NCBI RefSeq assembly: GCF_003018235.1
Contig: NZ_CP027437.1
Source of the DNA: Escherichia coli
Lineage (GTDB): Bacteria; Pseudomonadota; Gammaproteobacteria; Enterobacterales; Enterobacteriaceae
Reading direction: 5' to 3' (one strand)
Length of the DNA: 64,000 nucleotides
In this document: in pieces, positions 1-64,000 of the stretch
Position numbering within the stretch: the stretch's first letter is position 1
Layout: each line of letters starts with the position of its first letter
Program-made: the position numbers and the translations under genes
The notes under the pieces: generated by a model
What the model saw: the letters and a program-made list of their open reading frames with translations, nothing else
Told to the model about the DNA's origin: nothing
Databases searched by the model: none

Positions 1-6
1 GATATA

Positions 7-435
7 TTATTGGTGCTTCGATTTAAAAAACTCCCAATACTTTGGAGTATATCCTTTAAATGCTCTATGTTTCCCTTTTTCATAAGCTTTCAGGAAACAT
101 TCGTAAGCCTCATCGTTTTCACCTAATTCTAGACAAACACCCCCTAAGTTAATCAGTTCAGATGTGGAATATAGTGGAATTTCACACTTAAAAATTTCAA
201 CTGCCCAGTATTTTGCCTCATTATATTTTTTAAGGTCAAAATACACACCATAAATGCAACGAATCAACCATGCAGAAACTCCATCACCAAAAGAATATTT
301 CGGCTCAGGTAAACTATCCCACAAAGAAAGATAAAGTTTTAAAGCACCATAGGCATCTCCTTGATCTTCAAGAACGTTACCATCTTCGATTTGCTTTACT
401 ATGCTTTCTTCAAGCACTGGTCTGGTACTACTCAT
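7..435 (-). CDS. Putative immunity protein for the Rhs C-terminal toxin (142 aa)
   Basis: ORF begins 73 bp downstream of the rhs stop on the same strand; AT-rich like the toxin tip; helical, Tyr/Glu/Lys-rich sequence. Position and composition fit a cognate immunity gene; family not identified. Confidence 0.5.
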   Translation of the reverse strand: MSSTRPVLEESIVKQIEDGNVLEDQGDAYGALKLYLSLWDSLPEPKYSFGDGVSAWLIRCIYGVYFDLKKYNEAKYWAVEIFKCEIPLYSTSELINLGGVCLELGENDEAYECFLKAYEKGKHRAFKGYTPKYWEFFKSKHQ

Positions 436-508
436 TGCAAGCTACTCCATATGTATAAAATGAAAATTCACATAGTTCTAACTAGCTAATATATAACAAC
501 CGATTTCT

Positions 509-3500
509 CTATTTTATGATTGGCGGTACAATTGGAGGTGTCACTGGTGGTAAGTATACTTGACCAAGTTTAGCCCCAGCAGAACGGTTAAGAGAATAAT
601 GATCCAAATAATAATTTTTTGAATCCAGCATCCAATCCCTGACAGGTTTAGACTTCGGCCCCAAAAATCTACCAGTATTATTCCACCATGTAACGGCATC
701 TGTCTTATGAGACATATCTGCTTCACTTAATGGATGCCAGACACCTTCAGAATCTTTAAACTCCATCCGGGAACCTGTCCCTCTAATTTTTCCATCATTT
801 CTCATCCGAGCAATAACCTCACGGCCTGTTCGGCTATTCTTCCCTGGGGTTCTTCCTAAGAAATCACAACGTTTTGACAGCCCTAATGGGTCAATCCACC
901 CCAGCGGATTAGGCGCATAAGCATACAGGTTCAGCCCGCCCGCCAGCCCTATCGGGTCCGTTACCATGAACCGCCCGACATCCGGATCATAGTACCTGTG
1001 CAGATTGTAATGCAGCCCCGTTTCCCTGTCGAGGTACTGTCCCTGGTAGCGCAGGTTCTGCTCCACCCCGCCGTGGTCCTTCTCCTGTATCGTGTTACCC
1101 CAGACCTGATACCCCGTCTCCCACACGATTTTCCCGTCGCTGTCCGTCATCTCTTCCGGCGCGCCGTTCACATCCGTGTGAAAATACAGTATCCGGTTCG
1201 GGCCCTCTTTACCCACCTTATCCACCCGCGCCAGCGGTTCATAACTCCCCGGGTCGCTGTAGATATACAGGCTGCTTATTCCCTCCGGCCTGCTCTCCTG
1301 CGCCAGCCGCATTCCGTCCCATAAAAATGTCGTCCGGTTGTACGGTTTACCGTCAGGGCTGATGTGCTGTTTTTCCGTCCGCCTCCCCAGCGCATCGTAC
1401 ACATACCGGTACGTTCCCCGCGCTGTCGTCACTTCCACCATCCGGTGTTCCGCATCATAACGGTAACTCTGCGTGCCGCTCCGGCCCTCCTTTTCCACCG
1501 CACGGCCAAATTCGTCGTAACGGTAGTGCACACCACGGTAAGACATCAGCCGGTTGAACGGCACCACGCTGTTTTCTGCCGTGGCCCTTTCCCCCGCGCG
1601 CCGCGCCAGCAGGTTTCCCGCCGCGTCGTACTCCCAGCTCGCCAGATACCCCTCATCCTCCGAGCGGCACGCCGTGATGCGCCCCGTGGGGTCGTAGAAG
1701 TAATCCGTTTCCCCCCGCCGGCTGTGCCGCGTCTTCAGCAGTTCATCCTCGCCGCTGTAGCTGTACTGCCGGTCCGTGAACGTCTCCGGTACCACCCCGC
1801 GCATCCCGCTGTATGTCTCCCTGCGCTTCAGCCGCCCGGCGGGGTCATAAAGCTGCCGCGTGCTCAGTCGCCCCTGACTTCTGAGCACTTCCCGGTGCAG
1901 GGCGTCACGTGTGAACTCGCTGATGACCTCCCGGTCCAGATTTATCTGCTGGAGATGGCCGCTGCCGTAGTACAGATGACGCTGCGTTCTGCCGTCCGGA
2001 AAGGAGGTGGCTGTCCGGTTGCTGAGTTCATCGTACTGATGGGTCAGGACGCCCTGCGCCGTCTCCTCAGTCAGCATCCGCCCCAGTCTGTCGTAACTGA
2101 AGCGGATAATCTCCGGTGCGTCCATTTCCCCGGCATCCGACCGTCGGCGGCGGATTTCCAGTAGCTGGTCTGCCGCATCATGGACGTATTCCGTACGGCT
2201 ATCGGCTGTCTCCTTTGCCGTGAGCCGGCCCGCCGCATCACGTGCCAGCCGGTGGCGGATTTCACCGCCCCGGTCCCCTGTGAACACCACTTCCGTGACC
2301 GCGTTCAGCACGTTGTAACGGTACGTCTGGCGGCAGCCGTCCGGATTTATCTGCTCCGCCAGACGGTCCAGCACATCATGGCGGAACCGGTAGTTTTCTC
2401 CGTTCTCGTTCGTGAGCGTGACCAGACGCCCGTAAGCATCGTACCCGAACGCCGTCCTGCGCCCCGTCGCGTCTGTCCGGCTGCGCACCCGGCCCTGCCC
2501 GTCCCGCTGCCAGCGCGTTATCCTCCCCATCGGGCTGGTGTACTTCACGAGCCTGCCCGCCGCGTCCGACTGGTAATTCACCGTGCGGCCGTCCGCCAGT
2601 ATCACCTCCGTCAGGTGGCCGCTGTCGTCATACCCGTAGCGCGTGCTGTGGCTCTGCGCGTCTGTCATCCGTATCAGCCGCGTGCGTTCGTCGTAGAACC
2701 AGGCCGTCTGCGAGCCGGAACAGTCCGTGTGCCGCATGAGCTGTCCGTCTTCGTTCCACTGAAGGTATTTATTCCCCCCGCGCGCATCCGTTATCTGCAC
2801 CACCTGACCGTGGCGGTCATACTGATACCGGGTGTTCTGCTGCAGCGGGTCGGTCACCGCAAGAAGATTGCCGCGTTCATCGTACTCACAGCACCAGCTG
2901 TTCCCCGCCGCGTCCACCTCCGTTTCCGGCTGGTGCCACACCGGGTGCCACTGTGTCTGTGCCACCCGCCCCAGCGGGTCGTGCGTCTCCGTGATATGCC
3001 CCTGCCGGTCATACACATAGCGCCATTTGCCGCCCTGCGCATCGGTCATTCCCAGTAACAGCCGTTCTTCGTCGCTCCAGCGGAACGTCGTCACCTGCCC
3101 GGCTTCGTCCTGGTACGCCGTCACCTGGTTCTGCGCGTCCCACTGATGATAACGCGTGCGCCCCAGCCCGTCCGTCACGCACAGCCTGCGTGCCGCGAGG
3201 CTCCACGCCAGCCGGTACTGTTCACCGCTGTCCGTGTGGTGCCCCGTCACCCGCCACGCTGCGTCATCCGGGCCTTCATACCAGCCCCACTGGTAATAAT
3301 ACCCTTCGCCGCCCGGCTGGCGGTGCAGGGTCATGCAGTGGTTTTCGTCGTAAGCAAACTCGCGCAGCAGGTGCCCCGTGCTGTCGTACACGCCGTTCAG
3401 GTCGCCGGCCTCGTCATAGCGGTAACGACGCAGCAGTAAAGGAGCCGTCTCAGGGAAATGCTGATAAATCTGTGTCACCCGCCGGGGATGCGCCGCCAGT

Positions 3501-5188
3501 TCATAATGCAGACGGATGCACGGACGCTGCTGTTCACCGCTGATTTGCGTGATGCGCCCCAGCTCGTCGTAGTACAGATTCAGACAGTTGCTGTTGCGGT
3601 CGCCCAGCATTTTCAGCCGCTGGTGCTGCGGGTGATGCGGGTCGGCTTCAAACAGAAAAAACTGCCCGTCATCGCTGCTGATAAGCCAGTGCCCCTGCTC
3701 ACCCCGCCGTACTGCCAGTCCTTCGCCGGGGCTGTAAAACCCGCTCCCCGGCAGCACAGCCTCCATATCCAGGCGTCGTCCCATGCCCGACACAAAGGTC
3801 ATACAGTTTTCGTCAGCAGTACCCGGCGTGCGCACGAGGCTGACTTCATACATCACGCTCCAGCCCTGCCCGAACATCCCTTCCGTGCGGTCGTCACGAC
3901 TGCTGTACACGCGCTGCCAGTCCAGCGGAAAGTGGCCCGGCAGACTGAAGTCAAAATCATCGTCATCGGCCAGATATTTGGCTCCGGTGGCGGCATTGAC
4001 CGGATGCGGAAGGGCACTGATGGCCTTCTGCGTCATCACCCCCATCCCGACACTGGCAGCAAAACAGGCGATTTTAGAAAGCATTTTGCCCGGGCGAAGA
4101 AACATCAGCGCCACGGTTGCCACCAGGGTTATCTGCGACCTGCCGCTTCTGATATCCCTGACCACCAGTAACGGACCGCCAATGCGGACATCCGGTGACA
4201 CAAACGCCCCGTTCCCCGGCTCATTCACCACCCTGGCCTCGCAGGTGCAGCGTGCCCCGCTGCGTGCCGCCGGCTGGCTGTTGATACGCACATCCCGCGC
4301 GCCTTCCGCGATATATTCCGCTGCGGGCGGTTCATCATCGCCTTTGAACAGATTACTGATGCTGCCAATAACCGCATTCACTCCCTGAAAGGCGGTTTCC
4401 AGCATACCGCCCGGACTCAGCAGGTTAAGGGCCGTTCCCAGGGGGTCATCCAGAAAGGCGGCTTTTTTTTGTGCGAGAAACTGCGTCAGTGAGGAGGGAT
4501 GTTTATGGCAGTCGATTTTATCGTCAGGGGTCGGGGTGGAGCCCGGGGCCGCACTGGCCACGGTGGGCTGCCATAGTTCCGACACAAAATGTGTCACGCC
4601 ATCCACCATTTCAGAACGCCCTTCTTCCGTACTGAGCTGGTCATGCAGCGCCCGGGACATCAGCACAGGCCCTGTCACCGGGTTAACCGCCAGGGCTATG
4701 GCCCCCGCCATTTCCAGATATTCCCCGGCCACATCCAGGAACGTTCTGGCGTCCTCCTGACGCTGCGCTTCTTCCTGTTCCGCCTTCGCCTGCGCCTCCT
4801 GCGCCTCAATGTCCTGCCGCGATGCCGCAGTCGCCGCGGCCCGCGCGGCAGGTTTGCTGTTGATCCATGTGTCGCCAGAGCCGGTGAGGATGTAACCTTC
4901 AATCTGAGGCGGGAAAAGCATATTTGCGAGGTCTGAACAGACTTCGCTGACCTTTTCTGTCACGCCGGTGTACACCATCGCCACACCCGCCACAAAACCG
5001 GTCAGCACGACGGCCGTGCACCCCATAGTGATCCCCGCTGACGTCGCCAGTAACGAGGTTGTGCCGACAATGAGGGCATCAATAACGACATTTGCGGCCA
5101 CCTCCAGCACCGCCCCCAGCACATCTGCCATAAACGACGTATGCAGCAGGGCATCACCCTGCCTTGCCGCCCAGAATGCCTCTTCCAT
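509..5188 (-). CDS. Rhs-family polymorphic toxin (1559 aa): prePAAR/PAAR N-terminus, YD-repeat shell, DPLGL boundary, variable 122-aa C-terminal tip
   Basis: ATG at 5188. N-terminus carries AARQGDALLH (prePAAR consensus AARxxDxxxH), hydrophobic stretches at residues ~23-75, and PAAR tetrapeptides at residues 113-116 and 306-309. Many YD repeats (YRYDEAGDL, YQYDRHGQ, YGYDDSGHL). Core ends PNPLGWIDPLGL; the last 122 aa (nt 512-877) are AT-rich. Confidence 0.9.
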   Translation of the reverse strand: MEEAFWAARQGDALLHTSFMADVLGAVLEVAANVVIDALIVGTTSLLATSAGITMGCTAVVLTGFVAGVAMVYTGVTEKVSEVCSDLANMLFPPQIEGYILTGSGDTWINSKPAARAAATAASRQDIEAQEAQAKAEQEEAQRQEDARTFLDVAGEYLEMAGAIALAVNPVTGPVLMSRALHDQLSTEEGRSEMVDGVTHFVSELWQPTVASAAPGSTPTPDDKIDCHKHPSSLTQFLAQKKAAFLDDPLGTALNLLSPGGMLETAFQGVNAVIGSISNLFKGDDEPPAAEYIAEGARDVRINSQPAARSGARCTCEARVVNEPGNGAFVSPDVRIGGPLLVVRDIRSGRSQITLVATVALMFLRPGKMLSKIACFAASVGMGVMTQKAISALPHPVNAATGAKYLADDDDFDFSLPGHFPLDWQRVYSSRDDRTEGMFGQGWSVMYEVSLVRTPGTADENCMTFVSGMGRRLDMEAVLPGSGFYSPGEGLAVRRGEQGHWLISSDDGQFFLFEADPHHPQHQRLKMLGDRNSNCLNLYYDELGRITQISGEQQRPCIRLHYELAAHPRRVTQIYQHFPETAPLLLRRYRYDEAGDLNGVYDSTGHLLREFAYDENHCMTLHRQPGGEGYYYQWGWYEGPDDAAWRVTGHHTDSGEQYRLAWSLAARRLCVTDGLGRTRYHQWDAQNQVTAYQDEAGQVTTFRWSDEERLLLGMTDAQGGKWRYVYDRQGHITETHDPLGRVAQTQWHPVWHQPETEVDAAGNSWCCEYDERGNLLAVTDPLQQNTRYQYDRHGQVVQITDARGGNKYLQWNEDGQLMRHTDCSGSQTAWFYDERTRLIRMTDAQSHSTRYGYDDSGHLTEVILADGRTVNYQSDAAGRLVKYTSPMGRITRWQRDGQGRVRSRTDATGRRTAFGYDAYGRLVTLTNENGENYRFRHDVLDRLAEQINPDGCRQTYRYNVLNAVTEVVFTGDRGGEIRHRLARDAAGRLTAKETADSRTEYVHDAADQLLEIRRRRSDAGEMDAPEIIRFSYDRLGRMLTEETAQGVLTHQYDELSNRTATSFPDGRTQRHLYYGSGHLQQINLDREVISEFTRDALHREVLRSQGRLSTRQLYDPAGRLKRRETYSGMRGVVPETFTDRQYSYSGEDELLKTRHSRRGETDYFYDPTGRITACRSEDEGYLASWEYDAAGNLLARRAGERATAENSVVPFNRLMSYRGVHYRYDEFGRAVEKEGRSGTQSYRYDAEHRMVEVTTARGTYRYVYDALGRRTEKQHISPDGKPYNRTTFLWDGMRLAQESRPEGISSLYIYSDPGSYEPLARVDKVGKEGPNRILYFHTDVNGAPEEMTDSDGKIVWETGYQVWGNTIQEKDHGGVEQNLRYQGQYLDRETGLHYNLHRYYDPDVGRFMVTDPIGLAGGLNLYAYAPNPLGWIDPLGLSKRCDFLGRTPGKNSRTGREVIARMRNDGKIRGTGSRMEFKDSEGVWHPLSEADMSHKTDAVTWWNNTGRFLGPKSKPVRDWMLDSKNYYLDHYSLNRSAGAKLGQVYLPPVTPPIVPPIIK

Positions 5189-5206
5189 GTCCCGTTCCCT
5201 GTGTGA

Positions 5207-5436
5207 TTAATTCGTCCCGGCTTCCTGCCGCATCCTGAAGCGCAGATTCTTTTTAATTTCAGCCCAGCGCGTCATATCTGCCGGGGTCAGCGGTGTGGTT
5301 CTGGCGTAGGTGAAGGCCATCATGACCCGCTCACCCGGCAATACAAATGCCACCTGACACTGGTACACCTGCTCGTTACCCCGGAGAAACTGGCTCTGTA
5401 TTTGCAAACCGCCTCATTGAGATAATATTCCGTCAT
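5207..5436 (-). pseudogene. Disrupted short ORFs immediately upstream of rhs; possible remnant of an effector-associated chaperone gene
   Basis: A 66-aa ORF (5207-5407, TTG start) ends 19 bp before the rhs start. An ATG at 5436 with an upstream AGGA opens a different frame that stops at 5320. No intact ORF of chaperone size. Assignment is positional inference only. Confidence 0.2.
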
Positions 5437-6190
5437 AATAGAAGTCGTCCTTTTTAATAAATGAATTATTTATTGACAGGTTCTGTTTTTTAATCATGAA
5501 TGTAATGTCTATCACCGCTTTACAGCACTCTTTATCTTTCAAGCGGTAATCACTAATAACATTAAGCAATTACCCATATTTACAATGACCGGAACTGATA
5601 TGCCGTTATGTATTTAACAATCCCAACATATTCACCATACCAATAAAATCACGAGTAACAAACACGCTACCGCCTCCATATAAAAAATGGACAGCTTATA
5701 AAATTGCATCTTGCATAGAAAGGGCTGAGATATCGAGTGTATTTTAATTATCAACTATAAATCTTGAATATTTTCATTAACAGAAACACATCTTATCCCA
5801 TTAGATATGTTAACAATCAATTATTCTTAACATATCACTAAAGTATATATTACTCTCTTTACTATCTGTTTTTATTGCGGTAGCGATATTAATAGCAAAA
5901 TTCGGAATTTATTTAGATGCTGGAATAAGAAAAAATGATGACGGCTTTCTTACCTTACCCTGAAGTTTCAGGAAAGTGTGTAAGGAAGGATGCAACCTAA
6001 CTGGAGATTTCTGAGGATCTAGTTGCTTAGAGCGACAATGAAGGTGAACGCATCCAGAGTAGTCCTATGAAAGGATACTATTGAAAATTGATGCTAAAAC
6101 AGTGATTAAATGAACAACACCATGGAACCCGTTGATTCAAAACGCCTAAACCAGCCCCCTGATACGAGGCTGGCTTAAACGCGCAGGCAA

Positions 6191-6397
6191 TCAGTAAAAA
6201 TCACCAGTTGCCTTTTCTGCCTGATCCATCCACACCGGTTTCTCGCTGGTTTTCGACCAGACGCGGTGCAGGTAGCTGTAAAAGCGGGCGCGGTCTTTCC
6301 AGAAAAGCATGAAAGGCAGCGCCAGAACGCCCGCTGCAACCGCATAAGTACGGCGTAAAAAGATAAGCCATGCAGGATATTCTCTGTAGAGTTCCAT
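6191..6397 (-). CDS. ybfA: YbfA, small DUF2517 protein (68 aa)
   Basis: 68-aa translation [16 protein letters not shown]... matches recalled K-12 YbfA; sits between rhs and kdpF as in K-12. Confidence 0.8.
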
Positions 6398-6606
6398 ACT
6401 TTTCTCCCCCTTTTGTATCTACCCGGTGAATGGCACCGGAAAAATGAATTTGTTTATCTGATGAAAATAGTACCGCCTTTTGTGTAATTTTACTACTCAT
6501 CCGACCACTTATTTTTGCTTATTGATGGTTTATTTACATTCATACCGTAATTAAGTTACACAAAGGTTAAATTAATACTAAACATTAGTTAAATCATGGC
6601 TTTTGC

Positions 6607-6675
6607 CATTTTTATACTTTTTTTACACCCCGCCCGCAGATTTTTGCGAAATCTTTGCAGCCAGAATTCTACCCT
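6607..6675 (+). promoter_or_regulatory. kdpFABC promoter region with KdpE-binding direct repeat
   Basis: T-rich direct repeat TTTTTATACTTTTTTTACACC about 80 bp upstream of kdpF, followed by TTGCGA as a -35 candidate. Matches the recalled KdpE box; exact -10 uncertain. Confidence 0.5.
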
Positions 6676-6709
6676 TCCGGTATCACTTTTAGGCCACTGG
6701 AGGTGCACT

Positions 6710-6799
6710 GTGAGTGCAGGCGTGATAGCCGGCGTGTTGCTGGTGTTTTTATTACTGGGTTATCTGGTTTATGCCCTGATCAATGCGGAGGCGTTCTGA
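6710..6799 (+). CDS. kdpF: KdpF, K+-ATPase small subunit (29 aa)
   Basis: GTG start; translation [29 protein letters not shown]; stop overlaps the kdpA ATG. Below the ORF-track size cut-off. Confidence 0.85.
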
Positions 6800-8472
6800 T
6801 GGCTGCGCAAGGGTTCTTACTGATCGCCACGTTTTTACTGGTGTTAATGGTGCTGGCACGTCCTTTAGGCAGCGGGCTGGCGCGGCTGATTAACGACATA
6901 CCTCTTCCCGGTACAGCGGGCGTTGAACGTATACTCTTTCGTTTACCTGGCGTCTCTGACAGTGAGATGAACTGGAAGCAGTATCTCTGTGCCATTCTCG
7001 GCCTGAACATGCTGGGGCTGGCGGTGCTGTTTTTTATGTTGCTCGGTCAGCACTATCTGCCGCTTAATCCACAGCAGTTGCCAGGGCTGTCGTGGGATCT
7101 GGCGCTGAATACCGCCGTCAGCTTTGTCACCAATACCAACTGGCAATCTTATAGCGGTGAAACCACGTTGAGCTATTTCAGCCAGATGGCGGGCTTAACG
7201 GTACAAAACTTTCTTTCTGCCGCCAGCGGGATTGCGGTGATTTTTGCCCTCATTCGTGCGTTTACCCGCCAGAGCATGAGCACACTCGGGAATGCCTGGG
7301 TCGATCTGTTACGTATCACGTTATGGGTGCTAGTCCCTGTGGCGTTGTTGATCGCACTGTTTTTTATTCAACAAGGTGCACTGCAAAACTTTCTGCCCTA
7401 TCAGGCGGTGAATACCGTTGAAGGAGCGAAACAGCTGTTACCCATGGGTCCGGTGGCTTCTCAGGAAGCGATAAAGATGCTCGGCACTAACGGCGGTGGC
7501 TTCTTTAATGCCAACTCGTCGCATCCGTTTGAAAACCCAACCGCACTGACCAACTTCGTGCAGATGCTGACGATCTTCTTGATCCCAACGGCACTGTGCT
7601 TTGCCTTTGGCGAAGTGGCGGGCGATCGCCGTCAGGGGCGCATGTTGCTGTGGGCGATGTCAGTGATTTTTGTCATCTGCGTAGGCGTGGTGATGTGGGC
7701 AGAAGTTCAGGGTAATCCTCATCTGCTGGCGCTGGGTGCGGACAGCAGCATCAATATGGAAGGTAAAGAGAGCCGTTTCGGCGTGCTGGTCAGTAGCCTG
7801 TTTGCGGTCGTGACTACGGCGGCTTCCTGTGGCGCGGTGATTGCGATGCATGATTCGTTTACCGCTCTCGGTGGCATGGTGCCGATGTGGCTGATGCAAA
7901 TTGGTGAAGTGGTATTCGGCGGTGTCGGTTCTGGTCTTTACGGCATGATGCTGTTTGTTCTGCTGGCGGTGTTTATTGCCGGGCTGATGATTGGTCGTAC
8001 ACCGGAATATCTGGGTAAAAAAATCGACGTACGTGAGATGAAACTGACCGCGCTGGCGATTCTGGTCACCCCGACGCTGGTGCTGATGGGCGCGGCGCTG
8101 GCAATGATGACCGACGCCGGACGTAGCGCCATGCTCAACCCTGGCCCGCATGGTTTTAGCGAAGTGCTGTACGCCGTGTCATCCGCCGCTAACAACAACG
8201 GCAGCGCCTTTGCCGGATTAAGCGCCAACTCTCCGTTCTGGAACTGTTTACTGGCGTTCTGCATGTTTGTCGGTCGCTTCGGGGTGATTATCCCGGTGAT
8301 GGCAATTGCCGGTTCGCTGGTGAGTAAAAAGAGCCAACCCGCCAGCTCCGGCACATTGCCAACGCACGGCCCGCTGTTTGTTGGCCTGTTAATCGGCACC
8401 GTGTTGCTGGTTGGCGCACTGACCTTTATCCCTGCCCTGGCGCTTGGTCCGGTGGCGGAATATCTCTCCTGA
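6799..8472 (+). CDS. kdpA: KdpA, K+-transporting ATPase potassium-binding subunit (557 aa)
   Basis: Translation from [12 protein letters not shown]... matches KdpA; ATG overlaps the kdpF stop (ATGA). The ORF-track N-terminal extension from 6655 is rejected. Confidence 0.95.
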
Positions 8473-8494
8473 TGATATTGAGTGAGCACTGAAT

Positions 8495-10543
8495 ATGAGT
8501 CGTAAACAACTGGCGCTATTCGAACCAACACTTGTCCTTCAGGCGCTGAAAGAAGCGGTGAAAAAATTAAACCCGCAGGCGCAATGGCGCAATCCGGTGA
8601 TGTTTATCGTCTGGATCGGCAGTCTGCTGACCACCTGTATTAGCATCGCGATGGCAAGCGGTGTGATGCCTGGCAATGCGCTGTTTAGCGCGGTAATTAG
8701 CGGCTGGCTGTGGGTCACCGTACTGTTCGCTAATTTCGCCGAGGCGTTGGCAGAAGGCCGCAGTAAAGCGCAGGCCAACAGTCTGAAAGGGGTGAAAAAA
8801 ACTGCCTTTGCCCGCAAGCTGCGTGAGCCGAAATATGGCGCTGCGGCGGACAAAGTTCCCGCCGATCAACTGCGTAAAGGCGATATCGTACTGGTGGAAG
8901 CTGGCGATATTATCCCCTGCGATGGTGAAGTCATTGAAGGGGGCGCATCGGTCGATGAAAGCGCCATCACCGGGGAATCGGCACCGGTGATCCGTGAATC
9001 CGGCGGCGATTTTGCCTCCGTCACTGGCGGCACGCGTATTCTTTCTGACTGGCTGGTGATTGAGTGCAGCGTTAACCCCGGCGAGACATTTCTGGATCGG
9101 ATGATCGCGATGGTGGAAGGCGCGCAGCGACGCAAAACGCCGAACGAGATTGCCCTGACCATCCTGCTGATTGCCCTGACTATCGTCTTTTTACTGGCAA
9201 CCGCCACGCTGTGGCCGTTTTCCGCGTGGGGCGGTAATGCAGTCAGCGTAACGGTACTGGTGGCGCTGCTGGTCTGTCTGATCCCAACGACCATTGGCGG
9301 TCTGTTGTCAGCGATCGGCGTCGCCGGGATGAGTCGGATGCTGGGCGCGAATGTGATTGCCACCAGCGGACGTGCAGTTGAAGCGGCGGGTGACGTTGAC
9401 GTCCTGCTGCTGGATAAAACCGGCACCATCACACTCGGTAACCGTCAGGCGTCGGAGTTTATCCCCGCGCAGGGCGTGGATGAAAAAATGCTGGCTGACG
9501 CCGCACAACTGGCTTCGCTGGCTGATGAAACGCCGGAAGGCCGCAGTATTGTGATCCTCGCCAAGCAGCGTTTTAACCTGCGCGAGCGCGATGTGCAGTC
9601 GCTCCATGCCACCTTTGTACCGTTTACTGCGCAAAGCCGGATGAGCGGGATCAACATCGACAACCGCATGATCCGTAAAGGTTCTGTCGATGCCATTCGC
9701 CGCCATGTTGAGGCTAATGGTGGTCACTTCCCAGCCGATGTTGATCAAAAAGTCGATCAGGTTGCGCGTCAGGGGGCCACGCCGCTGGTGGTGGTGGAAG
9801 GTTCCCGTGTGCTGGGCGTTATTGCGCTGAAAGATATCGTCAAAGGCGGTATTAAAGAGCGCTTCGCCCAGCTGCGCAAAATGGGCATTAAAACGGTGAT
9901 GATTACCGGCGATAACCGTCTGACTGCCGCCGCCATTGCTGCGGAAGCGGGCGTCGATGATTTTCTCGCCGAAGCGACACCGGAGGCCAAGCTGGCATTG
10001 ATTCGTCAGTATCAGGCGGAAGGCCGTTTGGTGGCGATGACCGGCGACGGCACCAATGATGCTCCGGCGCTGGCGCAGGCAGATGTCGCGGTAGCGATGA
10101 ACTCCGGTACTCAGGCGGCGAAAGAAGCGGGCAATATGGTGGATCTCGACTCTAACCCGACCAAGTTGATCGAGGTGGTGCACATTGGCAAACAGATGCT
10201 GATGACCCGTGGCTCGCTGACCACCTTCAGCATTGCCAACGATGTGGCGAAATACTTCGCCATTATTCCGGCGGCGTTCGCGGCAACATATCCACAGTTA
10301 AATGCGCTGAACATCATGCGCCTGCATTCGCCCGACTCCGCAATCCTCAGTGCGGTCATTTTCAACGCCTTGATTATCGTCTTTTTGATTCCCCTGGCGT
10401 TAAAAGGCGTGAGTTATAAACCGCTTACCGCTTCTGCCATGTTGCGCCGTAACTTATGGATTTACGGTCTGGGTGGGCTGCTGGTGCCGTTTATTGGTAT
10501 CAAAGTCATTGATTTACTGCTGACCGTTTGCGGTCTGGTGTGA
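8495..10543 (+). CDS. kdpB: KdpB, P-type ATPase catalytic subunit (682 aa)
   Basis: P-type ATPase motifs DKTGT and GDGTNDAP present; operon context. Confidence 0.95.
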
Positions 10544-10551
10544 GGTTTACC

Positions 10552-11124
10552 ATGCGTGGATTACGTCCGGCATTATCGACATTTATCTTTCTGTTATTGA
10601 TTACTGGCGGCGTTTACCCGCTGCTAACCACCGCGCTGGGGCAATGGTGGTTTCCCTGGCAGGCCAACGGTTCGTTGATCCGTGAAGGTGATACGGTGCG
10701 CGGTTCGGCATTAATCGGGCAGAATTTTACCGGCAACGGCTATTTTCATGGTCGCCCGTCGGCAACGGCAGAAATGCCCTATAATCCACAGGCTTCTGGC
10801 GGGAGCAATCTGGCGGTCAGTAACCCTGAGCTGGATAAACTAATAGCCGCACGCGTTGCTGCATTACGGGCCGCTAACCCTGATGCCAGCGCGAACGTTC
10901 CGGTTGAACTGGTGACGGCATCGGCAAGCGGGCTGGACAATAACATCACCCCGCAAGCGGCAGCCTGGCAGATCCCACGCGTGGCGAAAGCGCGTAATCT
11001 CAGCGTTGAACAGCTCACGCAACTGATCGCAAAATACAGCCAACAACCGCTGGTGAAATATATCGGCCAGCCGGTCGTCAACATTGTCGAACTCAATCTG
11101 GCGCTGGATAAGCTTGATGAATAA
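10552..11124 (+). CDS. kdpC: KdpC (190 aa)
   Basis: ATG at 10552 gives [16 protein letters not shown]..., matching KdpC length; the ORF-track TTG start at 10528 overlaps kdpB and is unlikely. Confidence 0.9.
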
Positions 11125-13801
11125 CGAACCCTTACGTCCCGACCCCGATCGTCTGCTGGAACAAACTGCCGCGCCGCATCGGGGGAAGCTGAAAGTTTTC
11201 TTCGGTGCCTGCGCAGGCGTCGGGAAGACCTGGGCGATGCTGGCAGAAGCCCAGCGACTGCGGGCGCAAGGGCTGGATATTGTGGTTGGCGTGGTAGAAA
11301 CCCACGGGCGGAAAGATACCGCCGCAATGCTGGAAGGGCTGGCTGTTCTGCCGTTAAAACGCCAGGCGTACCGTGGGCGGCACATCAGCGAGTTTGATCT
11401 CGATGCCGCCCTCGCCCGCCGTCCGGCACTGATCTTAATGGACGAACTGGCGCACAGTAATGCGCCAGGTTCTCGTCATCCTAAACGCTGGCAGGACATC
11501 GAAGAGCTGCTGGAAGCTGGCATTGATGTTTTCACAACCGTCAACGTTCAGCATCTGGAAAGTCTGAATGATGTGGTCAGCGGCGTCACCGGAATTCAGG
11601 TACGGGAAACCGTGCCCGATCCTTTTTTCGATGCCGCCGACGACGTGGTGCTGGTGGACTTGCCCCCGGACGATCTGCGTCAACGGCTGAAAGAAGGTAA
11701 AGTCTATATTGCCGGGCAGGCGGAACGCGCCATTGAACATTTTTTTCGCAAAGGCAATCTGATCGCCCTGCGCGAACTGGCACTGCGCCGTACTGCCGAT
11801 CGCGTAGATGAGCAAATGCGCGCCTGGCGGGGGCATCCTGGCGAAGAGAAAGTCTGGCACACGCGCGACGCGATCCTTTTATGCATCGGGCATAACACCG
11901 GCAGCGAAAAACTGGTCCGCGCGGCGGCGCGGCTGGCGTCACGGCTGGGTAGCGTCTGGCACGCGGTGTATGTTGAAACCCCTGCCCTGCATCGCTTACC
12001 GGAGAAAAAACGTCGGGCAATTCTCAGCGCCTTACGTCTGGCGCAGGAGCTGGGCGCAGAGACGGCAACACTTTCTGATCCAGCGGAAGAGAAAGCGGTA
12101 GTGCGTTATGCCCGTGAACATAATCTTGGCAAGATTATTCTCGGTCGCCCGGCCTCGCGCCGCTGGTGGCGTCGGGAAACGTTTGCTGACCGACTGGCGC
12201 GCATCGCCCCCGATCTCGATCAGGTGCTGGTCGCGCTTGATGAACCACCCGCCCGCACGATAAACAACGCGCCGGATAGCCGCTCTTTTAAAGACAAGTG
12301 GCGGGTACAGATTCAGGGATGCGTGGTTGCCGCCGCGTTATGCGCCGTTATCACCTTAATTGCCATGCAGTGGCTGATGGCGTTTGATGCCGCCAACCTG
12401 GTGATGCTGTATCTACTTGGCGTGGTGGTGGTGGCGCTATTTTATGGGCGCTGGCCTTCGGTGGTTGCTACCGTCATTAATGTGGTGAGTTTCGATCTCT
12501 TTTTTATCGCCCCACGCGGCACGCTCGCCGTCTCTGATGTGCAATATCTGCTGACCTTCGCGGTGATGTTAACCGTCGGGCTGGTGATCGGGAACCTTAC
12601 TGCTGGCGTTCGTTATCAGGCGCGGGTAGCCCGTTACCGCGAGCAACGCACACGGCACTTATATGAAATGTCGAAAGCTCTGGCGGTGGGCCGCAGTCCG
12701 CAGGACATCGCCGCCACCAGCGAACAATTTATTGCCTCCACGTTTCATGCCCGCAGTCAGGTGTTGTTGCCCGATGACAACGGTAAATTGCAGCCGTTAA
12801 CACATCCGCAAGGAATGACGCCGTGGGACGATGCCATCGCGCAGTGGAGTTTTGATAAAGGCCTGCCTGCGGGCGCGGGCACCGACACGTTACCCGGTGT
12901 ACCGTACCAGATTTTGCCGCTAAAAAGCGGCGAGAAAACCTACGGGCTGGTGGTGGTGGAACCGGGGAATCTGCGCCAGTTGATGATCCCGGAACAGCAA
13001 CGCCTGCTGGAGACGTTTACGCTGTTAGTCGCCAATGCCCTTGAGCGGCTGACACTGACCGCCAGCGAAGAACAGGCGCGGATGGCAAGCGAACGAGAAC
13101 AGATCCGCAACGCCCTGCTGGCGGCGCTTTCGCATGATTTACGCACGCCGCTTACGGTGCTGTTCGGTCAGGCAGAAATCTTAACGCTCGATCTGGCGAG
13201 CGAAGGATCGCCCCACGCCCGCCAGGCCAGCGAGATTCGTCAGCATGTGCTGAACACGACCCGACTGGTGAATAATCTACTGGATATGGCGCGAATTCAG
13301 TCCGGCGGCTTTAATTTGAAGAAAGAGTGGTTAACGCTGGAAGAAGTGGTCGGCAGCGCGCTGCAAATGCTGGAACCGGGTTTATCGTCGCCCATCAATC
13401 TTTCTCTGCCAGAACCGCTGACCTTAATCCACGTTGACGGGCCACTCTTTGAACGGGTGCTGATTAATCTGCTGGAGAACGCGGTGAAATACGCGGGTGC
13501 GCAGGCCGAAATTGGTATCGATGCCCACGTTGAGGGCGAAAATCTACAACTGGATGTCTGGGATAATGGCCCCGGTCTTCCGCCAGGCCAGGAGCAGACG
13601 ATATTTGATAAGTTTGCTCGCGGGAATAAAGAGTCGGCGGTACCGGGTGTAGGGCTTGGGCTGGCAATTTGTCGGGCGATTGTGGATGTACACGGCGGCA
13701 CCATTACCGCGTTCAACCGACCGGAAGGTGGTGCCTGTTTTCGTGTTACACTTCCCCAGCAAACTGCCCCTGAACTTGAAGAATTTCATGAGGATATGTG
13801 A
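11117..13801 (+). CDS. kdpD: KdpD sensor histidine kinase (894 aa)
   Basis: ATG at 11117 ([16 protein letters not shown]...) overlaps the kdpC stop; Walker-type GVGKT, membrane segments and C-terminal histidine kinase domain. Confidence 0.95.
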
Positions 13802-14475
13802 CAAACGTTCTGATTGTTGAAGATGAACAGGCTATTCGTCGCTTTCTGCGCACGGCGCTGGAGGGCGATAGGATGCGCGTCTTTGAGGCCGAAACGCTGC
13901 AACGCGGCTTGCTGGAAGCGGCTACCCGTAAGCCAGATTTGATTATTCTCGATCTCGGCCTGCCCGATGGTGATGGGATTGAGTTTATCCGCGACCTGCG
14001 CCAGTGGAGCGCAGTGCCGGTGATTGTGCTTTCCGCACGTAGCGAAGAGAGCGACAAAATCGCCGCGCTGGATGCCGGAGCGGATGATTATCTGAGTAAG
14101 CCGTTTGGCATTGGCGAATTGCAGGCCCGTCTGCGCGTCGCATTACGCCGCCACTCTGCCACCACCACGCCCGATCCGCTGGTGAAATTTTCCAATGTTA
14201 CCGTCGATTTAGCGGCTCGAGTGATCCATCGCGGTGAGGAAGAGGTGCATCTCACCCCGATTGAGTTCCGCCTGCTGGCGGTGTTGCTTAATAATGCGGG
14301 AAAAGTGCTCACCCAGCGCCAGCTCCTTAACCAGGTGTGGGGGCCAAACGCGGTCGAACACAGTCATTATTTGCGTATTTATATGGGGCATCTGCGACAA
14401 AAACTGGAACAGGATCCCGCCCGCCCACGCCATTTCATTACTGAAACCGGTATTGGGTATCGGTTTATGCTTTGA
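13798..14475 (+). CDS. kdpE: KdpE response regulator (225 aa)
   Basis: GTG start overlapping the kdpD stop; receiver plus winged-helix translation [17 protein letters not shown]... Confidence 0.95.
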   Translation: MTNVLIVEDEQAIRRFLRTALEGDRMRVFEAETLQRGLLEAATRKPDLIILDLGLPDGDGIEFIRDLRQWSAVPVIVLSARSEESDKIAALDAGADDYLSKPFGIGELQARLRVALRRHSATTTPDPLVKFSNVTVDLAARVIHRGEEEVHLTPIEFRLLAVLLNNAGKVLTQRQLLNQVWGPNAVEHSHYLRIYMGHLRQKLEQDPARPRHFITETGIGYRFML

Positions 14476-14519
14476 ATTGTTATTCAATAAATTCGCTTTA
14501 ATAGTGATTAATTTATTAT

Positions 14520-14554
14520 TAAACCTGCTCCAAATATTATTATTTGGCAGGTTT
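14520..14554 (+). terminator. Hairpin downstream of kdpE (possible terminator)
   Basis: 8-bp inverted repeat AAACCTGC ... GCAGGTTT with an 18-nt AT-rich loop, 45 bp after the kdpE stop; T-tract weak. Confidence 0.3.
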
Positions 14555-14749
14555 AATTTCTTAACGCAAATATAAAACACGAAATTACAACATTTAAGTA
14601 ACAAAACAGCATCTAATATAGCAATATTCATAATTAATGATTTATTATCTGGGGTATGATCGTTTTTTTTTGATCTTCTTCACAGATTATAGCCATTTCA
14701 TGGATAGAATAACTCTACCTTCAACTGACACAGCAAGAGGTAAAGGTAA

Positions 14750-14854
14750 ATGGAAAATAATAACCGCTTAATGCCTCATATAAGGCGGACAACCCATATC
14801 ATGAAGTTTGCCCATCGTAATAGTTTTGACTTTCATTTCTTTAATGCCCGCTAG
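14750..14854 (+). CDS. speFL: SpeFL, ornithine-sensing leader peptide of speF (34 aa)
   Basis: Translated by hand: MENNNRLMPHIRRTTHIMKFAHRNSFDFHFFNAR, stop TAG at 14852-14854; about 300 bp upstream of speF. Matches the recalled arrest peptide in length and HIRRTTH core. Not in the ORF track (under 60 aa). Confidence 0.8.
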   Translation: MENNNRLMPHIRRTTHIMKFAHRNSFDFHFFNAR

Positions 14855-15164
14855 TCTTCTGACTAAAGGGCACCCCAACGTACAGGTCTCCCTGACTTTA
14901 AGCATTACAGGTTAATACCTGTATCCTTCGGTGCTCATATACTGCTAACCCTTTTAAACTCTAAATAATTCGAGTCGCAGCACTTGCAACTTGAGGTATG
15001 ACGAGTATAGCCAGTTACCGGGCTGGTCTGGGTTATTGCATCTACAAAAAGCAAACTACTGATTTATTTATCAGCGGTGGGGTTTTGCTTTTTTTCCGGC
15101 GTGATCGATTTCTCCTTTGAGAAATTGAGGACCTGCTATTACCTGAAATAAAGAGATGAACAAA

Positions 15165-17363
15165 ATGTCAGAATTAAAAATTGCCGTTAGTCGTTCTTGC
15201 CCGGATTGTTTTTCAACTCATCGCACATGCGTGAATATTGACGAAAGTAATTATATTGACGTTGCCGCCATTATTTTATCGGTCAATGATGTGGAACGTG
15301 GAAAACTCGATGAAATAGACGCTACTGGCTATGGCATTCCTGTTTTTATTGCAACGGAAAATGAAGAACGTGTACCCGCAGAATATCTGCCACGTATTTC
15401 TGGTGTCTTCGAACATTGCGAATCACGTAAAGAGTTTTATGGACGTCAGTTAGAAACCGCTGCAAGCCATTATGAAACGCAACTGCGCCCGCCCTTCTTC
15501 CGCGCACTGGTCGATTATGTTAATCAGGGCAATAGTGCTTTTGACTGCCCTGGTCATCAGGGGGGTGAGTTTTTCCGTCGCCATCCGGCAGGCAATCAGT
15601 TCGTGGAATACTTTGGTGAGGCGCTGTTCCGTGCTGACTTGTGCAACGCCGACGTAGCGATGGGCGATCTGCTGATTCACGAAGGCGCGCCATGCATTGC
15701 ACAGCAACATGCGGCTAAAGTCTTTAATGCCGATAAAACCTATTTCGTTTTAAACGGTACTTCATCTTCTAATAAAGTGGTCTTAAACGCATTGCTGACG
15801 CCGGGCGATCTGGTGTTGTTTGACCGCAATAACCATAAATCTAACCACCACGGTGCGTTGCTACAGGCTGGCGCGACACCGGTTTATCTGGAAACCGCAC
15901 GTAACCCGTATGGTTTTATCGGTGGTATTGACGCTCACTGTTTTGAAGAAAGTTACCTGCGTGAGCTGATTATAGAAGTTGCACCGCAGCGGGCAAAAGA
16001 GGCTCGTCCTTTCCGCCTCGCCGTTATTCAGCTAGGCACTTACGACGGTACGATTTATAACGCCCGTCAGGTGGTGGATAAAATTGGTCATCTGTGTGAC
16101 TACATCCTCTTTGACTCCGCATGGGTCGGCTATGAGCAGTTTATCCCGATGATGGCGGACTGTTCACCACTGTTGCTGGATCTTAATGAGAACGATCCGG
16201 GTATTCTGGTTACGCAATCCGTACATAAACAGCAGGCTGGTTTTTCTCAAACTTCACAAATCCATAAAAAAGACAGCCACATCAAAGGGCAACAGCGTTA
16301 TGTACCGCACAAACGCATGAACAACGCCTTTATGATGCACGCCTCCACCAGCCCGTTCTATCCGCTGTTTGCCGCACTGGATATCAACGCCAAAATGCAT
16401 GAAGGTGTCAGCGGTCGTAATATGTGGATGGATTGTGTGGTAAATGGCATTAATGCCCGCAAACTGATCCTCGATAACTGTCAGCATATTCGTCCGTTCG
16501 TACCTGAACTGGTGGATGGTAAACCCTGGCAGTCGTATGAAACAGCGCAAATTGCGGTTGATCTGCGCTTCTTCCAGTTTGTACCAGGGGAACACTGGCA
16601 TTCTTTTGAAGGCTATGCAGAGAATCAATACTTTGTTGATCCGTGCAAACTGTTGCTGACAACCCCAGGTATTGATGCACGTAACGGCGAATATGAAGCG
16701 TTCGGTGTACCCGCGACGATTCTTGCTAATTTCCTGCGCGAAAATGGCGTAGTGCCGGAAAAATGCGATCTTAACTCCATCCTCTTCCTGCTGACTCCAG
16801 CAGAAGATATGGCCAAACTTCAGCAACTTGTTGCCCTGCTGGTACGCTTCGAAAAACTGCTGGAATCTGATGCGCCGCTGGCGGAAGTGCTACCTTCCAT
16901 CTACAAACAGCATGAAGAGCGCTACGCCGGTTATACGCTTCGTCAGTTGTGCCAGGAAATGCATGATTTGTATGCCCGCCACAACGTGAAACAACTGCAA
17001 AAAGAGATGTTCCGTAAGGAACACTTCCCACGCGTCAGCATGAATCCGCAAGAAGCTAACTACGCCTATTTACGCGGTGAAGTGGAGCTGGTTCGTCTGC
17101 CGGATGCAGAAGGCCGTATCGCTGCCGAAGGTGCGCTTCCTTATCCTCCGGGTGTGCTGTGTGTTGTTCCGGGTGAAATCTGGGGTGGTGCTGTTTTGCG
17201 TTACTTCAGCGCTCTGGAAGAAGGGATCAACCTGCTGCCAGGTTTTGCACCGGAGCTGCAGGGTGTCTATATCGAAGAACATGATGGTCGTAAGCAAGTT
17301 TGGTGCTATGTCATCAAGCCTCGTGATGCGCAAAGCACCCTGTTGAAAGGGGAAAAATTATGA
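15165..17363 (+). CDS. speF: SpeF, inducible ornithine decarboxylase (732 aa)
   Basis: Fold-III PLP decarboxylase translation. ATG at 15165 has AAGAG about 10 nt upstream and gives the K-12 length; the ORF-track ATG at 15156 lacks spacing to the same motif. Confidence 0.9.
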   Translation: MSELKIAVSRSCPDCFSTHRTCVNIDESNYIDVAAIILSVNDVERGKLDEIDATGYGIPVFIATENEERVPAEYLPRISGVFEHCESRKEFYGRQLETAASHYETQLRPPFFRALVDYVNQGNSAFDCPGHQGGEFFRRHPAGNQFVEYFGEALFRADLCNADVAMGDLLIHEGAPCIAQQHAAKVFNADKTYFVLNGTSSSNKVVLNALLTPGDLVLFDRNNHKSNHHGALLQAGATPVYLETARNPYGFIGGIDAHCFEESYLRELIIEVAPQRAKEARPFRLAVIQLGTYDGTIYNARQVVDKIGHLCDYILFDSAWVGYEQFIPMMADCSPLLLDLNENDPGILVTQSVHKQQAGFSQTSQIHKKDSHIKGQQRYVPHKRMNNAFMMHASTSPFYPLFAALDINAKMHEGVSGRNMWMDCVVNGINARKLILDNCQHIRPFVPELVDGKPWQSYETAQIAVDLRFFQFVPGEHWHSFEGYAENQYFVDPCKLLLTTPGIDARNGEYEAFGVPATILANFLRENGVVPEKCDLNSILFLLTPAEDMAKLQQLVALLVRFEKLLESDAPLAEVLPSIYKQHEERYAGYTLRQLCQEMHDLYARHNVKQLQKEMFRKEHFPRVSMNPQEANYAYLRGEVELVRLPDAEGRIAAEGALPYPPGVLCVVPGEIWGGAVLRYFSALEEGINLLPGFAPELQGVYIEEHDGRKQVWCYVIKPRDAQSTLLKGEKL

Positions 17364-18679
17364 GTCAGGCTAAATCGAACAAAATGGGCGTCGTTCAGTT
17401 AACCATACTGACGATGGTCAACATGATGGGCTCCGGTATCATCATGCTGCCGACAAAGCTTGCCGAAGTTGGGACAATTTCAATTATCTCCTGGCTGGTG
17501 ACAGCCGTAGGCTCAATGGCACTGGCATGGGCATTCGCAAAATGCGGTATGTTCAGCCGTAAATCAGGCGGTATGGGCGGTTATGCGGAGTATGCTTTCG
17601 GTAAATCCGGGAACTTTATGGCGAACTATACCTACGGCGTCTCACTGCTAATTGCTAACGTCGCGATTGCTATTTCGGCGGTTGGTTACGGCACCGAACT
17701 GCTCGGCGCGAGTTTGTCGCCAGTGCAGATTGGTCTTGCGACCATCGGGGTGCTGTGGATTTGTACCGTGGCTAACTTTGGTGGTGCGCGCATTACCGGG
17801 CAAATCAGTAGCATTACCGTGTGGGGGGTCATTATTCCGGTGGTAGGCCTGTGCGTTATCGGCTGGTTCTGGTTTAGCCCGACGCTTTACGTTGATTCCT
17901 GGAATCCGCATCATGCACCGTTCTTCAGTGCGGTAGGTTCTTCCATCGCTATGACGCTGTGGGCTTTTCTTGGTCTGGAGTCTGCGTGTGCGAATACTGA
18001 TGTAGTGGAAAACCCGGAACGTAATGTGCCAATCGCGGTACTCGGCGGTACGTTAGGTGCGGCGGTGATTTATATCGTCTCCACCAACGTGATTGCAGGG
18101 ATTGTGCCTAATATGGAGCTGGCAAATTCAACGGCACCATTTGGCCTGGCCTTCGCACAGATGTTCACGCCAGAAGTGGGTAAAGTCATTATGGCGCTGA
18201 TGGTGATGTCCTGCTGCGGTTCGCTGCTTGGCTGGCAGTTCACCATTGCCCAGGTGTTTAAATCTTCATCTGATGAAGGCTACTTCCCTAAAATTTTCTC
18301 CCGTGTAACCAAAGTGGATGCACCGGTGCAGGGAATGTTGACCATTGTGATTATCCAGAGCGGGTTGGCGCTGATGACGATTAGCCCGTCGCTAAACAGT
18401 CAGTTCAACGTGCTGGTTAACCTAGCCGTGGTGACCAATATCATTCCGTATATTCTGTCAATGGCGGCATTAGTCATTATTCAGAAGGTCGCTAATGTGC
18501 CCCCCTCAAAAGCGAAAGTTGCAAACTTTGTTGCTTTTGTTGGCGCGATGTACAGCTTTTATGCGCTGTACTCATCCGGGGAAGAAGCCATGCTATACGG
18601 TTCCATCGTGACCTTCCTCGGTTGGACACTGTATGGTCTGGTCTCACCACGCTTTGAACTGAAAAATAAACACGGTTAA
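17360..18679 (+). CDS. potE: PotE, putrescine-ornithine antiporter (439 aa)
   Basis: APC-family transporter; ATG overlaps the speF stop (ATGA). Confidence 0.95.
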   Translation: MSQAKSNKMGVVQLTILTMVNMMGSGIIMLPTKLAEVGTISIISWLVTAVGSMALAWAFAKCGMFSRKSGGMGGYAEYAFGKSGNFMANYTYGVSLLIANVAIAISAVGYGTELLGASLSPVQIGLATIGVLWICTVANFGGARITGQISSITVWGVIIPVVGLCVIGWFWFSPTLYVDSWNPHHAPFFSAVGSSIAMTLWAFLGLESACANTDVVENPERNVPIAVLGGTLGAAVIYIVSTNVIAGIVPNMELANSTAPFGLAFAQMFTPEVGKVIMALMVMSCCGSLLGWQFTIAQVFKSSSDEGYFPKIFSRVTKVDAPVQGMLTIVIIQSGLALMTISPSLNSQFNVLVNLAVVTNIIPYILSMAALVIIQKVANVPPSKAKVANFVAFVGAMYSFYALYSSGEEAMLYGSIVTFLGWTLYGLVSPRFELKNKHG

Positions 18680-18690
18680 TTAAGCAAAGC

Positions 18691-18722
18691 AAAAAAGGGC
18701 GATCTTCCGACCGCCCTTTTTC
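18691..18722. terminator. Bidirectional intrinsic terminator between convergent potE and pgm
   Basis: A6 - GGGCG..CGCCC hairpin - T5, in the 56-bp gap between the potE stop (18679) and pgm stop (18736). Confidence 0.55.
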
Positions 18723-18735
18723 TTATTTAATGTGT

Positions 18736-20376
18736 TTACGCGTTTTTCAGAACTTCGCTAACAATCTCAACCGCTTCTTTCTCGATCTGCTTGCGATGCT
18801 CTTCACCGAGGAAGCTTTCGCAATAAATCTTGTACGCGTCTTCCGTGCCTGACGGACGCGCGGCGAACCAGCCGTTGTCAGTCATCACTTTCAGACCGCC
18901 AATAGAAGCACCGTTGCCCGGAGCAGCAGTCAGGCGTGCGGTGATCGGGTCACCTGCCAGGGTGCTGGCGCTCACCATTTCCGGAGACAGCTTAGACAGC
19001 GCCGCTTTTTGTGCGGAAGTCGCAGCTGCCTGCAAACGGTTGTAGCTCGGCGCACCAAAGCGTTTTGCCAGTTCGTTGTAGTGTTCCTGCGGGTTCTTAC
19101 CGGTGACAGCGGTGATTTCCGCCGCCAGCAGACACATGATGATGCCGTCTTTGTCGGTGGACCACGGCGTGCCGTCGAAACGCAGGAAGGAAGCCCCCGC
19201 ACTCTCTTCGCCGCCAAAGCCGAAGCTGCCGTCAAACAGACCATCAACAAACCATTTGAAACCTACCGGGACTTCTACCAGTTTACGGCCCAAATCGTTG
19301 ACCACACGGTCGATCATCGCAGAAGAAACCAGCGTTTTACCGACAGCAACATCTTTGCCCCACTGCGGACGGTGCTGGAACAGGTAGTTGATCGCCACCG
19401 CCAGGTAGTGGTTCGGATTCATCAAACCTGCCGGAGTGACGATACCGTGACGGTCATAATCCGGGTCGTTAGCAAACGCCAGATCGAACTTATCACGCAG
19501 TGCCAGCAGACCCGCCATCGCACACTCGGAGGAGCAGTCCATACGGATCGCACCGTCTTTATCTAGGTGCATAAAGCGGAAGGTTTGATCGACCTGATCG
19601 TTAACGATGGTCAGGTTGAGGTTGTAATACTCGCCAATGCGCTTCCAGTATTCGATACCGGAACCACCCAGCGGATCAACGCCCAGCGTCAGGCCCGCTT
19701 TCTGAATCGCCGCCATATCAACGATATCGGCCAGCCCTTCCACAAACGGCTGCACCAGATCCTGCTCTTTCACATGACCGGATGCCATCGCTTCGTCGAG
19801 GGAGATACGCTTCACGCCTTTCAGGCCATCGGCCATCAGTGCGTTGGCCCTGTCTTCCACCACTTTGGTGACGTTAGTATCAGCCGGGCCACCATTTGGC
19901 GGATTGTACTTGATACCACCATCTTCCGGCGGGTTATGGGACGGTGTAATCACGATACCGTCTGCCAGCGGGCCACCTTTTTTATTGTGAACCAGAATGG
20001 CATTGGAAATGGCAGGTGTCGGAGTGAAGCCATTGTTTTCCTGCACAATGACATCAACGCCGTTCGCTGCCAGCACTTCCAGAACGGAAATGAACGCAGG
20101 CTCGGACAGGGCGTGAGTATCTTTACCCACATAGCAAGGGCCAGTGATGCCGTTTTTCGCACGTTCTTCAGCAATTGCCTGAGCGATCGCCAGAATGTGC
20201 GGCTCGTTAAAGCTGTGGCGCGCTGCACTGCCACGGTGACCGGAAGTACCGAATTTCACCGCGTGCTCCGCATTCCCTGCTTCTGGTTTCAGTACATAAT
20301 ATTGCGCCGTTAGTTGGGCGACGTTAATCAAATCACTCTGTTGTGCAGGTTGGCCTGCACGATTGTGGATTGCCAT
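18736..20376 (-). CDS. pgm: Phosphoglucomutase (546 aa)
   Basis: ATG at 20376 gives [22 protein letters not shown]...; TSGHRG and SHNP motifs of alpha-D-phosphohexomutases. The 17-aa ORF-track extension is rejected. Confidence 0.95.
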
Positions 20377-20401
20377 TGCTTTGTCCTTTGTCTGCAACGT
20401 T

Positions 20402-20947
20402 TTAGATAGTTCCGCAAACCTTCTCAATCAATTCCGCCGGGAATTGCATCGACTGCATGATGTGTTCGATCATGCTGCATTTACGGCCGGTGTTGGTGTT
20501 GGTGATCACCCAATACGGCGTGCCAGGCACATGTTTCGGCTTGGTCTGATTACCATTTTTCAGCAGCGTTTGTTCATCTGCCGCAAAGTAAACGCGTGTA
20601 CGACCGTGCAACGATTCCGTTGCTTCGGCAAACGCCTGGGCGTCAAGAGAATATAGTGTAGACAACAGCAGCATAAAGCGATTGACCGCTCGCTTTTGCT
20701 CTGCGTATTCATCCGAAAGCAGAAGTTCACGCATTGCGCGAACCTTGTCTTTAATCGTTTTGACCGGCTTCGCTTCGACGATAGCAGGTGACGCAACGCG
20801 AACCTCTTTCGTCACCGGAGCAGCAGGCTGTGATGCGGCGGAAAATTTCAACATACGCCGTAAAATGTCGGATGCGCTCTCGCCGATATGCTTAGTGTGG
20901 CTGGCAATATAGCTGTAGAGTTCATCATCAACTTCAATCGTTTTCAT
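20402..20947 (-). CDS. seqA: SeqA, replication-origin sequestration protein (181 aa)
   Basis: ATG at 20947 gives [33 protein letters not shown]...; the longer ORF-track start is rejected. Confidence 0.95.
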
Positions 20948-21131
20948 CTTAATCCAGTGCAGTGTCTTAGCTGAATACAAGTCGCCAGGAGTATATGAAT
21001 AAATCCCGGCAGCGGATAGCGTCAAGCCTGGCTTGCAGAAAAACTCGGAATAAACCTTATTTGTTGCAGCCCTGTGGCACAATGGTCAACATAATACCCT
21101 AACCCGACAACGCGAAAAAAAGAACTTTGCC

Positions 21132-21896
21132 ATGAAATTGAATATCCGCGCGCAAACTGCACAAAACCAGCACAATAATTCTCCCATCGTTCTTGTCCAT
21201 GGTCTGTTTGGCAGTCTCGACAACCTTGGCGTACTGGCTCGCGATCTGGTAAACGATCACAATATCATCCAGGTTGATATGCGTAACCACGGTCTTTCAC
21301 CGAGAGATCCAGTGATGAATTACCCGGCGATGGCGCAGGATCTTGTTGATACCCTGGATGCACTGCAGATCGACAAAGCAACATTTATCGGTCACTCCAT
21401 GGGCGGTAAAGCGGTAATGGCACTTACTGCACTGACCCCCGATCGGATTGACAAGCTGGTGGCAATTGATATTGCTCCGGTCAATTATCACGTTCGCCGG
21501 CATGATGAGATTTTCGCGGCCATCAACGCAGTCAGTGAATCGGACGCACAAACTCGCCAGCAAGCAGCAGCAATAATGCGCCAGCATCTTAATGAAGAAG
21601 GGGTGATTCAGTTTCTGCTGAAATCTTTTGTTGATGGGGAGTGGCGCTTTAACGTGCCGGTATTGTGGGATCAGTATCCGCATATTGTGGGTTGGGAGAA
21701 AATCCCGGCATGGGATCACCCTGCCCTGTTTATCCCTGGCGGCAATTCTCCGTATGTTAGCGAGCAGTACCGCGATGATTTACTGGCACAATTTCCACAG
21801 GCACGGGCGCATGTGATTGCAGGCGCGGGTCACTGGGTCCATGCTGAAAAACCGGATGCGGTATTACGCGCTATCCGTCGCTATCTCAATGATTAA
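21132..21896 (+). CDS. ybfF: YbfF, alpha/beta-hydrolase esterase (254 aa)
   Basis: HGLFGS ... GHSMGG nucleophile elbow; divergent from seqA as in K-12. Confidence 0.9.
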   Translation: MKLNIRAQTAQNQHNNSPIVLVHGLFGSLDNLGVLARDLVNDHNIIQVDMRNHGLSPRDPVMNYPAMAQDLVDTLDALQIDKATFIGHSMGGKAVMALTALTPDRIDKLVAIDIAPVNYHVRRHDEIFAAINAVSESDAQTRQQAAAIMRQHLNEEGVIQFLLKSFVDGEWRFNVPVLWDQYPHIVGWEKIPAWDHPALFIPGGNSPYVSEQYRDDLLAQFPQARAHVIAGAGHWVHAEKPDAVLRAIRRYLND

Positions 21897-21901
21897 CGCA
21901 A

Positions 21902-21917
21902 CTGATTAAAAACCCAG
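21902..21917 (+). promoter_or_regulatory. LexA (SOS) box candidate upstream of ybfE
   Basis: CTG-N10-CAG (CTGATTAAAAACCCAG) about 120 bp upstream of ybfE; ybfE is recalled as LexA-regulated in K-12. Confidence 0.5.
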
Positions 21918-22035
21918 CGCCCGCGTCGCTTTCCGCGCGCGGGCGTTGGCGTGACTCATCGCGCTGATGTATTATGGCGCGCTATCCATCCGGGCAGAGG
22001 CCTGGCTGATTGTTTCCCCCGAAGTCACCAAAATC

Positions 22036-22329
22036 ATGGCCAAAGAACAAACGGACCGTACGACATTAGATCTGTTCGCGCACGAGCGTCGACCGGGACG
22101 ACCGAAAACTAATCCGCTTTCGCGCGATGAACAGCTGCGTATTAATAAACGCAACCAGCTAAAACGCGACAAAGTACGTGGCCTTAAGCGTGTCGAACTG
22201 AAGCTGAACGCGGAAGCTGTCGAGGCGCTGAACGAGCTGGCGGAATCGCGCAATATGAGCCGTAGCGAACTGATCGAAGAGATGTTAATGCAGCAACTGG
22301 CGGCGCTGCGTAGTCAGGGCATCGTTTAA
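22036..22329 (+). CDS. ybfE: YbfE, small SOS-regulated protein (97 aa)
   Basis: ATG at 22036 gives [33 protein letters not shown]...; upstream ORF-track extension rejected. Confidence 0.8.
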
Positions 22330-22468
22330 ATTTCCACTTTCATGTAGCACAGTGTGCAGTCCTGCTCGTTTGCTGATTCCGCAAGACTGCCTGTTCTGCT
22401 ATGATTGCCTTTATCCGTGGGCAATTTTCCACCCCCATTTCAATAAGTTTCAAGAGGTTATTTCACTC

Positions 22469-22999
22469 ATGGCTATCACTGGCATCTTTTTCGGCAGCGA
22501 CACCGGTAATACCGAAAATATCGCAAAAATGATTCAAAAACAGCTTGGTAAAGACGTTGCCGATGTCCATGACATTGCAAAAAGCAGCAAAGAAGATCTG
22601 GAAGCATATGACATTCTGCTGCTGGGCATCCCAACCTGGTATTACGGCGAAGCGCAGTGTGACTGGGATGACTTCTTCCCGACTCTCGAAGAGATTGATT
22701 TCAATGGCAAACTGGTTGCGCTGTTTGGCTGTGGTGACCAGGAAGATTACGCTGAATACTTCTGTGACGCATTGGGCACCATCCGCGACATCATTGAACC
22801 GCGCGGTGCAACCATTGTTGGTCACTGGCCAACTGCGGGCTACCATTTCGAAGCGTCAAAAGGTCTGGCAGATGACGACCACTTTGTCGGTCTGGCTATC
22901 GACGAAGACCGTCAGCCGGAACTGACCGCTGAACGTGTAGAAAAATGGGTTAAACAGATTTCTGAAGAGTTGCATCTCGACGAAATTCTCAATGCCTGA
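22469..22999 (+). CDS. fldA: Flavodoxin 1 (176 aa)
   Basis: ATG at 22469 gives [23 protein letters not shown]..., the long-chain flavodoxin FMN-binding motif. Confidence 0.95.
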
Positions 23000-23204
23000 T
23001 GTGATGCGGCGTAGACTCATGTCTACGCCGTATTAATAGATAATGCCAATCAAAATAATTGCTACAAATTTGTAACTTTTGCTGTTGTACCTGTACAATG
23101 TCCCGGTGTTCAAGTGGCCTTGCCGTTGTAAATGTAAGCTGTGCCACGTTTTTATTAACAATATTTGCCAGGGACTTGTGGTTTTCATTTAGGCGTGGCA
23201 ACTC

Positions 23205-23223
23205 TATAATGATACGCATTATC
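23205..23223 (+). promoter_or_regulatory. Fur box at the uof-fur promoter
   Basis: TATAATGATACGCATTATC against consensus GATAATGATAATCATTATC; overlaps the uof start codon. Confidence 0.6.
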
Positions 23224-23295
23224 TCAAGAGCAAATTCTGTCACTTCTCCTAATGAAGTGAACCGCTTAGTAACAGGACAGATTCCGCATGACTGA
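23209..23295 (+). CDS. uof: Uof, upstream leader ORF of fur (28 aa)
   Basis: ATG at 23209 gives MIRIISRANSVTSPNEVNRLVTGQIPHD; its stop overlaps the fur start region. Confidence 0.75.
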   Translation: MIRIISRANSVTSPNEVNRLVTGQIPHD

Positions 23296-23734
23296 TAACA
23301 ATACCGCCCTAAAGAAAGCTGGCCTGAAAGTAACGCTTCCTCGTTTAAAAATCCTGGAAGTTCTTCAGGAGCCGGACAACCATCACGTCAGTGCGGAAGA
23401 TTTATACAAACGTCTGATCGATATGGGTGAAGAAATTGGTCTGGCTACGGTATATCGCGTACTGAACCAGTTTGACGATGCTGGTATCGTCACCCGCCAC
23501 AATTTTGAAGGCGGTAAATCCGTATTTGAACTGACACAGCAACATCACCACGATCACCTGATCTGCCTCGACTGCGGCAAGGTTATCGAATTTAGTGATG
23601 ATTCCATCGAAGCGCGTCAGCGTGAAATTGCCGCAAAACATGGCATTCGCCTGACTAACCACAGTCTCTATCTTTACGGTCACTGTGCCGAAGGCGATTG
23701 CCGCGAAGATGAGCACGCGCACGAAGGCAAATAA
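23288..23734 (+). CDS. fur: Fur, ferric uptake regulator (148 aa)
   Basis: Translation MTDNNTALKKAGLKVTLPRLKILEVLQ... with HHHDH and C-terminal Cys pairs. Confidence 0.97.
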   Translation: MTDNNTALKKAGLKVTLPRLKILEVLQEPDNHHVSAEDLYKRLIDMGEEIGLATVYRVLNQFDDAGIVTRHNFEGGKSVFELTQQHHHDHLICLDCGKVIEFSDDSIEARQREIAAKHGIRLTNHSLYLYGHCAEGDCREDEHAHEGK

Positions 23735-23749
23735 GCCAGCCGGAACGAG

Positions 23750-23778
23750 AAAAGCCAACCTGCGGGTTGGCTTTTTTA
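23750..23778 (+). terminator. Intrinsic terminator after fur
   Basis: AGCCAACC-TGCG-GGTTGGCT hairpin followed by TTTTTT, 16 bp after the fur stop. Confidence 0.7.
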
Positions 23779-23817
23779 TACACGGGAAATAAGAAAAGCG
23801 AGAGTTACAGCTCTCAC

Positions 23818-24144
23818 TTATTTGTTATTACTGCGAATTTCCTGCCAGACCTTATCACAATCGGCTTTCACCGCCTGATCATTACCGGTTTGCGTTGCGC
23901 GCAGACACTGCTGATAATCCAGTACGCGTACACTTTCCTGGTCGGCAAACTGCTGATGTTGTTTCTCTTTCTTCAGCACGTTTAACACGCTCTGGCAGGC
24001 TTCAATTTTTTCTGGCGAACCTTGTGCGGTGTTGATACAGGCGCTGTATGCCTCTTTCAGACGACTGTCTTCCTGTGGCGCGGTTGATTGCGCACAAGCT
24101 ACCAGCCCCGATGCCATTATGGCGATGAGAATCAGTTTTTTCAT
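23818..24144 (-). CDS. chiQ: ChiQ (YbfN) lipoprotein (108 aa)
   Basis: Lipoprotein signal MKKLILIAIMASGLVAC (lipobox LVAC); immediately downstream of chiP. Confidence 0.85.
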   Translation of the reverse strand: MKKLILIAIMASGLVACAQSTAPQEDSRLKEAYSACINTAQGSPEKIEACQSVLNVLKKEKQHQQFADQESVRVLDYQQCLRATQTGNDQAVKADCDKVWQEIRSNNK

Positions 24145-24193
24145 AGCAAATTCCTCAAACGTGCGGCAGGCACAAAACCTGCCGCGTCGGGCA

Positions 24194-25600
24194 TCAGAAG
24201 ATGGTGAATGGTGCGATTACCATAAATTTCACGTCACGCTCATCCTGGAAAATGTTGCCGTAACCACCGCCCCAGCTTGGGATGTCGGAGTGGTTGTCGT
24301 ATTCGGTGAAGTGCAGTTTGAACATCGTGCCTTTGGCGCGACCGTCCTGAATGGTGTAGACCGCATCCAGGCTGTAGGCAGACTCTTCAATAGTCCGGTT
24401 TTTGTCGTAGTACGCATCCGGATTGCTCTGCCAGGTAGCGGGTTTAGCATCCCATGCGTAAACGTAGGAAGCGCCGATGGCGAAGCCTGGAAGATTCCAG
24501 TTTTTCAAGTCATACATCGCACCGAAGAAGACCGCTTTTTCGCCGTTGGCGTTGAAGTCAGAACGGTTATCCCACCAGATATCCAGGCGACCGTTGGAGG
24601 AAGCGTAGGTTGGAGTCATACGTTGCAGGAAGTATCCCTGCTGACCGTCGGCTTTAACCCAGGTGCCTTCCAGACGCAAATCCACTACATCAGCCGCCCG
24701 GTAACCAAAGGTCAATGCTTGCAGCCAGGCAGTGCCGTCGTAAAGGTCGTTGACGCTGCGATCGTCAACTTTATCGCGCGTACCGTAGAACTGGTAGCTG
24801 GTGGTTAACGGGCTACCGGCGATATCAAATTTGTAGCTGGCTTTGGCAAAGTATTGATCGATATACCCTTCCGCCTGACCAAATGCTGCTTCCAGTACGA
24901 AGTTATTTTTGAAGTCGTATTTCGCACCGATGGAGTGCAGATAATCAACTTTGGTGGTTTTATCGTTCTGATAAAACTCATCCATTTCCAGATGCCACGG
25001 TGCTTTGTATTCGTTGGTCCACATGTAGGAGAAACTCAACGCACCAGCATCGCCGTAATCAAAATTCGCCCCGGCTTCCGCCCCCTGATAAGTACCCGGC
25101 ATAAAGCTCCAGTGCGGCGCTAACAGCGTTTGACCAGTTGGCTGAATGTAACCTGCCCTCGCCCAAACCGGACCGTATTTAAATTTGGCCGCTGCTTTAT
25201 ACAGGCTTATACCGCTTTTATCGCCGGACCAGTCTTCGTCATAGGCTTTATTACTTTTTGAAAACGCGATTTCGTTCGGGTGAGAGCTGTCACCGTTTTC
25301 CGCCATTTCAATCGCCGTAAACGCGGCAATATCAAGGCCGAACATATCAGCAGCATAACCGGACTGAAAATCGAGGTTGGCGTTCCAGGTGGAGTGAGAA
25401 AGGTTGGTTTTGTATTTGTCGCCGTCGGTAACATCTTTACGGTCGCGTTCACGCTGCCAGTAATAGATACCGCCGGTTAAGGTTGAATCGTCGATGAATC
25501 CTTCGGCGCGAGCCTCCGGCATTGCCATAAAGCCCGACATTGCTGTAACACCGGCGATAGCCAGCGCCAGCGTACTACGTTTGCCACTAAACGTACGCAT
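24194..25600 (-). CDS. chiP: ChiP (YbfM) chitooligosaccharide outer-membrane porin (468 aa)
   Basis: Signal peptide, aromatic-rich beta-barrel sequence ending in terminal Phe (FTIF); downstream of glnS as in K-12. Confidence 0.9.
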
Positions 25601-25953
25601 GGGTTAATCCTCTTTGACGTATAAATTGCTGCACCAAAGGTGAACAGCGAAAAAAATAAAAATTAAAAAAGTAGCGTTGAGAAAAGTCTCGCTGACTACA
25701 GGAACAGACTATTTTTCGCGACGCGAATTATCAATCTCTTTCTGTAACCAGAATGTAAGAACATGAGCAACCGCACATATTTTGATGATTTTTGTTACAA
25801 GGCTTAAGTTTGCAGTTGAAAGGCTTGCAGAAGAATAAAAACGTGAAATTCCAGCAAGATGAAAGCGGTTACATTTTATTTAATTATGTTTTGTGATTTT
25901 AAATTTATTTTATGGATAAATTGCGAAGCGGAATTAATTCGCGAAGAAAAGCA

Positions 25954-25980
25954 GAAAAAAACGCCGCAGAGCGCGGCATT
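25954..25980 (-). terminator. Intrinsic terminator downstream of glnS
   Basis: On the minus strand, GCCGCGC-TCT-GCGGCG hairpin followed by a T-run. Confidence 0.5.
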
Positions 25981-26002
25981 TTGAATTGTTTGCATGTTTC
26001 AT

Positions 26003-26038
26003 GCCGGATGCGGCGTAAACGCCTCACCCGGCCTGGTA
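26003..26038. repeat. REP-like palindromic element
   Basis: GCCGGATGCGGCGTAAACGCCTCACCCGGCCTGGTAG resembles the REP consensus; lies between the glnS stop and chiP promoter. Confidence 0.5.
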
Positions 26039-26048
26039 GAACTTAAAA

Positions 26049-27713
26049 TTACTCGCCTACTTTCGCCCAGGTATCACGCAGCCCAACGGTGCGGTTAAAT
26101 ACCGGTTTTTCCGCCGTAGAATGGCGGCTGTCGAGGCAGAAATAACCTTCACGCTCAAACTGGAATGCTTTACCCGCTACCGCGTCTTTCAGAGACGGTT
26201 CAGCAAAGCCCTGTTTGATCACCAGCGATTCCGGGTTAATCACCGACAGGAAATCATCCGCAGCACCTGGGTTCGGCACGCTGAACAGACGATCGTACAG
26301 GCGGATTTCAACCGGCAGCGCATGTGCCGCGCTCACCCAGTGGATAACACCTTTCACTTTACGACCATCTGCCGGATCTTTGCTTAAGGTGTCGGCGTCA
26401 TAAGTACAGAAGATGGTGGTGATATTGCCTTCGGCATCTTTCTCCACGCGTTCTGCCTTAATGACGTAAGCATTACGCAGACGCACTTCTTTACCCAGCA
26501 CCAGACGCTTGTACTGCTTGTTAGCTTCTTCGCGGAAATCGGCGCGGTCGATCCAAATCTCACCGCTAAACGGCACCTGACGGCTCCCCATTTCCGGTTT
26601 GTTCGGATGGTTCGGCATGGTAACCATTTCGCCTTCGCCCTGGTAGTTTTCGATAACCAGTTTCACCGGATCGATAACCGCCATTGCGCGCGGGGCGTTT
26701 TCGTTGAGATCTTCACGGATGCAGGATTCCAGCGACGCCATTTCAATGGTGTTGTCCTGCTTGGTCACGCCGATGCGTTTGCAGAACTCACGAATAGAAG
26801 CCGCAGTGTAACCACGACGACGCAGACCGGAAATGGTCGGCATACGCGGGTCATCCCAGCCTTCAACGTGCTTGTCGGTCACCAGCAGGTTCAGCTTACG
26901 CTTGGACATCACAGTGTATTCCAGATTCAGGCGCGAGAATTCGTACTGGCGCGGGTGAACAGGAATGGTGATGTTGTCCAGCACCCAGTCGTACAGGCGA
27001 CGGTTGTCCTGGAACTCAAGCGTACACAGAGAGTGCGTAATACCTTCCAGCGCATCGCTGATGCAATGGGTGAAGTCGTACATCGGGTAGATGCACCACT
27101 TGTTGCCAGTCTGGTGGTGTTCAGCAAATTTAATGCGGTACAGCACCGGATCGCGCATTACGATAAATGGCGACGCCATGTCGATTTTCGCACGCAGGCA
27201 GGCTTTACCTTCTTCAAAACCACCGGTACGCATTTTTTCGAACAGCGCCAGGTTCTCTTCAACGCTGCGGTCGCGGTACGGGCTGTTTTTACCCGGCTGC
27301 GTCAGGGTGCCGCGGTATTCGCGGATCTGTTCCGGTGTCAGTTCATCAACGTACGCCAGGCCTTTATTGATCAGTTCGATCGCATAGGCGTGGAGCTGAT
27401 CAAAATAATCGGAGGAGTAACGGACGTTACCAGACCAGTGAAAACCTAACCACTCTACGTCGTTTTTGATCGACTCAACATACTCGATATCTTCTTTTAC
27501 CGGGTTAGTGTCGTCGAAACGCAGGTTGCACTGGCCTTTATAGTCCTGGGCGATCCCGAAGTTCAGGCAGATAGATTTCGCATGGCCAATATGCAGATAG
27601 CCATTCGGCTCCGGCGGGAAACGGGTGTGTACTGTGGTGTGCTTACCACTGGCCAGATCTTCATCGATGATCTGACGAATAAAGTTAGTCGGGCGGGCTT
27701 CTGCCTCACTCAT
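26049..27713 (-). CDS. glnS: Glutaminyl-tRNA synthetase (554 aa)
   Basis: Class I synthetase HIGH motif ([11 protein letters not shown]) and VMSKR (KMSKS-type) motif. Confidence 0.97.
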
Positions 27714-27915
27714 CGTGGATTCCTCAAAGCGTAAACAACGTATAACGGCGTATGATCTTATAAGCGGGACAGGCTGACAACTGTTAGTTAGTGAAAATCG
27801 AAAATCTCACTGAGATTATGGGGATGATTGATGAAAAAAAAAGCGGCAGAGAAGATCTCCACCGCTTGTCATTGTTGGATGCGACGCTGCCGTGTCGCAT
27901 CAGGTATAAAGCAGA

Positions 27916-29862
27916 TTACTTTTTGATTTCATACAGCGGTGTTTGACCCGCCACGACATGGCCCTGAGCTTTAATGATCAAGCCGCTGAAATCGTCGATA
28001 TTGCTGCAAACCACCGGGCTAATCATCGAGCGGGCGTTTTCGTTCAGATAATCCAGATCCATTTCCAGAATCGGTTGCCCTGCGCTTACTTGCGCGCCCT
28101 CTTCCACCAGACGTTTAAAGCCTTTACCTTCCAGCGCTACGGTGTCGATACCCATATGGACGACGATCTCCGCGCCTTTTTCGGTTTCCAGGCAGAACGC
28201 GTGGTTGGTGTTGAAGATTTTCACGATTGTCCCTGCGGCTGGTGATACGACGATTTTATCTGTCGGTTTCACCGCCACACCGTCACCCACCGCTTTGCTG
28301 GCGAATGCTTCGTCAGGAACCTGATCCAGTGCCACAACATCACCGGTAATCGGCGATACCAGCTCCGCGACAGACACCGCGTTTGGTATAGCCTGCGGTT
28401 TTGCTACAGGCGCGGCAGTTGCAGGCGCAGTTTCAGCTGACGCAGCGGCTACCGGACCACGGGCAACAACTTTCTTCATTGCATCGCCAATGGATTCCGC
28501 TTTCGCGCCAACAATCACCTGAATAGTCTGTTTGTTCAGTTTCACTACCCCAGAAGCACCCAGCCGTTTACACATCGCATCGTTGACGCGAGCCGAGTCA
28601 ACCACGGTCAGGCGCAGACGAGTAATACAGGCGTCAATTGCTTTCAGGTTGTCAGTGCCGCCAACCGCAGCAATATAGTTGGTCGCCAGTTGATTGAGGC
28701 CTTCTTCAGTGTTGCTGTTGGCTTCTTCAGTAACGATCTCATCTTCTTTATCTTCACGACCCGGCGTTTTCAGGTTGAACATGCGGATAACCAAACTGAA
28801 CACCACGAAGTAGATAGCGAAGAAGACAACACCCATAACCAGCAGCATCCAGACGTTCTGGCTGGCGGCCGGCAGGTTATACATCAACGCGTAGTCGATA
28901 GCCCCCGCAGAGAAGGAGAAGCCCGCGTGGATACCCAGCAGCGTTGCCACAAACAGGCTGATACCGGTCAGCAGTGCGTGCAGGAGGTACAGCAGCGGCG
29001 CAAGGAACATGAACAGGAATTCCAGCGGCTCAGTCACACCGGTCAGGAACGCAGTAACAGCAACAGAAAGCAGCATACCGCCAACCATCGGACGACGCTC
29101 TTTCGGTGCTGCAAAGTACATCGCCAGCGCCGCACCCGGCAGACCGAACATCATGATCGGGAAGAAGCCGGACATGAACATCCCCGCGGTGCCGTCACCG
29201 GCATAGAAGCGGTTGATGTCACCGTGGAAAACCGTACCCGCCGCGTTGGTGAATTCACCAATCTGGAACCAGGCGATGGTGTTCAGTACCTGATGCAGAC
29301 CGGTTGGGATCAGCAGACGGTTGATGAAACCAAAGATACCGGAACCCAGCGCGCCCGCAGAAACGATCCACTCGCCGCCTGCATGGATAGCGTGCTGTAC
29401 CGGCGGCCAGACGTAACCAAAAATGGCCGCCAGCACCAGGCAGAAGAAGCCGGTGGCGATCGGCACAAAGCGTTTGCCGCCGAAGAAGCTCAGGAAGTCC
29501 GGCAGTTTAATATCGGACCAACGGTTATAGGCTGCACCACCGACCAGACCGGTAATGATACCCGCCAGTACACCCATGTTAATTTCCGGGTTGATGGTCA
29601 CCATCGCTTTGGTTAACACAAAGTAACCTACCGCACCCGCCAGTGCCGCCGCACCTGCGCTGTCTTTCGACCAGCTGGATGCCACGCCGATGGCGAAGAT
29701 TAATGCGAGGTTATCAAAAATCGCACCGCCCGCCTGGGCAATAAACGCAACGTTAAGTAAATCTGGCTGACCGAATCGCAGCAACAGCGCCGCCACCGGC
29801 AGCACCGCGATAGGGAGCTGTAACGCCCTACCGAGTCGCTGGAAAAAACCTAAAATATTCAT
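27916..29862 (-). CDS. nagE: NagE, PTS N-acetylglucosamine transporter EIICBA (648 aa)
   Basis: Membrane EIIC domain followed by EIIB (..CITRLR..) and EIIA domains. Confidence 0.95.
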   Translation of the reverse strand: MNILGFFQRLGRALQLPIAVLPVAALLLRFGQPDLLNVAFIAQAGGAIFDNLALIFAIGVASSWSKDSAGAAALAGAVGYFVLTKAMVTINPEINMGVLAGIITGLVGGAAYNRWSDIKLPDFLSFFGGKRFVPIATGFFCLVLAAIFGYVWPPVQHAIHAGGEWIVSAGALGSGIFGFINRLLIPTGLHQVLNTIAWFQIGEFTNAAGTVFHGDINRFYAGDGTAGMFMSGFFPIMMFGLPGAALAMYFAAPKERRPMVGGMLLSVAVTAFLTGVTEPLEFLFMFLAPLLYLLHALLTGISLFVATLLGIHAGFSFSAGAIDYALMYNLPAASQNVWMLLVMGVVFFAIYFVVFSLVIRMFNLKTPGREDKEDEIVTEEANSNTEEGLNQLATNYIAAVGGTDNLKAIDACITRLRLTVVDSARVNDAMCKRLGASGVVKLNKQTIQVIVGAKAESIGDAMKKVVARGPVAAASAETAPATAAPVAKPQAIPNAVSVAELVSPITGDVVALDQVPDEAFASKAVGDGVAVKPTDKIVVSPAAGTIVKIFNTNHAFCLETEKGAEIVVHMGIDTVALEGKGFKRLVEEGAQVSAGQPILEMDLDYLNENARSMISPVVCSNIDDFSGLIIKAQGHVVAGQTPLYEIKK

Positions 29863-29985
29863 CTTATTCCCCCTACGAGAACCCTATTTGGCTCGTTTAA
29901 AGCCGTATTTTTATTTTGCTGCAAATTGTACTGCCGATGTTCTGTAATCAGATTGTTAGATCATCTGCTACAGAGTGTGTGAAAA

Positions 29986-30007
29986 TTTAATTCGTATCGC
30001 AAATTAA
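29986..30007. promoter_or_regulatory. Dyad-symmetric operator in the nagE-nagB divergent region (NagC-type)
   Basis: Perfect inverted repeat TTTAATT-CGTATCG-CAAATTAAA (arms are exact reverse complements) next to the CRP site. Confidence 0.45.
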
Positions 30008-30015
30008 ACGCGTGT

Positions 30016-30037
30016 CTTTTGTGAGTTTTGTCACCAA
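30016..30037. promoter_or_regulatory. CRP binding site in the nagE-nagB divergent region
   Basis: TGTGA-GTTTTG-TCACC, matching the TGTGA-N6-TCACA consensus. Confidence 0.6.
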
Positions 30038-30194
30038 ATATCGTTATCATCACTCCCTTTTACTGGCTAAACCAGAAAACTTATTTTATCATTCAAAAAA
30101 TCAGGTCGGATTGACGCCTGTCTGCGCAAATCCAGGTTACGCTTAAAGATGCCTAATCCGCCAACGGCTTACATTTTACTTATTGAGGTGAATA

Positions 30195-32203
<2,009 letters not shown>

Positions 32204-32211
32204 GAGAAAGT

Positions 32212-33432
32212 ATGACACCAGGCGGACAAGCTCAGATAGGTAATGTTGATCTCGTAAAACAGCTTAACAGCGCGGCGGTTTATCGCCTGATTGACCAGTA
32301 TGGGCCAATCTCGCGGATTCAGATTGCCGAGCAAAGCCAGCTTGCCCCCGCCAGCGTAACCAAAATTACGCGTCAGCTTATCGAACGCGGGCTGATCAAA
32401 GAAGTTGATCAGCAGGCCTCCACCGGGGGCCGCCGCGCTATCTCTATCGTCACCGAAACCCGCAATTTCCACGCAATCGGCGTACGGCTTGGTCGTCACG
32501 ACGCCACCATCACTCTGTTTGATCTCAGTAGCAAAGTGCTGGCGGAAGAACATTACCCGCTGCCGGAACGTACCCAGCAGACGCTGGAACATGCCCTGCT
32601 GAATGCCATTGCTCAGTTTATTGATAGCTACCAGCGCAAGCTGCGCGAGCTGATCGCCATTTCCGTGATCCTGCCAGGGCTTGTTGACCCGGACAGCGGC
32701 AAAATTCATTACATGCCGCATATTCAGGTAGAAAACTGGGGGCTGGTAGAAGCACTGGAAGAACGTTTTAAAGTGACCTGTTTCGTCGGTCACGATATCC
32801 GTAGTCTGGCGCTGGCGGAGCACTACTTCGGTGCAAGTCAGGATTGCGAAGACTCCATTCTGGTGCGTGTACATCGCGGAACCGGGGCCGGGATTATCTC
32901 TAACGGGCGCATTTTTATTGGCCGCAACGGTAACGTCGGTGAAATTGGCCATATTCAGGTCGAACCGCTGGGTGAACGCTGCCACTGCGGCAACTTTGGC
33001 TGCCTGGAAACTATCGCCGCCAATGCTGCCATTGAACAACGGGTATTGAATCTGTTAAAGCAGGGCTACCAGAGCCGTGTGCCACTGGACGACTGCACCA
33101 TAAAAACTATCTGCAAAGCTGCGAACAAAGGCGATAGCCTGGCGTCGGAAGTGATTGAGTATGTCGGTCGTCATCTGGGCAAAACCATCGCCATTGCCAT
33201 CAACCTGTTTAACCCGCAAAAAATTGTTATTGCCGGAGAAATCACCGAAGCCGATAAAGTGCTGCTCCCTGCTATTGAAAGCTGCATTAATACCCAGGCG
33301 CTGAAGGCGTTTCGCACTAATCTGCCGGTGGTACGTTCTGAGCTGGATCACCGCTCGGCAATCGGCGCTTTTGCGCTGGTAAAACGCGCCATGCTCAACG
33401 GTATTTTGCTCCAGCATTTGCTGGAAAATTAA
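32212..33432 (+). CDS. nagC: NagC, ROK-family transcriptional regulator (406 aa)
   Basis: N-terminal HTH followed by ROK domain with CHCGNFGCLE zinc motif. Confidence 0.97.
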   Translation: MTPGGQAQIGNVDLVKQLNSAAVYRLIDQYGPISRIQIAEQSQLAPASVTKITRQLIERGLIKEVDQQASTGGRRAISIVTETRNFHAIGVRLGRHDATITLFDLSSKVLAEEHYPLPERTQQTLEHALLNAIAQFIDSYQRKLRELIAISVILPGLVDPDSGKIHYMPHIQVENWGLVEALEERFKVTCFVGHDIRSLALAEHYFGASQDCEDSILVRVHRGTGAGIISNGRIFIGRNGNVGEIGHIQVEPLGERCHCGNFGCLETIAANAAIEQRVLNLLKQGYQSRVPLDDCTIKTICKAANKGDSLASEVIEYVGRHLGKTIAIAINLFNPQKIVIAGEITEADKVLLPAIESCINTQALKAFRTNLPVVRSELDHRSAIGAFALVKRAMLNGILLQHLLEN

Positions 33433-33479
33433 TGTGCTTTTATAGTGGCGCTTATTGTTGTCAATATTCTGGGTAGTCC

Positions 33480-34232
33480 ATGACCATTAAAAATGTAATT
33501 TGCGATATCGACGGCGTGCTGATGCACGATAACGTCGCCGTACCGGGTGCAGCGGAATTTTTGCACGGGATTATGGATAAAGGCCTGCCGCTGGTGTTGC
33601 TGACCAACTATCCTTCGCAGACCGGGCAAGATCTGGCGAACCGCTTTGCCACTGCGGGTGTCGATGTGCCGGACAGCGTGTTTTATACCTCCGCGATGGC
33701 AACCGCCGATTTCCTGCGTCGCCAGGAAGGCAAGAAAGCATATGTGGTGGGCGAAGGCGCACTGATTCATGAACTGTACAAAGCCGGTTTCACTATTACC
33801 GATGTGAACCCTGATTTTGTGATTGTTGGCGAAACGCGTTCCTACAACTGGGACATGATGCATAAAGCAGCCTATTTCGTCGCTAACGGTGCACGCTTTA
33901 TCGCCACCAACCCGGACACCCATGGGCGCGGTTTTTATCCGGCCTGTGGCGCGCTATGCGCGGGGATCGAAAAAATCTCCGGACGTAAACCGTTCTATGT
34001 TGGTAAGCCGAGTCCGTGGATCATCCGCGCAGCATTAAACAAAATGCAGGCGCATTCGGAAGAAACGGTGATTGTCGGCGATAACCTGCGTACCGATATT
34101 CTGGCGGGCTTCCAGGCCGGTCTGGAGACGATTCTGGTACTCTCCGGTGTTTCGTCGCTCGACGATATCGACAGTATGCCATTCCGCCCCAGCTGGATTT
34201 ACCCATCGGTCGCCGAAATCGACGTTATCTGA
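33480..34232 (+). CDS. nagD: NagD (UmpH), HAD-family UMP phosphatase (250 aa)
   Basis: HAD motif I DIDGVL near the N-terminus; last gene of the nag cluster. Confidence 0.95.
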   Translation: MTIKNVICDIDGVLMHDNVAVPGAAEFLHGIMDKGLPLVLLTNYPSQTGQDLANRFATAGVDVPDSVFYTSAMATADFLRRQEGKKAYVVGEGALIHELYKAGFTITDVNPDFVIVGETRSYNWDMMHKAAYFVANGARFIATNPDTHGRGFYPACGALCAGIEKISGRKPFYVGKPSPWIIRAALNKMQAHSEETVIVGDNLRTDILAGFQAGLETILVLSGVSSLDDIDSMPFRPSWIYPSVAEIDVI

Positions 34233-34488
34233 ATAGCAACCACGCCTCAGGGCGTGGTTTCTTATTTTTACCCATCACTAAAATTCGCCCATTCAATAAA
34301 ACCCGCCAAAAATTATCGATTCATCAATAAATACACCTCTACACCCTACCCTTTTTCATTAATCAGCAATCATCATTACGTTTTTTATTTACCCCCTGCC
34401 AAATCGCTTGCGCACAGTGCTGCTTTGCGGCATTTTTTTAAACAAGCAAACACAACAAGCAACAAATACCAGGTTAACGGAGAAGGTT

Positions 34489-36153
34489 ATGTGTTCAATT
34501 TTTGGCGTATTCGATATCAAAACAGACGCAGTTGAGCTGCGTAAGAAAGCACTCGAGCTGTCACGCCTGATGCGTCATCGTGGCCCGGACTGGTCCGGTA
34601 TTTATGCCAGCGATAACGCCATTCTCGCCCACGAACGTCTGTCCATTGTTGACGTTAACGCGGGGGCGCAACCTCTCTACAACCAACAAAAAACTCATGT
34701 GCTGGCGGTAAACGGTGAAATCTACAACCACCAGGCACTGCGCGCCGAATATGGCGATCGTTATCAGTTCCAGACCGGGTCTGACTGTGAAGTGATCCTC
34801 GCGCTGTATCAGGAAAAAGGGCCGGAATTTCTTGACGACTTGCAGGGCATGTTTGCCTTTGCCCTGTACGACAGCGAAAAAGATGCCTACCTGATTGGTC
34901 GCGACCATCTGGGGATCATCCCACTGTATATGGGCTATGACGAACATGGTCAGCTGTATGTGGCCTCAGAAATGAAAGCCCTGGTGCCGGTATGCCGCAC
35001 GATTAAAGAGTTCCCGGCGGGGAGCTATTTGTGGAGTCAGGACGGCGAAATCCGTTCTTATTATCACCGCAACTGGTTCGACTTTGATGCAGTGAAAGAT
35101 AACGTGACCGACAAAAACGAGCTGCGTCAGGCACTGGAAGATTCCGTTAAAAGCCATCTGATGTCTGATGTGCCTTACGGTGTGCTGCTTTCTGGTGGTC
35201 TGGATTCCTCAATTATTTCCGCGATCACCAAGAAATACGCCGCCCGTCGCGTGGAAGATCAGGAACGTTCTGAAGCCTGGTGGCCGCAGTTACACTCCTT
35301 TGCTGTAGGTCTGCCGGGTTCACCAGATCTGAAAGCAGCCCAGGAAGTGGCAAACCATCTGGGTACGGTGCATCACGAAATTCACTTCACTGTACAGGAA
35401 GGTCTGGACGCCATCCGCGACGTGATTTACCACATCGAAACCTATGATGTGACCACTATTCGCGCTTCAACACCGATGTATTTAATGTCGCGTAAGATCA
35501 AAGCGATGGGCATTAAAATGGTGCTGTCCGGTGAAGGTTCTGATGAAGTGTTTGGCGGTTATCTTTACTTCCACAAAGCACCGAATGCCAAAGAACTGCA
35601 TGAAGAGACGGTGCGTAAACTGCTGGCCCTGCATATGTATGACTGCGCGCGTGCCAACAAAGCGATGTCAGCCTGGGGCGTGGAAGCACGCGTTCCGTTC
35701 CTCGACAAAAAATTCCTTGATGTGGCGATGCGCATTAACCCACAGGATAAAATGTGCGGTAACGGCAAAATGGAAAAACACATCCTGCGTGAATGTTTTG
35801 AAGCATATCTGCCCGCAAGCGTGGCCTGGCGGCAGAAAGAGCAGTTCTCCGATGGCGTCGGTTACAGTTGGATTGACACCCTGAAAGAAGTAGCGGCGCA
35901 GCAGGTTTCTGATCAACAGCTGGAAACTGCCCGCTTCCGCTTCCCGTACAACACGCCGACGTCCAAAGAAGCGTATCTGTACCGGGAGATCTTTGAAGAA
36001 CTGTTCCCGCTTCCGAGCGCCGCTGAGTGCGTGCCGGGCGGCCCTTCCGTCGCGTGTTCTTCCGCTAAAGCGATCGAGTGGGATGAGGCGTTCAAGAAAA
36101 TGGACGATCCGTCTGGTCGTGCGGTTGGTGTTCACCAGTCGGCGTATAAGTAA
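34489..36153 (+). CDS. asnB: Asparagine synthetase B (554 aa)
   Basis: ATG at 34489 gives MCSIFGV (N-terminal nucleophile Cys2) and SGGLDSS PP-loop; the 27-aa ORF-track extension is rejected. Confidence 0.97.
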   Translation: MCSIFGVFDIKTDAVELRKKALELSRLMRHRGPDWSGIYASDNAILAHERLSIVDVNAGAQPLYNQQKTHVLAVNGEIYNHQALRAEYGDRYQFQTGSDCEVILALYQEKGPEFLDDLQGMFAFALYDSEKDAYLIGRDHLGIIPLYMGYDEHGQLYVASEMKALVPVCRTIKEFPAGSYLWSQDGEIRSYYHRNWFDFDAVKDNVTDKNELRQALEDSVKSHLMSDVPYGVLLSGGLDSSIISAITKKYAARRVEDQERSEAWWPQLHSFAVGLPGSPDLKAAQEVANHLGTVHHEIHFTVQEGLDAIRDVIYHIETYDVTTIRASTPMYLMSRKIKAMGIKMVLSGEGSDEVFGGYLYFHKAPNAKELHEETVRKLLALHMYDCARANKAMSAWGVEARVPFLDKKFLDVAMRINPQDKMCGNGKMEKHILRECFEAYLPASVAWRQKEQFSDGVGYSWIDTLKEVAAQQVSDQQLETARFRFPYNTPTSKEAYLYREIFEELFPLPSAAECVPGGPSVACSSAKAIEWDEAFKKMDDPSGRAVGVHQSAYK

Positions 36154-36166
36154 GAAATGCGGTACT

Positions 36167-36192
36167 GCCCCGGAGAAATCCGGGGCTGTTTC
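36167..36192 (+). terminator. Intrinsic terminator after asnB
   Basis: GCCCCGG-AGAAAT-CCGGGGC hairpin followed by TGTTT. Confidence 0.55.
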
Positions 36193-36464
36193 AGTTATTG
36201 AGCTGCTTGTTGATTCTGATATGCAGTAAGGAAATGTTCCGGTTTTGCCACATCACTGTTTGACAATTCATCACTGTAGGCCAGTACTTCATAGATTAAT
36301 TTCCCACCACTATTGTTGAATTCCGAATTTCATCCTGTATGACAAAAGAATGGCTGTAGGGTGGGGAAAAAACACAAAGTAAACAATAATTGACGAATAT
36401 AGCGCCACGCTGTTCGCAACCTAACCAAACAGTCACTTTCGAGCAATTTTCCTTGAAAAAGAGG

Positions 36465-36500
36465 TTGACGCTGCAAGGCTCTATACGCATAATGCGCCCC
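36465..36500 (+). promoter_or_regulatory. Promoter of the metT tRNA operon (stringent-type)
   Basis: TTGACG, 17-bp spacer, CATAAT, then GC-rich discriminator GCGCCCC, about 35 bp before the first tRNA. Confidence 0.6.
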
Positions 36501-36533
36501 GCAACGCCGATAAGGTATCGCGAAAAAAAAGAT

Positions 36534-36610
36534 GGCTACGTAGCTCAGTTGGTTAGAGCACATCACTCATAATGATGGGGTCACAGGTTCGAATCCCGTC
36601 GTAGCCACCA
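36534..36610 (+). tRNA. metT: tRNA-Met (elongator, anticodon CAU)
   Basis: 77-nt GGCTACGTAGCTCAGTTGGTTAGAGCACATCACTCATAATGATGGGGTCACAGGTTCGAATCCCGTCGTAGCCACCA with encoded CCA. Confidence 0.95.
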
Positions 36611-36620
36611 TCTTTTTTTT

Positions 36621-36705
36621 GCGGGAGTGGCGAAATTGGTAGACGCACCAGATTTAGGTTCTGGCGCCGCAAGGTGTGCGAGTTCAAGTCTCGCCTCCCG
36701 CACCA
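36621..36705 (+). tRNA. leuW: tRNA-Leu (anticodon UAG), class II with long variable arm
   Basis: 85-nt GCGGGAGTGGCGAAATTGGTAGACGCACCAGATTTAGGTTCTGG...CGCACCA. Confidence 0.95.
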
Positions 36706-36728
36706 TTCACCAGAAAGCGTTGTACGGA

Positions 36729-36803
36729 TGGGGTATCGCCAAGCGGTAAGGCACCGGTTTTTGATACCGGCATTCCCTGGTTCGAATCCAGGTACCCCAG
36801 CCA
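36729..36803 (+). tRNA. glnU: tRNA-Gln (anticodon UUG)
   Basis: 75-nt TGGGGTATCGCCAAGCGGTAAGGCACCGGTTTTTGATACCGG...CCAGCCA. Confidence 0.95.
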
Positions 36804-36837
36804 TCTTCTTCGAGTAAGCGGTTCACCGCCCGGTTAT

Positions 36838-36912
36838 TGGGGTATCGCCAAGCGGTAAGGCACCGGTTTTTGATACCGGCATTCCCTGGTTCGAATCCAG
36901 GTACCCCAGCCA
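36838..36912 (+). tRNA. glnW: tRNA-Gln (anticodon UUG), second copy
   Basis: Identical to the glnU sequence. Confidence 0.95.
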
Positions 36913-36927
36913 TCGAAGAAACAATCT

Positions 36928-37004
36928 GGCTACGTAGCTCAGTTGGTTAGAGCACATCACTCATAATGATGGGGTCACAGGTTCGAATCCCGTCGTAGCC
37001 ACCA
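36928..37004 (+). tRNA. metU: tRNA-Met (elongator, anticodon CAU), second copy
   Basis: Identical to the metT sequence. Confidence 0.95.
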
Positions 37005-37052
37005 AATTCTGAATGTGTCGAATATGTTCGGCAAATTCAAAAACCAATTTGT

Positions 37053-37127
37053 TGGGGTATCGCCAAGCGGTAAGGCACCGGATTCTGATTCCGGCATTCC
37101 GAGGTTCGAATCCTCGTACCCCAGCCA
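37053..37127 (+). tRNA. glnV: tRNA-Gln (anticodon CUG)
   Basis: 75-nt TGGGGTATCGCCAAGCGGTAAGGCACCGGATTCTGATTCCGG...CCAGCCA. Confidence 0.95.
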
Positions 37128-37164
37128 ATTTATTCAAGACGCTTACCTTGTAAGTGCACCCAGT

Positions 37165-37239
37165 TGGGGTATCGCCAAGCGGTAAGGCACCGGATTCTGA
37201 TTCCGGCATTCCGAGGTTCGAATCCTCGTACCCCAGCCA
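37165..37239 (+). tRNA. glnX: tRNA-Gln (anticodon CUG), second copy
   Basis: Identical to the glnV sequence. Confidence 0.95.
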
Positions 37240-37243
37240 CATT

Positions 37244-37272
37244 AAAAAAGCTCGCTTCGGCGAGCTTTTTGC
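37244..37272 (+). terminator. Intrinsic terminator of the tRNA operon
   Basis: AGCTCGC-TTCG-GCGAGCT hairpin flanked by an A-run and followed by TTTTT. Confidence 0.8.
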
Positions 37273-37289
37273 TTTTCTGCGTATATTCA

Positions 37290-37385
37290 ATGTCGAATGC
37301 GATGTTGACACGTCTTATCCTTCAAAGTCGGATGCGACGCTGATGCGTCTTATCCGACCTACAGTTGGCATGCATCCGGCAATGT
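37290..37385. repeat. REP-like palindromic units (BIME-like)
   Basis: Repeated (G)ATGCG..CGTCTTATCC units and GTCGGATGCGACGCTGATGCGTCTTATCCGACCTAC between the tRNA terminator and the ubiF 3' end. Confidence 0.5.
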
Positions 37386-37392
37386 TGTAAGG

Positions 37393-38568
37393 CTACAACC
37401 CTAACGCATATTTCAGCGCCTGACGTTTCAACATGCCAGCACGCTCCGCCGCCATCAAACCAAGATTACGCACAAAACGCAGCGGCGGCAGATTATTACT
37501 GAATCCGGCATAAAACAGATCCATACCACTTTGCATAATGAAGTTATCCGCCATGCGCCGCATCTGGTAACGCTTGAGGACAGGATAACTGGCCCACGCT
37601 TCGCCGTAGCTGCGAGCGTTGACCAGAACGTCAATCAGGGTATCGACATCACGATAACCAAGATTCACCCCCTGCCCCGCCAGCGGATGGATGGTGTGCG
37701 CGGCATCACCCACCAGCGCAAGCCCCGGCTGCACATACTGCAACGCATGGCGGCGTGTCAGCGGAAACGCACCAGCGGCAAGCGGTGTCACGTAACCCAG
37801 ACGCGACGGGAAATGCTTCGCGATTTCTGCCTGTAGCTGCGCCATATTCATATTCTGCAACTGGCGAATGCGCGCCGGAGAGTCATACCACACCAGCGAT
37901 GCCCAGTTATCAAACAACGGCAGAAACGCACGCGGTCCGTCCGGGGTAAATTGCTGCCAGGTGCTGTCGCCGGGATCGTTCTCACACTGGACGCTAATCA
38001 ACATACACGACTGTGCATACTGCCAGGCATGAACGCCAATTCCCGCCATCTGCCGCACCTGCGAATTTGCGCCGTCGGCACCAATCACCAGCTTCGCGCG
38101 GATCGTTTCACCGCCCTTCAGTTCCAGCTCCTGAAGATCATTATGGCGATGCAGCGCAATCAGCGAGCCTGGCACACGTAACGTTACTTTCGGATGTGCT
38201 TCCAGCGCCTGCCACAGCGCCTGTTGCAGGACTGTGTTTTCCACCATATAGCCAAGCAGCGGCAGCTTAAGTTCAGCGGCATCAAACACCACATGCGCCG
38301 TTTCCCACTCCCACGTTTCCAGTCTGCGGTAAGGATGGCAACGCATAGCCTGTACTGCATCCCAGACCCCTAACCCTTTAAGCAATGATACCGAAGCAGC
38401 GCTGATCGCCGAGATCCGCACGTCCGGTTGGCTATCAGCGACAAACGGCGCTGGTTCTGCGTGCTCGATCACCGTTACCGCAAATCCATGCTGTGCCAGC
38501 CCCAGCGCCAGTGCGCCGCCGACCATTCCTCCGCCGACAATGGCAATTTCCGTTGGTTGATTTGTCAT
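37393..38568 (-). CDS. ubiF: UbiF, ubiquinone biosynthesis flavin monooxygenase (391 aa)
   Basis: ATG at 38568 gives MTNQPTEIAIVGGGMVGGALALG (FAD-binding GxGxxG); the ORF-track start two codons upstream is a TTG. Confidence 0.93.
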   Translation of the reverse strand: MTNQPTEIAIVGGGMVGGALALGLAQHGFAVTVIEHAEPAPFVADSQPDVRISAISAASVSLLKGLGVWDAVQAMRCHPYRRLETWEWETAHVVFDAAELKLPLLGYMVENTVLQQALWQALEAHPKVTLRVPGSLIALHRHNDLQELELKGGETIRAKLVIGADGANSQVRQMAGIGVHAWQYAQSCMLISVQCENDPGDSTWQQFTPDGPRAFLPLFDNWASLVWYDSPARIRQLQNMNMAQLQAEIAKHFPSRLGYVTPLAAGAFPLTRRHALQYVQPGLALVGDAAHTIHPLAGQGVNLGYRDVDTLIDVLVNARSYGEAWASYPVLKRYQMRRMADNFIMQSGMDLFYAGFSNNLPPLRFVRNLGLMAAERAGMLKRQALKYALGL

Positions 38569-38713
38569 GGTCAATCATCCTGTTAGCAATATGCTTTAAG
38601 TTTACAGGATTTTTACCCCCAAGGGCTGATAACGCTCATACTGGTCACAACGGCAGCAAAGCATTACACTATGCGCCCTGCATTCCTGGCTACTATTTCG
38701 CAAGAGCAAGTCG

Positions 38714-40138
38714 ATGACCAAAAAACTCCATATTAAAACCTGGGGCTGTCAGATGAACGAGTACGATTCATCGAAGATGGCCGATCTGCTGGATGCCACC
38801 CACGGCTATCAACTGACCGACGTGGCGGAAGAAGCGGATGTGCTGCTGCTGAACACCTGCTCAATCCGCGAGAAGGCTCAGGAAAAAGTCTTCCATCAGT
38901 TGGGTCGCTGGAAACTGTTAAAAGAGAAGAATCCAGACCTGATTATCGGCGTCGGCGGCTGCGTGGCATCGCAAGAAGGTGAGCACATTCGCCAGCGCGC
39001 CCACTATGTCGATATTATTTTTGGGCCGCAAACGCTGCACCGTCTGCCGGAGATGATCAACTCCGTGCGCGGCGACCGCAGCCCGGTTGTAGATATCAGC
39101 TTCCCGGAAATCGAGAAGTTTGACCGTCTGCCGGAACCGCGTGCCGAAGGGCCGACCGCGTTTGTCTCCATCATGGAAGGCTGCAATAAATATTGTACCT
39201 ACTGCGTAGTGCCTTACACCCGTGGTGAAGAGGTAAGCCGTCCGTCCGACGATATTCTGTTTGAGATCGCCCAGCTTGCGGCTCAGGGCGTGCGTGAAGT
39301 CAACCTGCTCGGTCAGAACGTGAACGCCTGGCGTGGTGAAAACTACGACGGCACCACCGGATCGTTTGCCGATCTGCTGCGTCTGGTTGCTGCGATCGAC
39401 GGGATCGATCGTATTCGCTTTACCACCAGCCATCCGATCGAATTCACCGACGATATCATCGAAGTGTACCGCGACACGCCGGAGCTGGTGAGCTTCCTGC
39501 ATCTGCCGGTGCAGAGCGGTTCCGATCGCATTCTGAACCTGATGGGACGTACCCATACAGCGCTGGAGTACAAAGCGATCATCCGTAAGCTGCGTGCGGC
39601 GCGTCCGGATATTCAGATCAGTTCTGACTTCATCGTTGGCTTCCCTGGCGAAACCACCGAAGACTTCGAGAAAACGATGAAGCTGATTGCCGACGTCAAT
39701 TTCGACATGAGCTACAGCTTTATCTTCTCCGCTCGTCCAGGTACACCAGCCGCCGACATGGTTGATGATGTTCCGGAAGAAGAGAAGAAGCAGCGTCTGT
39801 ATATTCTGCAAGAACGCATTAATCAGCAAGCGATGGCATGGAGCCGCCGAATGCTCGGCACCACCCAGCGTATTCTGGTAGAAGGTACATCGCGTAAGAG
39901 CATCATGGAGCTTTCCGGTCGCACTGAAAATAACCGCGTGGTTAACTTCGAAGGTACACCGGATATGATCGGTAAATTCGTCGATGTAGAAATTACCGAC
40001 GTCTACCCGAACTCTCTGCGCGGTAAAGTGGTGCGAACTGAAGATGAAATGAGTCTGCGCGTGGCAGAAACACCGGAATCGGTGATTGCCCGTACCCGCA
40101 AAGAAAACGACCTTGGCGTGGGTTATTATCAGCCGTAA
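38714..40138 (+). CDS. miaB: MiaB, tRNA methylthiotransferase (474 aa)
   Basis: Radical-SAM CxxxCxxC (CNKYCTYC) and C-terminal TRAM domain; divergent from ubiF. Confidence 0.97.
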
Positions 40139-40290
40139 TTCTCAGGCCCGCCGTTCCGGTGGGCCTTGTTTTTTCTCTCTTTATCCCCATCTTTATCGCA
40201 ATGCTTGCGCCTTTTTCCTGTGGCGTGAATAATTTCCTTATAGGCCGGTGAATGTTCAGCTTCCGGCGGCATACAGATAAGAGGAACGGT

Positions 40291-41331
40291 TTGAACATAG
40301 ACACTCGCGAAATCACCCTGGAGCCAGCAGACAACGCGCGTCTGTTGAGCCTGTGCGGCCCGTTTGATGACAACATCAAGCAGCTCGAACGCCGTCTCGG
40401 CATCGAGATCAATCGCCGCGATAACCACTTTAAACTGACCGGCCGTCCGATTTGCGTCACCGCTGCGGCAGACATTCTGCGTAGCCTGTATGTCGATACC
40501 GCCCCGATGCGCGGTCAGATTCAGGATATCGAACCGGAACAGATCCACCTTGCGATTAAAGAAGCGCGGGTACTGGAGCAAAGCGCGGAGAGCGTGCCGG
40601 AGTACGGCAAAGCGGTCAATATCAAAACCAAACGCGGCGTAATCAAGCCGCGCACGCCAAACCAGGCGCAGTACATTGCCAATATTCTCGACCATGACAT
40701 CACCTTCGGCGTTGGCCCGGCGGGTACGGGTAAAACCTACCTGGCAGTGGCTGCGGCAGTTGATGCCCTGGAGCGTCAGGAAATTCGCCGTATTCTGCTG
40801 ACTCGTCCGGCGGTCGAAGCCGGTGAGAAACTGGGCTTCCTGCCTGGCGATTTAAGCCAGAAAGTAGACCCGTATCTGCGCCCACTGTACGACGCGCTGT
40901 TTGAAATGCTGGGCTTTGAGAAAGTCGAGAAACTGATTGAGCGCAACGTTATTGAAGTCGCGCCGCTGGCCTATATGCGTGGTCGTACGCTGAACGACGC
41001 GTTTATCATTCTCGATGAGAGCCAGAACACCACCATCGAACAGATGAAGATGTTCCTGACCCGTATCGGTTTTAACTCAAAAGCGGTTATCACCGGCGAC
41101 GTCACACAGATCGACCTGCCGCGTAATACCAAGTCAGGCTTGCGTCACGCCATCGAAGTGCTGGCCGATGTTGAAGAGATCAGCTTTAACTTCTTCCACA
41201 GCGAAGACGTGGTTCGTCACCCGGTGGTGGCGCGTATCGTTAACGCTTATGAAGCCTGGGAAGAAGCAGAACAAAAACGTAAAGCGGCGCTGGCAGCAGA
41301 ACGCAAGCGCGAAGAACAGGAACAAAAATGA
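40291..41331 (+). CDS. ybeZ: YbeZ, PhoH-like ATPase (346 aa from TTG; 359 aa if the ATG at 40252 is used)
   Basis: Walker [12 protein letters not shown] at 40291 has AAGAGGA 5 nt upstream and gives the recalled K-12 length; the ATG at 40252 has a weaker RBS. Confidence 0.85.
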
Positions 41332-41795
41332 GTCAGGTGATCCTCGATTTACAACTGGCATGTGAAGATAATTCCGGGTTACCGGAAGAGAGCCAGTTTC
41401 AAACATGGCTGAATGCGGTGATCCCGCAGTTTCAGGAAGAGTCGGAAGTGACGATTCGCGTGGTCGATACCGCCGAAAGCCACAGTCTGAATCTGACCTA
41501 TCGCGGTAAGGATAAGCCGACCAACGTGCTCTCCTTCCCGTTTGAAGTACCGCCTGGCATGGAAATGTCGCTACTGGGCGATCTGGTTATCTGCCGTCAG
41601 GTGGTTGAGAAGGAAGCACAGGAGCAAGGCAAACCACTGGAGGCGCACTGGGCGCATATGGTGGTGCACGGCAGTCTGCATTTGTTAGGTTACGATCACA
41701 TCGAAGATGACGAAGCAGAAGAAATGGAAGCCCTCGAAACAGAGATTATGCTTGCTCTGGGCTATGAGGATCCGTACATTGCCGAGAAAGAATAA
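41328..41795 (+). CDS. ybeY: YbeY, endoribonuclease for 16S rRNA 3' maturation (155 aa)
   Basis: Zinc motif [11 protein letters not shown]; ATG overlaps the ybeZ stop. Confidence 0.95.
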
Positions 41796-41884
41796 TTTGC
41801 CAGGCATTTGACTGGCAGACGTCCCCGCCGTTGGTGATTAACGACGGCGTTTTGATTAACTAACATGAGAACCCATACGACGCC

Positions 41885-42763
41885 ATGAGCGACGACAATT
41901 CACACAGTAGTGACACGATAAGCAACAAGAAGGGATTTTTCTCCCTGTTACTCAGCCAACTTTTCCACGGTGAACCGAAAAACCGTGACGAACTGCTGGC
42001 GCTGATCCGTGATTCCGGGCAGAACGACCTTATCGACGAAGATACGCGCGATATGCTCGAAGGGGTGATGGACATCGCAGACCAACGCGTCCGCGACATC
42101 ATGATCCCCCGCTCCCAGATGATTACCCTGAAACGCAACCAGACGCTGGACGAATGCCTTGATGTCATCATCGAGTCCGCCCACTCACGTTTCCCGGTGA
42201 TTAGCGAAGACAAAGATCACATTGAAGGGATTCTGATGGCGAAAGACTTGCTGCCGTTTATGCGCAGCGATGCTGAAGCCTTCAGCATGGACAAAGTGTT
42301 ACGTCAGGCAGTTGTCGTTCCTGAAAGTAAGCGCGTAGACCGGATGCTGAAAGAGTTTCGCTCTCAGCGTTACCACATGGCGATCGTCATTGACGAATTC
42401 GGTGGGGTTTCCGGTCTGGTGACCATTGAAGACATCCTGGAACTGATTGTTGGTGAGATTGAAGACGAGTATGACGAAGAAGATGATATCGACTTCCGTC
42501 AGCTGAGTCGTCATACCTGGACCGTGCGCGCACTGGCTTCCATTGAAGACTTCAACGAAGCGTTCGGCACCCACTTTAGCGATGAAGAGGTTGACACTAT
42601 CGGTGGTCTGGTGATGCAGGCATTTGGGCATCTTCCGGCGCGTGGCGAAACCATCGACATCGACGGTTACCAGTTCAAAGTGGCGATGGCCGACAGTCGG
42701 CGTATTATTCAGGTTCATGTCCAAATCCCGGATGACTCACCCCAGCCGAAGCTGGATGAATAA
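41885..42763 (+). CDS. corC: CorC (YbeX), CBS-domain magnesium/cobalt efflux-associated protein (292 aa)
   Basis: CBS pair plus CorC/HlyC C-terminal domain in the translation. Confidence 0.93.
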
Positions 42764-42787
42764 AACCGAAACTGGATAGATAACTAC

Positions 42788-44326
42788 ATGGCTTTTGCCT
42801 CATTAATTGAACGCCAGCGCATTCGCCTGCTGCTGGCGTTATTATTCGGTGCCTGCGGAACGCTGGCCTTCTCTCCTTACGACGTCTGGCCTGCGGCGAT
42901 TATTTCGCTGATGGGGCTTCAGGCGCTGACCTTTAACCGCCGTCCACTCCAGTCTGCCGCTATTGGCTTTTGCTGGGGATTTGGCCTCTTTGGCAGCGGT
43001 ATTAACTGGGTCTATGTCAGCATCGCGACCTTTGGCGGAATGCCTGGCCCGGTTAACATCTTCCTGGTGGTACTGCTGGCGGCGTATTTGTCGCTGTATA
43101 CCGGATTATTTGCTGGCGTGCTGTCGCGTCTGTGGCCGAAAACCACCTGGCTGCGCGTGGCGATTGCCGCCCCTGCTCTCTGGCAAGTGACCGAGTTTCT
43201 GCGCGGTTGGGTGCTGACTGGTTTCCCGTGGTTACAGTTCGGCTATAGCCAGATTGATGGCCCGTTAAAAGGGCTGGCACCGATAATGGGCGTGGAAGCC
43301 ATTAACTTCCTGCTAATGATGGTTAGCGGCCTGCTGGCACTGGCGTTGGTTAAACGCAACTGGCGTCCGATGGTGGTGGCCGTCGTGCTGTTCGCCCTTC
43401 CCTTCCCGCTGCGTTACATCCAGTGGTTTACCCCGCAACCGGAGAAAACCATTCAGGTTTCGATGGTTCAGGGCGATATTCCGCAATCGCTGAAGTGGGA
43501 CGAAAGCCAGCTTCTTAATACGCTGAAAATTTATTACAACGCGACGGCACCGCTGATGGGCAAATCGTCGCTGATTATCTGGCCGGAGTCGGCGATAACC
43601 GATCTGGAAATTAATCAGCAACCGTTCCTCAAAGCACTGGACGGTGAGTTGCGTGATAAAGGTAGCTCGCTGGTAACCGGGATTGTCGACGCGCGTCTCA
43701 ATAAGCAGAACCGCTACGATACCTACAACACCATCATCACGCTGGGTAAAGGTGCACCGTACAGCTACGAATCAGCCGATCGCTATAACAAAAACCATCT
43801 GGTGCCGTTTGGCGAGTTTGTCCCGCTGGAGTCGATTCTGCGTCCGTTAGCGCCGTTCTTTGATCTGCCGATGTCGTCGTTCAGCCGTGGGCCATATATC
43901 CAGCCACCGCTGTCGGTAAACGGTATTGAGCTTACTGCGGCTATTTGCTACGAGATCATTCTTGGCGAGCAAGTGCGTGATAACTTCCGCCCGGATACCG
44001 ATTATCTGCTGACTATCTCCAACGATGCATGGTTTGGTAAGTCTATTGGTCCATGGCAGCACTTCCAGATGGCGCGAATGCGTGCGCTGGAGCTGGCGCG
44101 CCCGCTGCTACGCAGCACCAACAACGGCATTACGGCGGTGATTGGCCCGCAGGGTGAGATTCAGGCGATGATCCCGCAATTCACCCGCGAGGTGTTAACC
44201 ACTAACGTGACACCGACCACCGGACTCACACCGTACGCACGTACCGGCAACTGGCCGCTGTGGGTACTGACGGCACTGTTTGGTTTTGCTGCTGTGCTGA
44301 TGAGCCTGCGTCAACGACGTAAATAA
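42788..44326 (+). CDS. lnt: Lnt, apolipoprotein N-acyltransferase (512 aa)
   Basis: N-terminal membrane segments then nitrilase-fold domain with the catalytic-Cys region (AAICYEI). Confidence 0.95.
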
Positions 44327-44722
44327 TCCCTTCTTATCGTGCCGGAATACATCCCGTATTTCGGCACGCTCACCGGATGCGGCATCAGTGCGTTATCCGG
44401 ATTACAAAATTCCCCTATCCAACTTTGGCACATCTATTGCTTTGTTATACAAGGCAAAGCTTGAACCAGCATCAGTACAACCCGGTTGCACCACAGCAAT
44501 CCACGGGTAGCACCAAAAGAGTGCATTTTAAGAATTTTGCTTCGGAATGGTGCGGCGCATCTCGCAAAAACAAACAATAAAACAGCAATATCTTTACATT
44601 TAGCCAAACTAAATGTTACCTAACAAGCACAACACTGCACAATAAAGTTGCAGATGATAACAACACAAACACTCACAACGGGTATCCATGCGTTCTTAAC
44701 GCAGAAGATAAAGGAGTTGGAT

Positions 44723-45631
44723 ATGCAATTACGTAAACCTGCCACAGCAATCCTGGCCTTGGCGCTTTCCGCAGGACTGGCACAGGCAGATGACGCCGCC
44801 CCGGCAGCGGGCAGTACGCTGGACAAAATCGCCAAAAACGGTGTGATTGTCGTCGGTCACCGTGAATCTTCAGTACCTTTCTCTTATTACGACAATCAGC
44901 AAAAAGTGGTGGGTTACTCGCAGGATTACTCCAACGCCATTGTTGAAGCAGTGAAAAAGAAACTCAACAAACCGGACTTGCAGGTAAAACTGATTCCGAT
45001 CACCTCACAAAACCGTATTCCACTGCTGCAAAACGGCACTTTCGATTTTGAATGTGGTTCTACCACCAACAACGTCGAACGCCAAAAACAGGCGGCTTTC
45101 TCTGACACTATTTTCGTGGTCGGTACGCGCCTTCTGACCAAAAAGGGCGGCGATATCAAAGATTTTGCCGACCTGAAAGGCAAAGCCGTAGTCGTCACTT
45201 CCGGCACTACCTCTGAAGTTTTGCTCAACAAACTGAATGAAGAGCAAAAAATGAATATGCGAATTATCAGCGCCAAAGATCACGGTGACTCTTTCCGTAC
45301 CCTGGAAAGCGGTCGTGCCGTTGCCTTTATGATGGATGATGCTCTGCTGGCTGGTGAACGTGCGAAAGCGAAGAAACCAGACAACTGGGAAATCGTCGGC
45401 AAGCCGCAGTCTCAGGAAGCCTACGGTTGCATGTTGCGTAAAGACGATCCGCAGTTCAAAAAGCTGATGGATGACACCATCGCGCAGGTGCAGACCTCCG
45501 GTGAAGCGGAAAAATGGTTTGATAAATGGTTCAAAAATCCAATTCCGCCGAAAAACCTGAACATGAATTTCGAACTGTCAGACGAAATGAAAGCACTGTT
45601 CAAAGAACCGAATGACAAGGCACTGAACTAA
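44723..45631 (+). CDS. gltI: GltI, glutamate/aspartate periplasmic binding protein (302 aa)
   Basis: ATG at 44723 after AAGGAG; signal peptide MQLRKPATAILALALSAGLAQA. Confidence 0.95.
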   Translation: MQLRKPATAILALALSAGLAQADDAAPAAGSTLDKIAKNGVIVVGHRESSVPFSYYDNQQKVVGYSQDYSNAIVEAVKKKLNKPDLQVKLIPITSQNRIPLLQNGTFDFECGSTTNNVERQKQAAFSDTIFVVGTRLLTKKGGDIKDFADLKGKAVVVTSGTTSEVLLNKLNEEQKMNMRIISAKDHGDSFRTLESGRAVAFMMDDALLAGERAKAKKPDNWEIVGKPQSQEAYGCMLRKDDPQFKKLMDDTIAQVQTSGEAEKWFDKWFKNPIPPKNLNMNFELSDEMKALFKEPNDKALN

Positions 45632-45788
45632 TTACAAGAACCAGGGGCGGAAATTCCAGCCCTCTCGATTGTTACGTAGCACGGACAGACTATACGCCTG
45701 ATGGTCGTTCCCCATCGGGCCTGAAAACCGCAATACGCTGGGTAACAATCTTCGAGGGTAGCAGTTAACGCTGCTACCCTCTTTTTTC
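45632..45788 (+). ncRNA. sroC: SroC sRNA (processed gltI-gltJ spacer, GcvB sponge)
   Basis: Whole gltI-gltJ intergenic spacer, ending in GAGGGTAGCAG-TTAACG-CTGCTACCCTC hairpin plus TTTTTT (45754-45788). Assigned from recalled K-12 location; 5' end approximate. Confidence 0.55.
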
Positions 45789-45800
45789 TGGAGTAGATTT

Positions 45801-46541
45801 ATGTCTATAGACTGGAACTGGGGTATTTTTTTACAACAAGCCCCGTTCGGCAACACCACCTATCTTGGTTGGATCTGGAGTGGTTTTCAGGTGACGATCG
45901 CTTTGTCGATCTGCGCCTGGATTATCGCTTTCCTCGTCGGTTCATTTTTCGGCATTTTACGTACCGTTCCAAACCGTTTTCTCTCCGGTCTGGGTACGTT
46001 GTATGTCGAACTGTTCCGCAACGTGCCGTTGATTGTGCAATTCTTTACCTGGTATCTGGTGATCCCGGAGTTGCTGCCAGAGAAAATCGGCATGTGGTTT
46101 AAGGCCGAGCTGGATCCCAATATTCAGTTTTTCCTTTCATCCATGCTCTGCCTTGGGCTGTTTACCGCCGCCCGTGTTTGCGAACAGGTACGCGCCGCGA
46201 TTCAGTCGCTGCCGCGTGGGCAGAAGAATGCCGCGCTGGCGATGGGTCTGACACTACCGCAGGCTTACCGCTACGTACTGCTGCCTAATGCTTATCGCGT
46301 TATCGTCCCGCCGATGACCTCAGAGATGATGAACCTGGTGAAAAACTCCGCCATCGCCTCGACTATCGGTCTGGTGGATATGGCGGCGCAGGCGGGTAAA
46401 TTGCTCGATTACTCGGCCCACGCCTGGGAGTCGTTTACCGCCATTACGCTGGCGTATGTATTGATTAACGCTTTTATCATGCTGGTGATGACGCTGGTTG
46501 AACGTAAAGTTCGCCTGCCCGGCAACATGGGGGGCAAATAA
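45801..46541 (+). CDS. gltJ: GltJ, glutamate/aspartate ABC permease (246 aa)
   Basis: Polar amino-acid ABC permease; operon context. Confidence 0.95.
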
Positions 46542-47215
46542 TGTACGAGTTTGACTGGAGTTCCATTGTCCCTTCCCTGCCATATCTGCTGGATGGGCTG
46601 GTGATCACCCTGAAAATCACCGTCACGGCAGTGGTGATTGGTATTTTATGGGGCACCATGCTGGCGGTGATGCGCTTATCCAGCTTTGCGCCCGTAGCGT
46701 GGTTTGCCAAAGCCTACGTTAACGTATTCCGCTCGATTCCTTTAGTTATGGTTTTGCTGTGGTTTTACCTGATCGTGCCGGGTTTTCTGCAAAACGTGCT
46801 GGGATTATCGCCAAAAAATGATATCCGTTTAATTTCGGCAATGGTGGCGTTTTCGATGTTTGAAGCGGCCTACTATTCAGAGATTATCCGTGCCGGTATT
46901 CAAAGTATTTCCCGTGGTCAGTCGAGCGCCGCGCTGGCGTTGGGGATGACTCACTGGCAGTCGATGAAACTGATTATTCTGCCGCAGGCGTTCCGCGCGA
47001 TGGTGCCGCTGCTGCTCACTCAGGGCATCGTACTGTTCCAGGATACCTCACTGGTGTATGTGTTATCTCTGGCCGATTTCTTCCGTACCGCTTCAACCAT
47101 TGGTGAGCGTGATGGTACGCAGGTCGAGATGATCCTGTTTGCCGGATTTGTTTATTTCGTTATTAGCCTTAGCGCGTCGTTGTTGGTCAGCTACTTGAAA
47201 AGAAGGACAGCATAA
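46541..47215 (+). CDS. gltK: GltK, glutamate/aspartate ABC permease (224 aa)
   Basis: ABC permease; ATG overlaps the gltJ stop. Confidence 0.95.
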
Positions 47216-47940
47216 TGATTACCCTGAAAAATGTTTCAAAATGGTATGGTCACTTTCAGGTGCTGACCGACTGCTCAACCGAAGTGAAAAAAGGCGAAGT
47301 GGTGGTGGTTTGCGGCCCGTCTGGTTCCGGCAAATCAACGCTGATTAAAACCGTCAACGGCCTCGAACCGGTGCAGCAAGGTGAAATTACCGTCGATGGT
47401 ATCGTGGTTAACGATAAGAAAACCGATCTGGCAAAGCTGCGTTCCCGCGTCGGGATGGTGTTCCAGCATTTCGAGTTGTTCCCCCATTTGTCGATTATCG
47501 AAAACCTGACCCTGGCGCAGGTGAAAGTGCTTAAACGCGATAAAGCGCCCGCTCGTGAAAAAGCATTGAAATTGCTGGAGCGCGTGGGACTTTCCGCACA
47601 TGCCAATAAATTTCCGGCGCAGCTTTCCGGCGGTCAGCAGCAGCGTGTGGCGATCGCTCGCGCATTGTGTATGGATCCTATTGCCATGCTGTTCGACGAA
47701 CCGACATCGGCGCTGGATCCGGAGATGATCAACGAAGTGCTGGACGTGATGGTGGAACTGGCGAACGAAGGAATGACCATGATGGTGGTGACCCACGAAA
47801 TGGGCTTTGCCCGTAAAGTGGCGAATCGGGTGATCTTTATGGATGAGGGTAAAATTGTCGAAGACTCGCCGAAAGATGCGTTCTTCGATGATCCGAAATC
47901 GGACCGCGCAAAAGACTTCCTCGCGAAAATCCTGCATTAA
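47215..47940 (+). CDS. gltL: GltL, glutamate/aspartate ABC ATPase (241 aa)
   Basis: Walker [10 protein letters not shown], signature LSGGQQQR, Walker [11 protein letters not shown]; start overlaps the gltK stop. Confidence 0.95.
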
Positions 47941-48057
47941 TCACTCTGGCGCGCATACCCAAGTGCGCGCCATCTCACGCTTTATCGTTTCGCTCCTCGT
48001 ATCTGTTACATCCTGGCGTTACCCTTGTCGCAAAGAAGCACACAACAAGGAGCAACA

Positions 48058-48993
48058 ATGGCACTGCCAATTCTGTTAGATTGCGACCCAGGTCATGATG
48101 ACGCTATCGCAATAGTTCTCGCCCTCGCCTCACCAGAGCTTGATGTCAAAGCAATTACGTCTTCCGCCGGAAACCAGACACCAGAAAAAACCTTACGCAA
48201 TGTTCTGCGTATGCTGACCTTGCTTAATCGCACCGATATTCCGGTGGCAGGCGGCGCGGTAAAACCGTTAATGCGTGAGTTGATTATCGCGGACAATGTG
48301 CACGGTGAAAGCGGTCTCGACGGCCCGGCATTACCGGAACCGACGTTCGCACCGCAAAACTGTACGGCGGTGGAGCTGATGGCGAAAACGCTGCGTGAAA
48401 GTGAGGAACCTGTCACGATTGTGTCTACCGGACCGCAAACTAACGTTGCCTTGCTGCTCAATAGCCATCCGGAACTGCATAGCAAAATCGCCCGTATCGT
48501 GATTATGGGCGGCGCAATGGGGCTTGGTAACTGGACGCCAGCCGCCGAGTTTAATATTTATGTTGACCCGGAAGCGGCAGAAATTGTTTTCCAGTCAGGG
48601 ATCCCGGTGGTGATGGCCGGTCTGGATGTTACTCATAAAGCGCAAATCCACGTTGAAGACACCGAGCGTTTCCGCGCGATTGGCAACCCTGTTTCAACCA
48701 TTGTTGCCGAACTGCTGGATTTCTTCCTCGAATATCATAAAGACGAAAAATGGGGTTTTGTCGGCGCACCGCTGCATGACCCATGCACCATCGCCTGGCT
48801 GTTGAAACCGGAGTTGTTTACCACTGTTGAGCGCTGGGTTGGCGTGGAAACACAAGGGAAATATACCCAGGGTATGACGGTTGTTGATTATTATTATCTG
48901 ACTGGCAATAAACCGAATGCCACTGTAATGGTCGATGTTGATCGTCAGGGCTTTGTTGATTTACTGGCTGATCGTCTGAAATTTTACGCTTAA
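48058..48993 (+). CDS. rihA: RihA, pyrimidine-specific ribonucleoside hydrolase (311 aa)
   Basis: ATG at 48058 gives [22 protein letters not shown] (nucleoside hydrolase DxDxxxDD motif). Confidence 0.95.
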
Positions 48994-49037
48994 TCACTCG
49001 CCGGATGACATCACGCCATCCGGCACCACTCATTTCA

Positions 49038-49520
49038 TTACGGCTCGAACGGGCGTCTCTGGAACTGGTCATGACCACATTTCGGGCATAGCGTCAGCAC
49101 TTCCGGTGTATAGATCGGGAGATGGAAATGACATTTCTCGCAGACCAGATTACCCAGCCCTACCACTTCTCCGCTGTGATAAACCCCGTGATGATTGAGG
49201 TCCTGGAAAACTTCGCGCCATTCAAGCTGCGTTTTATCGGTGATGTCTGCCAGCTCCTGCCACAAGCTTTCTTTAATCACCCGCATAAAGACGCTGTCAG
49301 ACTCTTCTTTCAGGCTCTCTTCATAGCTCATGGCGAACTCTTCCAGGTCACGTCTGACAGCTCGCGTCAGCTCATCGACTTCGGTTCGCGTTAACTCCCC
49401 TGTTTTTATTACGCGCTCGCGCGCCTGTTCCACCAGTGCGTCGATATCACGTTCGCCATTGCGCAGGCGTTCGCTCAGTGACGCGACCAGTTCACGGTAA
49501 TATTGAGCAACCTTGTTCAT
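49038..49520 (-). CDS. ybeL: YbeL, DUF1451 zinc-ribbon protein (160 aa)
   Basis: C-terminal CxxC...CxxC pair (CEKCHF / CPKCGH); divergent from leuS as in K-12. Confidence 0.8.
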   Translation of the reverse strand: MNKVAQYYRELVASLSERLRNGERDIDALVEQARERVIKTGELTRTEVDELTRAVRRDLEEFAMSYEESLKEESDSVFMRVIKESLWQELADITDKTQLEWREVFQDLNHHGVYHSGEVVGLGNLVCEKCHFHLPIYTPEVLTLCPKCGHDQFQRRPFEP

Positions 49521-49754
49521 CGTTTCATCTCCCGGGTCGTTAACTGACTATAATAATAGACGTTCTTTGTTCCTTGCTTTGCTAATACGCCCACAAACTC
49601 TGTAAATTAATGTATGAATAATCCGGGCATCATTTCAACGTCGAATGCGCGAAAGGCTGTTTTGACGCGGACGTTTGGGCTATGCTATGCGGATCTGAAA
49701 AACCACCTCAACGCTACATTTGTAGCCGTATTGAAAACAGGACCACTGGCTGCC

Positions 49755-52337
49755 ATGCAAGAGCAATACCGCCCGGAAGAGATAGAATCCAAAGTACAGC
49801 TTCATTGGGATGAGAAGCGCACATTTGAAGTAACCGAAGACGAGAGCAAAGAGAAGTATTACTGCCTGTCTATGCTTCCCTATCCTTCTGGTCGACTACA
49901 CATGGGCCACGTACGTAACTACACCATCGGTGACGTGATCGCCCGCTACCAGCGTATGCTGGGCAAAAACGTCCTGCAGCCGATCGGCTGGGACGCGTTT
50001 GGTCTGCCTGCGGAAGGCGCGGCGGTGAAAAACAACACCGCACCGGCACCGTGGACGTACGACAACATCGCGTACATGAAAAACCAGCTCAAAATGCTGG
50101 GCTTTGGTTATGACTGGAGCCGCGAGCTGGCAACCTGTACACCGGAATACTACCGTTGGGAACAGAAATTCTTCACCGAGCTGTATAAAAAAGGCCTGGT
50201 ATATAAGAAGACTTCTGCAGTCAACTGGTGCCCGAACGACCAGACCGTACTGGCGAACGAACAAGTTATCGACGGCTGCTGCTGGCGCTGCGATACCAAA
50301 GTTGAGCGTAAAGAGATCCCGCAATGGTTTATCAAAATCACCGCTTACGCTGACGAGCTGCTCAACGATCTGGATAAACTGGATCACTGGCCAGACACCG
50401 TTAAAACCATGCAGCGTAACTGGATTGGTCGTTCCGAAGGCGTAGAAATCACTTTCAACGTTAACGACTATGACAACACGCTGACCGTTTACACTACCCG
50501 CCCGGACACCTTTATGGGTTGTACCTACCTGGCGGTAGCGGCAGGTCATCCGCTGGCGCAGAAAGCGGCGGAAAATAATCCTGAACTGGCCGCCTTTATT
50601 GACGAATGCCGTAACACCAAAGTTGCCGAAGCTGAAATGGCAACGATGGAGAAAAAAGGCGTCGATACTGGCTTTAAAGCGGTTCACCCATTAACGGGCG
50701 AAGAAATTCCCGTTTGGGCAGCAAACTTCGTATTGATGGAGTACGGCACGGGCGCAGTTATGGCGGTTCCGGGTCACGACCAGCGCGACTACGAGTTTGC
50801 CTCTAAATACGGCCTGAACATCAAACCGGTTATCCTGGCAGCTGACGGCTCTGAGCCAGATCTTTCTCAGCAAGCCCTGACTGAAAAAGGCGTTCTGTTC
50901 AACTCTGGCGAGTTCAACGGTCTTGACCATGAAGCGGCCTTCAACGCTATCGCCGATAAACTGACTGCGATGGGCGTTGGCGAGCGTAAAGTGAACTACC
51001 GCCTGCGCGACTGGGGTGTTTCCCGTCAACGTTACTGGGGCGCGCCGATTCCGATGGTGACGCTGGAAGACGGTACCGTAATGCCGACCCCGGACGACCA
51101 GCTGCCGGTGATCCTGCCGGAAGATGTGGTGATGGACGGTATTACCAGCCCGATTAAAGCAGATCCGGAGTGGGCAAAAACTACGGTTAACGGTATGCCA
51201 GCGCTGCGTGAAACCGACACTTTCGACACCTTTATGGAGTCCTCCTGGTACTATGCGCGCTACACTTGCCCGGAGTACAAAGAAGGTATGCTGGATTCCA
51301 AAGCGGCTAACTACTGGCTGCCGGTGGATATCTACATTGGTGGTATCGAACACGCCATTATGCACCTGCTCTACTTCCGCTTCTTCCACAAACTGATGCG
51401 TGATGCAGGCATGGTGAACTCTGACGAACCAGCGAAACAGTTGCTGTGTCAGGGTATGGTGCTGGCAGATGCCTTCTACTATGTTGGCGAAAACGGCGAA
51501 CGTAACTGGGTTTCCCCGGTTGATGCTATCGTTGAACGTGACGAGAAAGGCCGTATCGTGAAAGCGAAAGATGCGGCAGGCCATGAACTGGTTTATACCG
51601 GCATGAGCAAAATGTCCAAGTCGAAGAACAACGGTATCGACCCGCAGGTGATGGTTGAACGTTACGGCGCGGACACCGTTCGTCTGTTTATGATGTTTGC
51701 TTCTCCGGCTGATATGACTCTCGAATGGCAGGAATCCGGCGTGGAAGGGGCTAACCGCTTCCTGAAACGTGTCTGGAAACTGGTTTACGAGCACACAGCG
51801 AAAGGTGATGTTGCGGCACTGAACGTTGATGCGCTGACTGAAGATCAGAAAGCGCTGCGTCGCGATGTGCATAAAACGATCGCTAAAGTGACCGATGATA
51901 TCGGCCGTCGTCAGACCTTCAACACCGCAATTGCGGCGATTATGGAGCTGATGAACAAACTGGCGAAAGCACCGACCGATGGCGAGCAGGACCGCGCCCT
52001 GATGCAGGAAGCGCTGCTGGCGGTAGTCCGTATGCTTAACCCGTTCACCCCGCACATCTGCTTCACGCTGTGGCAGGAACTGAAAGGCGAAGGCGATATC
52101 GACAACGCACCGTGGCCGGTTGCTGACGAAAAAGCGATGGTGGAAGACTCCACGCTGGTCGTGGTGCAGGTTAACGGTAAAGTCCGTGCAAAAATCACCG
52201 TTCCGGTGGACGCAACGGAAGAACAGGTTCGCGAACGTGCTGGCCAGGAACATCTGGTAGCAAAATATCTTGATGGCGTTACCGTGCGTAAAGTGATTTA
52301 CGTACCCGGTAAACTCCTCAATCTGGTCGTTGGCTAA
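49755..52337 (+). CDS. leuS: Leucyl-tRNA synthetase (860 aa)
   Basis: ATG at 49755 gives [15 protein letters not shown]...; HMGH and KMSKS motifs. The 47-aa ORF-track extension is rejected. Confidence 0.97.
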
Positions 52338-52351
52338 GCGCGGGAGGAAGC

Positions 52352-52933
52352 GTGCGATATCTGGCAACATTGTTGTTATCTCTGGCGGTGTTAATCACCG
52401 CCGGGTGTGGCTGGCATCTGCGTGATACCACGCAGGTTCCTTCCACTATGAAGGTCATGATCCTGGACTCAGGCGATCCGAACGGGCCATTAAGCCGTGC
52501 GGTGCGTAACCAGTTACGTCTGAATGGTGTCGAGTTGCTTGATAAAGAAACCACGCGTAAGGACGTTCCATCCCTGCGTTTGGGTAAAGTGAGCATCGCG
52601 AAAGATACCGCATCGGTATTCCGTAACGGTCAAACAGCAGAGTATCAGATGATCATGACGGTCAATGCGACCGTGTTGATCCCCGGCCGTGACATCTACC
52701 CGATTAGCGCCAAAGTCTTCCGTTCGTTCTTCGATAACCCGCAAATGGCGTTAGCGAAAGATAACGAACAAGACATGATCGTAAAAGAGATGTACGACCG
52801 TGCTGCCGAACAGCTGATTCGTAAGCTGCCAAGCATCCGTGCTGCGGATATTCGTTCCGACGAAGAACAGACGTCGACCACAACGGATACTCCGGCAACG
52901 CCTGCACGCGTCTCTACCACGCTGGGTAACTGA
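52352..52933 (+). CDS. lptE: LptE (RlpB), LPS-assembly lipoprotein (193 aa)
   Basis: GTG start; lipobox LITAGC; stop overlaps the holA ATG. Confidence 0.93.
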
Positions 52934-53964
52934 TGATTCGGTTGTACCCGGAACAACTCCGCGCGCAGCTCAATGAAGGGCTGCGCGCGGCGTATCTTTT
53001 ACTTGGTAACGATCCTCTGTTATTGCAGGAAAGCCAGGACGCTATTCGTCAGGTCGCTGCGGCGCAAGGGTTCGAAGAACACCACACTTTTTCCATTGAT
53101 CCCAACACCGACTGGAATGCGATTTTTTCGTTATGCCAGGCCATGAGCCTGTTTGCCAGTCGACAAACGCTATTGCTGTTGTTACCCGAAAACGGACCGA
53201 ATGCGGCGATCAATGAACAACTTCTCACACTCACCGGACTTCTGCATGACGACCTGCTGTTGATCGTCCGCGGTAATAAATTAAGCAAAGCGCAAGAAAA
53301 TGCCGCCTGGTTTACTGCTCTTGCGAATCGCAGCGTGCAGGTGACCTGTCAGACACCGGAGCAGGCTCAGCTTCCCCGCTGGGTTGCTGCGCGTGCAAAA
53401 CAGCTCAACTTAGAACTGGATGACGCGGCAAACCAAGTGCTCTGCTACTGTTATGAAGGTAACCTGCTGGCGCTGGCTCAGGCACTGGAGCGTTTATCGC
53501 TACTCTGGCCAGACGGCAAACTGACATTACCTCGCGTTGAACAGGCGGTGAATGATGCCGCGCATTTCACCCCTTTTCATTGGGTTGATGCTTTGTTGAT
53601 GGGAAAAAGTAAGCGCGCGTTGCATATTCTTCAGCAACTGCGTCTGGAAGGCAGCGAACCGGTTATTTTGTTGCGCACATTACAACGTGAACTGTTGTTA
53701 CTGGTTAACCTGAAACGCCAGTCTGCCCATACGCCACTGCGTGCGTTGTTTGATAAGCATCGGGTATGGCAGAACCGCCGGGGCATGATGGGCGAGGCGT
53801 TAAATCGCTTAAGCCAGCCGCAGTTACGTCAGGCCGTGCAACTCCTGACACGAACGGAACTCACCCTCAAACAAGATTACGGTCAGTCAGTGTGGGCAGA
53901 GCTGGAAGAGTTATCTCTTCTGTTATGCCATAAACCCCTGGCGGACGTATTTATCGACGGTTGA
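52933..53964 (+). CDS. holA: HolA, DNA polymerase III delta subunit (343 aa)
   Basis: Translation [30 protein letters not shown]... Confidence 0.95.
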
Positions 53965-53965
53965 T

Positions 53966-54607
53966 ATGAAATCTTTACAGGCTCTGTTTGGCGGCACCTT
54001 TGATCCGGTGCACTATGGTCATCTTAAACCCGTGGAAACGCTGGCGAATTTGATTGGTCTGACGCGGGTCACAATCATCCCTAATAATGTTCCTCCGCAT
54101 CGTCCCCAGCCGGAAGCGAACAGCGTGCAGCGTAAACACATGCTTGAACTGGCGATTGCCGACAAGCCATTATTTACTCTTGATGAACGCGAGCTAAAGC
54201 GCAATGCCCCCTCTTACACTGCGCAAACACTGAAAGAGTGGCGGCAGGAACAAGGGCCGGACGTGCCGCTGGCGTTTATTATTGGTCAGGATTCACTGCT
54301 GACCTTTCCGACCTGGTACGAATACGAAACGATACTCGACAATGCACATTTGATCGTCTGTCGGCGTCCAGGTTACCCACTTGAAATGGCGCAACCGCAA
54401 TACCAGCAATGGCTGGAAGATCATTTGACACATAACCCGGAAGATCTTCACCTTCAGCCTGCCGGTAAAATTTATCTGGCTGAAACGCCGTGGTTTAACA
54501 TCTCCGCGACCATCATCCGCGAACGTTTGCAAAACGGTGAATCGTGTGAGGATTTATTGCCGGAACCGGTACTGACTTACATTAACCAACAAGGCTTGTA
54601 TCGCTGA
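53966..54607 (+). CDS. nadD: NadD, nicotinate-nucleotide adenylyltransferase (213 aa)
   Basis: [11 protein letters not shown] nucleotidyltransferase motif; start 2 bp after the holA stop. Confidence 0.95.
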
Positions 54608-54630
54608 TACCTGTCGTTACGGAGGGCATG

Positions 54631-55242
54631 ATGCGACTGTGGTTAATTCGTCATGGTGAAACGCAAGCGAATATCGATGGTCTGTACAGCGGTCATGCTC
54701 CCACACCCCTGACTGCGCGCGGTATTGAGCAAGCGCAAAATCTGCATACGCTGCTACATGGTGTTTCCTTTGACCTGGTTTTATGCAGTGAACTGGAACG
54801 GGCACAGCATACCGCGCGACTGGTTATCAGTGATCGCCAGCTCCCCGTGCAAATCATCCCTGAACTCAACGAAATGTTTTTTGGCGACTGGGAGATGCGA
54901 CATCATCGCGACCTCATGCAAGAAGATGCCGAAAACTATAGCGCGTGGTGCAATGACTGGCAGCATGCTATCCCCACGAACGGTGAAGGATTTCAGGCAT
55001 TTTCACAACGTGTGGAACGGTTTATCGCAAGGCTTAGTGAATTTCAGCACTATCAGAATATTTTAGTCGTCAGCCATCAGGGTGTACTGAGTCTGTTAAT
55101 CGCCCGTTTAATTGGTATGCCTGCCGAAGCTATGTGGCATTTTCGCGTTGACCAGGGGTGTTGGAGCGCCATTGATATCAACCAAAAATTCGCGACGCTA
55201 CGCGTCCTCAATAGCCGTGCCATCGGGGTCGAGAATGCATGA
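54631..55242 (+). CDS. cobC: CobC (PhpB), histidine-phosphatase-family alpha-ribazole phosphatase (203 aa)
   Basis: RHG motif (LIRHGETQAN). Two adjacent ATGs at 54628 and 54631; the second has better spacing from GGAGGG. Confidence 0.9.
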   Translation: MRLWLIRHGETQANIDGLYSGHAPTPLTARGIEQAQNLHTLLHGVSFDLVLCSELERAQHTARLVISDRQLPVQIIPELNEMFFGDWEMRHHRDLMQEDAENYSAWCNDWQHAIPTNGEGFQAFSQRVERFIARLSEFQHYQNILVVSHQGVLSLLIARLIGMPAEAMWHFRVDQGCWSAIDINQKFATLRVLNSRAIGVENA

Positions 55243-55483
55243 CTTTTCTGTTTTTTTACGGGCAAGCCGCAACGACCATTGACAGCCCCGGGCAGGCTGA
55301 TATTCTCCGCAGCCAGACTTTTTTCGCCAGACACGACTTTGTAGAAATTGTTTTACAAAAATGGCGATGCAATCTGCGGCTCGGGGTGGGATGATAGCCC
55401 ACTTTCGAAAGCCGATTCGGCGACAATTGTCCCGAAATCGCCTCTGGTTCAGGTATACTGACAGACCATTTTTATCTATTTGA

Positions 55484-55819
<336 letters not shown>

Positions 55820-55822
55820 TGC

Positions 55823-56290
55823 GTGAAGCTGCAACTTGTCGCCGTGGGAACGAAAATGCCGGACTGGGTACAAACTGGTTTTACCGAGTACCTGCGTCGT
55901 TTTCCGAAAGATATGCCCTTCGAGCTGATTGAAATTCCGGCCGGAAAACGCGGCAAGAATGCGGACATCAAGCGCATACTCGACAAAGAGGGTGAGCAGA
56001 TGTTGGCGGCCGCAGGCAAAAACCGCATTGTCACCCTCGATATTCCAGGCAAGCCCTGGGATACGCCGCAGTTAGCCGCTGAGCTGGAACGCTGGAAGCT
56101 GGATGGTCGCGACGTCAGTCTACTGATTGGCGGGCCTGAAGGGTTGTCGCCTGCCTGTAAAGCGGCGGCGGAGCAGAGCTGGTCGCTGTCGGCGCTTACC
56201 CTTCCCCATCCGCTGGTTCGCGTGCTGGTCGCAGAGAGTCTGTACCGGGCGTGGAGCATCACCACCAACCATCCTTATCACCGTGAGTGA
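55823..56290 (+). CDS. rlmH: RlmH (YbeA), 23S rRNA pseudouridine-1915 methyltransferase (155 aa)
   Basis: GTG start 4 bp after the rsfS stop; SPOUT-fold translation [16 protein letters not shown]... Confidence 0.93.
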
Positions 56291-56320
56291 TAAGGGAGCT
56301 TTGAGTAGAAAACGCAGCGG

Positions 56321-58222
56321 ATGAAACTACAGAACTCTTTTCGCGACTATACGGCAGAGTCCGCGCTGTTTGTGCGCCGGGCGCTGGTCGCCTTTTTGGG
56401 GATTTTGCTGCTGACCGGCGTGCTTATCGCCAACCTGTATAATCTGCAAATTGTTCGCTTTACCGATTACCAGACCCGCTCTAATGAAAACCGCATTAAG
56501 CTGGTGCCTATCGCACCCAGCCGCGGCATTATCTACGACCGTAACGGTATCCCTCTGGCACTTAACCGCACTATCTACCAGATAGAAATGATGCCGGAGA
56601 AAGTCGATAACGTGCAGCAAACGCTGGACGCTTTGCGCAGCGTGGTTGATCTGACCGATGACGATATTGCTGCATTCCGAAAAGAGCGCGCACGTTCACA
56701 CCGTTTCACCTCCATTCCGGTGAAAACTAACCTGACCGAAGTACAAGTGGCGCGCTTTGCCGTCAATCAGTACCGTTTTCCGGGTGTTGAAGTTAAAGGC
56801 TATAAACGTCGTTACTATCCTTACGGTTCGGCGTTGACCCACGTCATCGGCTATGTGTCGAAAATCAACGATAAAGACGTCGAACGCCTGAATAATGACG
56901 GCAAACTGGCCAACTATGCGGCAACGCATGATATAGGTAAGCTGGGCATTGAGCGTTACTATGAAGACGTGCTGCACGGTCAGACTGGTTATGAAGAGGT
57001 TGAAGTTAACAACCGTGGGCGTGTTATCCGCCAGTTAAAAGAAGTACCACCGCAAGCCGGACACGATATTTACCTGACGCTGGATCTCAAACTCCAGCAA
57101 TATATTGAAACGCTGCTGGCGGGTAGCCGCGCAGCTGTGGTAGTCACCGATCCGCGTACAGGTGGGGTGCTGGCGCTGGTTTCCACGCCTAGTTATGACC
57201 CAAACCTATTTGTTGACGGTATCTCCAGCAAAGATTATTCCGCCTTGCTGAACGACCCGAATACACCGCTGGTGAACCGCGCCACACAGGGGGTTTATCC
57301 TCCCGCGTCTACAGTTAAACCCTATGTGGCGGTTTCGGCATTGAGCGCCGGAGTGATCACGCGCAATACGACGCTGTTTGACCCAGGCTGGTGGCAACTG
57401 CCAGGTTCGGAAAAACGTTATCGTGACTGGAAAAAATGGGGCCACGGGCGTCTGAATGTCACAAGATCGCTGGAAGAATCTGCGGATACCTTCTTCTATC
57501 AGGTGGCCTACGATATGGGAATCGATCGCCTCTCCGAATGGATGGGTAAATTCGGTTATGGTCATTACACCGGTATCGACCTGGCGGAAGAACGTTCCGG
57601 CAACATGCCTACCCGCGAATGGAAACAGAAACGCTTTAAAAAACCGTGGTATCAGGGTGACACCATTCCGGTTGGTATCGGTCAGGGTTACTGGACAGCG
57701 ACCCCAATCCAGATGAGTAAGGCACTGATGATCCTGATTAATGACGGTATCGTGAAGGTTCCGCATTTGTTGATGAGCACCGCCGAAGACGGCAAACAGG
57801 TGCCATGGGTACAACCGCATGAACCGCCCGTCGGCGATATTCATTCCGGTTACTGGGAGCTGGCAAAAGACGGTATGTACGGTGTTGCTAACCGCCCTAA
57901 CGGTACGGCGCATAAATACTTTGCCAGCGCACCGTACAAAATTGCGGCGAAATCTGGTACAGCTCAGGTCTTCGGTCTGAAAGCGAACGAAACCTATAAT
58001 GCGCACAAAATTGCCGAGCGTTTACGTGACCACAAACTGATGACTGCCTTTGCGCCATACAACAATCCGCAAGTGGCTGTCGCCATGATTCTGGAGAACG
58101 GTGGCGCGGGTCCAGCGGTTGGTACGCTGATGCGCCAGATCCTCGACCACATTATGCTGGGTGATAACAACACCGATCTGCCTGCGGAAAATCCAGCGGT
58201 TGCCGCAGCGGAGGACCATTAA
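56321..58222 (+). CDS. mrdA: MrdA, penicillin-binding protein 2 (633 aa)
   Basis: Transpeptidase motifs STVK, SAD and KSGT. Confidence 0.97.
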
Positions 58223-58224
58223 TC

Positions 58225-59337
58225 ATGACGGATAATCCGAATAAAAAAACATTCTGGGATAAAGTCCATCTCGATCCCACAATGCTGCTGATCTTACTGG
58301 CATTGCTGGTTTACAGCGCCCTGGTTATCTGGAGCGCCAGCGGTCAGGATATTGGCATGATGGAGCGTAAAATCGGCCAAATCGCGATGGGTCTGGTCAT
58401 CATGGTGGTGATGGCGCAAATTCCTCCACGCGTTTATGAAGGCTGGGCCCCCTATCTCTATATCATCTGTATTATTTTGCTGGTGGCAGTAGATGCTTTT
58501 GGTGCCATCTCTAAAGGCGCTCAACGCTGGCTGGACCTCGGTATCGTTCGTTTTCAGCCGTCGGAAATTGCCAAAATAGCCGTACCACTGATGGTAGCGC
58601 GCTTTATCAACCGCGACGTTTGCCCGCCATCGTTGAAGAACACTGGCATCGCGCTGGTGCTGATATTTATGCCCACGCTGCTGGTGGCTGCACAGCCTGA
58701 CCTGGGAACATCAATCCTCGTTGCGCTTTCCGGTCTGTTTGTACTGTTCCTCTCTGGCCTTAGCTGGCGTCTGATTGGCGTCGCAGTAGTGCTGGTAGCG
58801 GCGTTCATTCCGATTCTGTGGTTCTTCCTGATGCATGATTACCAGCGCCAGCGCGTAATGATGCTCCTGGACCCGGAATCAGACCCACTCGGCGCGGGCT
58901 ATCACATTATTCAGTCTAAAATTGCTATTGGCTCCGGCGGATTACGCGGCAAAGGCTGGCTGCACGGCACTCAGTCACAACTTGAATTTCTCCCCGAACG
59001 CCATACCGACTTTATCTTCGCGGTACTGGCGGAAGAGCTGGGATTAGTGGGCATTTTGATTCTGCTCGCTCTCTACATTCTGCTGATCATGCGCGGGCTG
59101 TGGATAGCCGCCAGAGCGCAAACCACCTTTGGTCGCGTCATGGCTGGCGGCTTAATGCTGATATTATTCGTTTATGTCTTCGTAAATATTGGTATGGTAA
59201 GCGGTATTCTGCCGGTTGTAGGGGTTCCGCTCCCACTGGTCAGTTATGGAGGATCGGCGCTAATTGTGCTGATGGCTGGGTTCGGGATTGTAATGTCAAT
59301 CCACACCCACAGGAAAATGTTGTCGAAAAGCGTGTAA
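58225..59337 (+). CDS. mrdB: MrdB (RodA), SEDS-family elongation glycosyltransferase (370 aa)
   Basis: Polytopic membrane protein immediately after mrdA. Confidence 0.97.
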
Positions 59338-59347
59338 GAGGTGCGCA

Positions 59348-60436
59348 ATGCGTAAGCTGTGGCTCGGGATCTGCATCGCGGCAGGAATGCTCGCGGCATG
59401 TACAAGCGATGATGGTCAGCAACAGACGGTAAGTGTACCGCAGCCTGCGGTATGTAACGGCCCCATAGTTGAAATTAGCGGGGCGGACCCGCGTTTCGAA
59501 CCACTGAACGCGACGGCAAATCAGGATTACCAGCGCGACGGTAAAAGCTACAAAATCGTGCAGGATCCGTCTCGATTTAGCCAGGCGGGACTGGCGGCAA
59601 TCTATGATGCCGAACCCGGCAGTAACCTGACGGCCTCTGGCGAAGCTTTCGATCCGACACAGCTGACGGCGGCCCATCCAACGCTTCCGATCCCCAGCTA
59701 CGCCAGAATCACTAACCTGGCTAACGGGCGAATGATCGTGGTGCGCATTAATGATCGCGGTCCTTACGGCAACGACCGCGTTATTTCGCTTTCTCGCGCG
59801 GCAGCTGACCGTCTTAACACGTCAAACAACACCAAAGTTCGTATCGATCCGATTATTGTCGCCCAGGATGGTTCGCTTTCTGGTCCTGGTATGGCCTGTA
59901 CCACAGTTGCTAAACAGACTTACGCCCTGCCTGCACCTCCCGATTTAAGCGGTGGCGCGGGAACAAGTTCAGTGTCTGGCCCGCAGGGTGACATTCTTCC
60001 GGTCAGTAATTCGACGCTAAAAAGCGAAGATCCGACCGGCGCGCCGGTAACCAGCAGCGGTTTCCTCGGTGCACCAACGACCTTAGCGCCTGGAGTTCTG
60101 GAAGGCAGCGAACCAACACCTGCGCCACAGCCCGTTGTTACAGCTCCGTCGACAACGCCTGCAACCTCGCCTGCAATGGTGACACCGCAAGCCGCCTCGC
60201 AAAGCGCCAGCGGCAACTTTATGGTGCAAGTTGGGGCCGTAAGCGATCAGGCGCGTGCGCAACAGTACCAACAGCAACTGGGACAGAAGTTCGGCGTCCC
60301 CGGTCGCGTAACTCAAAATGGCGCGGTCTGGCGGATCCAGCTTGGCCCATTCGCCAGCAAAGCCGAAGCCAGTACCTTGCAGCAACGTTTGCAAACCGAA
60401 GCCCAATTACAGTCATTTATTACCACCGCGCAGTAG
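59348..60436 (+). CDS. rlpA: RlpA, septal lytic transglycosylase lipoprotein with SPOR domain (362 aa)
   Basis: Lipobox LAAC, DPBB domain, Pro/Ala/Thr-rich linker, C-terminal SPOR domain. Confidence 0.95.
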   Translation: MRKLWLGICIAAGMLAACTSDDGQQQTVSVPQPAVCNGPIVEISGADPRFEPLNATANQDYQRDGKSYKIVQDPSRFSQAGLAAIYDAEPGSNLTASGEAFDPTQLTAAHPTLPIPSYARITNLANGRMIVVRINDRGPYGNDRVISLSRAAADRLNTSNNTKVRIDPIIVAQDGSLSGPGMACTTVAKQTYALPAPPDLSGGAGTSSVSGPQGDILPVSNSTLKSEDPTGAPVTSSGFLGAPTTLAPGVLEGSEPTPAPQPVVTAPSTTPATSPAMVTPQAASQSASGNFMVQVGAVSDQARAQQYQQQLGQKFGVPGRVTQNGAVWRIQLGPFASKAEASTLQQRLQTEAQLQSFITTAQ

Positions 60437-60575
60437 CGTAAAGCAGGCATCTGATGTGTCAATTTCTGTAAATGACGTTAACAAAGTCACGCGGAAAGTC
60501 AGATGCCTGCCGGTAGTGCATTTGCTATAGTAGGGCACTTTTTTTAATTCCATCACGGATGTCGTAGTTCAGACC

Positions 60576-61787
60576 ATGAATACCATTTTTTCCGCTCGTA
60601 TCATGAAGCGCCTGGCGCTCACCACGGCTCTTTGCACAGCCTTTATCTCTGCTGCACATGCCGATGACCTGAATATCAAAACTATGATCCCGGGTGTACC
60701 GCAGATCGATGCGGAGTCCTACATCCTGATTGACTATAACTCCGGCAAAGTGCTCGCCGAACAGAACGCAGATGTCCGCCGCGATCCTGCCAGCCTGACC
60801 AAAATGATGACCAGTTACGTTATCGGCCAGGCAATGAAAGCCGGTAAATTTAAAGAAACTGATTTAGTCACCATCGGCAACGACGCATGGGCCACCGGTA
60901 ACCCGGTATTTAAAGGTTCTTCGCTGATGTTCCTCAAACCGGGCATGCAGGTTCCGGTTTCTCAGCTGATCCGCGGTATTAACCTGCAATCGGGTAACGA
61001 TGCTTGTGTCGCCATGGCCGATTTTGCCGCTGGTAGCCAGGACGCTTTTGTTGGCTTGATGAACAGCTACGTTAACGCACTGGGCCTGAAAAATACCCAC
61101 TTCCAGACGGTACATGGTCTGGATGCTGATGGTCAGTACAGCTCCGCGCGAGATATGGCGCTGATCGGCCAGGCGTTGATCCGTGACGTACCGAATGAAT
61201 ACTCGATCTATAAAGAAAAAGAATTTACGTTTAACGGTATTCGCCAGCTGAACCGTAACGGTCTGTTATGGGATAACAGCCTGAATGTCGACGGCATCAA
61301 AACCGGACACACTGACAAAGCAGGTTACAACCTTGTTGCTTCTGCGACTGAAGGCCAGATGCGCTTGATCTCTGCGGTGATGGGCGGACGTACTTTTAAA
61401 GGCCGTGAAGCCGAAAGTAAAAAACTGCTGACCTGGGGCTTCCGTTTCTTCGAAACCGTTAACCCACTGAAAGTAGGTAAAGAGTTCGCCTCTGAACCGG
61501 TTTGGTTTGGTGATTCTGATCGCGCTTCGTTAGGTGTTGATAAAGACGTGTATCTGACCATTCCGCGTGGCCGCATGAAAGATCTGAAAGCCAGCTATGT
61601 GCTGAACAGCAGTGAATTGCATGCGCCGCTGCAAAAGAATCAGGTCGTCGGTACTATCAACTTCCAGCTTGATGGCAAAACGATCGAACAACGCCCGCTG
61701 GTTGTGCTGCAAGAAATCCCGGAAGGCAACTTCTTCGGCAAAATCATTGATTACATTAAATTAATGTTCCATCACTGGTTTGGTTAA
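60576..61787 (+). CDS. dacA: DacA, D-Ala-D-Ala carboxypeptidase PBP5 (403 aa)
   Basis: Signal peptide plus SLTK, SGN and KTG motifs. Confidence 0.97.
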
Positions 61788-61840
61788 AAATCGAACACTT
61801 GAAAGTGTAATTTCCGTCCCCATATACTAAGCATCAGTAA

Positions 61841-61872
61841 AAAACTCCCGCCTTCTGGCGGGAGTTGCTATT
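61841..61872 (+). terminator. Intrinsic terminator after dacA
   Basis: CTCCCGCC-TTCT-GGCGGGAG hairpin followed by a T-rich tract. Confidence 0.55.
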
Positions 61873-61896
61873 TAATTACGTTACGCCGGAGCTGAC

Positions 61897-62160
61897 ATGA
61901 AAACCAAACTTAACGAACTGCTTGAATTCCCTACTCCTTTTACTTACAAAGTTATGGGGCAGGCGTTACCTGAGCTGGTTGATCAGGTGGTTGAAGTGGT
62001 ACAGCGCCATGCGCCAGGTGACTACACCCCAACGGTAAAACCAAGCAGCAAAGGCAACTACCACTCGGTATCTATCACTATCAACGCTACTCATATCGAG
62101 CAGGTTGAAACACTGTATGAAGAACTGGGCAAAATCGATATTGTCCGCATGGTTCTGTAA
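61897..62160 (+). CDS. ybeD: YbeD, UPF0250 protein (87 aa)
   Basis: Translation [31 protein letters not shown]...; precedes lipB as in K-12. Confidence 0.93.
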
Positions 62161-62259
62161 CTCGCTTCTCCGTTACCCGGCTCCTGGTCGGGTAACTCCC
62201 CTCTCCTCGCTGTGATATACTTTTCCCCACTTTTACTCATTCTCCACGGAGATGCCGTT

Positions 62260-62901
62260 TTGTATCAGGATAAAATTCTTGTCCGCCAGCTCGGTCTTCA
62301 GCCTTACGAGCCAATCTCCCAGGCTATGCATGAATTCACCAATACCCGCGATGATAGTACCCTTGATGAAATCTGGCTGGTCGAGCACTATCCGGTATTC
62401 ACCCAAGGGCAGGCAGGAAAGGCGGAGCACATTTTAATGCCGGGTGATATTCCGGTGATTCAGAGCGATCGCGGTGGGCAGGTGACTTATCACGGGCCGG
62501 GGCAACAGGTGATGTATGTGTTGCTTAACCTGAAACGCCGTAAACTCGGTGTGCGTGAACTGGTGACCTTGCTTGAGCAAACAGTGGTGAATACCCTGGC
62601 TGAACTGGGTATAGAAGCGCATCCTCGGGCTGACGCGCCTGGTGTCTATGTCGGGGAAAAGAAAATTTGCTCACTGGGTTTACGTATTCGACGCGGTTGT
62701 TCATTCCACGGTCTGGCATTAAACGTCAATATGGATCTTTCACCATTTTTACGTATTAATCCTTGTGGGTATGCCGGAATGGAAATGGCTAAAATATCAC
62801 AATGGAAACCCGAAGCGACGACTAATAATATTGCACCACGTTTACTGGAAAATATTTTAGCGCTACTAAACAATCCTGACTTCGAATATATTACCGCTTA
62901 A
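62260..62901 (+). CDS. lipB: LipB, octanoyltransferase (213 aa)
   Basis: TTG at 62260 gives (M)[17 protein letters not shown]...; the ORF-track ATG at 62212 adds 16 residues. Confidence 0.9.
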
Positions 62902-63160
62902 TTCCATACATCAATGGCCCAATTTACACTGGGTCATTACTCATAATACCTGCTAATGCTTTACATCTCCTTCGCGTTTGTATATTTTCTTTATCACTTG
63001 CAGAAATGCGATGCTACGCCTTGCTCCGTAACTCACCCCATTGATTAACTTATTGAAATAGTTGATTATGGTGAGCAAAAGCGTTCCGTTCCAATTAGAC
63101 ATAAGATTATTGTAATTTTTTTAAATATTATTTTTCCATGAATAAAATTGGAGTAAGTGC

Positions 63161-64000
63161 GTGGATAGTAATAATCAAATTGAAACCTGTTTAAGCAGAA
63201 AGTCGTCAGAAGGTAAACCACAAATATTTACAACCTTACGAAATATTGATCTTAACCTTCTGACTATTTTTGAAGCTGTATATGTACATAAAGGGATCGT
63301 TAATGCAGCGAAAGTGCTTAATCTGACACCCTCGGCAATCAGTCAGTCTATTCAGAAACTGCGCGTTATATTCCCTGACCCATTGTTTATTCGCAAAGGC
63401 CAGGGTGTCACTCCTACCGCATTTGCGATGCATCTACATGAGTATATCAGTCAGGGCCTTGAGTCCATTCTTGGCGCGCTGGATATCGAAGGAAGCTATG
63501 ATAAGCAACGAACGATAACTATTGCGACCACCCCCTCAGTCGGAGCCTTGGTCCTTCCTGTCATCTATCGGGCGATTAAAACTCACTATCCGCAGCTTTT
63601 ACTGCGCAACCCGCCCATCAGCGACGCGGAAAACCAACTCAGTCAGTTTCAAACCGATCTCATCATCGATAACATGTTTTGCACCAATCGTACGGTGCAA
63701 CATCATGTTCTGTTCACCGACAATATGGTGTTAATTTGCCGTGAGGGAAATCCACTACTCTCTTTAGAAGATGACAGGGAGACTATCGACAACGCTGCGC
63801 ATATACTCCTGTTACCGGAAGGGCAAAATTTCAGCGGTCTGCGGCAGAGAGTTCAAGAGATGTTTCCGGACCGGCAAATCAGTTTCACCAGCTACAACAT
63901 TTTGACAATCGCTGCACTGGTTGCCAACAGTGACATGTTAGCGATTATTCCCAGCCGTTTTTATAACCTGTTTAGCCGTTGTTGGCCGCTGGAAAAACTG
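63161..64000 (+). CDS. ybeF: YbeF, LysR-family transcriptional regulator (3' end beyond window)
   Basis: GTG at 63161 after GGAGTAAG; hand translation VDSNNQIETCLSRKSSEGKPQIFTTLRNIDLNLLTIFEAVYVHKGIVNAAKVLNLTPSAISQSIQKLR... stays open to the window end. Missing from the ORF track because it has no stop. Confidence 0.85.
   Translation, partial: MDSNNQIETCLSRKSSEGKPQIFTTLRNIDLNLLTIFEAVYVHKGIVNAAKVLNLTPSAISQSIQKLRVIFPDPLFIRKGQGVTPTAFAMHLHEYISQGLESILGALDIEGSYDKQRTITIATTPSVGALVLPVIYRAIKTHYPQLLLRNPPISDAENQLSQFQTDLIIDNMFCTNRTVQHHVLFTDNMVLICREGNPLLSLEDDRETIDNAAHILLLPEGQNFSGLRQRVQEMFPDRQISFTSYNILTIAALVANSDMLAIIPSRFYNLFSRCWPLEKL

Follow-up and report, generated by a model that had tools for sequence, protein, structure and literature searches.

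The window analysed here, a stretch of 64,000 nucleotides of Escherichia coli DNA, very probably contains the native fur control region of this species, in which a Fur operator, the leader ORF uof and a RyhB site provide two layers of control that act on different molecules. The operator and the promoter P_fur belong to a short mRNA without uof, and promoters further upstream give the mRNAs with uof. The system itself is already known, and every RefSeq E. coli genome carries its annotation; the only items that are mildly new are a covarying RNA hairpin inside uof and an evolutionary ranking, in which the promoter comes before the hairpin, the hairpin before the strong Fur box and the Fur box before the uof ORF. 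Fur is the master iron regulator of enterics, and its dosage is controlled by a classic mixed feedback loop that joins a transcription factor to an sRNA and a leader ORF.

The stretch 22950–23800 was matched, with at least 95% identity, in 5424 of the 5426 complete E. coli genomes, where the annotation reads fldA, uof ("fur leader peptide") and fur. The genes are arranged as follows.

22469..22999, plus strand: coding sequence of fldA (flavodoxin 1), from the ORF and the K-12 annotation; counted from the ATG at 22469, its length is the 531 nt of K-12
23209..23295, plus strand: uof, the 28-codon fur leader ORF MIRIISRANSVTSPNEVNRLVTGQIPHD, from the ORF, NCBIfam NF011344 and the RefSeq annotation
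23288..23734, plus strand: coding sequence of fur, 148 aa, from the ORF, NCBIfam NF006999 and the annotation
23288..23295, plus strand: the uof/fur overlap ATGACTGA, 8 nt, which joins the fur start to the uof stop

The uof peptide scored 81.3 bits against the NCBIfam equivalog NF011344 (cutoff 71), with residues 1–28 of 28 aligned, and Fur scored 309 bits against the equivalog NF006999 (cutoff 146). The locus is the same as the uof-fur locus of K-12 (b4637–b0683; EcoCyc/RegulonDB; Vecerek et al. 2007), in which b4637 is annotated as "RyhB-regulated fur leader peptide" and b0683 is fur. Between 22990 and 23330, the window and K-12 differ at 2 of the 341 bases, and they have in common the 19-bp Fur box, the 28-codon ORF, the ATGACTGA overlap, the UCA at codon 6 and the GAGCAA seed for RyhB. 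The first difference (position 23202, C here and T in K-12) lies in the promoter spacer, within the Fur footprint and outside the 19-mer. The second (position 23248, C here and T in K-12) falls within the hairpin loop and makes uof codon 14 Pro here, against Ser in K-12; in another E. coli (L004), the same codon is Phe.

According to the initial annotation, the uof stop overlaps the fur start. The two ORFs indeed share the 8 nt of ATGACTGA, but the triplets themselves, the uof TGA at 23293–23295 and the fur ATG at 23288–23290, do not touch. The same arrangement, with the uof ATG at -79 and the TGA at +6..+8 relative to fur, was found in 37 of 81 leaders, that is, in the window and the 80 Enterobacterales fur loci that formed the comparison set.

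The following elements define the operator and the promoter on which it lies.

23182..23187, plus strand: P_fur -35 hexamer TTTTCA, from a consensus scan
23205..23210, plus strand: P_fur -10 hexamer TATAAT, from a consensus scan; it opens the Fur box on the left and ends with the first two bases of the uof ATG
23205..23223, plus strand: Fur operator (Fur box) TATAATGATACGCATTATC, 19 bp, from the consensus, the position weight matrix (PWM) and the footprint; -13..+6 of P_fur
23197..23226, plus strand: DNase I footprint of Fur on the fur promoter, published and converted; -91..-62 from the fur ATG
23218, plus strand: transcription start (A) of the fur-only mRNA, SMRT-Cappable-seq TSS 710716; uof +10, 70 nt 5' of the fur ATG

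The 19-bp site had been described as covering the uof ATG (23209–23211), and every coordinate of this description was verified. The 19-mer agrees with the consensus GATAATGATAATCATTATC in 16 of its 19 positions and is the sole site with three mismatches or fewer on both strands of the 64 kb, where 0.02 would be expected. Scoring with a PWM had been suggested as a check of the site. Such a matrix was built without fur, from 11 other experimentally validated E. coli Fur regions (fepA-fes, fepD-entS, fepB, entC, tonB, cir, sodA, fecA, fecI, fhuF, and ryhB), and gave the 19-mer 17.6 bits, rank 1 of the 127,964 19-mers in the window; the runner-up under this matrix lies at 48880. This high score, which falls inside the leave-one-out range of the 11 known sites (11.6–22.4 bits), marks the site as a genuine Fur operator. 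Footprint coordinates were transferred to the window by means of the fur coordinates that we take NC_000913.2 to have, which agree with the K-12 annotation plus an offset of 777. Once converted, the fur promoter footprint listed in Table 3 of Chen et al. (2007) at NC_000913.2 709931–709960, and credited there to de Lorenzo 1988, brackets the whole 19-mer. The Fur box is therefore an operator beyond chance, with Fur binding itself taken from the published footprint.

As in the classical Fur-repressed promoters (iucA, fepA-fes, entC, fhuF, and ryhB), a 19-bp GATAAT-array operator lies over the core promoter, and the PWM score of the fur site is within their range. At those promoters holo-Fur occludes RNA polymerase, as is proposed for fur. 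Unlike them, the fur operator shows one strong register by the PWM, and two walkers are assigned to the fur promoter by Chen et al. (2007), the best with an Ri of 12.3 bits. In the model of that paper, this value is at the low end of the range of 11.5–23.3 bits and places the fur operator among the weakest footprinted sites, in agreement with the mild autoregulation reported for fur. Also unlike the classical targets, the gene regulated at this operator is that of the repressor itself.

P_fur, with TTTTCA and TATAAT separated by 17 bp, matches the sigma-70 consensus at 10 of 12 positions, and its -10 hexamer is perfect. In the SMRT-Cappable-seq data of Yan et al. (2018, Supplementary Data 2), a fur-only operon (b0683) has its TSS at NC_000913.3 710716, on the reverse strand, and the operons that contain uof, b0684-b4637-b0683 and b0685-b0684-b4637-b0683, start at 711521 (the fldA promoter) and 711951 (the ybfE promoter). 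After conversion (window position = 733934 - K-12 position in NC_000913.3), the fur-only TSS falls at 23218, 9 nt 3' of the uof ATG, so that the Fur box occupies -13..+6. In agreement with this, Pfur is reported in one paper to be "located within the uof ORF", Puof being a distinct promoter further upstream, and a second paper places +1fura/+1furb within uof. The mRNA from P_fur thus starts past the uof ATG and cannot encode uof. Since this TSS is downstream of the uof ATG, Fur autorepression acts on an mRNA without uof; the autorepression proposed in the initial annotation stands as far as the operator is real and lies on the promoter core, but it applies to the mRNA that starts at 23218 and does not reach uof. 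Likewise, because the P_fur mRNA lacks the uof start, only RNAs begun further 5', at the fldA and ybfE promoters, can carry uof and couple it to fur. That the Fur box and the uof ATG coincide is explained by the ATG contained in TATAATG and in the Fur-box consensus GATAATGAT (GATA-ATG-AT), and the overlap is no functional link between Fur and uof.

One further promoter-like element was found between fldA and uof.

23070..23099, plus strand: upstream promoter-like TTGTAA-18-TACAAT, candidate Puof, from a consensus scan (9/12)

Its predicted start, at about 23106, would place the uof AUG on the mRNA. The literature reports a uof promoter upstream of the ORF and OxyR-dependent uof-fur transcription, and the element at 23070–23099 is a candidate for this Puof; the SMRT-Cappable-seq table holds no TSS at this position.

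Among the comparison loci, the -35 and -10 hexamers are invariant in 37 of the 37 leaders with an intact uof frame (the window and 36 of the 80 loci) and are common beyond them. The sequence TATAATGA, which spans the P_fur -10, is kept in about 70 of the 80 Enterobacterales loci, and the core TATAATGAnACGCAT was also found in about 70 of 80. Scored with the Fur PWM, the homologous site reaches 17.6 bits in Escherichia, most Citrobacter and Salmonella, 14.5 bits in Enterobacter, 10 bits or less in more distant genera and 3.4 bits in Pantoea. By the comparison of these loci, conservation of the promoter and of the leader hairpin described below goes deeper than that of the strong Fur box or of the uof ORF.

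One element dominates the folds predicted for the leader, and it lies inside uof.

23240..23260, plus strand: conserved RNA hairpin UCACUUC-UCCUAAU-GAAGUGA, from predicted folds and covariation; uof codons 11–18

In other genera, a hairpin stands at the same distance from the fur ATG with different stems, for example ACUUCC/GGAAGU, UUGCUCC/GGAGCGA, CGCUCA/UGAGCG, and CUCCC/GGGGG. Covariation was evaluated in a covariance-model-guided alignment of 46 loci, in which double-sided changes were found in 7 of the 9 hairpin pairs (40 cells over the 46 loci). The covariation of the hairpin was 0.265, against 0.160 +/- 0.014 in shuffles (0 of 500 reached the observed value) and at most 0.098 in slid controls; these values carry the caveat of an alignment fitted to the structure. 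With a MAFFT alignment as input, RNAalifold did not recover the hairpin, as indels put its 5' arm out of register. The stem never varies within the close group of leaders with the ATG at -79, so that no covariation signal comes from there. The variable middle of the uof peptide corresponds to the hairpin loop, which also holds the Ser/Pro/Phe polymorphism of codon 14. In Salmonella arizonae the loop is one base shorter, a frameshift that truncates its ORF. No Rfam family for the fur leader was found, the only two hits being at chance level (E = 2.3), and no description of the hairpin at 23240–23260 was found in the literature searched; the primary uof paper may contain one. A pseudouridine site in fur mRNA is mentioned, without its position, in one paper and cannot be related to the hairpin.

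Shine-Dalgarno pairing is weak at the starts of both ORFs. The predicted SD:anti-SD energies are -3.6 kcal/mol for uof and -4.0 kcal/mol for fur, compared with -6.5 kcal/mol for fldA, and the value of uof is equalled by 29% of all ATGs.

23274..23277, plus strand: weak fur Shine-Dalgarno AGGA, -4.0 kcal/mol, 10 nt 5' of the ATG (spacing 9–10 nt)

The GGA of this element is predicted to pair with the UCC at 23283–23285, in a helix that is invariant in 27 sequences and shows no covariation. The fur SD and AUG are enclosed only by weak local helices (GGA/UCC and UUAGU/ACUGA), and the global fold of the leader has z-scores of +0.35 and -0.75. According to reviews of the work of Vecerek et al. (2007), uof is translated and fur translation is coupled to that of uof. 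The uof/fur geometry would be compatible with such translational coupling, the coupling itself being taken from the literature.

The targeting of the uof 5' region by RyhB had also been put forward, and a search for complementarity had been suggested. The RyhB sequence was taken from K-12, and 26-nt target windows were scanned against the RyhB core; full-length RNAduplex gave hybrids with giant loops.

23228..23242, plus strand: predicted RyhB pairing site, GAGCAA (23228–23233) with RyhB U42–C47 and UGUC (23238–23241) with RyhB G38–A41

Complementarity is present. Of the two outcomes that were to count against the initial annotation, a poor PWM score for the Fur box or no RyhB complementarity, neither occurred, and all the elements it named are real and correspond to the annotated, published ones. 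The best hybrid inside uof, at -12.1 kcal/mol, is formed by the 6-bp seed GAGCAA:UUGCUC plus UGUC:GACA, and the seed includes G44/C45 of RyhB, whose inversion is reported to abolish the repression of uof and fur. Its energy, however, is ordinary against the background, since -12.1 kcal/mol is reached by 22% of all 26-nt windows and by 83% of the 90-nt segments of the 64 kb. An optional third helix, between 23210–23215 and RyhB 60–65, would bring the energy to -14.9 kcal/mol (z = -3.4 against shuffles of the same 48 nt). The best hybrid within 23060–23340 lies 5' of uof, at 23079–23103, also with -14.9 kcal/mol, an energy of background size. Outside Escherichia, Salmonella and some Citrobacter, the predicted complementarity is that of the background, and an independent benchmark called the published RyhB-uof model "not predictable". 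The link of RyhB to uof-fur rests on published experiments, not on prediction.

The predicted site is thus inside uof, as had been proposed, but at +20..+34 of the ORF and not mainly at its 5' end or start codon. On the short P_fur mRNA the same site is at +11..+25, where it is predicted to be single-stranded. This position near the 5' end of the short mRNA fits the effect described in one paper, in which RyhB lowered the short fur mRNA and not the long uof-fur mRNA. The site would use the same single-stranded RyhB core (nt 37–50, including G44/C45) as sodB and sdhCDAB. It differs from these in that it lies about 50 nt from the fur start, inside a leader ORF, whereas sodB and sdhCDAB are paired on their own RBS; in addition, its predicted energy is weak, and prediction tools do not recover the published model.

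Placed on the anatomy observed here, the Fur footprint, the TSS, the RyhB dependence and the coupling, all from the literature, lead us to propose the following mechanism. On the DNA, Fe2+-Fur bound at 23205–23223 would exclude RNA polymerase from P_fur, which would result in autorepression of the short mRNA without uof. On the RNA, longer transcripts from the fldA and ybfE promoters, and from the reportedly OxyR-dependent promoter near 23070–23099, would carry the uof AUG. Ribosomes translating the 28 codons of uof would traverse the hairpin at 23240–23260 and then the weakly structured fur initiation region with its weak SD, and their termination at the TGA (23293–23295), 5 nt past the fur AUG, would favour fur initiation, that is, translational coupling, to which the melting of the hairpin by these ribosomes may contribute. 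RyhB, made when Fur is inactive, would pair with 23228–23242, just 5' of the hairpin, and so limit Fur synthesis in iron starvation.

The textbook picture of a Fur synthesis coupled to uof, with RyhB blocking uof, may nevertheless cover only a minority of the fur mRNA. It is conceivable, and we put it forward tentatively, that the main post-transcriptional control is a short-leader module independent of uof, consisting of a 5' single-stranded RyhB/Hfq site and the conserved hairpin, with uof as an accessory overlay, restricted to some lineages and derived from the ATG in the -10/Fur box. We consider this reading because P_fur and the hairpin, and not the ORF, are the most conserved elements, and because the only fur-proximal capped 5' end is at uof +10. 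The RyhB seed lies 11 nt from that 5' end, and RyhB is reported to destabilise the short mRNA and not the long one.

Another reading takes uof for an evolutionary by-product and not a selected gene, with direct initiation on the short mRNA as the main source of Fur. We regard this as unlikely, since reviews relay published genetic and biochemical evidence for the translation of uof and for the coupling, and since the distribution of the ORF also speaks for selection in part. The origin that such a reading would give to the ORF is simple: an ATG supplied by the -10/Fur box, ATGACTGA with stops in both other frames, and stop-free RNA elements in between. When the leaders were shuffled, the uof frame stayed open in 26% of cases, and the uof ORF of the window and its overlap with fur, taken alone, are not beyond chance. 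Neither is the overlap independent evidence, because the uof TGA is supplied by fur codons 2–3 (ACT GAY). It is conserved in 77 of the 80 Enterobacterales, including taxa without uof, and the conservation of the TGA in ATGACTGA was rejected as support for uof, as it is equally high where uof is absent.

Across the comparison set, on the other hand, 44 of 66 unique leaders (67%) have an ATG frame without a stop as far as fur, compared with the 26% of the shuffles, and the open frames span eight spacing classes and two frames. The sole other frame able to open does so in 41% of the leaders, a value that favours the by-product origin. The excess of open ATG frames suggests selection for the ORF, though it is confounded by phylogeny. 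A uof of 28–30 codons ending ATGAC-TGA is present in Escherichia, most Citrobacter, Enterobacter, Kosakonia, Kluyvera, Phytobacter, Leclercia, Pluralibacter, and others, and the indels among these intact leaders are multiples of three (ATG at -79, -82, and -85), which argues against a by-product. So do Mangrovibacter, Cedecea and one Buttiauxella, in which the ORF has switched to another frame and yet reaches the fur start, ending A-TGA on it. In two Buttiauxella, Dryocola and one Enterobacter sp., the ORF is in frame with fur and unstopped. It stops well 5' of fur after 16 codons in Salmonella arizonae and three others, after 14 in Klebsiella and Raoultella, after 13 in Atlantibacter and after 4 (MRRK) in Pantoea.

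The promoter core is retained in Salmonella arizonae, Klebsiella, Raoultella, Atlantibacter and Pantoea despite the truncated ORF, and the loss of the ORF in several genera that keep both promoter and hairpin is what a by-product would lead one to expect. The same holds for the weak SD of uof, for the only fur-proximal TSS in the capped-RNA data, which bypasses the uof AUG, and for the reported effect of RyhB on the short mRNA and not on the long. There is, moreover, almost no coding periodicity in uof: the entropy by codon position is 0.38/0.30/0.41, against 0.07/0.03/0.35 in the first fur codons, and conservation of the peptide is concentrated in its overlaps with the Fur box and the fur RBS. 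This pattern would fit a leader whose translation matters and whose sequence does not, and it would fit a by-product as well. Against the two-layer arrangement itself speak the near absence of periodicity, the weak uof SD and the truncated ORFs, and likewise the background-level RyhB energy with its narrow conservation and the missing capped 5' end for Puof.

The arrangement implied by the initial annotation, in which Fur represses a uof-fur promoter, both controls sit on the same transcript and all fur translation is coupled to uof, is quite improbable. It would account for the physical overlap of the Fur box and the uof ATG and for reviews that speak of metallo-Fur inhibiting "uof-fur transcription", and a Fur dimer on 23197–23226 could in principle act as a roadblock to read-through from fldA. 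However, the promoter with its -10 in the box starts at 23218, 3' of the uof ATG, and Pfur is placed within uof by the two papers cited above. The ATG is, besides, intrinsic to TATAATG and to the Fur box, and it is kept with the promoter even where there is no uof ORF, as in Pantoea (MRRK).

A role of uof in transcription attenuation, as a leader peptide of the trpL/hisL type with the hairpin at 23240–23260 as terminator or antiterminator, can be dismissed almost entirely: EcoCyc does count uof among its "leader peptides" and a conserved hairpin does lie inside the ORF, but no terminator-like site was found in 23200–23300, the hairpin is followed by AACCGCUUAG and not by a U-run, no mutually exclusive alternative hairpins are predicted, the fold z-scores are those given above, and uof has no runs of a regulatory amino-acid codon. 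The attenuator model was rejected on the first two of these points, the missing terminator and the missing U-tail. The leader peptides trpL, hisL and pheL are, like uof, short ORFs directly 5' of the regulated gene; they control transcription termination, whereas uof is proposed to act by coupling through the overlapping stop and start, without a terminator/antiterminator pair.

For the two-layer arrangement that we favour, the conservation ranking could guide a re-examination of how far Fur synthesis depends on uof. One codon of the leader has been given a role of its own in the literature.

23224..23226, plus strand: uof codon 6, UCA (Ser), from the sequence; the decoding codon of the literature

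This UCA is described as the MiaB/ms2i6A-dependent codon of "iron-responsive decoding". Among 27 leaders with intact uof, codon 6 is TCA in 14 and CCA or CCG in 13.

The reading frame that follows the promoter of fur (P_fur) was found to differ among the 80 Enterobacterales fur loci compared. For example, in Mangrovibacter (L021, L026, and L029), Cedecea (L053 and L055), Buttiauxella (L064), and one further locus, L048, the ORF opened by the TATA-ATG of the promoter is in another reading frame from that of uof, the 28-codon leader ORF of fur in E. coli, and encodes an unrelated peptide. These other-frame ORFs begin ∼70–80 nt upstream of fur (which starts at position 1501 of each locus), still reach the fur start, and end in a 4-nt ATGA overlap. 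At four other loci (L056, L057, L059, and L062), the ORF from the TATA-ATG is in the fur frame and has no stop, and its translation would yield Fur with an N-terminal extension.

The leader ORF also contains a structural element, located as follows:

23240–23260, (+) strand: conserved hairpin inside uof, codons 11–18

Its stem shows compensatory changes from genus to genus. Rfam holds no family for this hairpin, and no description of it was found in the literature searched. The hairpin is retained in L027 (Salmonella enterica subsp. arizonae, positions about 1419–1503 of the locus), together with a Fur box that is the same as that of E. coli (17.6 bits). Because the hairpin loop in L027 is one base shorter, the frame is shifted, and the leader ORF, only 16 codons long, ends 27 nt short of the fur ATG; an E. 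coli-type uof is thus absent from this Salmonella.

Two further features were recorded between fldA and uof:

23008–23029: 9-bp GC-rich hairpin GGCGTAGAC-TCAT-GTCTACGCC, directly after the fldA stop
23098–23100, (+) strand: second in-frame ATG of the uof frame, embedded in the upstream -10-like TACAATG

The first of these is without a U-run and was not called by the terminator scan. Published full-length RNA data describe both fldA-only and fldA-uof-fur transcripts with one common start, and the hairpin is therefore possibly a leaky terminator, which may set the amount of uof-containing mRNA. As for the second, the uof frame is open upstream as far as 23059 (78 codons, counted from a TTG); in Escherichia albertii, the ATG at 23098–23100 is not conserved and the frame is open for 37 codons only.

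The upstream promoter-like site (TTGTAA-18-TACAAT, 23070–23099) adjoins, at its -35, the tetranucleotides ATAG-n7-CAAT-n7-ATTG-n7-TTTG (23036–23072). Their spacing resembles that of an OxyR site. In the literature, fur is under OxyR control. The top hybrid of the RyhB core in the fldA-fur intergenic region (23079–23103, −14.9 kcal/mol) lies not in uof, but upstream of it, over the promoter-like site, and is probably due to chance, since such energies are common in the window.

Only two positions of the fldA-fur intergenic region differ from K-12, both of them C instead of T. The first, 23248, makes uof codon 14 Pro rather than Ser (the codon is Phe in L004, another E. coli), and the second, 23202, is in the P_fur spacer, within the Fur footprint. 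Farther away, the lnt-gltI intergenic region (44,327–44,722) falls short of its K-12 counterpart by 1199 bp; this strain therefore lacks the IS5D insertion of MG1655, which accounts for 1195 bp and a 4-bp duplication. Another ∼267 bp of difference from K-12 falls within the interval from fur to the tRNA cluster. This seven-tRNA cluster, metT-leuW-glnUW-metU-glnVX (36,534–37,236), and the sRNA SroC (45,627–45,789) were identified by Rfam; both are expected in this chromosomal region of E. coli. Some 15 kb from uof is a 474-codon ORF (38,714–40,138) which, by its colinearity with K-12 miaB and equal length, is presumably miaB; the tRNA methylthiolase MiaB has been linked in the literature to the decoding of uof codon 6 (UCA).

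The runner-up match of the window to the Fur weight matrix is a predicted site, GTTGTTGATTATTATTATC (48,880–48,898, 16.4 bits), located within a 322-codon ORF (48,025–48,993) that is colinear with K-12 rihA.

What the first reader, a model, noticed from the sequence alone, without database searches (positions are those of the whole stretch)
29863..30194. nagE-nagB divergent control region: dyad operator next to a CRP site
A perfect dyad (TTTAATT-N7-AATTAAA, 29986-30007) lies ~10 bp from a CRP-like site (TGTGA-N6-TCACC, 30019-30034) in the 332-bp divergent region. This fits the known NagC/CRP loop-controlled divergent nag promoters.
Basis: partly seen in the sequence, partly recalled or inferred. 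Interest (0 to 1): 0.2.

Follow-up and report, generated by a model that had tools for sequence, protein, structure and literature searches.

The report
Known E. coli nagE-nagB NagC/CRP control region
This is the textbook switch between the E. coli genes for taking up and breaking down N-acetylglucosamine: the NagC repressor binds two operators 94 bp apart and loops the DNA around a CRP activator site, so the finding is correct but ordinary.

Summary
The window is E. coli chromosome. The 332-bp spacer (29863-30194) lies between divergent nagE and nagBACD and is 100% identical to many E. coli genomes and 99.4% to K-12. The dyad is real but mis-measured: it is TTTAATT-N9-AATTAAA at 29986-30008, not N7 at 29986-30007. 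The dyad is letter-for-letter the published nagE NagC operator. The CRP site lies inside the loop, 30.5 bp from the nagE box and 63.5 bp from the nagB box. In 56 of 58 orthologous spacers from Enterobacterales, Aeromonas and Vibrionaceae, the two best NagC-matrix hits are 93-94 bp apart (0.8% in shuffles). In 54 of 58 the CRP core is exactly 30.5 bp from the nagE-side box. Minor extras, weakly supported: conserved leader motifs with no assigned role, and two different nagE gene types behind the same control module. Low interest.

The parts
27916..29862 (-). nagE, the GlcNAc-specific PTS transporter (IIABC, 648 aa), transcribed leftward from the control region
   Evidence: ORF. RefSeq annotation of identical or near-identical E. 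coli loci. NCBIfam NF007608 equivalog, 1445.6 bits against a cutoff of 1010.
29974..29979 (-). Putative nagE -10 hexamer CACACT (read on the minus strand). The inferred start is near 29966.
   Evidence: Inferred from sequence. The block GAGTGTGTGAAAA is conserved in 24 Enterobacteriaceae spacers. It lies 17 bp from the -35-like TTGCGA. The start-site position is from my memory of Plumbridge's papers and was not verified here.
29986..30008 (.). nagE NagC operator ('box E'): TTTAATTCGTATCGCAAATTAAA, centre 29997. It overlaps the putative nagE -35 (TTGCGA, 30002 to 29997 on the minus strand).
   Evidence: Exact match to the published nagE operator (PMC3098098 Table 1). TT/AA at positions +/-5,6 as required (PMC4288165). 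It ranks 2nd in the 64 kb with a matrix built from other NagC sites. It is conserved in the 48 orthologous spacers with 94-bp spacing (box E was the alignment anchor).
30017..30038 (.). CRP (CAP) site TTTTGTGAGTTTTGTCACCAAA. The core TGTGA-N6-TCACC is at 30020-30035, a 9/10 match to TGTGA-N6-TCACA. The centre is at 30027.5.
   Evidence: It is the best CRP core in the spacer. It sits 30.5 bp from box E in 54 of 58 orthologous spacers. TGTGA and TCAC are among the most conserved columns of the ungapped alignment. That it is the footprinted CAP site is from memory (Plumbridge & Kolb 1991, 1998, not readable here).
30064..30069 (+). Putative nagB -35 region (TGGCTA, within the conserved block ACTGGCTAA)
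   Evidence: Strongly conserved block at a fixed offset, 17 bp upstream of TATCAT. The role is inferred.
30080..30102 (.). nagB NagC operator ('box B'): CTTATTTTATCATTCAAAAAATC, centre 30091. It covers the putative nagB -10 (TATCAT, 30087-30092) and the inferred start near 30099.
   Evidence: Exact match to the published nagB operator. TT/AA at +/-5,6 and C at both +/-11 positions, as in high-affinity NagC sites. It ranks 4th in the window with the leave-out matrix. It lies 94 bp from box E.
30195..34232 (+). nagB-nagA-nagC-nagD operon. The repressor gene nagC is at 32212-33432.
   Evidence: ORFs, annotation. NagC matches NF047937 equivalog at 719.2 bits against a cutoff of 650.

Best explanation
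The region is the divergent nagE / nagBACD control region of E. coli. NagC, encoded in the same operon, binds a weak operator over the nagE promoter (29986-30008) and a strong operator over the nagB promoter (30080-30102). The centres are 94 bp apart, about nine helical turns, so the two sites face the same side of the helix. Cooperative binding closes a small DNA loop that represses both promoters at once. A single CRP site (centre 30027.5) lies inside the loop next to the nagE operator. When GlcNAc-6-phosphate releases NagC, cAMP-CRP activates both promoters from class I-type positions, about -61.5 for nagE and -71.5 for nagB. Shown here: the identity of the sequences with the published operators, the gene context, an intact nagC, and the near-invariant geometry across three orders of Gammaproteobacteria. 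Taken from the literature: looping, cooperativity and the inducer. Inferred: the start sites, and therefore the CRP positions.
For: The spacer is 100% identical in many E. coli genomes and is present in 5424 of 5426 complete genomes. It differs from K-12 at only 29899 and 30048, both outside the operators and the CRP core. The flanking genes are annotated nagE and nagBACD. Box E and box B are identical to the published NagC operators. A matrix built from 7-8 other NagC sites puts box E and box B 2nd and 4th in 64 kb, with the published chiP operator 1st. [quoted passage not shown] PMC5401889 lists nagE-B among two-site looped NagC targets. In 56 of 58 orthologous spacers the two best hits are 93-94 bp apart, against 24 of 2900 shuffled spacers. 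The CRP core is 30.5 bp from the nagE-side box in 54 of 58 and 63.5 bp from the nagB-side box in 50 of 58. AA/TT dinucleotides between the boxes show 10-10.5 bp periodicity that at most 1 of 1000 shuffles reach. This fits a pre-bent loop.
Against: Nothing contradicts it. The limits are as follows. No binding, looping or start site was measured for this allele. The primary footprint papers could not be read, so the identity of the CRP site with the footprinted CAP site, and the -61.5/-71.5 positions, rest on memory plus sequence inference. The exact CRP core pattern alone is not statistically rare. The tool's sigma-70 scan did not call either promoter, as expected for activator-dependent promoters with poor hexamers. 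The orthologous loci are phylogenetically related, so 56 of 58 is not 56 independent events.
Confidence: 0.95

Rival explanations
1. The dyad is primarily an Mlc operator. Mlc is the glucose-regulon paralogue of NagC, so nagE would be under Mlc rather than NagC control.
For: Box E has A/T at both +/-11 positions, the signature of Mlc sites. PMC4288165 calls it a hybrid Mlc/NagC site that NagC alone does not repress when the nagB operator is absent.
Against: [quoted passage not shown] It also states that, with the nagB operator present, box E is preferentially regulated by NagC. The site is locked 93-94 bp from a high-affinity NagC box in 56 of 58 species, which fits cooperative NagC looping.
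Confidence: 0.04
2. The dyad and the CRP-like motif are chance features of an AT-rich promoter spacer and have no specific protein partner.
For: The spacer is AT-rich. The exact CRP core pattern occurs by chance in 29 of 100 shuffles of the window.
Against: The dyad pattern occurs in 0 of 100 shuffles. Both boxes equal published operators. The sites and their spacing are conserved to the base pair from Escherichia to Aeromonas and Photobacterium, while the surrounding spacer is not alignable.
Confidence: 0.01
3. The dyad is a stand-alone operator that represses nagE by simple promoter occlusion, with no need for the second site or a loop.
For: It overlaps the putative nagE -35 and spacer, so occlusion is geometrically possible.
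Against: [quoted passage not shown] Making it a single-site target needs the C/G 'super-operator' change at +/-11. The spacing to box B is invariant.
Confidence: 0.02

Closest known systems
E. coli K-12 nagE-nagBACD intergenic control region (NagC box E, NagC box B, CAP site; Plumbridge & Kolb 1991, 1993, 1998; Plumbridge 2001)
   Same: The genes and the 332-bp spacer length are the same. Both operator sequences are identical, as is the CRP core, and the box spacing is 94 bp.
   Different: There are two single-base differences from K-12: 29899 is A where K-12 has C, in the nagE leader, and 30048 is C where K-12 has T, between the CRP site and the nagB -35. The window carries a widespread E. 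coli allele: 8 of 15 evenly spread hits are 100% identical. K-12 carries a different allele (99.4%).
Other two-operator NagC targets (glmUS, chbBCARFG, fimB, manXYZ) and the single-site targets galP and chiP
   Same: They share the 23-bp quasi-palindrome with TT/AA at +/-5,6. [quoted passage not shown]
   Different: Here the loop is very short (94 bp), encloses the activator site and represses two divergent promoters at once. The chiP operator also present in this window (25710-25732) is listed as 'ybfM proximal' among known NagC operators.
Repressor loops with an architectural protein inside, such as the gal repressosome (GalR-HU)
   Same: A repressor bound at two operators closes a short loop, and a DNA-bending protein sits inside it. 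This comparison is from general knowledge.
   Different: In nag the bending protein inside the loop is also the activator of both promoters. Both operators overlap promoters of different operons.

Membership tests
NagC (ROK-family) operator | 23-bp quasi-palindrome with invariant TT at -6,-5 and AA at +5,+6 around the centre | tested here: met
   Box E has TT at 29991-92 and AA at 30002-03. Box B has TT at 30085-86 and AA at 30096-97. The rule is from PMC4288165.
NagC (ROK-family) operator | C or G at +/-11 (the mark of high-affinity NagC sites) | tested here: met
   Box B has C at both 30080 and 30102. Box E has T and A instead, which is exactly the published peculiarity of the wild-type nagE operator. 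So the feature is met for box B and, as expected, not for box E.
NagC (ROK-family) operator | Identity or similarity to experimentally defined operators | tested here: met
   Both boxes match the nagE and nagB entries of PMC3098098 Table 1 exactly. With a matrix that excludes them they score 18-20 and 14-15 bits and rank 2nd and 4th of about 128,000 positions.
NagC (ROK-family) operator | NagC protein binds the site, and GlcNAc-6-P releases it | not testable with these tools
   This is published for the identical K-12 sequence (cited). An intact nagC is present in the window.
Looped nagE-nagBACD divergent control region | Two operators in helical phase, each overlapping one of two divergent promoters | tested here: met
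   The spacing is 94 bp centre to centre. It is 93-94 bp in 56 of 58 orthologous spacers. The overlap with the promoters is inferred from -10/-35-like hexamers.
Looped nagE-nagBACD divergent control region | A single CRP site inside the loop, next to the nagE operator | tested here: met
   The core is at 30020-30035, 11 bp from box E. The offset is 30.5 bp in 54 of 58 species.
Looped nagE-nagBACD divergent control region | Loop formation is required for repression | not testable with these tools
   From the literature only (PMC4288165 citing Plumbridge & Kolb 1993).
Class I CRP-dependent promoter | CRP site centred near -61.5, -71.5, -82.5 or -92.5 relative to the transcription start | tested here: inconclusive
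   With starts inferred from the -10-like hexamers (about 29966 and about 30099) the site falls at -61.5 and -71.5. No start site was measured or found in readable literature.
Mlc operator | A/T at +/-11 and repression by Mlc in vivo | tested here: inconclusive
   Box E meets the A/T criterion. In-vivo Mlc control is reported absent at physiological levels and cannot be tested here.

The most novel reading that the evidence does not exclude
The spacer may hold more than the three known protein sites. In Enterobacteriaceae there are conserved blocks with no assigned role in both leaders. One is TTTTTATT(G/T)TG at 29908-29918 in the nagE leader. Another is GTTACGCTTA at 30136-30145 in the nagB leader. 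A third is a possible long-range helix, CGGATTG 30107-30113 with TAATCCG 30154-60, that shows some compensatory changes. These could mark an undescribed post-transcriptional or additional transcriptional control of nagE or nagB. Separately, the base-pair-exact NagC-CRP-NagC geometry is kept across three orders, and behind two nagE genes only about 41% identical. That makes the module a natural test case for how rigid a 94-bp protein-DNA loop has to be.
Probability: 0.15. Interest if true: 0.35.

Novelty: already known. Interest (0 to 1): 0.12.

Why it matters
It confirms that the window carries an intact, canonical amino-sugar switch, so the annotation can be made with confidence. It teaches nothing new about E. 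coli. The modest added value is comparative. The operator-CRP-operator spacing (30.5 + 63.5 bp) is essentially invariant from Escherichia to Aeromonas and Vibrionaceae. This is quantitative support for the idea that loop geometry, and not only site sequence, is under selection.

Tried and rejected
(1) I tried to read the primary footprint papers (NAR 2001 29:506; NAR 1998 26:1254; J Bacteriol 1996 and 2008). They are not held, so start sites and the CAP footprint could not be checked against text.

(2) Text searches for the CRP site sequence and for '-61.5/-71.5' returned only irrelevant papers.

(3) The generic sigma-70 and terminator scan found only CTTACA-17-AATAAT at 30168-30196 and a 5-bp hairpin at 29889-29905. 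Both are at chance level, so I rejected them as features.

(4) A third NagC box in the spacer: nothing scores above 7 bits apart from the two boxes.

(5) The NagC-matrix hit at 23771-23793 (15 bits, C/G at +/-11) lies on the T-tail of the fur terminator between the convergent genes chiQ and fur. I judged it a chance match.

(6) A structured nagB leader: RNAalifold gave no consensus structure. Single-sequence z-scores ran from -0.17 to -1.96. One hand-specified helix shows 73% pairing, and 15 cells with a change on both sides against 6.7 in shuffles. This is suggestive only.

(7) Rfam found no RNA family in the spacer.

Full report
**What is there.** The window is E. coli chromosome. The 332-bp stretch 29863-30194 gives a full-length match in 5422 of 5426 complete E. 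coli genomes. It is 100% identical in many of them and 99.4% identical to K-12 derivatives. In those genomes the flanking genes are annotated nagE (leftward) and nagB-nagA-nagC-nagD (rightward), with glnS beyond nagE. The ORFs in the window sit at the matching positions: nagE 27916-29862 (minus), nagB 30195-30995, nagA 31055-32203, nagC 32212-33432 and nagD 33480-34232. The window's NagE and NagC pass the NCBIfam equivalog cutoffs (1445.6 against 1010, and 719.2 against 650).

**Checking the observation.**
- The dyad exists, but it is TTTAATT-N9-AATTAAA at 29986-30008.
- The N9 dyad occurs once in the window and in none of 100 dinucleotide-preserving shuffles.
- On its own that pattern is not rare: 0.41 are expected per 64 kb.
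- The gap between the dyad and TGTGA is 11 bp.

**Identity with known sites.** Table 1 of PMC3098098 lists known NagC operators compiled from El Qaidi & Plumbridge 2008 and from J. Plumbridge. It gives nagE = TTTAATTTGCGATACGAATTAAA and nagB = CTTATTTTATCATTCAAAAAATC.
- The first is the exact reverse complement of 29986-30008.
- The second is present exactly at 30080-30102.
- Both sites have the invariant TT/AA at +/-5,6 (rule in PMC4288165).
- Box B has C at both +/-11 positions, as high-affinity NagC sites do.
- Box E has A/T there. [quoted passage not shown]

I built a position weight matrix from the other 7-8 sites of that table, leaving out nagE and nagB. It ranks box E 2nd and box B 4th in the whole window. 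First is the published chiP (ybfM) operator at 25710-25732. No third box scores above about 7 bits in the spacer.

**Geometry.** The box centres are 29997 and 30091, 94 bp apart, about nine helical turns. The CRP 22-mer 30017-30038 is centred at 30027.5, which is 30.5 bp from box E and 63.5 bp from box B.

The sequence offers -10/-35-like hexamers for both promoters:
- nagE (minus strand): TTGCGA at 30002 to 29997, a 17-bp spacer, then CACACT at 29979 to 29974.
- nagB (plus strand): TGGCTA at 30064-30069, a 17-bp spacer, then TATCAT at 30087-30092.

The implied starts are near 29966 and 30099. They would place CRP at -61.5 and -71.5, both class I positions. They would also place box E over the nagE -35 and spacer, and box B over the nagB -10 and start. 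These starts agree with my recollection of Plumbridge's mapping (promoters 133 bp apart). They were not verified, because the primary papers are not held.

**Comparative evidence.** A NagB-based scan of one genome per species returned 80 loci. In 58 of them a nagE-type PTS gene lies divergently upstream of nagB.
- Taking the two best hits of the leave-out NagC matrix in each spacer, with no constraint on spacing, gives 94 bp in 47 loci and 93 bp in 9.
- The exceptions are Moritella (126 bp, with CRP-to-box-B still 63.5 bp) and a Pasteurellaceae locus.
- Shuffled spacers give 93-94 bp in 24 of 2900 trials.
- The best CRP core is 30.5 bp from the nagE-side box in 54 of 58 loci and 63.5 bp from the nagB-side box in 50 of 58.
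- I made an ungapped alignment of the 48 spacers with 94-bp spacing, all distinct, anchored on box E. The conserved columns are box E, TTTTTGTGA...TCACCAAAT, CTGGCTA and AAAACTTATTTTAT..T.CAAAAAATC. Elsewhere there is little or no conservation.
- These species are related, so the counts are not independent events. The range nevertheless covers Enterobacterales, Aeromonadales and Vibrionales.
- AA/TT dinucleotides in the 71 bp between the boxes show a 10-10.5 bp periodicity. In the window its power is 1.5-1.6 against a shuffle mean of 0.19, and at most 1 of 1000 shuffles reach it. This fits the intrinsically bent loop that I recall from Plumbridge & Kolb 1998.

**Differences from K-12.** There are two substitutions. 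Position 29899 is A where K-12 has C, in the nagE leader. Position 30048 is C where K-12 has T, between the CRP site and the nagB -35. Neither touches an operator or the CRP core. The window's allele is widespread in E. coli: 8 of the 15 evenly spread hits listed are 100% identical.

**Mechanism, and how far it is shown.**
- Shown here: sequence identity with the published operators, gene context, an intact repressor gene, and conserved geometry.
- From the literature: NagC represses nagE and nagBACD. The weak nagE operator needs the strong nagB operator and a DNA loop. GlcNAc-6-P is the inducer.
- Inferred or recalled: CRP activates both promoters from class I positions, and CRP bending helps the loop.

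**Rivals.**
- Mlc as the real partner of the dyad is suggested by A/T at +/-11. It is contradicted by the reported absence of cross-regulation at physiological levels and by the fixed coupling to a high-affinity NagC box.
- Chance is excluded by the shuffles and the conservation.
- Single-site occlusion is contradicted by the published finding that the wild-type nagE operator alone is not regulated.

**Side observations inside the spacer.** A MAFFT alignment of 24 Enterobacteriaceae spacers shows conserved blocks with no assigned role:
- TTTTTATT(G/T)TG at 29908-29918, in the nagE leader.
- GTTACGCTTA at 30136-30145, in the nagB leader.
- ACGGATTG at 30106-30113 and AATCCGCCAAC at 30155-30165, also in the nagB leader.

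The pairing CGGATTG with (C/T)AATCCG forms standard pairs in 73% of cells. It has 15 cells with a change on both sides, against 6.7 in shuffles. It also appears in the minimum-energy folds of three other species. However, RNAalifold finds no consensus structure, the z-scores are unremarkable and Rfam has nothing there. I regard this as a weak lead only.

**Verdict.** The element is already known in detail. Interest is low.

Noticed in passing
window 25710-25732 (minus strand): Exact copy of the published NagC operator of chiP/ybfM (GATAATTCGCGTCGCGAAAAATA) upstream of chiP. It is the top-scoring NagC-matrix hit in the window even when left out of the matrix.
   Followed up: partly
window 23771-23793: CTTTTTTATACACGGGAAATAAG scores about 15 bits with the NagC matrix and has TT/AA at +/-5,6 and C/G at +/-11. 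It lies on the T-tail of the fur terminator hairpin, between the convergent genes chiQ and fur. It is probably a chance match.
   Followed up: partly
L004-L081 (upstream of nagB); window 27916-29862 for comparison: Two deeply different nagE genes occupy the same position behind the same NagC-CRP-NagC module. The IIABC type, as in the window, is in 11 of 58 loci. A TIGR01998 IIBC-like type, about 41% identical, is in 47 of 58. One genome labelled E. coli (L004) carries the second type. Its similarity to the window begins at L004 position 1277, just on the nagE side of box E, which suggests an old recombination break inside the spacer.
   Followed up: partly
window 29908-29918, 30106-30113, 30136-30145, 30154-30165: Conserved blocks in the nagE and nagB leaders of Enterobacteriaceae with no assigned function: TTTTTATT(G/T)TG, ACGGATTG, GTTACGCTTA and AATCCGCCAAC. 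There is a possible long-range helix in the nagB leader with some compensatory changes, but no RNAalifold consensus and non-significant z-scores.
   Followed up: partly
window 29899 and 30048: These are the only two differences from K-12 in the spacer (A where K-12 has C; C where K-12 has T). 30048 lies between the CRP site and the nagB -35, where the RNA polymerase alpha subunit would be expected to contact DNA. The spacer (99.4%) is more conserved than the flanking DNA (about 97.5% to K-12).
   Followed up: partly
L085 (E. coli strain C9), equivalent to about window 29968: An IS4-like ISVsa5 element is inserted in the spacer close to the inferred nagE start. It separates nagE from its promoter and control sites. 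This is a rare variant among 5424 genomes.
   Followed up: partly
L002 (E. coli SK1144), between nagE and glnS; window 27714-27915: Some E. coli carry a three-gene insert next to nagE: a sialidase-family protein, a YhcH/YjgK/YiaL protein and an SLC13 permease. The window has the K-12 order, nagE-glnS.
   Followed up: no
window 30009-30079: AA/TT dinucleotides between the two NagC boxes recur every 10-10.5 bp, far above shuffles, in the window and on average in 48 species. This fits an intrinsically curved loop.
   Followed up: yes
window 7-5188 (minus strand), about 44620, about 49000-49037: Large-scale differences from K-12. A 1559-aa PAAR/RHS-repeat protein (509-5188) has no megablast match to the K-12 segment compared (window 1-6186 unmatched), and a small ORF follows it (7-435). 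There is no IS5 near gltI. The K-12 ybeQ-hscC segment of about 8 kb is absent.
   Followed up: partly
window 36534-37239 and 45627-45789: The cluster of seven tRNA genes (Met-Leu-Gln-Gln-Met-Gln-Gln) and the sroC sRNA are present as in K-12.
   Followed up: no

Follow-up and report, generated by a model that had tools for sequence, protein, structure and literature searches.

The 64-kb stretch of Escherichia coli DNA analyzed here (the window) contains exactly seven tRNA genes as called by ARAGORN, all of them on the plus strand between positions 36534 and 37239. The same seven genes are matched by Rfam RF00005 with scores of 57.6 to 71.1 bits, where the gathering score is 29, and the two methods agree on the series Met, Leu(UAG), Gln(UUG) twice, Met, and Gln(CUG) twice that an earlier sequence-only reading of this DNA had proposed. 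The cluster begins with metT (36534–36610), an elongator tRNA-Met(CAU) gene equal to metT of K-12, followed by leuW (36621–36705), which encodes tRNA-Leu(UAG). Two tRNA-Gln(UUG) genes, glnU (36729–36803) and glnW (36838–36912), precede a second elongator tRNA-Met(CAU) gene, metU (36928–37004), and the cluster closes with two tRNA-Gln(CUG) genes, glnV (37053–37127), the supE locus, and glnX (37165–37239). The calls for all seven genes agree with the K-12 annotation as well.

Direct full-length comparison shows 100% identity within each of the pairs metT/metU, glnU/glnW, and glnV/glnX, as had been claimed. The two kinds of Gln gene had also been described as differing only in the anticodon arm, which is wrong: seven of the 75 positions distinguish Gln(UUG) from Gln(CUG) (30, 33, 38, 49, 50, 62, and 63), and four of them lie in the T arm. 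In the predicted cloverleaf, position 33 is the wobble base, and positions 30 and 38 form the loop-proximal pair of the anticodon stem, which is T-A in Gln(UUG) and A-T in Gln(CUG). The remaining differences fall on two T-stem pairs, 49–63, which changes from C-G to G-C, and 50–62, which changes from T-A to A-T, and all three altered pairs are fully compensated.

Upstream of metT, a predicted sigma-70 promoter, metTp, occupies positions 36465–36493 on the plus strand. Its −35 hexamer, TTGACG, starts at 36465, and its −10 hexamer, CATAAT, lies at 36488–36493; together the hexamers agree with the consensus at 10 of 12 positions, and their 17-nt spacing falls within the accepted 16 to 18 nt. The G+C-rich discriminator GCGCCCC follows directly. 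This is the promoter and discriminator that had been named from the sequence, and the string TTGACG-17-CATAAT was the sole promoter-like site that our scan returned within 36100–37500. The 100 nt preceding the first Met gene were aligned for the window and 17 further species, 16 of the total being Enterobacterales (the window counted among them) and two Pasteurellaceae. All 16 Enterobacterales share, without exception, the TTGAC of the −35 hexamer, GCATAAT, and GCGCCCCGCAACGCCG, and the 17-nt spacer is constant in length and variable in sequence. The sequence is almost unchanged in both Pasteurellaceae, which have GCATAAT-ACGCCCCGCAAAGCCGAT. Fixed hexamers and a fixed discriminator around a free spacer are the pattern that a functional promoter predicts, and this phylogenetic footprinting strongly backs the putative promoter. 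Directly 5′ of the −35 hexamer lies the A/T-rich tract AGCAATTTTCCTTGAAAAAGAGG (36443–36464, plus strand), which is possibly an UP element; a GAAAAAG or AAAAAAG run abutting the hexamer on this side is kept in all 18 aligned species. A G+C-rich discriminator is a sequence hallmark of stringently controlled stable-RNA promoters, and the GCGCCCC of metTp suggests that it would be subject to ppGpp/DksA (stringent) control.

The discriminator and the ~33-nt 5′ leader, which ends in AAAAAAAAGAT, together span 36494–36533 on the plus strand. A probe for the 5′ leader detects precursors, and a ~125-nt metT species with an unprocessed 5′ end builds up in rnpA49 (PMC2241853). The size of this species would fit a transcription start ~33 nt upstream of metT, a few bases past CATAAT.

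At the other end of the cluster, scan, folding, and conservation all point to a Rho-independent terminator (37245–37279, plus strand) of the form AAAAAGCTCGC-TTCG-GCGAGCTTTTT followed by GCTTTTCTG. Its hairpin (37245–37270) comprises 11 pairs and is followed by GCTTTTCTGC; the predicted fold has a free energy of −16.4 kcal/mol (z = −3.87), and 0 of 200 shuffled sequences were as stable, in agreement with the strong terminator originally described. A G+C-rich hairpin and T-run after the last Gln gene are kept in most of the Enterobacterales aligned, with compensated changes in the stem between species, such as GCTCGC/GCGAGC versus GCCCGC/GCGGGC. The hairpin has been probed experimentally as the terminator of the operon (PMC2241853).

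Beyond the terminator, a repeat search and consensus matching identified two direct REP-like units on the plus strand (37286–37362), a degenerate one at 37286–37320 and a canonical one at ~37327–37362. The canonical unit matches the imperfect ~35-nt palindrome consensus GCCGGATGCG...GCGTCTTATCCGGCCTAC, and the strict REP core GCGTCTTATCCGRCCTAC occurs once in the 64-kb window, at 37345–37362, with none expected in shuffled sequence. Positions 37286–37320 and 37321–37355 form a direct 35-nt repeat with 83% identity, the region 37285–37380 folds with z = −3.21, and a change in the REP stem, GTCGG/CCGAC, reads as compensated in the sequence. Both units point the same way, and the inverted, alternating orientation that REPs take in classical BIMEs was looked for downstream of the operon and is absent. 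The REP cluster that had been placed directly downstream of the operon thus comes down to one canonical REP and one degenerate direct copy, a pair for which the term cluster is an overstatement. The K-12 record lists no REP feature in this interval, so the consensus match alone underlies the REP call.

We identify the seven-gene cluster as the metT tRNA operon of E. coli, historically supB-E, with a probability of about 97%, and no observation speaks against this identity. The metT operon carries the classic supE/supB suppressor loci. A 1.3-kb interval containing the cluster is matched in 5,424 of 5,426 complete E. coli genomes, and the features annotated under the match are asnB, two tRNA-Met genes, one tRNA-Leu gene, four tRNA-Gln genes, and ubiF. 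In K-12 MG1655, the interval holds glnX, glnV, metU, glnW, glnU, leuW, and metT (b0664–b0673) flanked by ubiF and asnB, and the operon in the window likewise lies between asnB and ubiF. The 22 kb around it are colinear with E. coli chromosomes, with nagE, glnS, asnB, miaB, lnt, and other genes in place; identity over this colinear stretch reaches 99.3%, which places the window on an Escherichia chromosome. The genome collection contains no exact match to the window, the best being at 99.2 to 99.3%.

The comparison with the K-12 operon is closest within the genes themselves. All seven agree base for base and keep their order and strand with respect to asnB and ubiF, and a three-way alignment of the window, K-12, and Ecol_545 contains zero differences within any tRNA gene. 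The promoter hexamers, discriminator, and terminator are shared with K-12 as well, whereas differences are confined to the spacers, the flanks, and the REPs. The metT–leuW spacer measures 10 nt in the window, 9 nt in K-12, and 8 nt in Ecol_545; the metU–glnV spacer differs between the window and K-12 by one substitution and one single-base indel; and the REP region differs from that of K-12 by several substitutions. The operon is already known and has been in the literature since 1981, its first sequencing and description being credited to Nakajima, Ozeki and Shimura (1981, Cell 23:239) as it is listed in reference 32 of PMC4041420, and its processing pathway has already been dissected.

Northern blots with nine probes in K-12 derivatives defined a full-length transcript consisting of the 5′ leader, the seven tRNAs, and the Rho-independent terminator (Mohanty and Kushner, PMC2241853). 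The same study attributed removal of the terminator and separation of the distal tRNAs primarily to RNase E, found that the five upstream tRNAs are separated by RNase P cuts at their mature 5′ ends, and noted that an intact terminator inhibits RNase P processing. With one promoter-like site, one terminator, and genes identical to those of the northern-blotted K-12 operon, the window bears out the proposal that a single promoter drives all seven genes. Given this identity, co-transcription and processing by RNase E and RNase P would probably apply to the operon in the window too: RNase E would strip the terminator and separate the distal glnV and glnX, RNase P would cut at each mature 5′ end and release the upstream tRNAs, and exonucleases would shorten the 3′ ends as far as the encoded CCA.

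The transcription unit is undeletable, and all genes with the anticodons CAU (elongator Met), UAG, UUG, and CUG lie within it (PMC11480407); metT and metU encode an identical elongator tRNA-Met (PMC6265465). The operon is essential because every gene for elongator tRNA-Met, tRNA-Leu(UAG), tRNA-Gln(UUG), and tRNA-Gln(CUG) sits there.

Across metT, the end of the leader is complementary to the metT–leuW spacer, TCTTTTTTTT (36611–36620, plus strand), forming an inverted repeat with 13 of 13 positions paired (36523–36535 versus 36608–36620). The T-run of this spacer is polymorphic in E. coli, with 8 to 10 T depending on the strain. A search of the alignment for covariation in the leader/trailer pairing around metT yielded no scorable compensatory changes because both sides are conserved and consist of A/T runs. 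It is conceivable, although in our judgment a long shot, that the conserved AAAAAAAAGAT/TCTTTTTTTT pairing and the slippage-prone T-run would build an extended acceptor helix with a U-run after it, a structure that modulates RNase P access or causes partial termination after metT, and that switching of the Gln genes among one, two, and three copies would be adaptive, fast dosage control and not neutral churn. Were this joint reading true, the leader/spacer structure would tune the output of tRNA-Met relative to the downstream tRNAs.

To place the cluster among related species, we anchored a scan on the single-copy Leu(UAG) core, took one genome per species for a total of 120 loci, and read the surrounding clusters with ARAGORN. 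Leu(UAG) is solitary in the Alpha- and Betaproteobacteria and in the Moraxellaceae. The Pasteurellaceae have Met-Leu-Gln(UUG)x2, and the Orbaceae have Met-Leu-Gln-Leu(CAG)-Gln; Vibrionaceae and Aeromonadaceae carry scrambled Met/Leu/Gln arrays. The Morganellaceae show Met-Leu-Gln(UUG)-Met-Gln(CUG) with one or two Gln(UUG) genes and one Gln(CUG) gene, Erwinia shows Met-Leu-Gln(UUG)-Met-Gln(CUG)x2, and Buchnera has Met-Leu-Gln. The full seven genes are present in Citrobacter, E. albertii, Enterobacter, and Mixta, and Superficieibacter has eight, with three Gln(CUG) genes. The Pasteurellaceae cluster shares the first module of the window's operon, and its promoter and discriminator (TTGACG...GCATAAT-ACGCCCCGCAAAGCCGAT) closely resemble those of the window, but it does not have the second, Met-Gln(CUG), module. 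These arrangements point to the Met-Gln(CUG) module as having been added in Enterobacterales to a more ancient Met-Leu-Gln(UUG) core, and they suggest a stepwise build-up of the operon from solitary Leu(UAG) to Met-Leu-Gln-Gln and then, in Enterobacterales, to the added Met-Gln(CUG). An internal duplication with a later change of anticodon could have produced the second module.

In most of the other species that we examined, the paralogs match each other exactly, including cases in which their sequence differs from that of E. coli. The Photorhabdus genes, for example, are identical to those of E. coli at 73 of 77 positions for Met and 68 of 75 for Gln(UUG), and both copies are alike within Photorhabdus. 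Identity within species despite divergence between them is a signature of concerted evolution and implies exchange between copies. We infer that homologous recombination between the repeats, by unequal crossing-over or gene conversion, would keep the identical paralogs alike and let them vary in number.

Copy number was compared across the 5,426 complete E. coli genomes with junction-specific queries, of which a normal genome covers less than 80% in one piece and a recombinant 100%. Variants appear at every repeat pair, and the repeats, which had been singled out as potential recombination substrates, thus have recombinant junctions in public E. coli genomes at all three pairs. The one-copy junction occurs in 71 genomes for Gln(UUG) and in 152 for Gln(CUG), and the Met x Met deletion junction occurs in 8; these deletion counts are upper bounds because 13 assemblies that lack leuW look collapsed. 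Three-copy junctions are found in up to 37 genomes for Gln(UUG) and up to 28 for Gln(CUG). The Met x Met duplication junction is present in at least 7 genomes when only one-piece matches are counted; the 80% coverage threshold gave 5,285 apparent hits, a number that is unusable because two normal pieces were joined. By annotation, STK78-E carries [Met-Leu-Gln]x3-Met-Gln and Origami2-DE3 carries Met-Leu-Gln-Gln-Gln-Met-Leu-Gln-Met-Gln-Gln, both with 11 tRNAs. EPEC E2348/69, in two independent assemblies, and the type strain, ATCC 11775, have a six-gene form, Met-Leu-Gln-Gln-Met-Gln. These share the locus, the promoter, and the first five genes with the operon in the window but carry a single Gln(CUG) gene where the window has two.

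As a control, we counted leuW, which occurs once in 5,413 of the 5,426 genomes and is missing from the other 13, although these assemblies are classed as complete. Two of the 13 are 536, whose operon reads Met-Gln-Gln, and MC1061, whose operon reads Met-Gln. These deletions would leave no Leu(UAG) or Gln(UUG) gene at all and, given the essentiality data, are best read as assembly collapses. We also considered whether the 8 genomes with a Met x Met deletion represent natural variation and rejected that reading, in view of the 13 assemblies that lack leuW entirely.

Two other ways of reading the locus bear on whether it is one recombining operon. The cluster might be two adjacent operons, with a second promoter before metU driving metU-glnV-glnX. 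An RNA species of this composition with the terminator attached (species III) does accumulate in rne-1 (PMC2241853), and the Pasteurellaceae have only the first module, which makes the second an evolutionary add-on. Species III, however, begins at the mature 5′ end of metU and vanishes in rnpA49 (PMC2241853), which marks it as a product of RNase P cleavage instead of a primary transcript. Both the leader and the terminator probes, moreover, hybridize with the full-length band I (PMC2241853), the glnW–metU spacer is only 15 nt, and the promoter scan finds no site inside the cluster, so that a second promoter is hardly credible and we retain the single operon. A different challenge is that the copy-number differences among strains are wholly assembly artifacts and that the seven-gene structure is fixed, its repeats undergoing no appreciable recombination. 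The absence of leuW from 13 complete assemblies, though its transcription unit is undeletable (PMC11480407), speaks for artifact in those cases, as do the collapsed operons of 536, MC1061, and HS13-1, which would remove all Leu(UAG) and Gln(UUG) genes; several of the variant records, furthermore, are laboratory strains from single sequencing projects. Yet the two independent E2348/69 assemblies and ATCC 11775 have exactly the same one-copy Gln(CUG) form, and such reproducible six-gene cases indicate that real variants exist. One, two, or three copies also occur at the same positions in related species, homogenization of paralogs within other species requires exchange between copies, and the repeat units, spaced 109 to 394 bp apart, are short compared with modern reads. 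We therefore regard a wholly artifactual origin as very improbable and favor recombination between the repeats, with some collapsed assemblies among the counts.

How the repeats arose is a more evenly balanced question. The operon had been described as containing an internal Met-Gln-Gln duplication, and the gene order fits that description. We aligned all 28 spacer pairs semi-globally and compared the scores with 1,000 shuffles, and in no pair did homology survive correction for multiple testing; for the key pair, glnU–glnW versus glnV–glnX, p = 0.23, with no detectable homology. Because the spacers share no detectable homology, gene order alone carries the Met-Gln-Gln duplication, and duplication as a block is unproven. 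Relatives with a single Gln(CUG) gene or without the second module indicate that the duplicated unit could equally be Met-Gln, followed by separate tandem doublings. We give even odds to such a history, in which single-gene tandem duplications (glnU to glnW and glnV to glnX) came after the addition of a smaller Met-Gln unit. The failure of all 28 spacer comparisons accords with it, and the Gln doublings vary by lineage, with Met-Leu-Gln(UUG)x2-Met-Gln(CUG)x1 among the Morganellaceae, one Gln(UUG) gene beside two Gln(CUG) genes in Erwinia, and three Gln(CUG) genes in Superficieibacter. Within E. coli, too, strains switch among one, two, and three copies at each Gln pair independently. On the other hand, gene order by itself fits either history, the spacers may be saturated with change, and identical tandem copies can be miscounted in draft assemblies.

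As a discovery, the cluster carries little weight: the sequence-only reading described a textbook locus correctly apart from one factual error, the confinement of the Gln differences to the anticodon arm, and two overstatements, the REP cluster and the block duplication. The variant frequencies, the collapsed-assembly control, and the cross-species series are useful bookkeeping and unsurprising. Approximately 5% of the E. coli assemblies labeled complete depart from the seven-gene structure at the metT locus. Some of these departures are real and reproducible, as in E2348/69 and the type strain, and others must be collapses in an undeletable unit. This mixture makes the locus a handy quality-control marker and calls for caution when tRNA genes are counted across strains.

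Unequal crossing-over between duplicate tRNA genes has a classic precedent in the tandem tRNA-Tyr genes of E. coli tyrT, which also has a GCGCCCC-type discriminator. Like the metT operon, tyrT combines identical tandem tRNA copies with a G+C-rich discriminator that follows the −10 hexamer; unlike it, tyrT has another amino-acid specificity and sits at another locus. Experimentally evolved tRNA gene duplications have been described in Pseudomonas fluorescens SBW25 (PMC7661048, PMC10954465). SBW25 resembles E. coli in that tRNA copy number changes within a species through duplication, but the SBW25 events are large-scale tandem duplications, whereas the metT operon changes in steps of ~0.1 to 0.4 kb between adjacent identical tRNA genes.

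A perfect 13-nt inverted repeat at the start of the metT operon has one arm at 36523-36535 (AAAAAAAAGATGG) and the other at 36608-36620 (CCATCTTTTTTTT). It allows the end of the 5' leader to pair with the CCA of metT together with the entire metT-leuW spacer. Judged from the sequence, such pairing in the precursor could lengthen the metT acceptor helix. Both arms are conserved across Enterobacterales, and the length of the T-run differs among species as well as among E. coli strains (metT-leuW spacer of 8, 9 or 10 nt). In the Enterobacterales comparison, where the sequence is of low complexity, we saw no true covariation between the leader and spacer arms.

Upstream, directly 3' of the asnB stop codon (36167-36186), the + strand has a terminator-like hairpin (GCCCCGGAGAAATCCGGGGC) with a T-rich tail. 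This is presumably the asnB terminator, shielding the tRNA promoter from read-through. In some E. coli strains, asnB is separated from the metT promoter by an insertion of ≈430 bp, for which the annotation gives a frameshifted hypothetical protein; in E. coli WP8-S18-ESBL-07 it occupies 1046-1482 of the locus L003, corresponding to the asnB-metT spacer at about 36190-36200 of the window, which lacks it.

Elsewhere in the window, glnS and miaB, encoding glutaminyl-tRNA synthetase and a tRNA methylthiotransferase, share 22 kb (26000-48000) with the four tRNA-Gln genes, miaB directly following ubiF in gene order. Apart from tRNA, the sole Rfam match in the window is the small RNA sroC (45627-45789, + strand; RF00369, 174.8 bits).

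Among E. coli assemblies described as "complete," 13 lack leuW altogether, and the metT operon is down to two or three genes in strains 536, MC1061, and HS13-1. The records concerned are NC_008253.1 (locus L004), NZ_CP195014.1 (locus L005), and NZ_CP026491.1. Both the missing leuW genes and the shortened operons probably reflect assemblies that collapsed across the Met repeats, and they would skew tRNA gene counts.

Vibrionaceae (Enterovibrio and Vibrio; loci L093, L098, and L099) have the three tRNA types of the metT operon in long, scrambled arrays such as Met-Leu-Gln-Met-Leu-Leu-Gln-Leu-Gln-Leu-Gln. The association of Met, Leu(UAG), and Gln therefore predates Enterobacterales, but its order is fluid.

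Follow-up and report, generated by a model that had tools for sequence, protein, structure and literature searches.

The ybeZ start codon in Escherichia coli and its conservation across Enterobacterales

The gene ybeZ can be read from two start-type codons in the same frame, and the question arises at which of them translation begins and what the use of a weak, non-ATG codon might mean for this gene. The locus lies in a stretch of 64,000 nucleotides, called the window hereafter, which is a segment of the E. coli chromosome running from kdpF to ybeF. The lineage of the strain differs from K-12, as the window is 99.8% identical to AR_0067 and only 95–99% identical to most E. coli genomes. The coding sequences annotated in AR_0067, the closest genome, were mapped onto the window and gave 52 starts, from ybfA/kdpF (~6.2 kb) to ybeF (64 kb), the majority of them on the + strand. 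Of 5426 complete E. coli genomes, 5424 contain a match to a segment of 1.4 kb around the ybeZ start, the highest identity being 99.8%. Around ybeZ, the conserved gene order miaB-ybeZ-ybeY-corC-lnt is found, and the product carries the PhoH domain (PF02562, 329 bits at a gathering cut-off of 27, residues 131–334 of the 359-aa translation), which it shares with PDB entry 3B85 (E = 6e-80).

Initiation at the two candidate codons

Both candidates of the original prediction, an ATG at 40252 (359 aa) and a TTG at 40291 (346 aa), are present in one frame, 39 nt or 13 codons apart, and a TGA at 40249–40251 directly precedes the ATG. A weak ribosome-binding site had been proposed for the ATG and a strong one, AAGAGGA, for the TTG, and this was confirmed, the best anti-Shine-Dalgarno match before the ATG being TAGG. 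If a Shine-Dalgarno-led site is defined as AUG, GUG or UUG with a complement to the 16S 3' end 5–9 nt upstream, the TTG constitutes such a site, with AAGAGGA, a 5-nt spacer and a canonical start codon, and the same arrangement was found in 73 of 73 orthologous loci. The preference for the TTG that was implied in the original prediction proved correct in view of RefSeq, initiation profiling and an N-terminal peptide. The start had nevertheless been presented as ambiguous, a point that is settled for the TTG by the RefSeq annotation and the data of PMC4909307.

In the closest genome, RefSeq places the start at TTG 40291, and it does so as well in four other E. coli genomes that were examined. 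K-12 (b0660, ECK0652; U00096.3/NC_000913.3; PMC4909307) has the same gene with the TTG start, 346 aa and the ATGA overlap seen in the window, and in MG1655 (NC_000913.3) the TTG form is annotated at 692338..693378 (1041 nt, 346 aa, NP_415193.2). By combining tetracycline mapping of initiating ribosomes with COFRADIC enrichment of N-terminal peptides, Nakahigashi et al. 2016 (PMC4909307, Table S2) reported a new initiation of ybeZ at the TTG, 39 nt beyond the ATG annotated in 2006. In K-12 cells growing exponentially at 37 °C, the TetRP read depth was 79.0, 79.3 and 45.2 at the TTG versus 0, 0 and 0 at the 2006 ATG, and the N'-peptide entry is given as 'new annotation', i.e. the TTG form. According to the same table, the 2014 GenBank record was already in agreement with the TTG.

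Between -93 and +20 of the TTG, the K-12 sequence does not differ from that of the window, and the K-12 profiling and peptide data therefore transfer directly to it; two single nucleotide differences lie further upstream, at -142 within the miaB terminator stem and at -94. Ribosome profiling and N-terminal proteomics had been suggested as the means to check the start; the published K-12 data give the TTG form and refute the long form. The TTG start of ybeZ is thus already known from the reference annotation and the 2016 start mapping. Nothing on ybeZ was found in the supplements of the TRAINSPOTTER N-terminomics and the Salmonella riboproteogenomics studies, and a full-text literature search for 'ybeZ' with 'TTG' gave no result on the ybeZ start.

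It is almost certain that ybeZ is translated from the UUG at 40291 into a PhoH-like ATPase of 346 aa and that the upstream ATG is non-initiating 5' UTR. This reading builds on the position of initiating ribosomes and the N-terminus observed in K-12 with its identical sequence, on the annotation and on the evolutionary pattern. The strong Shine-Dalgarno sequence AAGAGGA, 5 nt upstream, would place the 30S subunit on the UUG, and the ATG 13 codons upstream would be part of the 5' UTR, lying downstream of the sigma-32 transcription start site (TSS) and lacking a Shine-Dalgarno sequence, where no initiation would take place. UUG is a weaker initiator than AUG, and its combination with a strong Shine-Dalgarno sequence could set a moderate, precisely placed initiation rate. 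The ATGA stop/start overlap might then pass this rate on to ybeY.

There is practically no chance that the ATG at 40252 is the sole true start, which would correspond to the 359-aa form annotated for K-12 in 2006 and given by many automated calls. The reading from this ATG is the longest open reading frame with an ATG and a public 359-aa cluster of 4504 members contains it, but the initiation signal at the ATG is zero and the recorded N-terminal peptide is that of the short form (PMC4909307). Extended YbeZ calls are still present in public protein sets: apart from the 359-aa E. coli cluster, a Salmonella call of 361 aa starting at a GTG at -13 (1344 members, NCBI) as well as calls of 380 aa (Pectobacterium) and 392 aa (Edwardsiella) were found. 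The database forms of 359 and 361 aa are gene calls and not evidence of a start. The correct N-terminus decides the cloning and tagging of YbeZ and the searching of proteomics data, so the practical stake is one of annotation hygiene.

Initiation at both codons has also been considered, with the ATG at 40252 and the TTG at 40291 giving proteoforms of 359 and 346 aa, the long form perhaps only in heat shock under sigma-32. The ATG is in frame, directly follows a stop codon and is contained in both predicted transcripts, and 28 E. coli genes with two initiation sites were reported in PMC4909307, which share with ybeZ the presence of two in-frame start-type codons less than 60 nt apart on one transcript. 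In ybeZ, unlike these genes, initiating ribosomes and the N-terminal peptide were found at one site only and the upstream codon is not conserved. In the K-12 profiling and proteomics, which sampled exponential growth at 37 °C, TetRP was nevertheless 0 at the ATG in all three samples, only the short-form N-terminal peptide was recorded (PMC4909307) and the ATG at 40252 has no Shine-Dalgarno sequence. With the comparison of orthologues given below, dual initiation is considered very improbable.

Table 1. Features of the ybeZ locus and other non-ATG starts, in window positions
Feature	Position	Strand	Basis
miaB CDS, upstream neighbour of ybeZ	38714..40138	+	99.6% identity to RefSeq miaB
miaB intrinsic terminator, 10-bp stem 40144–40166 followed by T-run	40144..40175	+	terminator scan
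sigma-32 promoter of ybeZ: cTTGttt 40165–40171, 13 nt, CCCCATcT 40185–40192, TSS 40200	40165..40200	+	motif and validated TSS
sigma-70-like promoter in leader: TTGCGC 40205–40210, 17 nt, AATAAT 40228–40233	40205..40233	+	hexamer conservation
Inverted repeat GCCGG 40244–40248 / CCGGC 40263–40267, 14-nt loop containing the ATG	40244..40267	+	sequence
In-frame ATG, not used as start (former 359-aa annotation)	40252..40254	+	TetRP 0/0/0; no Shine-Dalgarno; poor conservation; no codon periodicity
Shine-Dalgarno AAGAGGA, 5 nt before TTG	40279..40285	+	sequence; Shine-Dalgarno kept across 73 loci
ybeZ TTG start codon	40291..40293	+	RefSeq start; TetRP 79/79/45; N-terminal peptide; TTG in 73/73 loci
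ybeZ CDS, 346 aa, PhoH-like ATPase	40291..41331	+	Pfam PF02562 E = 1.2e-98; RefSeq WP_001018040.1
ATGA overlap, ybeZ stop/ybeY start	41328..41331	+	sequence; kept in 70/80 loci
kdpF GTG start	6710..6712	+	RefSeq, K-12 CDS length
kdpE GTG start, GTGA overlap with kdpD stop	13798..13800	+	RefSeq, K-12 CDS length
lptE GTG start	52352..52354	+	RefSeq, K-12 CDS length
rsfS TTG start	55502..55504	+	RefSeq, K-12 CDS length
rlmH GTG start	55823..55825	+	RefSeq, K-12 CDS length
lipB TTG start, first ATG 22 codons downstream	62260..62262	+	RefSeq, K-12 CDS length
ybeF GTG start, CDS runs off window	63161..63163	+	RefSeq, K-12 CDS length

Conservation of the start in Enterobacterales

Eighty Enterobacterales loci encoding YbeZ were compared, 73 of them from outside the Morganellaceae with an alignment reaching residue 1 and seven from Morganellaceae. 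Downstream of ybeZ, ybeY was found in all 80 loci and corC in 79. The codon aligned to YbeZ residue 1 is TTG in each of the 73 loci, which span Escherichia to Yersinia, Serratia, Erwinia, Pantoea, Pectobacterium, Dickeya, Edwardsiella, Hafnia and Budvicia, and it is preceded by AGAGGA, AAAGGA or GAGGA at a distance of 5–7 nt. In the same alignment, 71 four-fold degenerate sites fall on invariant residues and all of them vary (mean major-allele frequency 0.58), so that the TTG is retained beyond what is seen at neutral sites, as would be expected of a regulatory non-AUG start. Leu codon 10 of ybeZ drifts between CTT (33 loci), CTG (25) and TTA (11); the TTG, if it were an internal Leu codon, would drift likewise, and its invariance is a further argument against the ATG as sole start. 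As controls from the same loci, the start of corC was ATG in 79 of 79 and that of ybeY was ATG in 74 of 80; two Yersinia have GTG for ybeY.

Only 7 of the 80 loci, from Escherichia, some Citrobacter and Kluyvera, carry an ATG in frame at -13, and Salmonella has a GTG at this position. An in-frame stop within 13 codons upstream of the TTG, found in 32 of the 73 loci, rules out a 13-codon extension there, and 27 of the 73 loci have no other upstream start-type codon at all. In one Citrobacter, a 1-nt insertion throws the homologous ATG out of frame, and another Citrobacter has ATA instead. Hence the orthologues show no conserved upstream start with an extension, and the frameshifting indel, the loss of the ATG in close relatives and the stops all speak against dual initiation.

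The conservation of upstream codons, which had also been proposed as a check, was analysed in the clade in which a start codon has been retained at -13. Over the 39 nt that precede the TTG, 7, 5 and 6 columns are variable at codon positions 1, 2 and 3, compared with 2, 2 and 28 in ybeZ codons 2–40, and no coding constraint was detected upstream of the TTG. These 39 bases appear to evolve like non-coding DNA, with a coding-type pattern beginning at the TTG. The 13-residue extension is superficially similar in Salmonella and Citrobacter, which might be taken to favour two proteoforms. However, the likeness between MFSFRRHTDKRNG (E. coli) and VFSVRRYRHKRNS (Salmonella) was rejected as a sign of coding, since it is explained by the nucleotides of the conserved CCGGC arm and the Shine-Dalgarno sequence, and the changes in the variable part fall on all three codon positions. 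Within the species, 4684 of 5424 E. coli genomes carry the 65-nt segment 40236–40300 unchanged, and the variation (sampled variants 40269 G>A and 40258 A>T) was uninformative on start choice.

The seven Morganellaceae loci have no TTG, and the conserved EI-LEPADN block is preceded there by a single start candidate, a GTG with its own Shine-Dalgarno sequence. In all seven, this GTG precedes the position aligned to E. coli residue 1 by 5–6 codons, and the miaB-ybeZ spacer is only ~30 nt long there, without promoter motifs or TTG. A non-AUG start of ybeZ thus appears to be present in all 80 loci. The depth of TTG conservation is known within Enterobacterales, the order at which the reach of the protein homology search ended.

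In Erwiniaceae and Yersiniaceae (L035–L070), a conserved leader motif, GGCCCTGAGTGACCCAAAGGA, lies ~30 nt upstream of the TTG, and an in-frame GTG is found at -6 directly after a TGA. In Yersinia, an 18-nt tandem duplication provides this GTG with its own AGAGGA. There may be a second start-site ambiguity in the genera with the -6 GTG, with the TTG still invariant.

The ybeZ leader and the junction to ybeY

The only experimentally validated TSS of ybeZ is that of a sigma-32 promoter at MG1655 position 693469 (Nonaka 2006, as cited in the Reg-Seq supplement). It lies 91 nt upstream of the TTG and corresponds to window position 40200. The promoter overlaps the tail of the miaB terminator, its -10-like CCCCAT/CCCAAATAT is kept across families, and ybeZYX has been described as sigma-32 induced (PMC6943124). 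Further downstream, both hexamers of a sigma-70-like promoter, TTGCGC and AATAAT, are conserved from Escherichia to Yersinia and Pectobacterium. This promoter was not called by a consensus scan because its -35 element matches at only 3 of 6 positions. Its position fits the Reg-Seq supplement, which gives an RNAP index of 144, falling on the AATAAT, and a repressor-like site at +15..+29 (window 40215–40229). The respective TSS would be expected at ~40240, downstream of the mapped sigma-32 TSS. As the mapped sigma-32 TSS and the predicted sigma-70 TSS are both upstream of the ATG, it is not the transcript structure that decides the start but ribosome placement.

The unused ATG lies in the loop of an inverted repeat whose arms are conserved in Escherichia, Salmonella, Citrobacter and Kluyvera. 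No covariation was found in the repeat, the predicted fold of the leader (40236–40330) was no better than that of shuffled sequence (z = +1.27), and the ybeZ leader matched no Rfam family. The heptamers ATGTTCA (40252–40258), with the unused ATG, and TGAACAT (40292–40298), covering the TG of the TTG and the codons after it, are exact reverse complements of each other. A conserved anti-start pairing of these two elements was considered and rejected, since the pair occurs only in Escherichia and Citrobacter and the fold is no more stable than shuffled sequence.

At the other end of the gene, the translation of ybeY is probably coupled to that of ybeZ via the ATGA overlap. Databases contain fused YbeZ-YbeY reading frames of 504–514 aa (P0001 with 56 members, P0021 and P0036), and the junction ...EQK|MSQV... 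matches the insertion of a single A into the CAAAAATGA run where ybeZ and ybeY overlap (window 41320–41331). Programmed -1 frameshifting at CAAAAATGA was set aside as a source of these fusions, since the A-run is not kept from genus to genus; errors in homopolymers or rare indels seem more likely.

The retained weak start and other non-ATG starts in the window

The order-wide non-AUG start of ybeZ is the one mildly new point beyond the existing annotation. Selection generally favours AUG, and UUG, described as a weaker start, switches to AUG or GUG at roughly half the rate of four-fold sites (Belinky et al. 2017, PMC5622118). The retention of TTG throughout the order despite this general preference suggests selection for limited expression, and the pattern may accordingly point to limited or coupled synthesis of YbeZ and YbeY as the selected trait. 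A more specific proposal is that the non-AUG start is a selected control element which, together with the strong Shine-Dalgarno sequence and the ATGA overlap, would cap or couple YbeZ-YbeY synthesis and might be sensitive to 30S fidelity; we regard this as a rather unlikely proposal.

YbeZ and YbeY are a 16S 3'-end maturation pair, and immature 30S subunits have been reported to initiate more readily at non-AUG codons. If the proposal is true, a fidelity-sensitive ybeZ start would provide ribosome maturation with a homeostatic feedback. The version in which IF3 is sensed is weakened, as UUG is one of the class I start codons (AUG, GUG and UUG) that are not strongly rejected by IF3. At present, it is conservation alone that would argue for a selected or fidelity-sensing start. 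The biological stake is small, concerning a weak start kept across an entire bacterial order.

The AUU start of infC is autoregulated through IF3. Similar to such regulatory weak starts, ybeZ is a translation-related gene on which a non-AUG start has long been kept; it differs from infC in that UUG is in the class against which IF3 does not strongly discriminate and in that its Shine-Dalgarno sequence is strong, not weak. The ybeZ gene is not known to be autoregulated. Like ybeZ, lipB in the window has an annotated TTG start, and ATG-only calling would truncate it by 22 codons, whereas, unlike ybeZ, it faces no competing ATG in frame upstream, and its Shine-Dalgarno sequence, GGAG, is weaker. 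The initiation codon of lipB is TTG in Shewanella oneidensis as well (PMC4398509), and long-term retention of a TTG start is therefore not unique to ybeZ.

The original prediction had listed eight genes with non-ATG starts, ybeZ included. All eight coordinates were right, each being the start of a RefSeq coding sequence in the 99.8%-identical genome, and the lengths of the coding sequences are the same in K-12 MG1655. That they form a run could not be upheld, as they occur at background frequency and are not clustered. With an expected AUG/GUG/UUG usage of ~82/14/4% (PMC9841429), 8 non-ATG starts among the 52 compare with 9.4 expected (P for at least 8 = 0.74) and 3 TTG starts with 2.1 expected (P = 0.35), and the scan statistic for at least five non-ATG starts in 13 consecutive genes gave P = 0.21. 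A meaningful cluster, for instance of co-regulated ribosome or envelope genes sharing weak starts, has only a slim chance of being real in view of these values: GTG or TTG opens 5 of the last 13 genes of the window and ybeZ, rsfS and rlmH are all ribosome-associated, but the eight genes belong to at least six different operons and have unrelated functions. The other seven are ordinary annotated starts at background frequency. They are absent from the table of changed starts by TetRP in PMC4909307, which means that their older starts were unchallenged and no more.

It had further been claimed that ATG-only calling by length mis-sets starts in this region. Mis-setting as such is real, as the longest open reading frame disagrees with the annotation in 18 of the 52 genes, among them kdpA, pgm, seqA, asnB and leuS, but in four of these five ATG-only calling is not the cause. 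In kdpA, pgm, seqA and asnB, the longest frame is extended by an upstream in-frame TTG or GTG and the longest ATG frame equals the annotation, and among the five named genes only leuS has an upstream in-frame ATG. For kdpF (GTG 6710, 29 aa), an ATG lies in the same frame 38 codons further upstream (window 6596–6712), and kdpF is therefore the only other non-ATG gene here for which a longest-ORF caller would choose an upstream ATG. The start of asnB is in an ATGTG context, a type studied in PMC9841429.

Some further features of the window were noted. Positions 1–6190 are an RHS element with a 1559-aa reading frame on the minus strand (509–5188) and a small downstream reading frame (7–435); this region has matches in only 237 of 5426 complete E. 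coli genomes, and its first ~900 nt, comprising the toxin tip and a presumed immunity gene, have no counterpart in the best matches. Compared with K-12, the ybeQ-ybeR-djlB-ybeT-ybeU-djlC-hscC island is absent between ybeL and rihA (window 48993–49038) and IS5D is absent between gltI and lnt (window 44326–44723). An IS200C copy, present between glnS and nagE in AR_0067, is likewise missing from the window. Seven tRNA genes are clustered between asnB and ubiF (window 36534–37236), and the small RNA sroC was found at the 3' end of gltI (window 45627–45789, 175 bits). Upstream of ybeD (window 61798–61825), there is a perfect sigma-32 consensus, CTTGAAA, 13 nt and CCCCATAT, in a stretch that was synthesised as a putative CRP site in PMC4398509.

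Follow-up and report, generated by a model that had tools for sequence, protein, structure and literature searches.

An uninterrupted lnt-gltI control region in a non-K-12 strain of Escherichia coli

By comparing the lnt-gltI intergenic spacer of a 64-kb stretch of E. coli DNA (64,000 nucleotides, referred to here as the window) with K-12, with other complete E. coli genomes and with related Enterobacterales, we conclude that positions 44327-44722 are very probably the control region, uninterrupted and of the ancestral type, of the gltI-sroC-gltJKL operon for a glutamate/aspartate ABC transporter in a non-K-12 strain. The IS5 element found at this locus in K-12 is missing from the window spacer, which is the ordinary default state of the site. 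An uninterrupted gltI region is itself ordinary and has already been described in the literature.

Boundaries of the spacer and absence of IS5

The spacer is bounded on the left by the lnt gene for apolipoprotein N-acyltransferase (42788-44326, plus strand), a 512-aa ORF annotated as lnt in strain 1190 (NZ_CP023386), and on the right by the gltI gene for the periplasmic glutamate/aspartate-binding protein (44723-45631, plus strand), which is assigned by its translation and by the annotation of the same strain. The 596 bp around the spacer are 100% identical to strain 1190. With lnt ending at 44326 and the gltI ATG at 44723, the spacer comprises 396 bp. An initial sequence-only reading of this DNA had described a 396-bp spacer lacking any transposase-sized ORF, and its coordinates were exact: the largest ORF touching the spacer in the ORF list is 67 aa long, and no ~1.2-kb element with a ~326-aa DDE transposase is found there.

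The same reading had named IS5 terminal repeats in the spacer as the observation that would speak against its claim, and had proposed a search for insertion sequences. For the 16-nt IS5 terminal repeat GGAAGGTGCGAA(C/T)AAG the best match on either strand in 44301-44760 is 10/16, and neither IS5 nor ISKpn26 gave a blastn match anywhere in the 64-kb window. No 4-bp target-site duplication of the YTAR type was detected, the tetranucleotide CTAA occurring singly at 44620-44623, and a search of the spacer for a duplicated CTAA with a residual IS fragment was also negative.

The part of the spacer next to lnt carries two palindromic elements. A hairpin with a 13-bp stem (44338-44368, plus strand), recognized as an inverted repeat and by folding, is located just past the lnt stop codon and is conserved in E. 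albertii; it has no T-run and is therefore not a canonical intrinsic terminator. The second element is the REP-like palindrome that had been placed at about 44371-44406, which is real and is located at 44373-44400 (plus strand), 47 nt past the lnt stop codon. It consists of CCGGATGCGGC-N6-GCGTTATCCGG (in full, CCGGATGCGGCATCAGTGCGTTATCCGG), folds into a stem-loop and agrees with the REP consensus, an imperfect GC-rich palindrome of ~30-35 nt of the form …CGGATGCGGCG…CGCCTTATCCGG…, with 0 such pattern matches expected by chance. Another REP-type copy, CCGGATGCGGCGTAAACGCCTCACCCGG, is present at 26004-26031 of the window with 3 mismatches (again 0 expected by chance). Folded together, the hairpin and the REP element reach -34.2 kcal/mol (z = -5.5 versus shuffled sequences), and the match of this region (44341-44402) to the REP-derived Rfam family naRNA4 is weak and sub-threshold. 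The Rfam scan of 43500-46500 detected no RNA family in the spacer, its only results being sroC and the sub-threshold matches to sbrA and naRNA4, and a terminator scan of 44200-44850 found none in the spacer, the sole terminator-like site being inside lnt. Most other short direct and inverted repeats (D1-D7, I2-I10) are unconserved unless they overlap the boxes described below, and were treated as chance occurrences.

IS5-family insertions at the CTAA site

The IS5 copy that the sequence-only reading had attributed to MG1655 (insH3) exists. In a K-12 genome (O16:H48), the gap from lnt to gltI contains a gene annotated as IS5 transposase, and the MG1655 gene order is lnt-insH3-gltI (IS5 b0656, 'IS5 at gltI/lnt'). 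The element is 1195 bp long, with its transposase gene in the gltI direction, inverted repeats GGAAGGTGCGAACAAG and CTTATTCGCACCTTCC at its ends, and a duplicated CTAA; its junctions join TTACCTAA to GGAAGGTGCGAACAAG on the left and CTTATTCGCACCTTCC to CTAACAGG on the right, which corresponds to the CTAA at 44620-44623 of the window, where the element is lacking. MG1655 has the same short spacer allele as the window and an identical sigma-54 promoter 17-mer. In silico removal of IS5 and one CTAA from K-12 leaves 399 bp that align with the window without gaps and with 16 substitutions, the two being collinear. The IS-stripped K-12 spacer differs from IS-free natural isolates by 1 SNP, and K-12 therefore represents a common natural allele with IS5 added to it. 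The window spacer, being 16 positions away from the K-12 allele, is therefore not a K-12 derivative.

In the clinical strain BH100 this CTAA is occupied by another IS5-family element, ISKpn26 (91% identical to IS5), which is oriented like the K-12 IS5. Perfect terminal repeats and a flanking CTAA pair are found at the homologous site in both K-12 and BH100. The spacer contains five YTAR sites and both elements are inserted in the CTAA at 44620-44623; the target shared by two independent events hints at a site preference. The stronger proposal of an IS5 hotspot was rejected, since beyond the K-12 lineage there is one independent event (BH100) in 5,426 genomes. The BH100 site corresponds to 1300-2510 of the extracted locus (L003), and the downstream gltK gene of this strain is annotated as a pseudogene.

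At other operons of E. coli, namely bglGFB, flhDC, glpFK and fucAO, IS5 insertions activate silent or weak operons. The gltI insertion resembles these insertions at fixed CTAA/CTAG sites in that a preferred YTAR target in a promoter region is used and the adjacent operon is affected. It differs from them in that a reduced nitrogen induction has been reported (PMC9731577), and in that only two independent events are found in 5,426 genomes. The effect of IS5 at gltI in K-12, for which Zinser et al. 2003 is the primary paper, is cited here from secondary sources.

In our census of 5,426 complete E. coli genomes, a partial or full match to the spacer region was obtained in 5,423, and the spacer was found in three states that sum to the same 5,423 genomes: i) a long allele of 2,229 bp whose gene encodes 625 aa, BH100 being the sole carrier of an IS (3,238 genomes); ii) the short uninterrupted allele, as in the window, matching the whole spacer (1,833 genomes); and iii) the short allele with a K-12-type IS5 at CTAA (352 genomes). 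Of the 5,408 genomes matched by a 161-bp probe with CTAA at its centre, 5,055 have the probe sequence without interruption. An IS5-family left junction is present in 353 genomes (352 with K-12-type IS5 and 1, BH100, with ISKpn26), and all 60 of the 60 K-12-type carriers among the matches listed are K-12 laboratory strains (for example MG1655, C600, DH5alpha, DH1, HMS174 and RV308). The IS-free site is the norm in this census, and the lack of IS5 therefore says only that a strain is not K-12; its earlier description as a minor strain marker was correct, if generous.

Two side observations concern the IS5 copies of K-12-type genomes. Right junctions of the K-12 type were found in 350 genomes and of the ISKpn26 type in 1, as compared with the 353 left junctions, and two K-12-type genomes thus seem to be rearranged on the right side of IS5. 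The sequence NZ_CP110860.1 ('plasmid peccDNA113', 113,260 bp), deposited as a plasmid, is a circle of K-12-type chromosome, with the nmpC porin gene and gltI linked by one IS5 copy. It is as long as the stretch that separates the nmpC and gltI copies of IS5 in K-12, and it looks like the product of excision through recombination of the two direct-repeat IS5 copies.

Precise excision of an insertion sequence leaves no footprint, and the window spacer could in principle be a revertant that had formerly carried IS5 at this site. No positive evidence points to such a history, and we regard it as exceedingly improbable: CTAA is single, there is no IS remnant in the spacer and no IS5 or ISKpn26 DNA in the 64-kb window, the listed carriers of the K-12-type element are confined to K-12 laboratory strains, and no clade in which all other members have IS5 at the site was seen in the census.

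Short and long spacer alleles and their ancestry

The short and the long alleles differ in an allele-specific segment at 44311-44477, which in the window comprises the last 16 nt of lnt, the two hairpins and the sigma-54 promoter of gltI, and which is swapped for a 2,229-bp segment in 3,238 of the 5,426 genomes. In BL21, for example, homology to the window ends at 44310 and returns at 44478, with the long segment in between (NZ_CP053601.1, 648056-650529; 2057-4530 of the extracted locus L005). The gene in the long segment is on the opposite strand, divergent from gltI, and encodes a 625-aa protein in which an N-terminal rhomboid domain (Pfam PF01694) is combined with a beta-propeller at the C terminus. 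A separate sigma-54 promoter, TGGCATGTAAGTTGCT, belongs to the long allele and is located at the same distance of 60 bp to the first NtrC-type box as in the short allele, whereas the sequence between these two elements is strongly diverged between the alleles. The presence of the short allele, without the rhomboid-gene segment, is a more informative marker in this spacer than the IS5 status.

The polarity of this replacement was assessed in an outgroup scan with one genome per species, in which a degenerate DNA pattern for the GltI peptide GHRESSVPFSYYDN yielded 120 loci. In the loci that include both genes, lnt is usually directly upstream of gltI, with spacers of ~300-650 bp; the gap is at least 1.2 kb in a small number of genera, among them Yersinia and Hafnia. 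Over the stretch between the sigma-54 promoter and the ATG, sequence collinear with the window is found in E. albertii, a second E. coli, Salmonella diarizonae and four Citrobacter species, and the layout of the window is therefore of the ancestral type. The word 'intact', which the sequence-only reading had applied to the spacer with regard to IS5, also holds in this comparison with E. albertii, Salmonella and Citrobacter.

The opposite polarity would make the short spacer a secondary derivative of the long allele, formed by deletion or replacement of the rhomboid-gene segment, and 'intact' only as far as IS5 is concerned. The long allele is the majority state in E. coli, its internal diversity (80-100% identity) suggests age, and rhomboid-gene homologues with only 50-53% identity are found in this slot, equally oriented, in two contigs, one of the Klebsiella aerogenes type (L130) and one other (L131). 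Against this stand the short collinear spacers of E. albertii, Salmonella and the four Citrobacter species, whose promoter segments are nearly identical to that of the window and unlike that of BL21, as well as the finding of a rhomboid homologue adjoining gltI in 0 of the 120 sampled species loci. Moreover, nothing homologous to 44311-44477 was detected within the 2,229-bp long segment, and a simple deletion therefore cannot yield the short allele. We therefore consider a derived origin of the short spacer improbable. On grounds of parsimony, a short ancestral layout in Escherichia is preferred over an ancient presence of the rhomboid gene with repeated loss. Since the rhomboid gene fills the same slot in two other enterobacterial lineages, 'ancestral' is here a parsimony call and not proven; the term 'intact' suits the spacer under either polarity.

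Control elements of gltI and their predicted function

The gltI promoter region that had been noted in the spacer contains a sigma-54 (RpoN) promoter, TGGCACATCTATTGCT, at 44426-44441 (plus strand), which matches the consensus TGGCAC-N5-TTGCW at 11/11 positions (GG at 44427-28, GC at 44439-40). The transcript is predicted to start near 44452, which would give a leader of ~271 nt. The window-identical 17-mer is the sigma-54 ChIP-seq site OS04 in MG1655, where it was assigned to insH3 because IS5 intervenes (PMC4591121). In Salmonella, the corresponding site TGGCACGTCTATTGCTTT upstream of gltI is bound by sigma-54, and gltI is listed as NtrC-dependent (PMC3844500). For E. coli, gSELEX peaks of both RpoN holoenzyme and NtrC were reported in the insH/lnt spacer (PMC8743547), and an NtrC ChIP-seq peak was assigned to gltIJKL, with an 80-bp bin that cannot place the sites upstream versus downstream of the promoter (PMC4066584).

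Candidate binding sites were scored out of 12 against the NtrC consensus TGCACC-N5-GGTGCA, and their offsets were counted downstream from the first base of TGGCAC. In the window, three NtrC-type boxes follow the promoter: box 1, TGCACCACAGCAATCCA (44487-44503; 9/12), with a perfect left half-site that is conserved in the Escherichia/Salmonella/Citrobacter alignment; box 2, AGCACCAAAAGAGTGCA (44509-44525; 10/12), the best conserved, with an offset of +82 to +96 in most species; and box 3, TGCTTCGGAATGGTGCG (44538-44554; 9/12), with a conserved right half-site, a GGTGCGG block that is invariant in the same alignment, and an offset of +111 to +125 in many genera. A fourth NtrC-like palindrome, TGCACAATAAAGTTGCA (44636-44652; 10/12), is located ~70 bp upstream of the gltI ATG; a counterpart with an offset of +209 to +211 is present in Escherichia, Salmonella, Citrobacter, Enterobacter and others. 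A decay of box 2 in K-12 following the IS5 insertion (C-to-T at 44514) was considered and dismissed, as the IS-free natural isolates have the same SNP.

The arrangement is conserved across Enterobacterales. In 86 species of this order for which the flanks were long enough, a sigma-54 promoter is located ~280-460 bp (mostly 285-345 bp) upstream of the estimated gltI ATG. NtrC matches are located at about +61, +83, +112 and +210 in the Escherichia-Enterobacter group and at about +72, +95 and +124 in the Serratia, Pantoea and Pectobacterium groups. In 66 of the 86 species, the window included, the interval from +55 to +145 contains a match scoring 10/12 or better; the corresponding count is 0 of 86 both for the mirror interval upstream of the promoter and for shuffled sequence. 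One NtrC-like sequence on the upstream side, TTCACCCGCGAGGTGTT (44180-44196, inside lnt, at -246; 9/12), recurs at variable distance in conserved coding sequence and was rejected as a probable by-product of protein conservation.

Canonical promoters of this class such as glnAp2 and glnHp2 have their NtrC sites ~100-140 bp upstream. The gltI region shares with them the -24/-12 promoter, tandem TGCACC-N5-GGTGCA sites and control by nitrogen limitation, whereas its only conserved sites are downstream, with centres near +43, +65 and +94 relative to the predicted start. We found no description of a downstream NtrC-site layout at gltI in the searchable literature (EcoCyc and RegulonDB being outside the scope of that search), and novelty is not claimed.

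Sites downstream of a sigma-54 promoter are unusual, and any DNA palindrome can also fold as an RNA hairpin. The leader palindromes (44487-44554 and 44636-44652) could accordingly be RNA hairpins, binding sites of a regulator other than NtrC, or NtrC sites with their main effect on a downstream sigma-70 promoter, about 100 bp upstream of which they are located; the ChIP peak (PMC4066584) is too coarse to decide. We consider these alternatives unlikely. Across the 86 species the half-sites keep the NtrC letters TGCACC and GGTGCA and show no free covariation, a pattern that speaks for DNA sites bound by protein rather than for RNA hairpins, and the offset from the -24 element is fixed at +83 or ~+95. 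A conserved NtrC-like site upstream of the promoter is found in 0 of the 86 species, yet NtrC binding to the locus has been detected both in vivo and in vitro (PMC4066584, PMC8743547), and the locus is nitrogen-induced in IS-free strains (PMC9731577). On this conservation pattern, the NtrC enhancer of the gltI sigma-54 promoter appears to be situated within the ~271-nt leader, and NtrC may activate the promoter from these downstream sites.

A second, sigma-70 promoter is a low-confidence candidate at 44593-44622 (plus strand), consisting of TTTACA, an 18-nt spacing and TG-n-TACCTA, and overlapping the CTAA target of the IS elements. The TTTACA and ACTAAATGTTA blocks are invariant in the Escherichia/Salmonella/Citrobacter alignment, and a consensus scan of 44200-44850 for sigma-70 promoters found no site. 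The gltI operon has been reported to have both sigma-70 and sigma-54 promoters, with no positions given (PMC9731577).

Farther downstream, the 5' UTR of gltI contains the CA-rich element ATAACAACACAAACACTCACAAC (44657-44679, plus strand), a conserved putative target of the GcvB small RNA and translational enhancer. In Salmonella, the CA-rich GcvB target and enhancer is located ~45 nt upstream of the gltI AUG (PMC3879156), and the element in the window agrees with it in position, ~45 nt upstream of the AUG. Between this element and the Shine-Dalgarno sequence AAGGAG (44711-44716, plus strand), which is invariant in the alignments, a small stem-loop GCGTT-CTT-AACGC is found at 44690-44702 (plus strand). 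Its sequence differs among genera with the pairing potential kept; RNAalifold supports 3 pairs only, 2 of them with compensatory changes, and the covariation for a conserved RNA hairpin at this position is weak. The downstream read-out of the promoter region is the sroC small RNA from the gltI 3' UTR (45627-45789, plus strand; Rfam RF00369, 174.8 bits, E = 3e-38).

Much of this organization is shared with gltI of Salmonella enterica (STM0665), which is collinear with the window from the promoter to the ATG, has the promoter sequence TGGCACGTCTATTGCT at -290 and NtrC-type boxes at +83 and +112, and likewise has the CA-rich element, the Shine-Dalgarno sequence, sigma-54/NtrC dependence, a GcvB-regulated 5' UTR and SroC. 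The differences are found in the stretch from lnt to the promoter, which carries another REP-like segment within a 356-bp spacer, and in the CA-rich region, which is 7 nt shorter.

Based on these elements, the following regulatory scheme can be proposed. Under nitrogen limitation, phosphorylated NtrC would bind to the leader sites, the DNA would loop back, and sigma-54 RNA polymerase would be activated from downstream, leading to the induction of gltI, gltJKL and the SroC small RNA. The K-12 IS5 at CTAA puts 1.2 kb between the control elements and gltI and would also split the -10 element of the candidate sigma-70 promoter. A passage of PMC9731577 links IS5 in K-12 to the loss of most of the nitrogen-limitation induction of the operon, and nitrogen-limited cells of IS5-free E. 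coli and of Salmonella show induction of SroC (PMC9731577). As a tentative extension of this scheme, gltI may represent a natural, order-wide case of an NtrC enhancer located downstream of its promoter, within the ~271-nt leader. In addition, CTAA, which overlaps the -10 element of the candidate sigma-70 promoter, may be favoured as a target by IS5-family elements, and a single insertion could then uncouple both promoters from gltI.

For specialists, the interest of the locus may lie in the three-way set of spacer alleles (short, short with IS5, and long with the rhomboid gene) and in the conserved downstream placement of the NtrC sites. The window has no insertion or trace of one, and normal NtrC/sigma-54 regulation is therefore to be expected: the strain is not a K-12 derivative, and its transporter operon (gltI, gltJKL) and SroC should keep their normal control by nitrogen limitation. 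K-12 is the exception at this locus, and regulatory findings made in K-12 for gltIJKL and SroC do not carry over to the ~93% of sequenced E. coli without the IS.

What the first reader, a model, noticed from the sequence alone, without database searches (positions are those of the whole stretch)
45632..45788. gltI-gltJ spacer carries the SroC sponge RNA
The 169-bp spacer ends in a strong intrinsic terminator (11-bp stem plus TTTTTT) immediately before the gltJ start. That fits SroC, released from the gltIJKL mRNA by processing and acting as a sponge for GcvB.
Basis: partly seen in the sequence, partly recalled or inferred. Interest (0 to 1): 0.3.

Follow-up and report, generated by a model that had tools for sequence, protein, structure and literature searches.

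The report
Known SroC small RNA of E. coli
The spacer between the glutamate/aspartate transporter genes gltI and gltJ encodes SroC, a well-studied small RNA that destroys the regulator RNA GcvB; it is base-for-base identical to the E. coli K-12 copy, so the finding is correct but ordinary.

Summary
The observation and the interpretation both hold. The gltI stop codon ends at 45631 and the gltJ ATG is at 45801, so the spacer is 169 bp. It ends in the strongest terminator-like hairpin within the 5 kb scanned: 11 Watson-Crick pairs plus one G-U pair, at -22.5 kcal/mol, followed by TTTTTT. The Rfam sroC model (RF00369) matches 45627-45789 (+) over its full length, at 174.8 bits against a gathering score of 45. 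The sequence is 163/163 identical to the annotated K-12 MG1655 gene sroC (b4763). It occurs as one copy in 5421 of 5426 complete E. coli genomes. Both published GcvB-binding sites are present and exactly complementary to K-12 GcvB: GGACAGAC at 45683-45690 and UCGUUCC at 45705-45711, 14 nt apart. Across 55 further Enterobacteriaceae homologues, the fold shows compensatory changes at 16 of 48 pairs. The loop site was invariant in these 55 (U to C in two Siccibacter set aside), although it was not used to find them. There are three refinements. The mature RNA starts about 5 nt inside gltI. The precursor is mainly the terminated gltI transcript. SroC acts by triggering RNase E decay of GcvB rather than by passive titration. 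Novelty: already known. Interest is low.

The parts
45627..45789 (+). Mature SroC small RNA, 163 nt, as annotated in K-12. Its first 5 nt overlap the end of gltI, including the TAA stop at 45629-45631.
   Evidence: Rfam RF00369 scores 174.8 bits over model positions 1-163. It is 163/163 identical to K-12 sroC b4763. My own covariance model scores 208.7 bits on the + strand and 23.5 on the - strand.
45644..45663 (+). Stem-loop 1 (SroC nt 18-37).
   Evidence: Present in the minimum-free-energy fold. This is helix 1: 91.5% of cells are paired and 2 pairs show compensatory changes.
45667..45750 (+). Long-range stem (SroC nt 41-49 with 116-124, plus inner helices) that encloses stem-loop 2.
   Evidence: Present in the minimum-free-energy fold. 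In one search, helix 2 has 6 of 9 pairs with changes on both sides, and helix 6 (the upper stem of SL2) has 6 of 9.
45683..45690 (+). GcvB-binding site GGACAGAC (SroC nt 57-64). It pairs with GcvB nt 156-163 (GUCUGUCC, the R3/SL4 region). It contains the base equivalent to Salmonella C63.
   Evidence: An exact 8-nt complement to K-12 GcvB. The site was defined by probing and by the compensatory mutations C63G/G160C in PMC4474525. The numbering offset of 3 nt was verified. The enclosing helix 5 is paired in only 64% of cells, which fits an accessible internal bulge.
45705..45711 (+). GcvB-binding site UCGUUCC in the apical loop of SL2 (SroC nt 79-85). It pairs with GcvB nt 13-19 (GGAACGA, SL1). 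It contains the base equivalent to Salmonella C87.
   Evidence: An exact 7-nt complement to K-12 GcvB, with an unpaired probability of at least 0.98 in SroC alone. The block GGTCGTTCCCC is invariant across homologues although it was not in the search pattern; only the two Siccibacter sequences differ, at one base. Compensatory mutations C87G/G14C are reported in PMC4474525.
45754..45787 (+). Leaky Rho-independent terminator: hairpin at 45754-45781 and T6 at 45782-45787. It forms the 3' end of SroC and of the monocistronic gltI mRNA.
   Evidence: -22.5 kcal/mol. Helix 7 is 99% paired across genera. PMC4474525 describes it as a leaky terminator.
44723..45631 (+). gltI, the periplasmic glutamate/aspartate-binding protein (302 aa). 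Its mRNA is the precursor of SroC.
   Evidence: ORF; the true ATG is at 44723, read. RefSeq annotation sits under the match. The protein differs from K-12 GltI at 2 of 302 residues.
45801..46541 (+). gltJ, a permease gene. It is expressed only by read-through of the SroC terminator. Its Shine-Dalgarno GGAG is at 45790-45793.
44660..44679 (+). C/A-rich block ACAACACAAACACTCACAAC in the gltI leader (-63 to -44 from the ATG). It is complementary to the G/U-rich R1 region of GcvB, and it makes gltI itself a GcvB target, which closes the feed-forward loop.
   Evidence: The duplex prediction pairs window 44645-44688 with GcvB 56-95; the energy is overestimated because intramolecular structure is ignored. 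The target status of gltI is stated in PMC4474525.

Best explanation
This is the sroC gene of Escherichia coli. Transcription from the single gltIJKL promoter mostly stops at the leaky intrinsic terminator at 45754-45787, which gives a monocistronic gltI mRNA. A fraction of transcripts reads through into gltJKL. RNase E, with the help of Hfq and in a 5'-end-dependent way, degrades the gltI coding part and leaves the tightly folded 3' fragment of about 163 nt, which is SroC (45627-45789). SroC is very stable. Two short sites lie 14 nt apart: GGACAGAC in an internal bulge and UCGUUCC in the SL2 loop. Through them SroC pairs with two distant regions of the GcvB small RNA, nt 156-163 and nt 13-19. 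This pairing exposes GcvB to RNase E cleavage, while SroC itself survives and can act repeatedly. Loss of GcvB relieves repression of many amino-acid transport and metabolism mRNAs. These include gltI itself, whose leader carries a C/A-rich GcvB target at 44660-44679. What is shown here: the sequence identity, the family membership, the terminator, the fold with covariation, the synteny, and the presence and conservation of both pairing sites. What is taken from published experiments on the identical E. coli sequence or the Salmonella orthologue: processing by RNase E, dependence on Hfq, destabilisation of GcvB, and the additional targets MgrR, fliE and flhBAE.
For: Rfam RF00369 matches at full length, 174.8 bits against a gathering score of 45. 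The window is 231/231 identical to K-12 across the annotated sroC b4763. The sequence is single copy in 5421 of 5426 complete E. coli genomes, always between gltI and gltJ. The terminator and the overall fold are strong, with z = -6.5. There are exact 8-nt and 7-nt complements to GcvB at the published positions, 14 nt apart (PMC4474525). Across 56 sequences (the window plus 55 homologues) from Escherichia, Salmonella, Citrobacter, Klebsiella, Raoultella, Kluyvera, Enterobacter, Kosakonia and other genera, 92.4% of cells are paired, against 38-50% when the partners are slid. Sixteen of 48 pairs show compensatory changes, and 0 of 500 shuffles reach the observed covariation score. The loop site is invariant in that set although it was not used for retrieval. 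Synteny holds across these genera: gltI ends inside SroC nt 1-5 and gltJ starts 10-13 nt after it. The literature adds experimental support. The E. coli homologues of SroC and GcvB are functional in the two-plasmid assay. In E. coli, SroC shortens the GcvB half-life from more than 16 min to 3.8 min and is itself stable for more than 16 min (PMC10250213). GcvB-SroC chimeras make up to about 70% of GcvB RIL-seq hybrids in stationary phase (PMC9299463).
Against: Nothing in the sequence argues against it. Several caveats apply. Short complementarity alone is weak statistical evidence: 6 complementary 7-mer windows were observed against a mean of 1.9 in shuffles, P about 0.04, and two further 7-8-nt complements lie inside stems and are probably chance. 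The gcvB gene of this strain is not in the window, so K-12 gcvB was used as the partner. The 5' end is uncertain by about 3 nt: the K-12 annotation starts at 45627, whereas the Salmonella numbering used in PMC4474525 maps to 45624. Expression and processing in this particular strain were not observed. Conservation of the GGACAGAC site across genera is biased, because most of it was in my search pattern.
Confidence: 0.97

Rival explanations
1. The spacer is only a cis-acting attenuator. On this view it is a leaky terminator whose sole job is to make more GltI binding protein than GltJKL membrane components, and the released fragment has no function in trans.
For: The terminator is real and lies exactly between the binding-protein gene and the permease genes. 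PMC4474525 also assigns it this stoichiometry role.
Against: This is a second function rather than a true alternative. A bare terminator needs about 35 nt, yet 125 nt upstream of it are structured, show covariation, and carry an invariant loop that complements GcvB. Published compensatory mutations show trans action on GcvB.
Confidence: 0.02
2. The spacer is a repetitive extragenic palindrome (a REP/BIME-type element), as found between the binding-protein and permease genes of other ABC transporter operons, where it stabilises the upstream mRNA.
For: The position in the operon and the strong hairpins resemble REP-stabilised operons; this comparison rests on my general knowledge.
Against: The sequence is single copy. 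The median is 1 place per genome across 5421 E. coli genomes, and the covariance model finds only this site in the 64-kb window on the + strand.
Confidence: 0.003
3. The spacer encodes a small protein. One candidate is the 75-aa minus-strand ORF at 45632-45859; another would be an independently transcribed sRNA with its own promoter.
For: The minus-strand ORF appears in the mechanical ORF list.
Against: Homologues differ by indels of 1, 2, 4, 7 and 9 nt, which would break any reading frame. Variation follows base-pairing and not codon structure. No sigma-70-like promoter was found on the + strand anywhere in 43500-48500. Published data show that SroC requires RNase E processing of the gltI transcript.
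Confidence: 0.005

Closest known systems
SroC (Rfam RF00369; E. coli K-12 gene sroC, b4763; Vogel et al. 2003; Miyakoshi, Chao and Vogel 2015, PMC4474525)
   Same: Everything that could be tested is the same. The sequence is identical (163/163). The position between gltI and gltJ, the strand, the terminator, the fold and both GcvB-binding sites all match.
   Different: Nothing differs within the RNA. The surrounding strain differs from K-12 at about 2% of positions in gltI and gltJ, and it lacks the IS5D insertion that K-12 carries 103 nt upstream of gltI.
Salmonella enterica SroC, the orthologue on which the mechanism was worked out
   Same: The architecture is the same, and the two GcvB sites are identical (GGACAGAC and UCGUUCC). 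The positions mutated in Salmonella, C63 and C87, map to window 45686 and 45710.
   Different: The Salmonella subspecies sequences retrieved here have a shorter terminator hairpin, about 7-8 bp against 11-12 bp in Escherichia. Their stems SL1 and SL2 differ by compensatory changes. Their numbering starts 3 nt further upstream.
Other sRNAs processed from mRNA 3' regions by RNase E, such as CpxQ, SdhX, MalH, OppZ and NarS (review PMC9438474)
   Same: They share the biogenesis: RNase E cleavage of a parental mRNA, a shared terminator, Hfq dependence and a 5' monophosphate.
   Different: SroC comes from an operon-internal spacer and not from the last 3' UTR. Its main target is another sRNA, GcvB (and also MgrR), rather than an mRNA.

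Membership tests
SroC (Rfam RF00369) | Scores above the curated gathering threshold of the family covariance model over its full length. | tested here: met
   174.8 bits against a threshold of 45, E = 7.4e-37, model positions 1-163 of 163, window 45627-45789 +.
SroC (Rfam RF00369) | Sequence identity with the reference gene sroC (b4763) of E. coli K-12 MG1655. | tested here: met
   163/163 identical, and 231/231 with the flanks included.
SroC (Rfam RF00369) | Located in the gltI (ybeJ)-gltJ spacer on the coding strand, overlapping the gltI stop codon. | tested here: met
   gltI ends at 45631 and gltJ starts at 45801. RefSeq annotations appear under the match. The same arrangement is seen in the homologous loci of other genera.
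SroC (Rfam RF00369) | The 3' end is formed by a Rho-independent terminator shared with the monocistronic gltI mRNA. | tested here: met
   Hairpin at 45754-45781 followed by T6, -22.5 kcal/mol, unidirectional. This is tested at the sequence level only; termination efficiency was not measured.
SroC (Rfam RF00369) | Two short GcvB-complementary sites, 14 nt apart, that pair with GcvB SL1 (around G14) and R3/SL4 (around G160). | tested here: met
   GGACAGAC at 45683-45690 complements GcvB 156-163. UCGUUCC at 45705-45711 complements GcvB 13-19. The spacing is 14 nt. These match PMC4474525. The partner used was K-12 gcvB, because gcvB is not in the window.
SroC (Rfam RF00369) | Conserved secondary structure: SL1, then SL2 enclosed by a long-range stem, then the terminator. 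| tested here: met
   92.4% of cells are paired, 16 of 48 pairs show compensatory changes, and the slid controls reach 50% or less. RNAalifold independently recovers SL2 and the terminator on a MAFFT alignment.
SroC (Rfam RF00369) | 5'-monophosphate end produced by RNase E processing of gltI mRNA, with Hfq binding. | not testable with these tools
   Supported only by the literature (PMC4474525; PMC10250213). No promoter-like site lies upstream on the + strand, which is consistent with processing.
SroC (Rfam RF00369) | Accumulates as a stable RNA of about 160 nt and lowers GcvB levels in vivo. | not testable with these tools
   Published for E. coli with this same sequence: SroC half-life above 16 min, and GcvB half-life of 3.8 min with SroC against more than 16 min without it (PMC10250213).
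REP/BIME repetitive extragenic palindromes | Many dispersed copies per genome. | tested here: not met
   The median is one place per E. coli genome.
Regulated terminator/antiterminator (riboswitch-like cis element) | A conserved alternative pairing, supported by covariation, that competes with the terminator stem. | tested here: inconclusive
   Nascent-transcript folds pair CUC (nt 38-40) with GAG (nt 128-130) of the terminator's 5' arm. The forced alternative costs 11.9 kcal/mol in the full RNA. Four of the five candidate pairs hardly vary. The fifth is broken in 9 of 56 sequences and shows one compensatory change. No other Rfam family reaches its threshold here.

The most novel reading that the evidence does not exclude
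The strongly conserved nucleotides outside the two GcvB contact sites may have a second role. The clearest examples are CUCUCGAUUG (nt 36-45) and AAUCUUCGAGGGUAGC (nt 121-136). They could form a co-transcriptional switch, or a binding site for a trans-acting factor, that sets how often RNA polymerase stops at the SroC terminator. That would couple the release of SroC, and therefore GcvB levels, to read-through into gltJKL. Miyakoshi et al. raised this possibility. My nascent-transcript folds do show the 5' arm of the terminator transiently paired with upstream CUC, but covariation does not support that pairing.
Probability: 0.08. Interest if true: 0.4.

Novelty: already known. Interest (0 to 1): 0.05.

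Why it matters
As a discovery it does not matter, because SroC has been annotated in K-12 since 2003 and its sponge mechanism was established in 2015. The value here is confirmation. A reader working from raw sequence alone correctly recognised a 3'-derived regulatory RNA inside an operon, a kind of feature that automatic annotation often omits: none of the 25 RefSeq E. coli records listed shows an sroC feature under the match. The comparative data add small points. The loop site that contacts GcvB is nearly invariant across many enterobacterial genera while the stem holding it evolves by compensatory changes. The length of the terminator hairpin differs between genera.

Tried and rejected
(1) Running RNAduplex on the two full-length RNAs gave a meaningless end-to-end duplex of -78.8 kcal/mol, because intramolecular structure is ignored. 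I used exact complementary blocks and accessibility instead. (2) The plain MAFFT alignment (A2) misaligned SL1 and the long-range stem, so RNAalifold recovered only SL2 and the terminator. I replaced it with an alignment fitted to a covariance model (A5). Such an alignment leans towards the model structure, so I cite the slid and shuffled controls with it. (4) My first impression that Siccibacter had lost the 3' half of SroC was wrong. The model spans 232-234 nt there and gltJ follows 11 nt later, so it is an insertion. (5) About 40 of the 97 hits from the genome scan came from unrelated phyla and were chance matches to the 15-base pattern; I removed them by global identity. (6) An alternative anti-terminator pairing was tested and is not supported by covariation. 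(7) The original discovery paper (Vogel et al. 2003) could not be read, because the id I tried is not held. Its content is cited only through later papers. (8) The absence of differences from K-12 across 174 nt, against about 2.1% in the flanking genes, is only weakly significant (Poisson P about 0.025), so I do not lean on it.

Full report
OBSERVATION. The gltI reading frame ends with TAA at 45629-45631, and the gltJ ATG is at 45801-45803. The spacer is therefore 45632-45800, or 169 bp. Its 3' part is a hairpin with a 5' arm at 45754-45765, loop TAAC and a 3' arm at 45770-45781. That gives 11 Watson-Crick pairs plus a closing G-U pair. TTTTTT follows at 45782-45787. The hairpin alone folds at -22.5 kcal/mol, and it has no T run on the opposite strand, so it terminates in the + direction only. 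It is much the strongest of the terminator-like sites in the surrounding 5 kb; the others have 5-9 pairs. Thirteen bases separate the T run from the gltJ start codon, and they contain the Shine-Dalgarno GGAG at 45790-45793. The whole 163-nt segment folds at -66.3 kcal/mol, with z = -6.5 against dinucleotide-preserving shuffles and 0 of 200 shuffles folding as well.

IDENTITY. A scan of the whole window against Rfam found one non-tRNA family. This was sroC (RF00369) at 45627-45789 on the + strand, scoring 174.8 bits against a gathering score of 45, with E = 7e-37 and model positions 1-163 of 163. In the RefSeq record of E. coli K-12 MG1655, the ncRNA gene sroC (b4763) occupies 686681-686843 on the minus strand, between gltJ and gltI, and overlaps gltI by 5 nt. 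The window is 231/231 identical to K-12 over 45600-45830, so the annotated gene maps exactly to 45627-45789. The same 231 bases occur in 5421 of 5426 complete E. coli genomes. The median is one place per genome, 5371 genomes are at least 99% identical, and in the records listed the match lies under gltI and gltJ. None of the 25 records listed showed an sroC feature under the match, which shows how easily this gene is missed. The window therefore comes from an E. coli strain other than K-12. It differs from K-12 at about 2.1% of positions in gltI and gltJ, and it lacks the IS5D element that K-12 carries 103 nt upstream of gltI.

PAIRING WITH GcvB. Miyakoshi, Chao and Vogel (2015, PMC4474525) used structure probing to show that SroC and GcvB contact each other through two stretches of 7-8 nt. 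The stretches are 14 nt apart in SroC but far apart in GcvB. Compensatory mutations, SroC C63G with GcvB G160C and SroC C87G with GcvB G14C, confirmed this. gcvB is not in the window, so I took it from K-12. The window RNA contains GGACAGAC at nt 57-64 (45683-45690), the exact complement of GcvB nt 156-163. It also contains UCGUUCC at nt 79-85 (45705-45711), the exact complement of GcvB nt 13-19. Fourteen nucleotides separate the two sites. The second site lies in the apical loop of SL2, with an unpaired probability of at least 0.98. The Salmonella numbering is offset by 3 nt. With that offset, C63 and C87 fall on the C of GGAC and on the first C of the UUCC run, as expected. Complementarity alone is only weak evidence: 6 complementary 7-mer windows were observed against 1.9 expected, P about 0.04. 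Two further 7-8-nt complements fall inside stems and are probably chance. The weight of the argument rests on the published genetics and on conservation.

COMPARATIVE EVIDENCE. I scanned one genome per bacterial species with the pattern AGCACGGACNNACTATA and obtained 97 stretches. Fifty-seven were true homologues, all from Enterobacteriaceae: Escherichia, Salmonella, Citrobacter, Klebsiella, Raoultella, Kluyvera, Enterobacter, Kosakonia, Phytobacter, Siccibacter and others. The rest were chance matches in unrelated phyla. The block GGTCGTTCCCC, which holds the loop site, was not part of the pattern. It is nevertheless invariant in all but the two Siccibacter sequences, which carry one U-to-C change, while the stem around it varies. 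RNAalifold on a plain alignment recovered the SL2 stem, with 6 of 9 pairs changed on both sides, and it recovered the terminator. I then built a covariance model from five near-identical Escherichia sequences and the minimum-free-energy structure, and used it to align 56 sequences, the window plus 55 homologues. On that alignment 92.4% of cells form standard pairs, against 38-50% when the 3' partners are slid by 1-3 columns. Sixteen of 48 pairs have compensatory changes, and no shuffle of 500 reached the observed covariation score. The small helix that includes part of GGACAGAC is paired in only 64% of cells, which fits an accessible bulge. The model scores 208.7 bits on the + strand of the window and 23.5 on the - strand, which fixes the orientation. 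Synteny holds wherever flanking DNA is available. The last sense codon of gltI ends at SroC nt 2, and gltJ begins 10-13 nt after SroC. A few genera carry 64-129 nt of extra DNA between gltI and SroC. One bias should be noted: conservation of GGACAGAC cannot be judged from this set, because most of it was in the search pattern.

MECHANISM. The steps below that concern RNA processing and regulation come from the literature and were not shown here. The single gltIJKL promoter gives both the operon mRNA and, through this leaky terminator, a monocistronic gltI mRNA. RNase E, with Hfq and in a 5'-monophosphate-dependent manner, trims that transcript to SroC. SroC pairs with GcvB and makes it a substrate for RNase E, and SroC is not degraded with it. 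In Salmonella, the GcvB half-life rises from 1.7 to more than 15 min without SroC. The E. coli pair is functional in the same assay. In E. coli, SroC lowers the GcvB half-life from more than 16 min to 3.8 min whatever its 5' phosphorylation state, and it is itself stable for more than 16 min (PMC10250213). In E. coli RIL-seq data, GcvB-SroC chimeras reach about 70% of GcvB hybrids in stationary phase (PMC9299463). gltI is itself repressed by GcvB, so the fragment feeds forward on its own parent mRNA. The window carries the corresponding C/A-rich block at 44660-44679 in the gltI leader, complementary to GcvB R1. SroC is also reported to sponge MgrR and to repress fliE and flhBAE (PMC9438474). 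'Sponge' is thus right as a label, but the action is catalytic destabilisation rather than titration.

RIVALS. A pure attenuator role for the terminator is real but is not the whole story, since 125 structured and covarying nucleotides with an invariant loop precede it. A REP-type repeat is excluded by the single copy number. A coding role is excluded by frame-breaking indels among homologues. An independent promoter is not supported by the promoter scan or by the published requirement for RNase E. I also tested whether the conserved blocks outside the GcvB contacts could form an anti-terminator. Nascent-transcript folds do pair CUC (nt 38-40) with GAG (nt 128-130). However, forcing the alternative costs 11.9 kcal/mol in the complete RNA. 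The one variable pair is broken in 9 of 56 sequences and has a single compensatory change. That idea remains open but unsupported.

VERDICT. The feature is the already known SroC small RNA, identical to the K-12 reference. Novelty: already known. Interest: low.

Noticed in passing
window 36534-37236 (+): A cluster of seven tRNA genes lies within about 700 bp (Rfam tRNA hits of 57.6-71.1 bits). From memory, its position relative to gltIJKL and lnt matches the metT-leuW-glnUW-metU-glnVX cluster of E. coli.
   Followed up: no
window about 44623-44626 (lnt-gltI intergenic region, 44327-44722): K-12 MG1655 carries IS5D (1195 bp, insH3) 103 nt upstream of the gltI ATG, flanked by a CTAA duplication. 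The window has the empty site, so its lnt-gltI spacer is 396 bp. The insertion sits just upstream of the gltI leader that holds the GcvB target, so K-12 may not be typical for gltI-sroC transcription.
   Followed up: partly
window 44723-46541: Compared with K-12 there are 20 differences in gltI, which change two residues (window D150 and G153 against K-12 N and D), and 15 differences in gltJ. There are none in 45527-45985, a stretch that contains sroC. For the 174 nt from the sroC start to gltJ, the Poisson probability of no differences is about 0.025.
   Followed up: yes
window 44660-44679 (+): The C/A-rich block ACAACACAAACACTCACAAC in the gltI 5' leader is complementary to the G/U-rich R1 region of GcvB. 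This is the other half of the SroC-GcvB-gltI feed-forward loop.
   Followed up: partly
L022 (Citrobacter braakii), L060 and L077 (Phytobacter), L032 (Intestinirhabdus), L035 (Citrobacter koseri): These loci have 64-129 nt of extra DNA between the end of the gltI match and the start of SroC. In other genera gltI ends inside SroC nt 1-5. I did not examine what the inserted DNA is or whether it alters the 5' processing site. In L035 the GltI match is also partial (75% identity, residues 91-264).
   Followed up: no
L019:3498-3729 (-) and L069:11876-12109 (+), Siccibacter: The SroC homologue is 232-234 nt long, owing to an insertion of about 70 nt between SL2 and the terminator. The GcvB loop site also carries U to C (GCCGTTCC). 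gltJ still follows 11 nt downstream. This recalls the non-functional Yersinia variant described in PMC4474525.
   Followed up: partly
alignment A2, columns 155-180 (window 45754-45781): The terminator hairpin is 11-12 bp with a 4-nt loop in Escherichia and similarly long in Kluyvera. It is only about 7-8 bp (GGGTAGC GCT GCTACCC) in Salmonella, Citrobacter, Klebsiella, Raoultella, Enterobacter and Kosakonia. This could mean that the terminator leaks to a different degree in different genera.
   Followed up: no
window 45727-45734 and 45772-45778: Two further exact complements to GcvB exist: SroC nt 101-108 with GcvB 189-196, and SroC nt 146-152 with GcvB 114-120. Both lie inside stable stems, including the two terminators, and are probably chance.
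   Followed up: partly
L042 (Enterobacter sp. EA-1, CP025776.1): SroC is well conserved here (87 bits), but the flanking GltI match is only 56% identical and partial, and the GltJ match is 28% identical and lies 809 nt away. This may reflect frameshifts or assembly errors in that genome, or a disrupted operon.
   Followed up: no
E. coli genome collection: Two of the 5431 matching places are on plasmids, a few genomes hold two copies, and 5 of 5426 complete genomes have no match to the gltI-sroC-gltJ junction.
   Followed up: no
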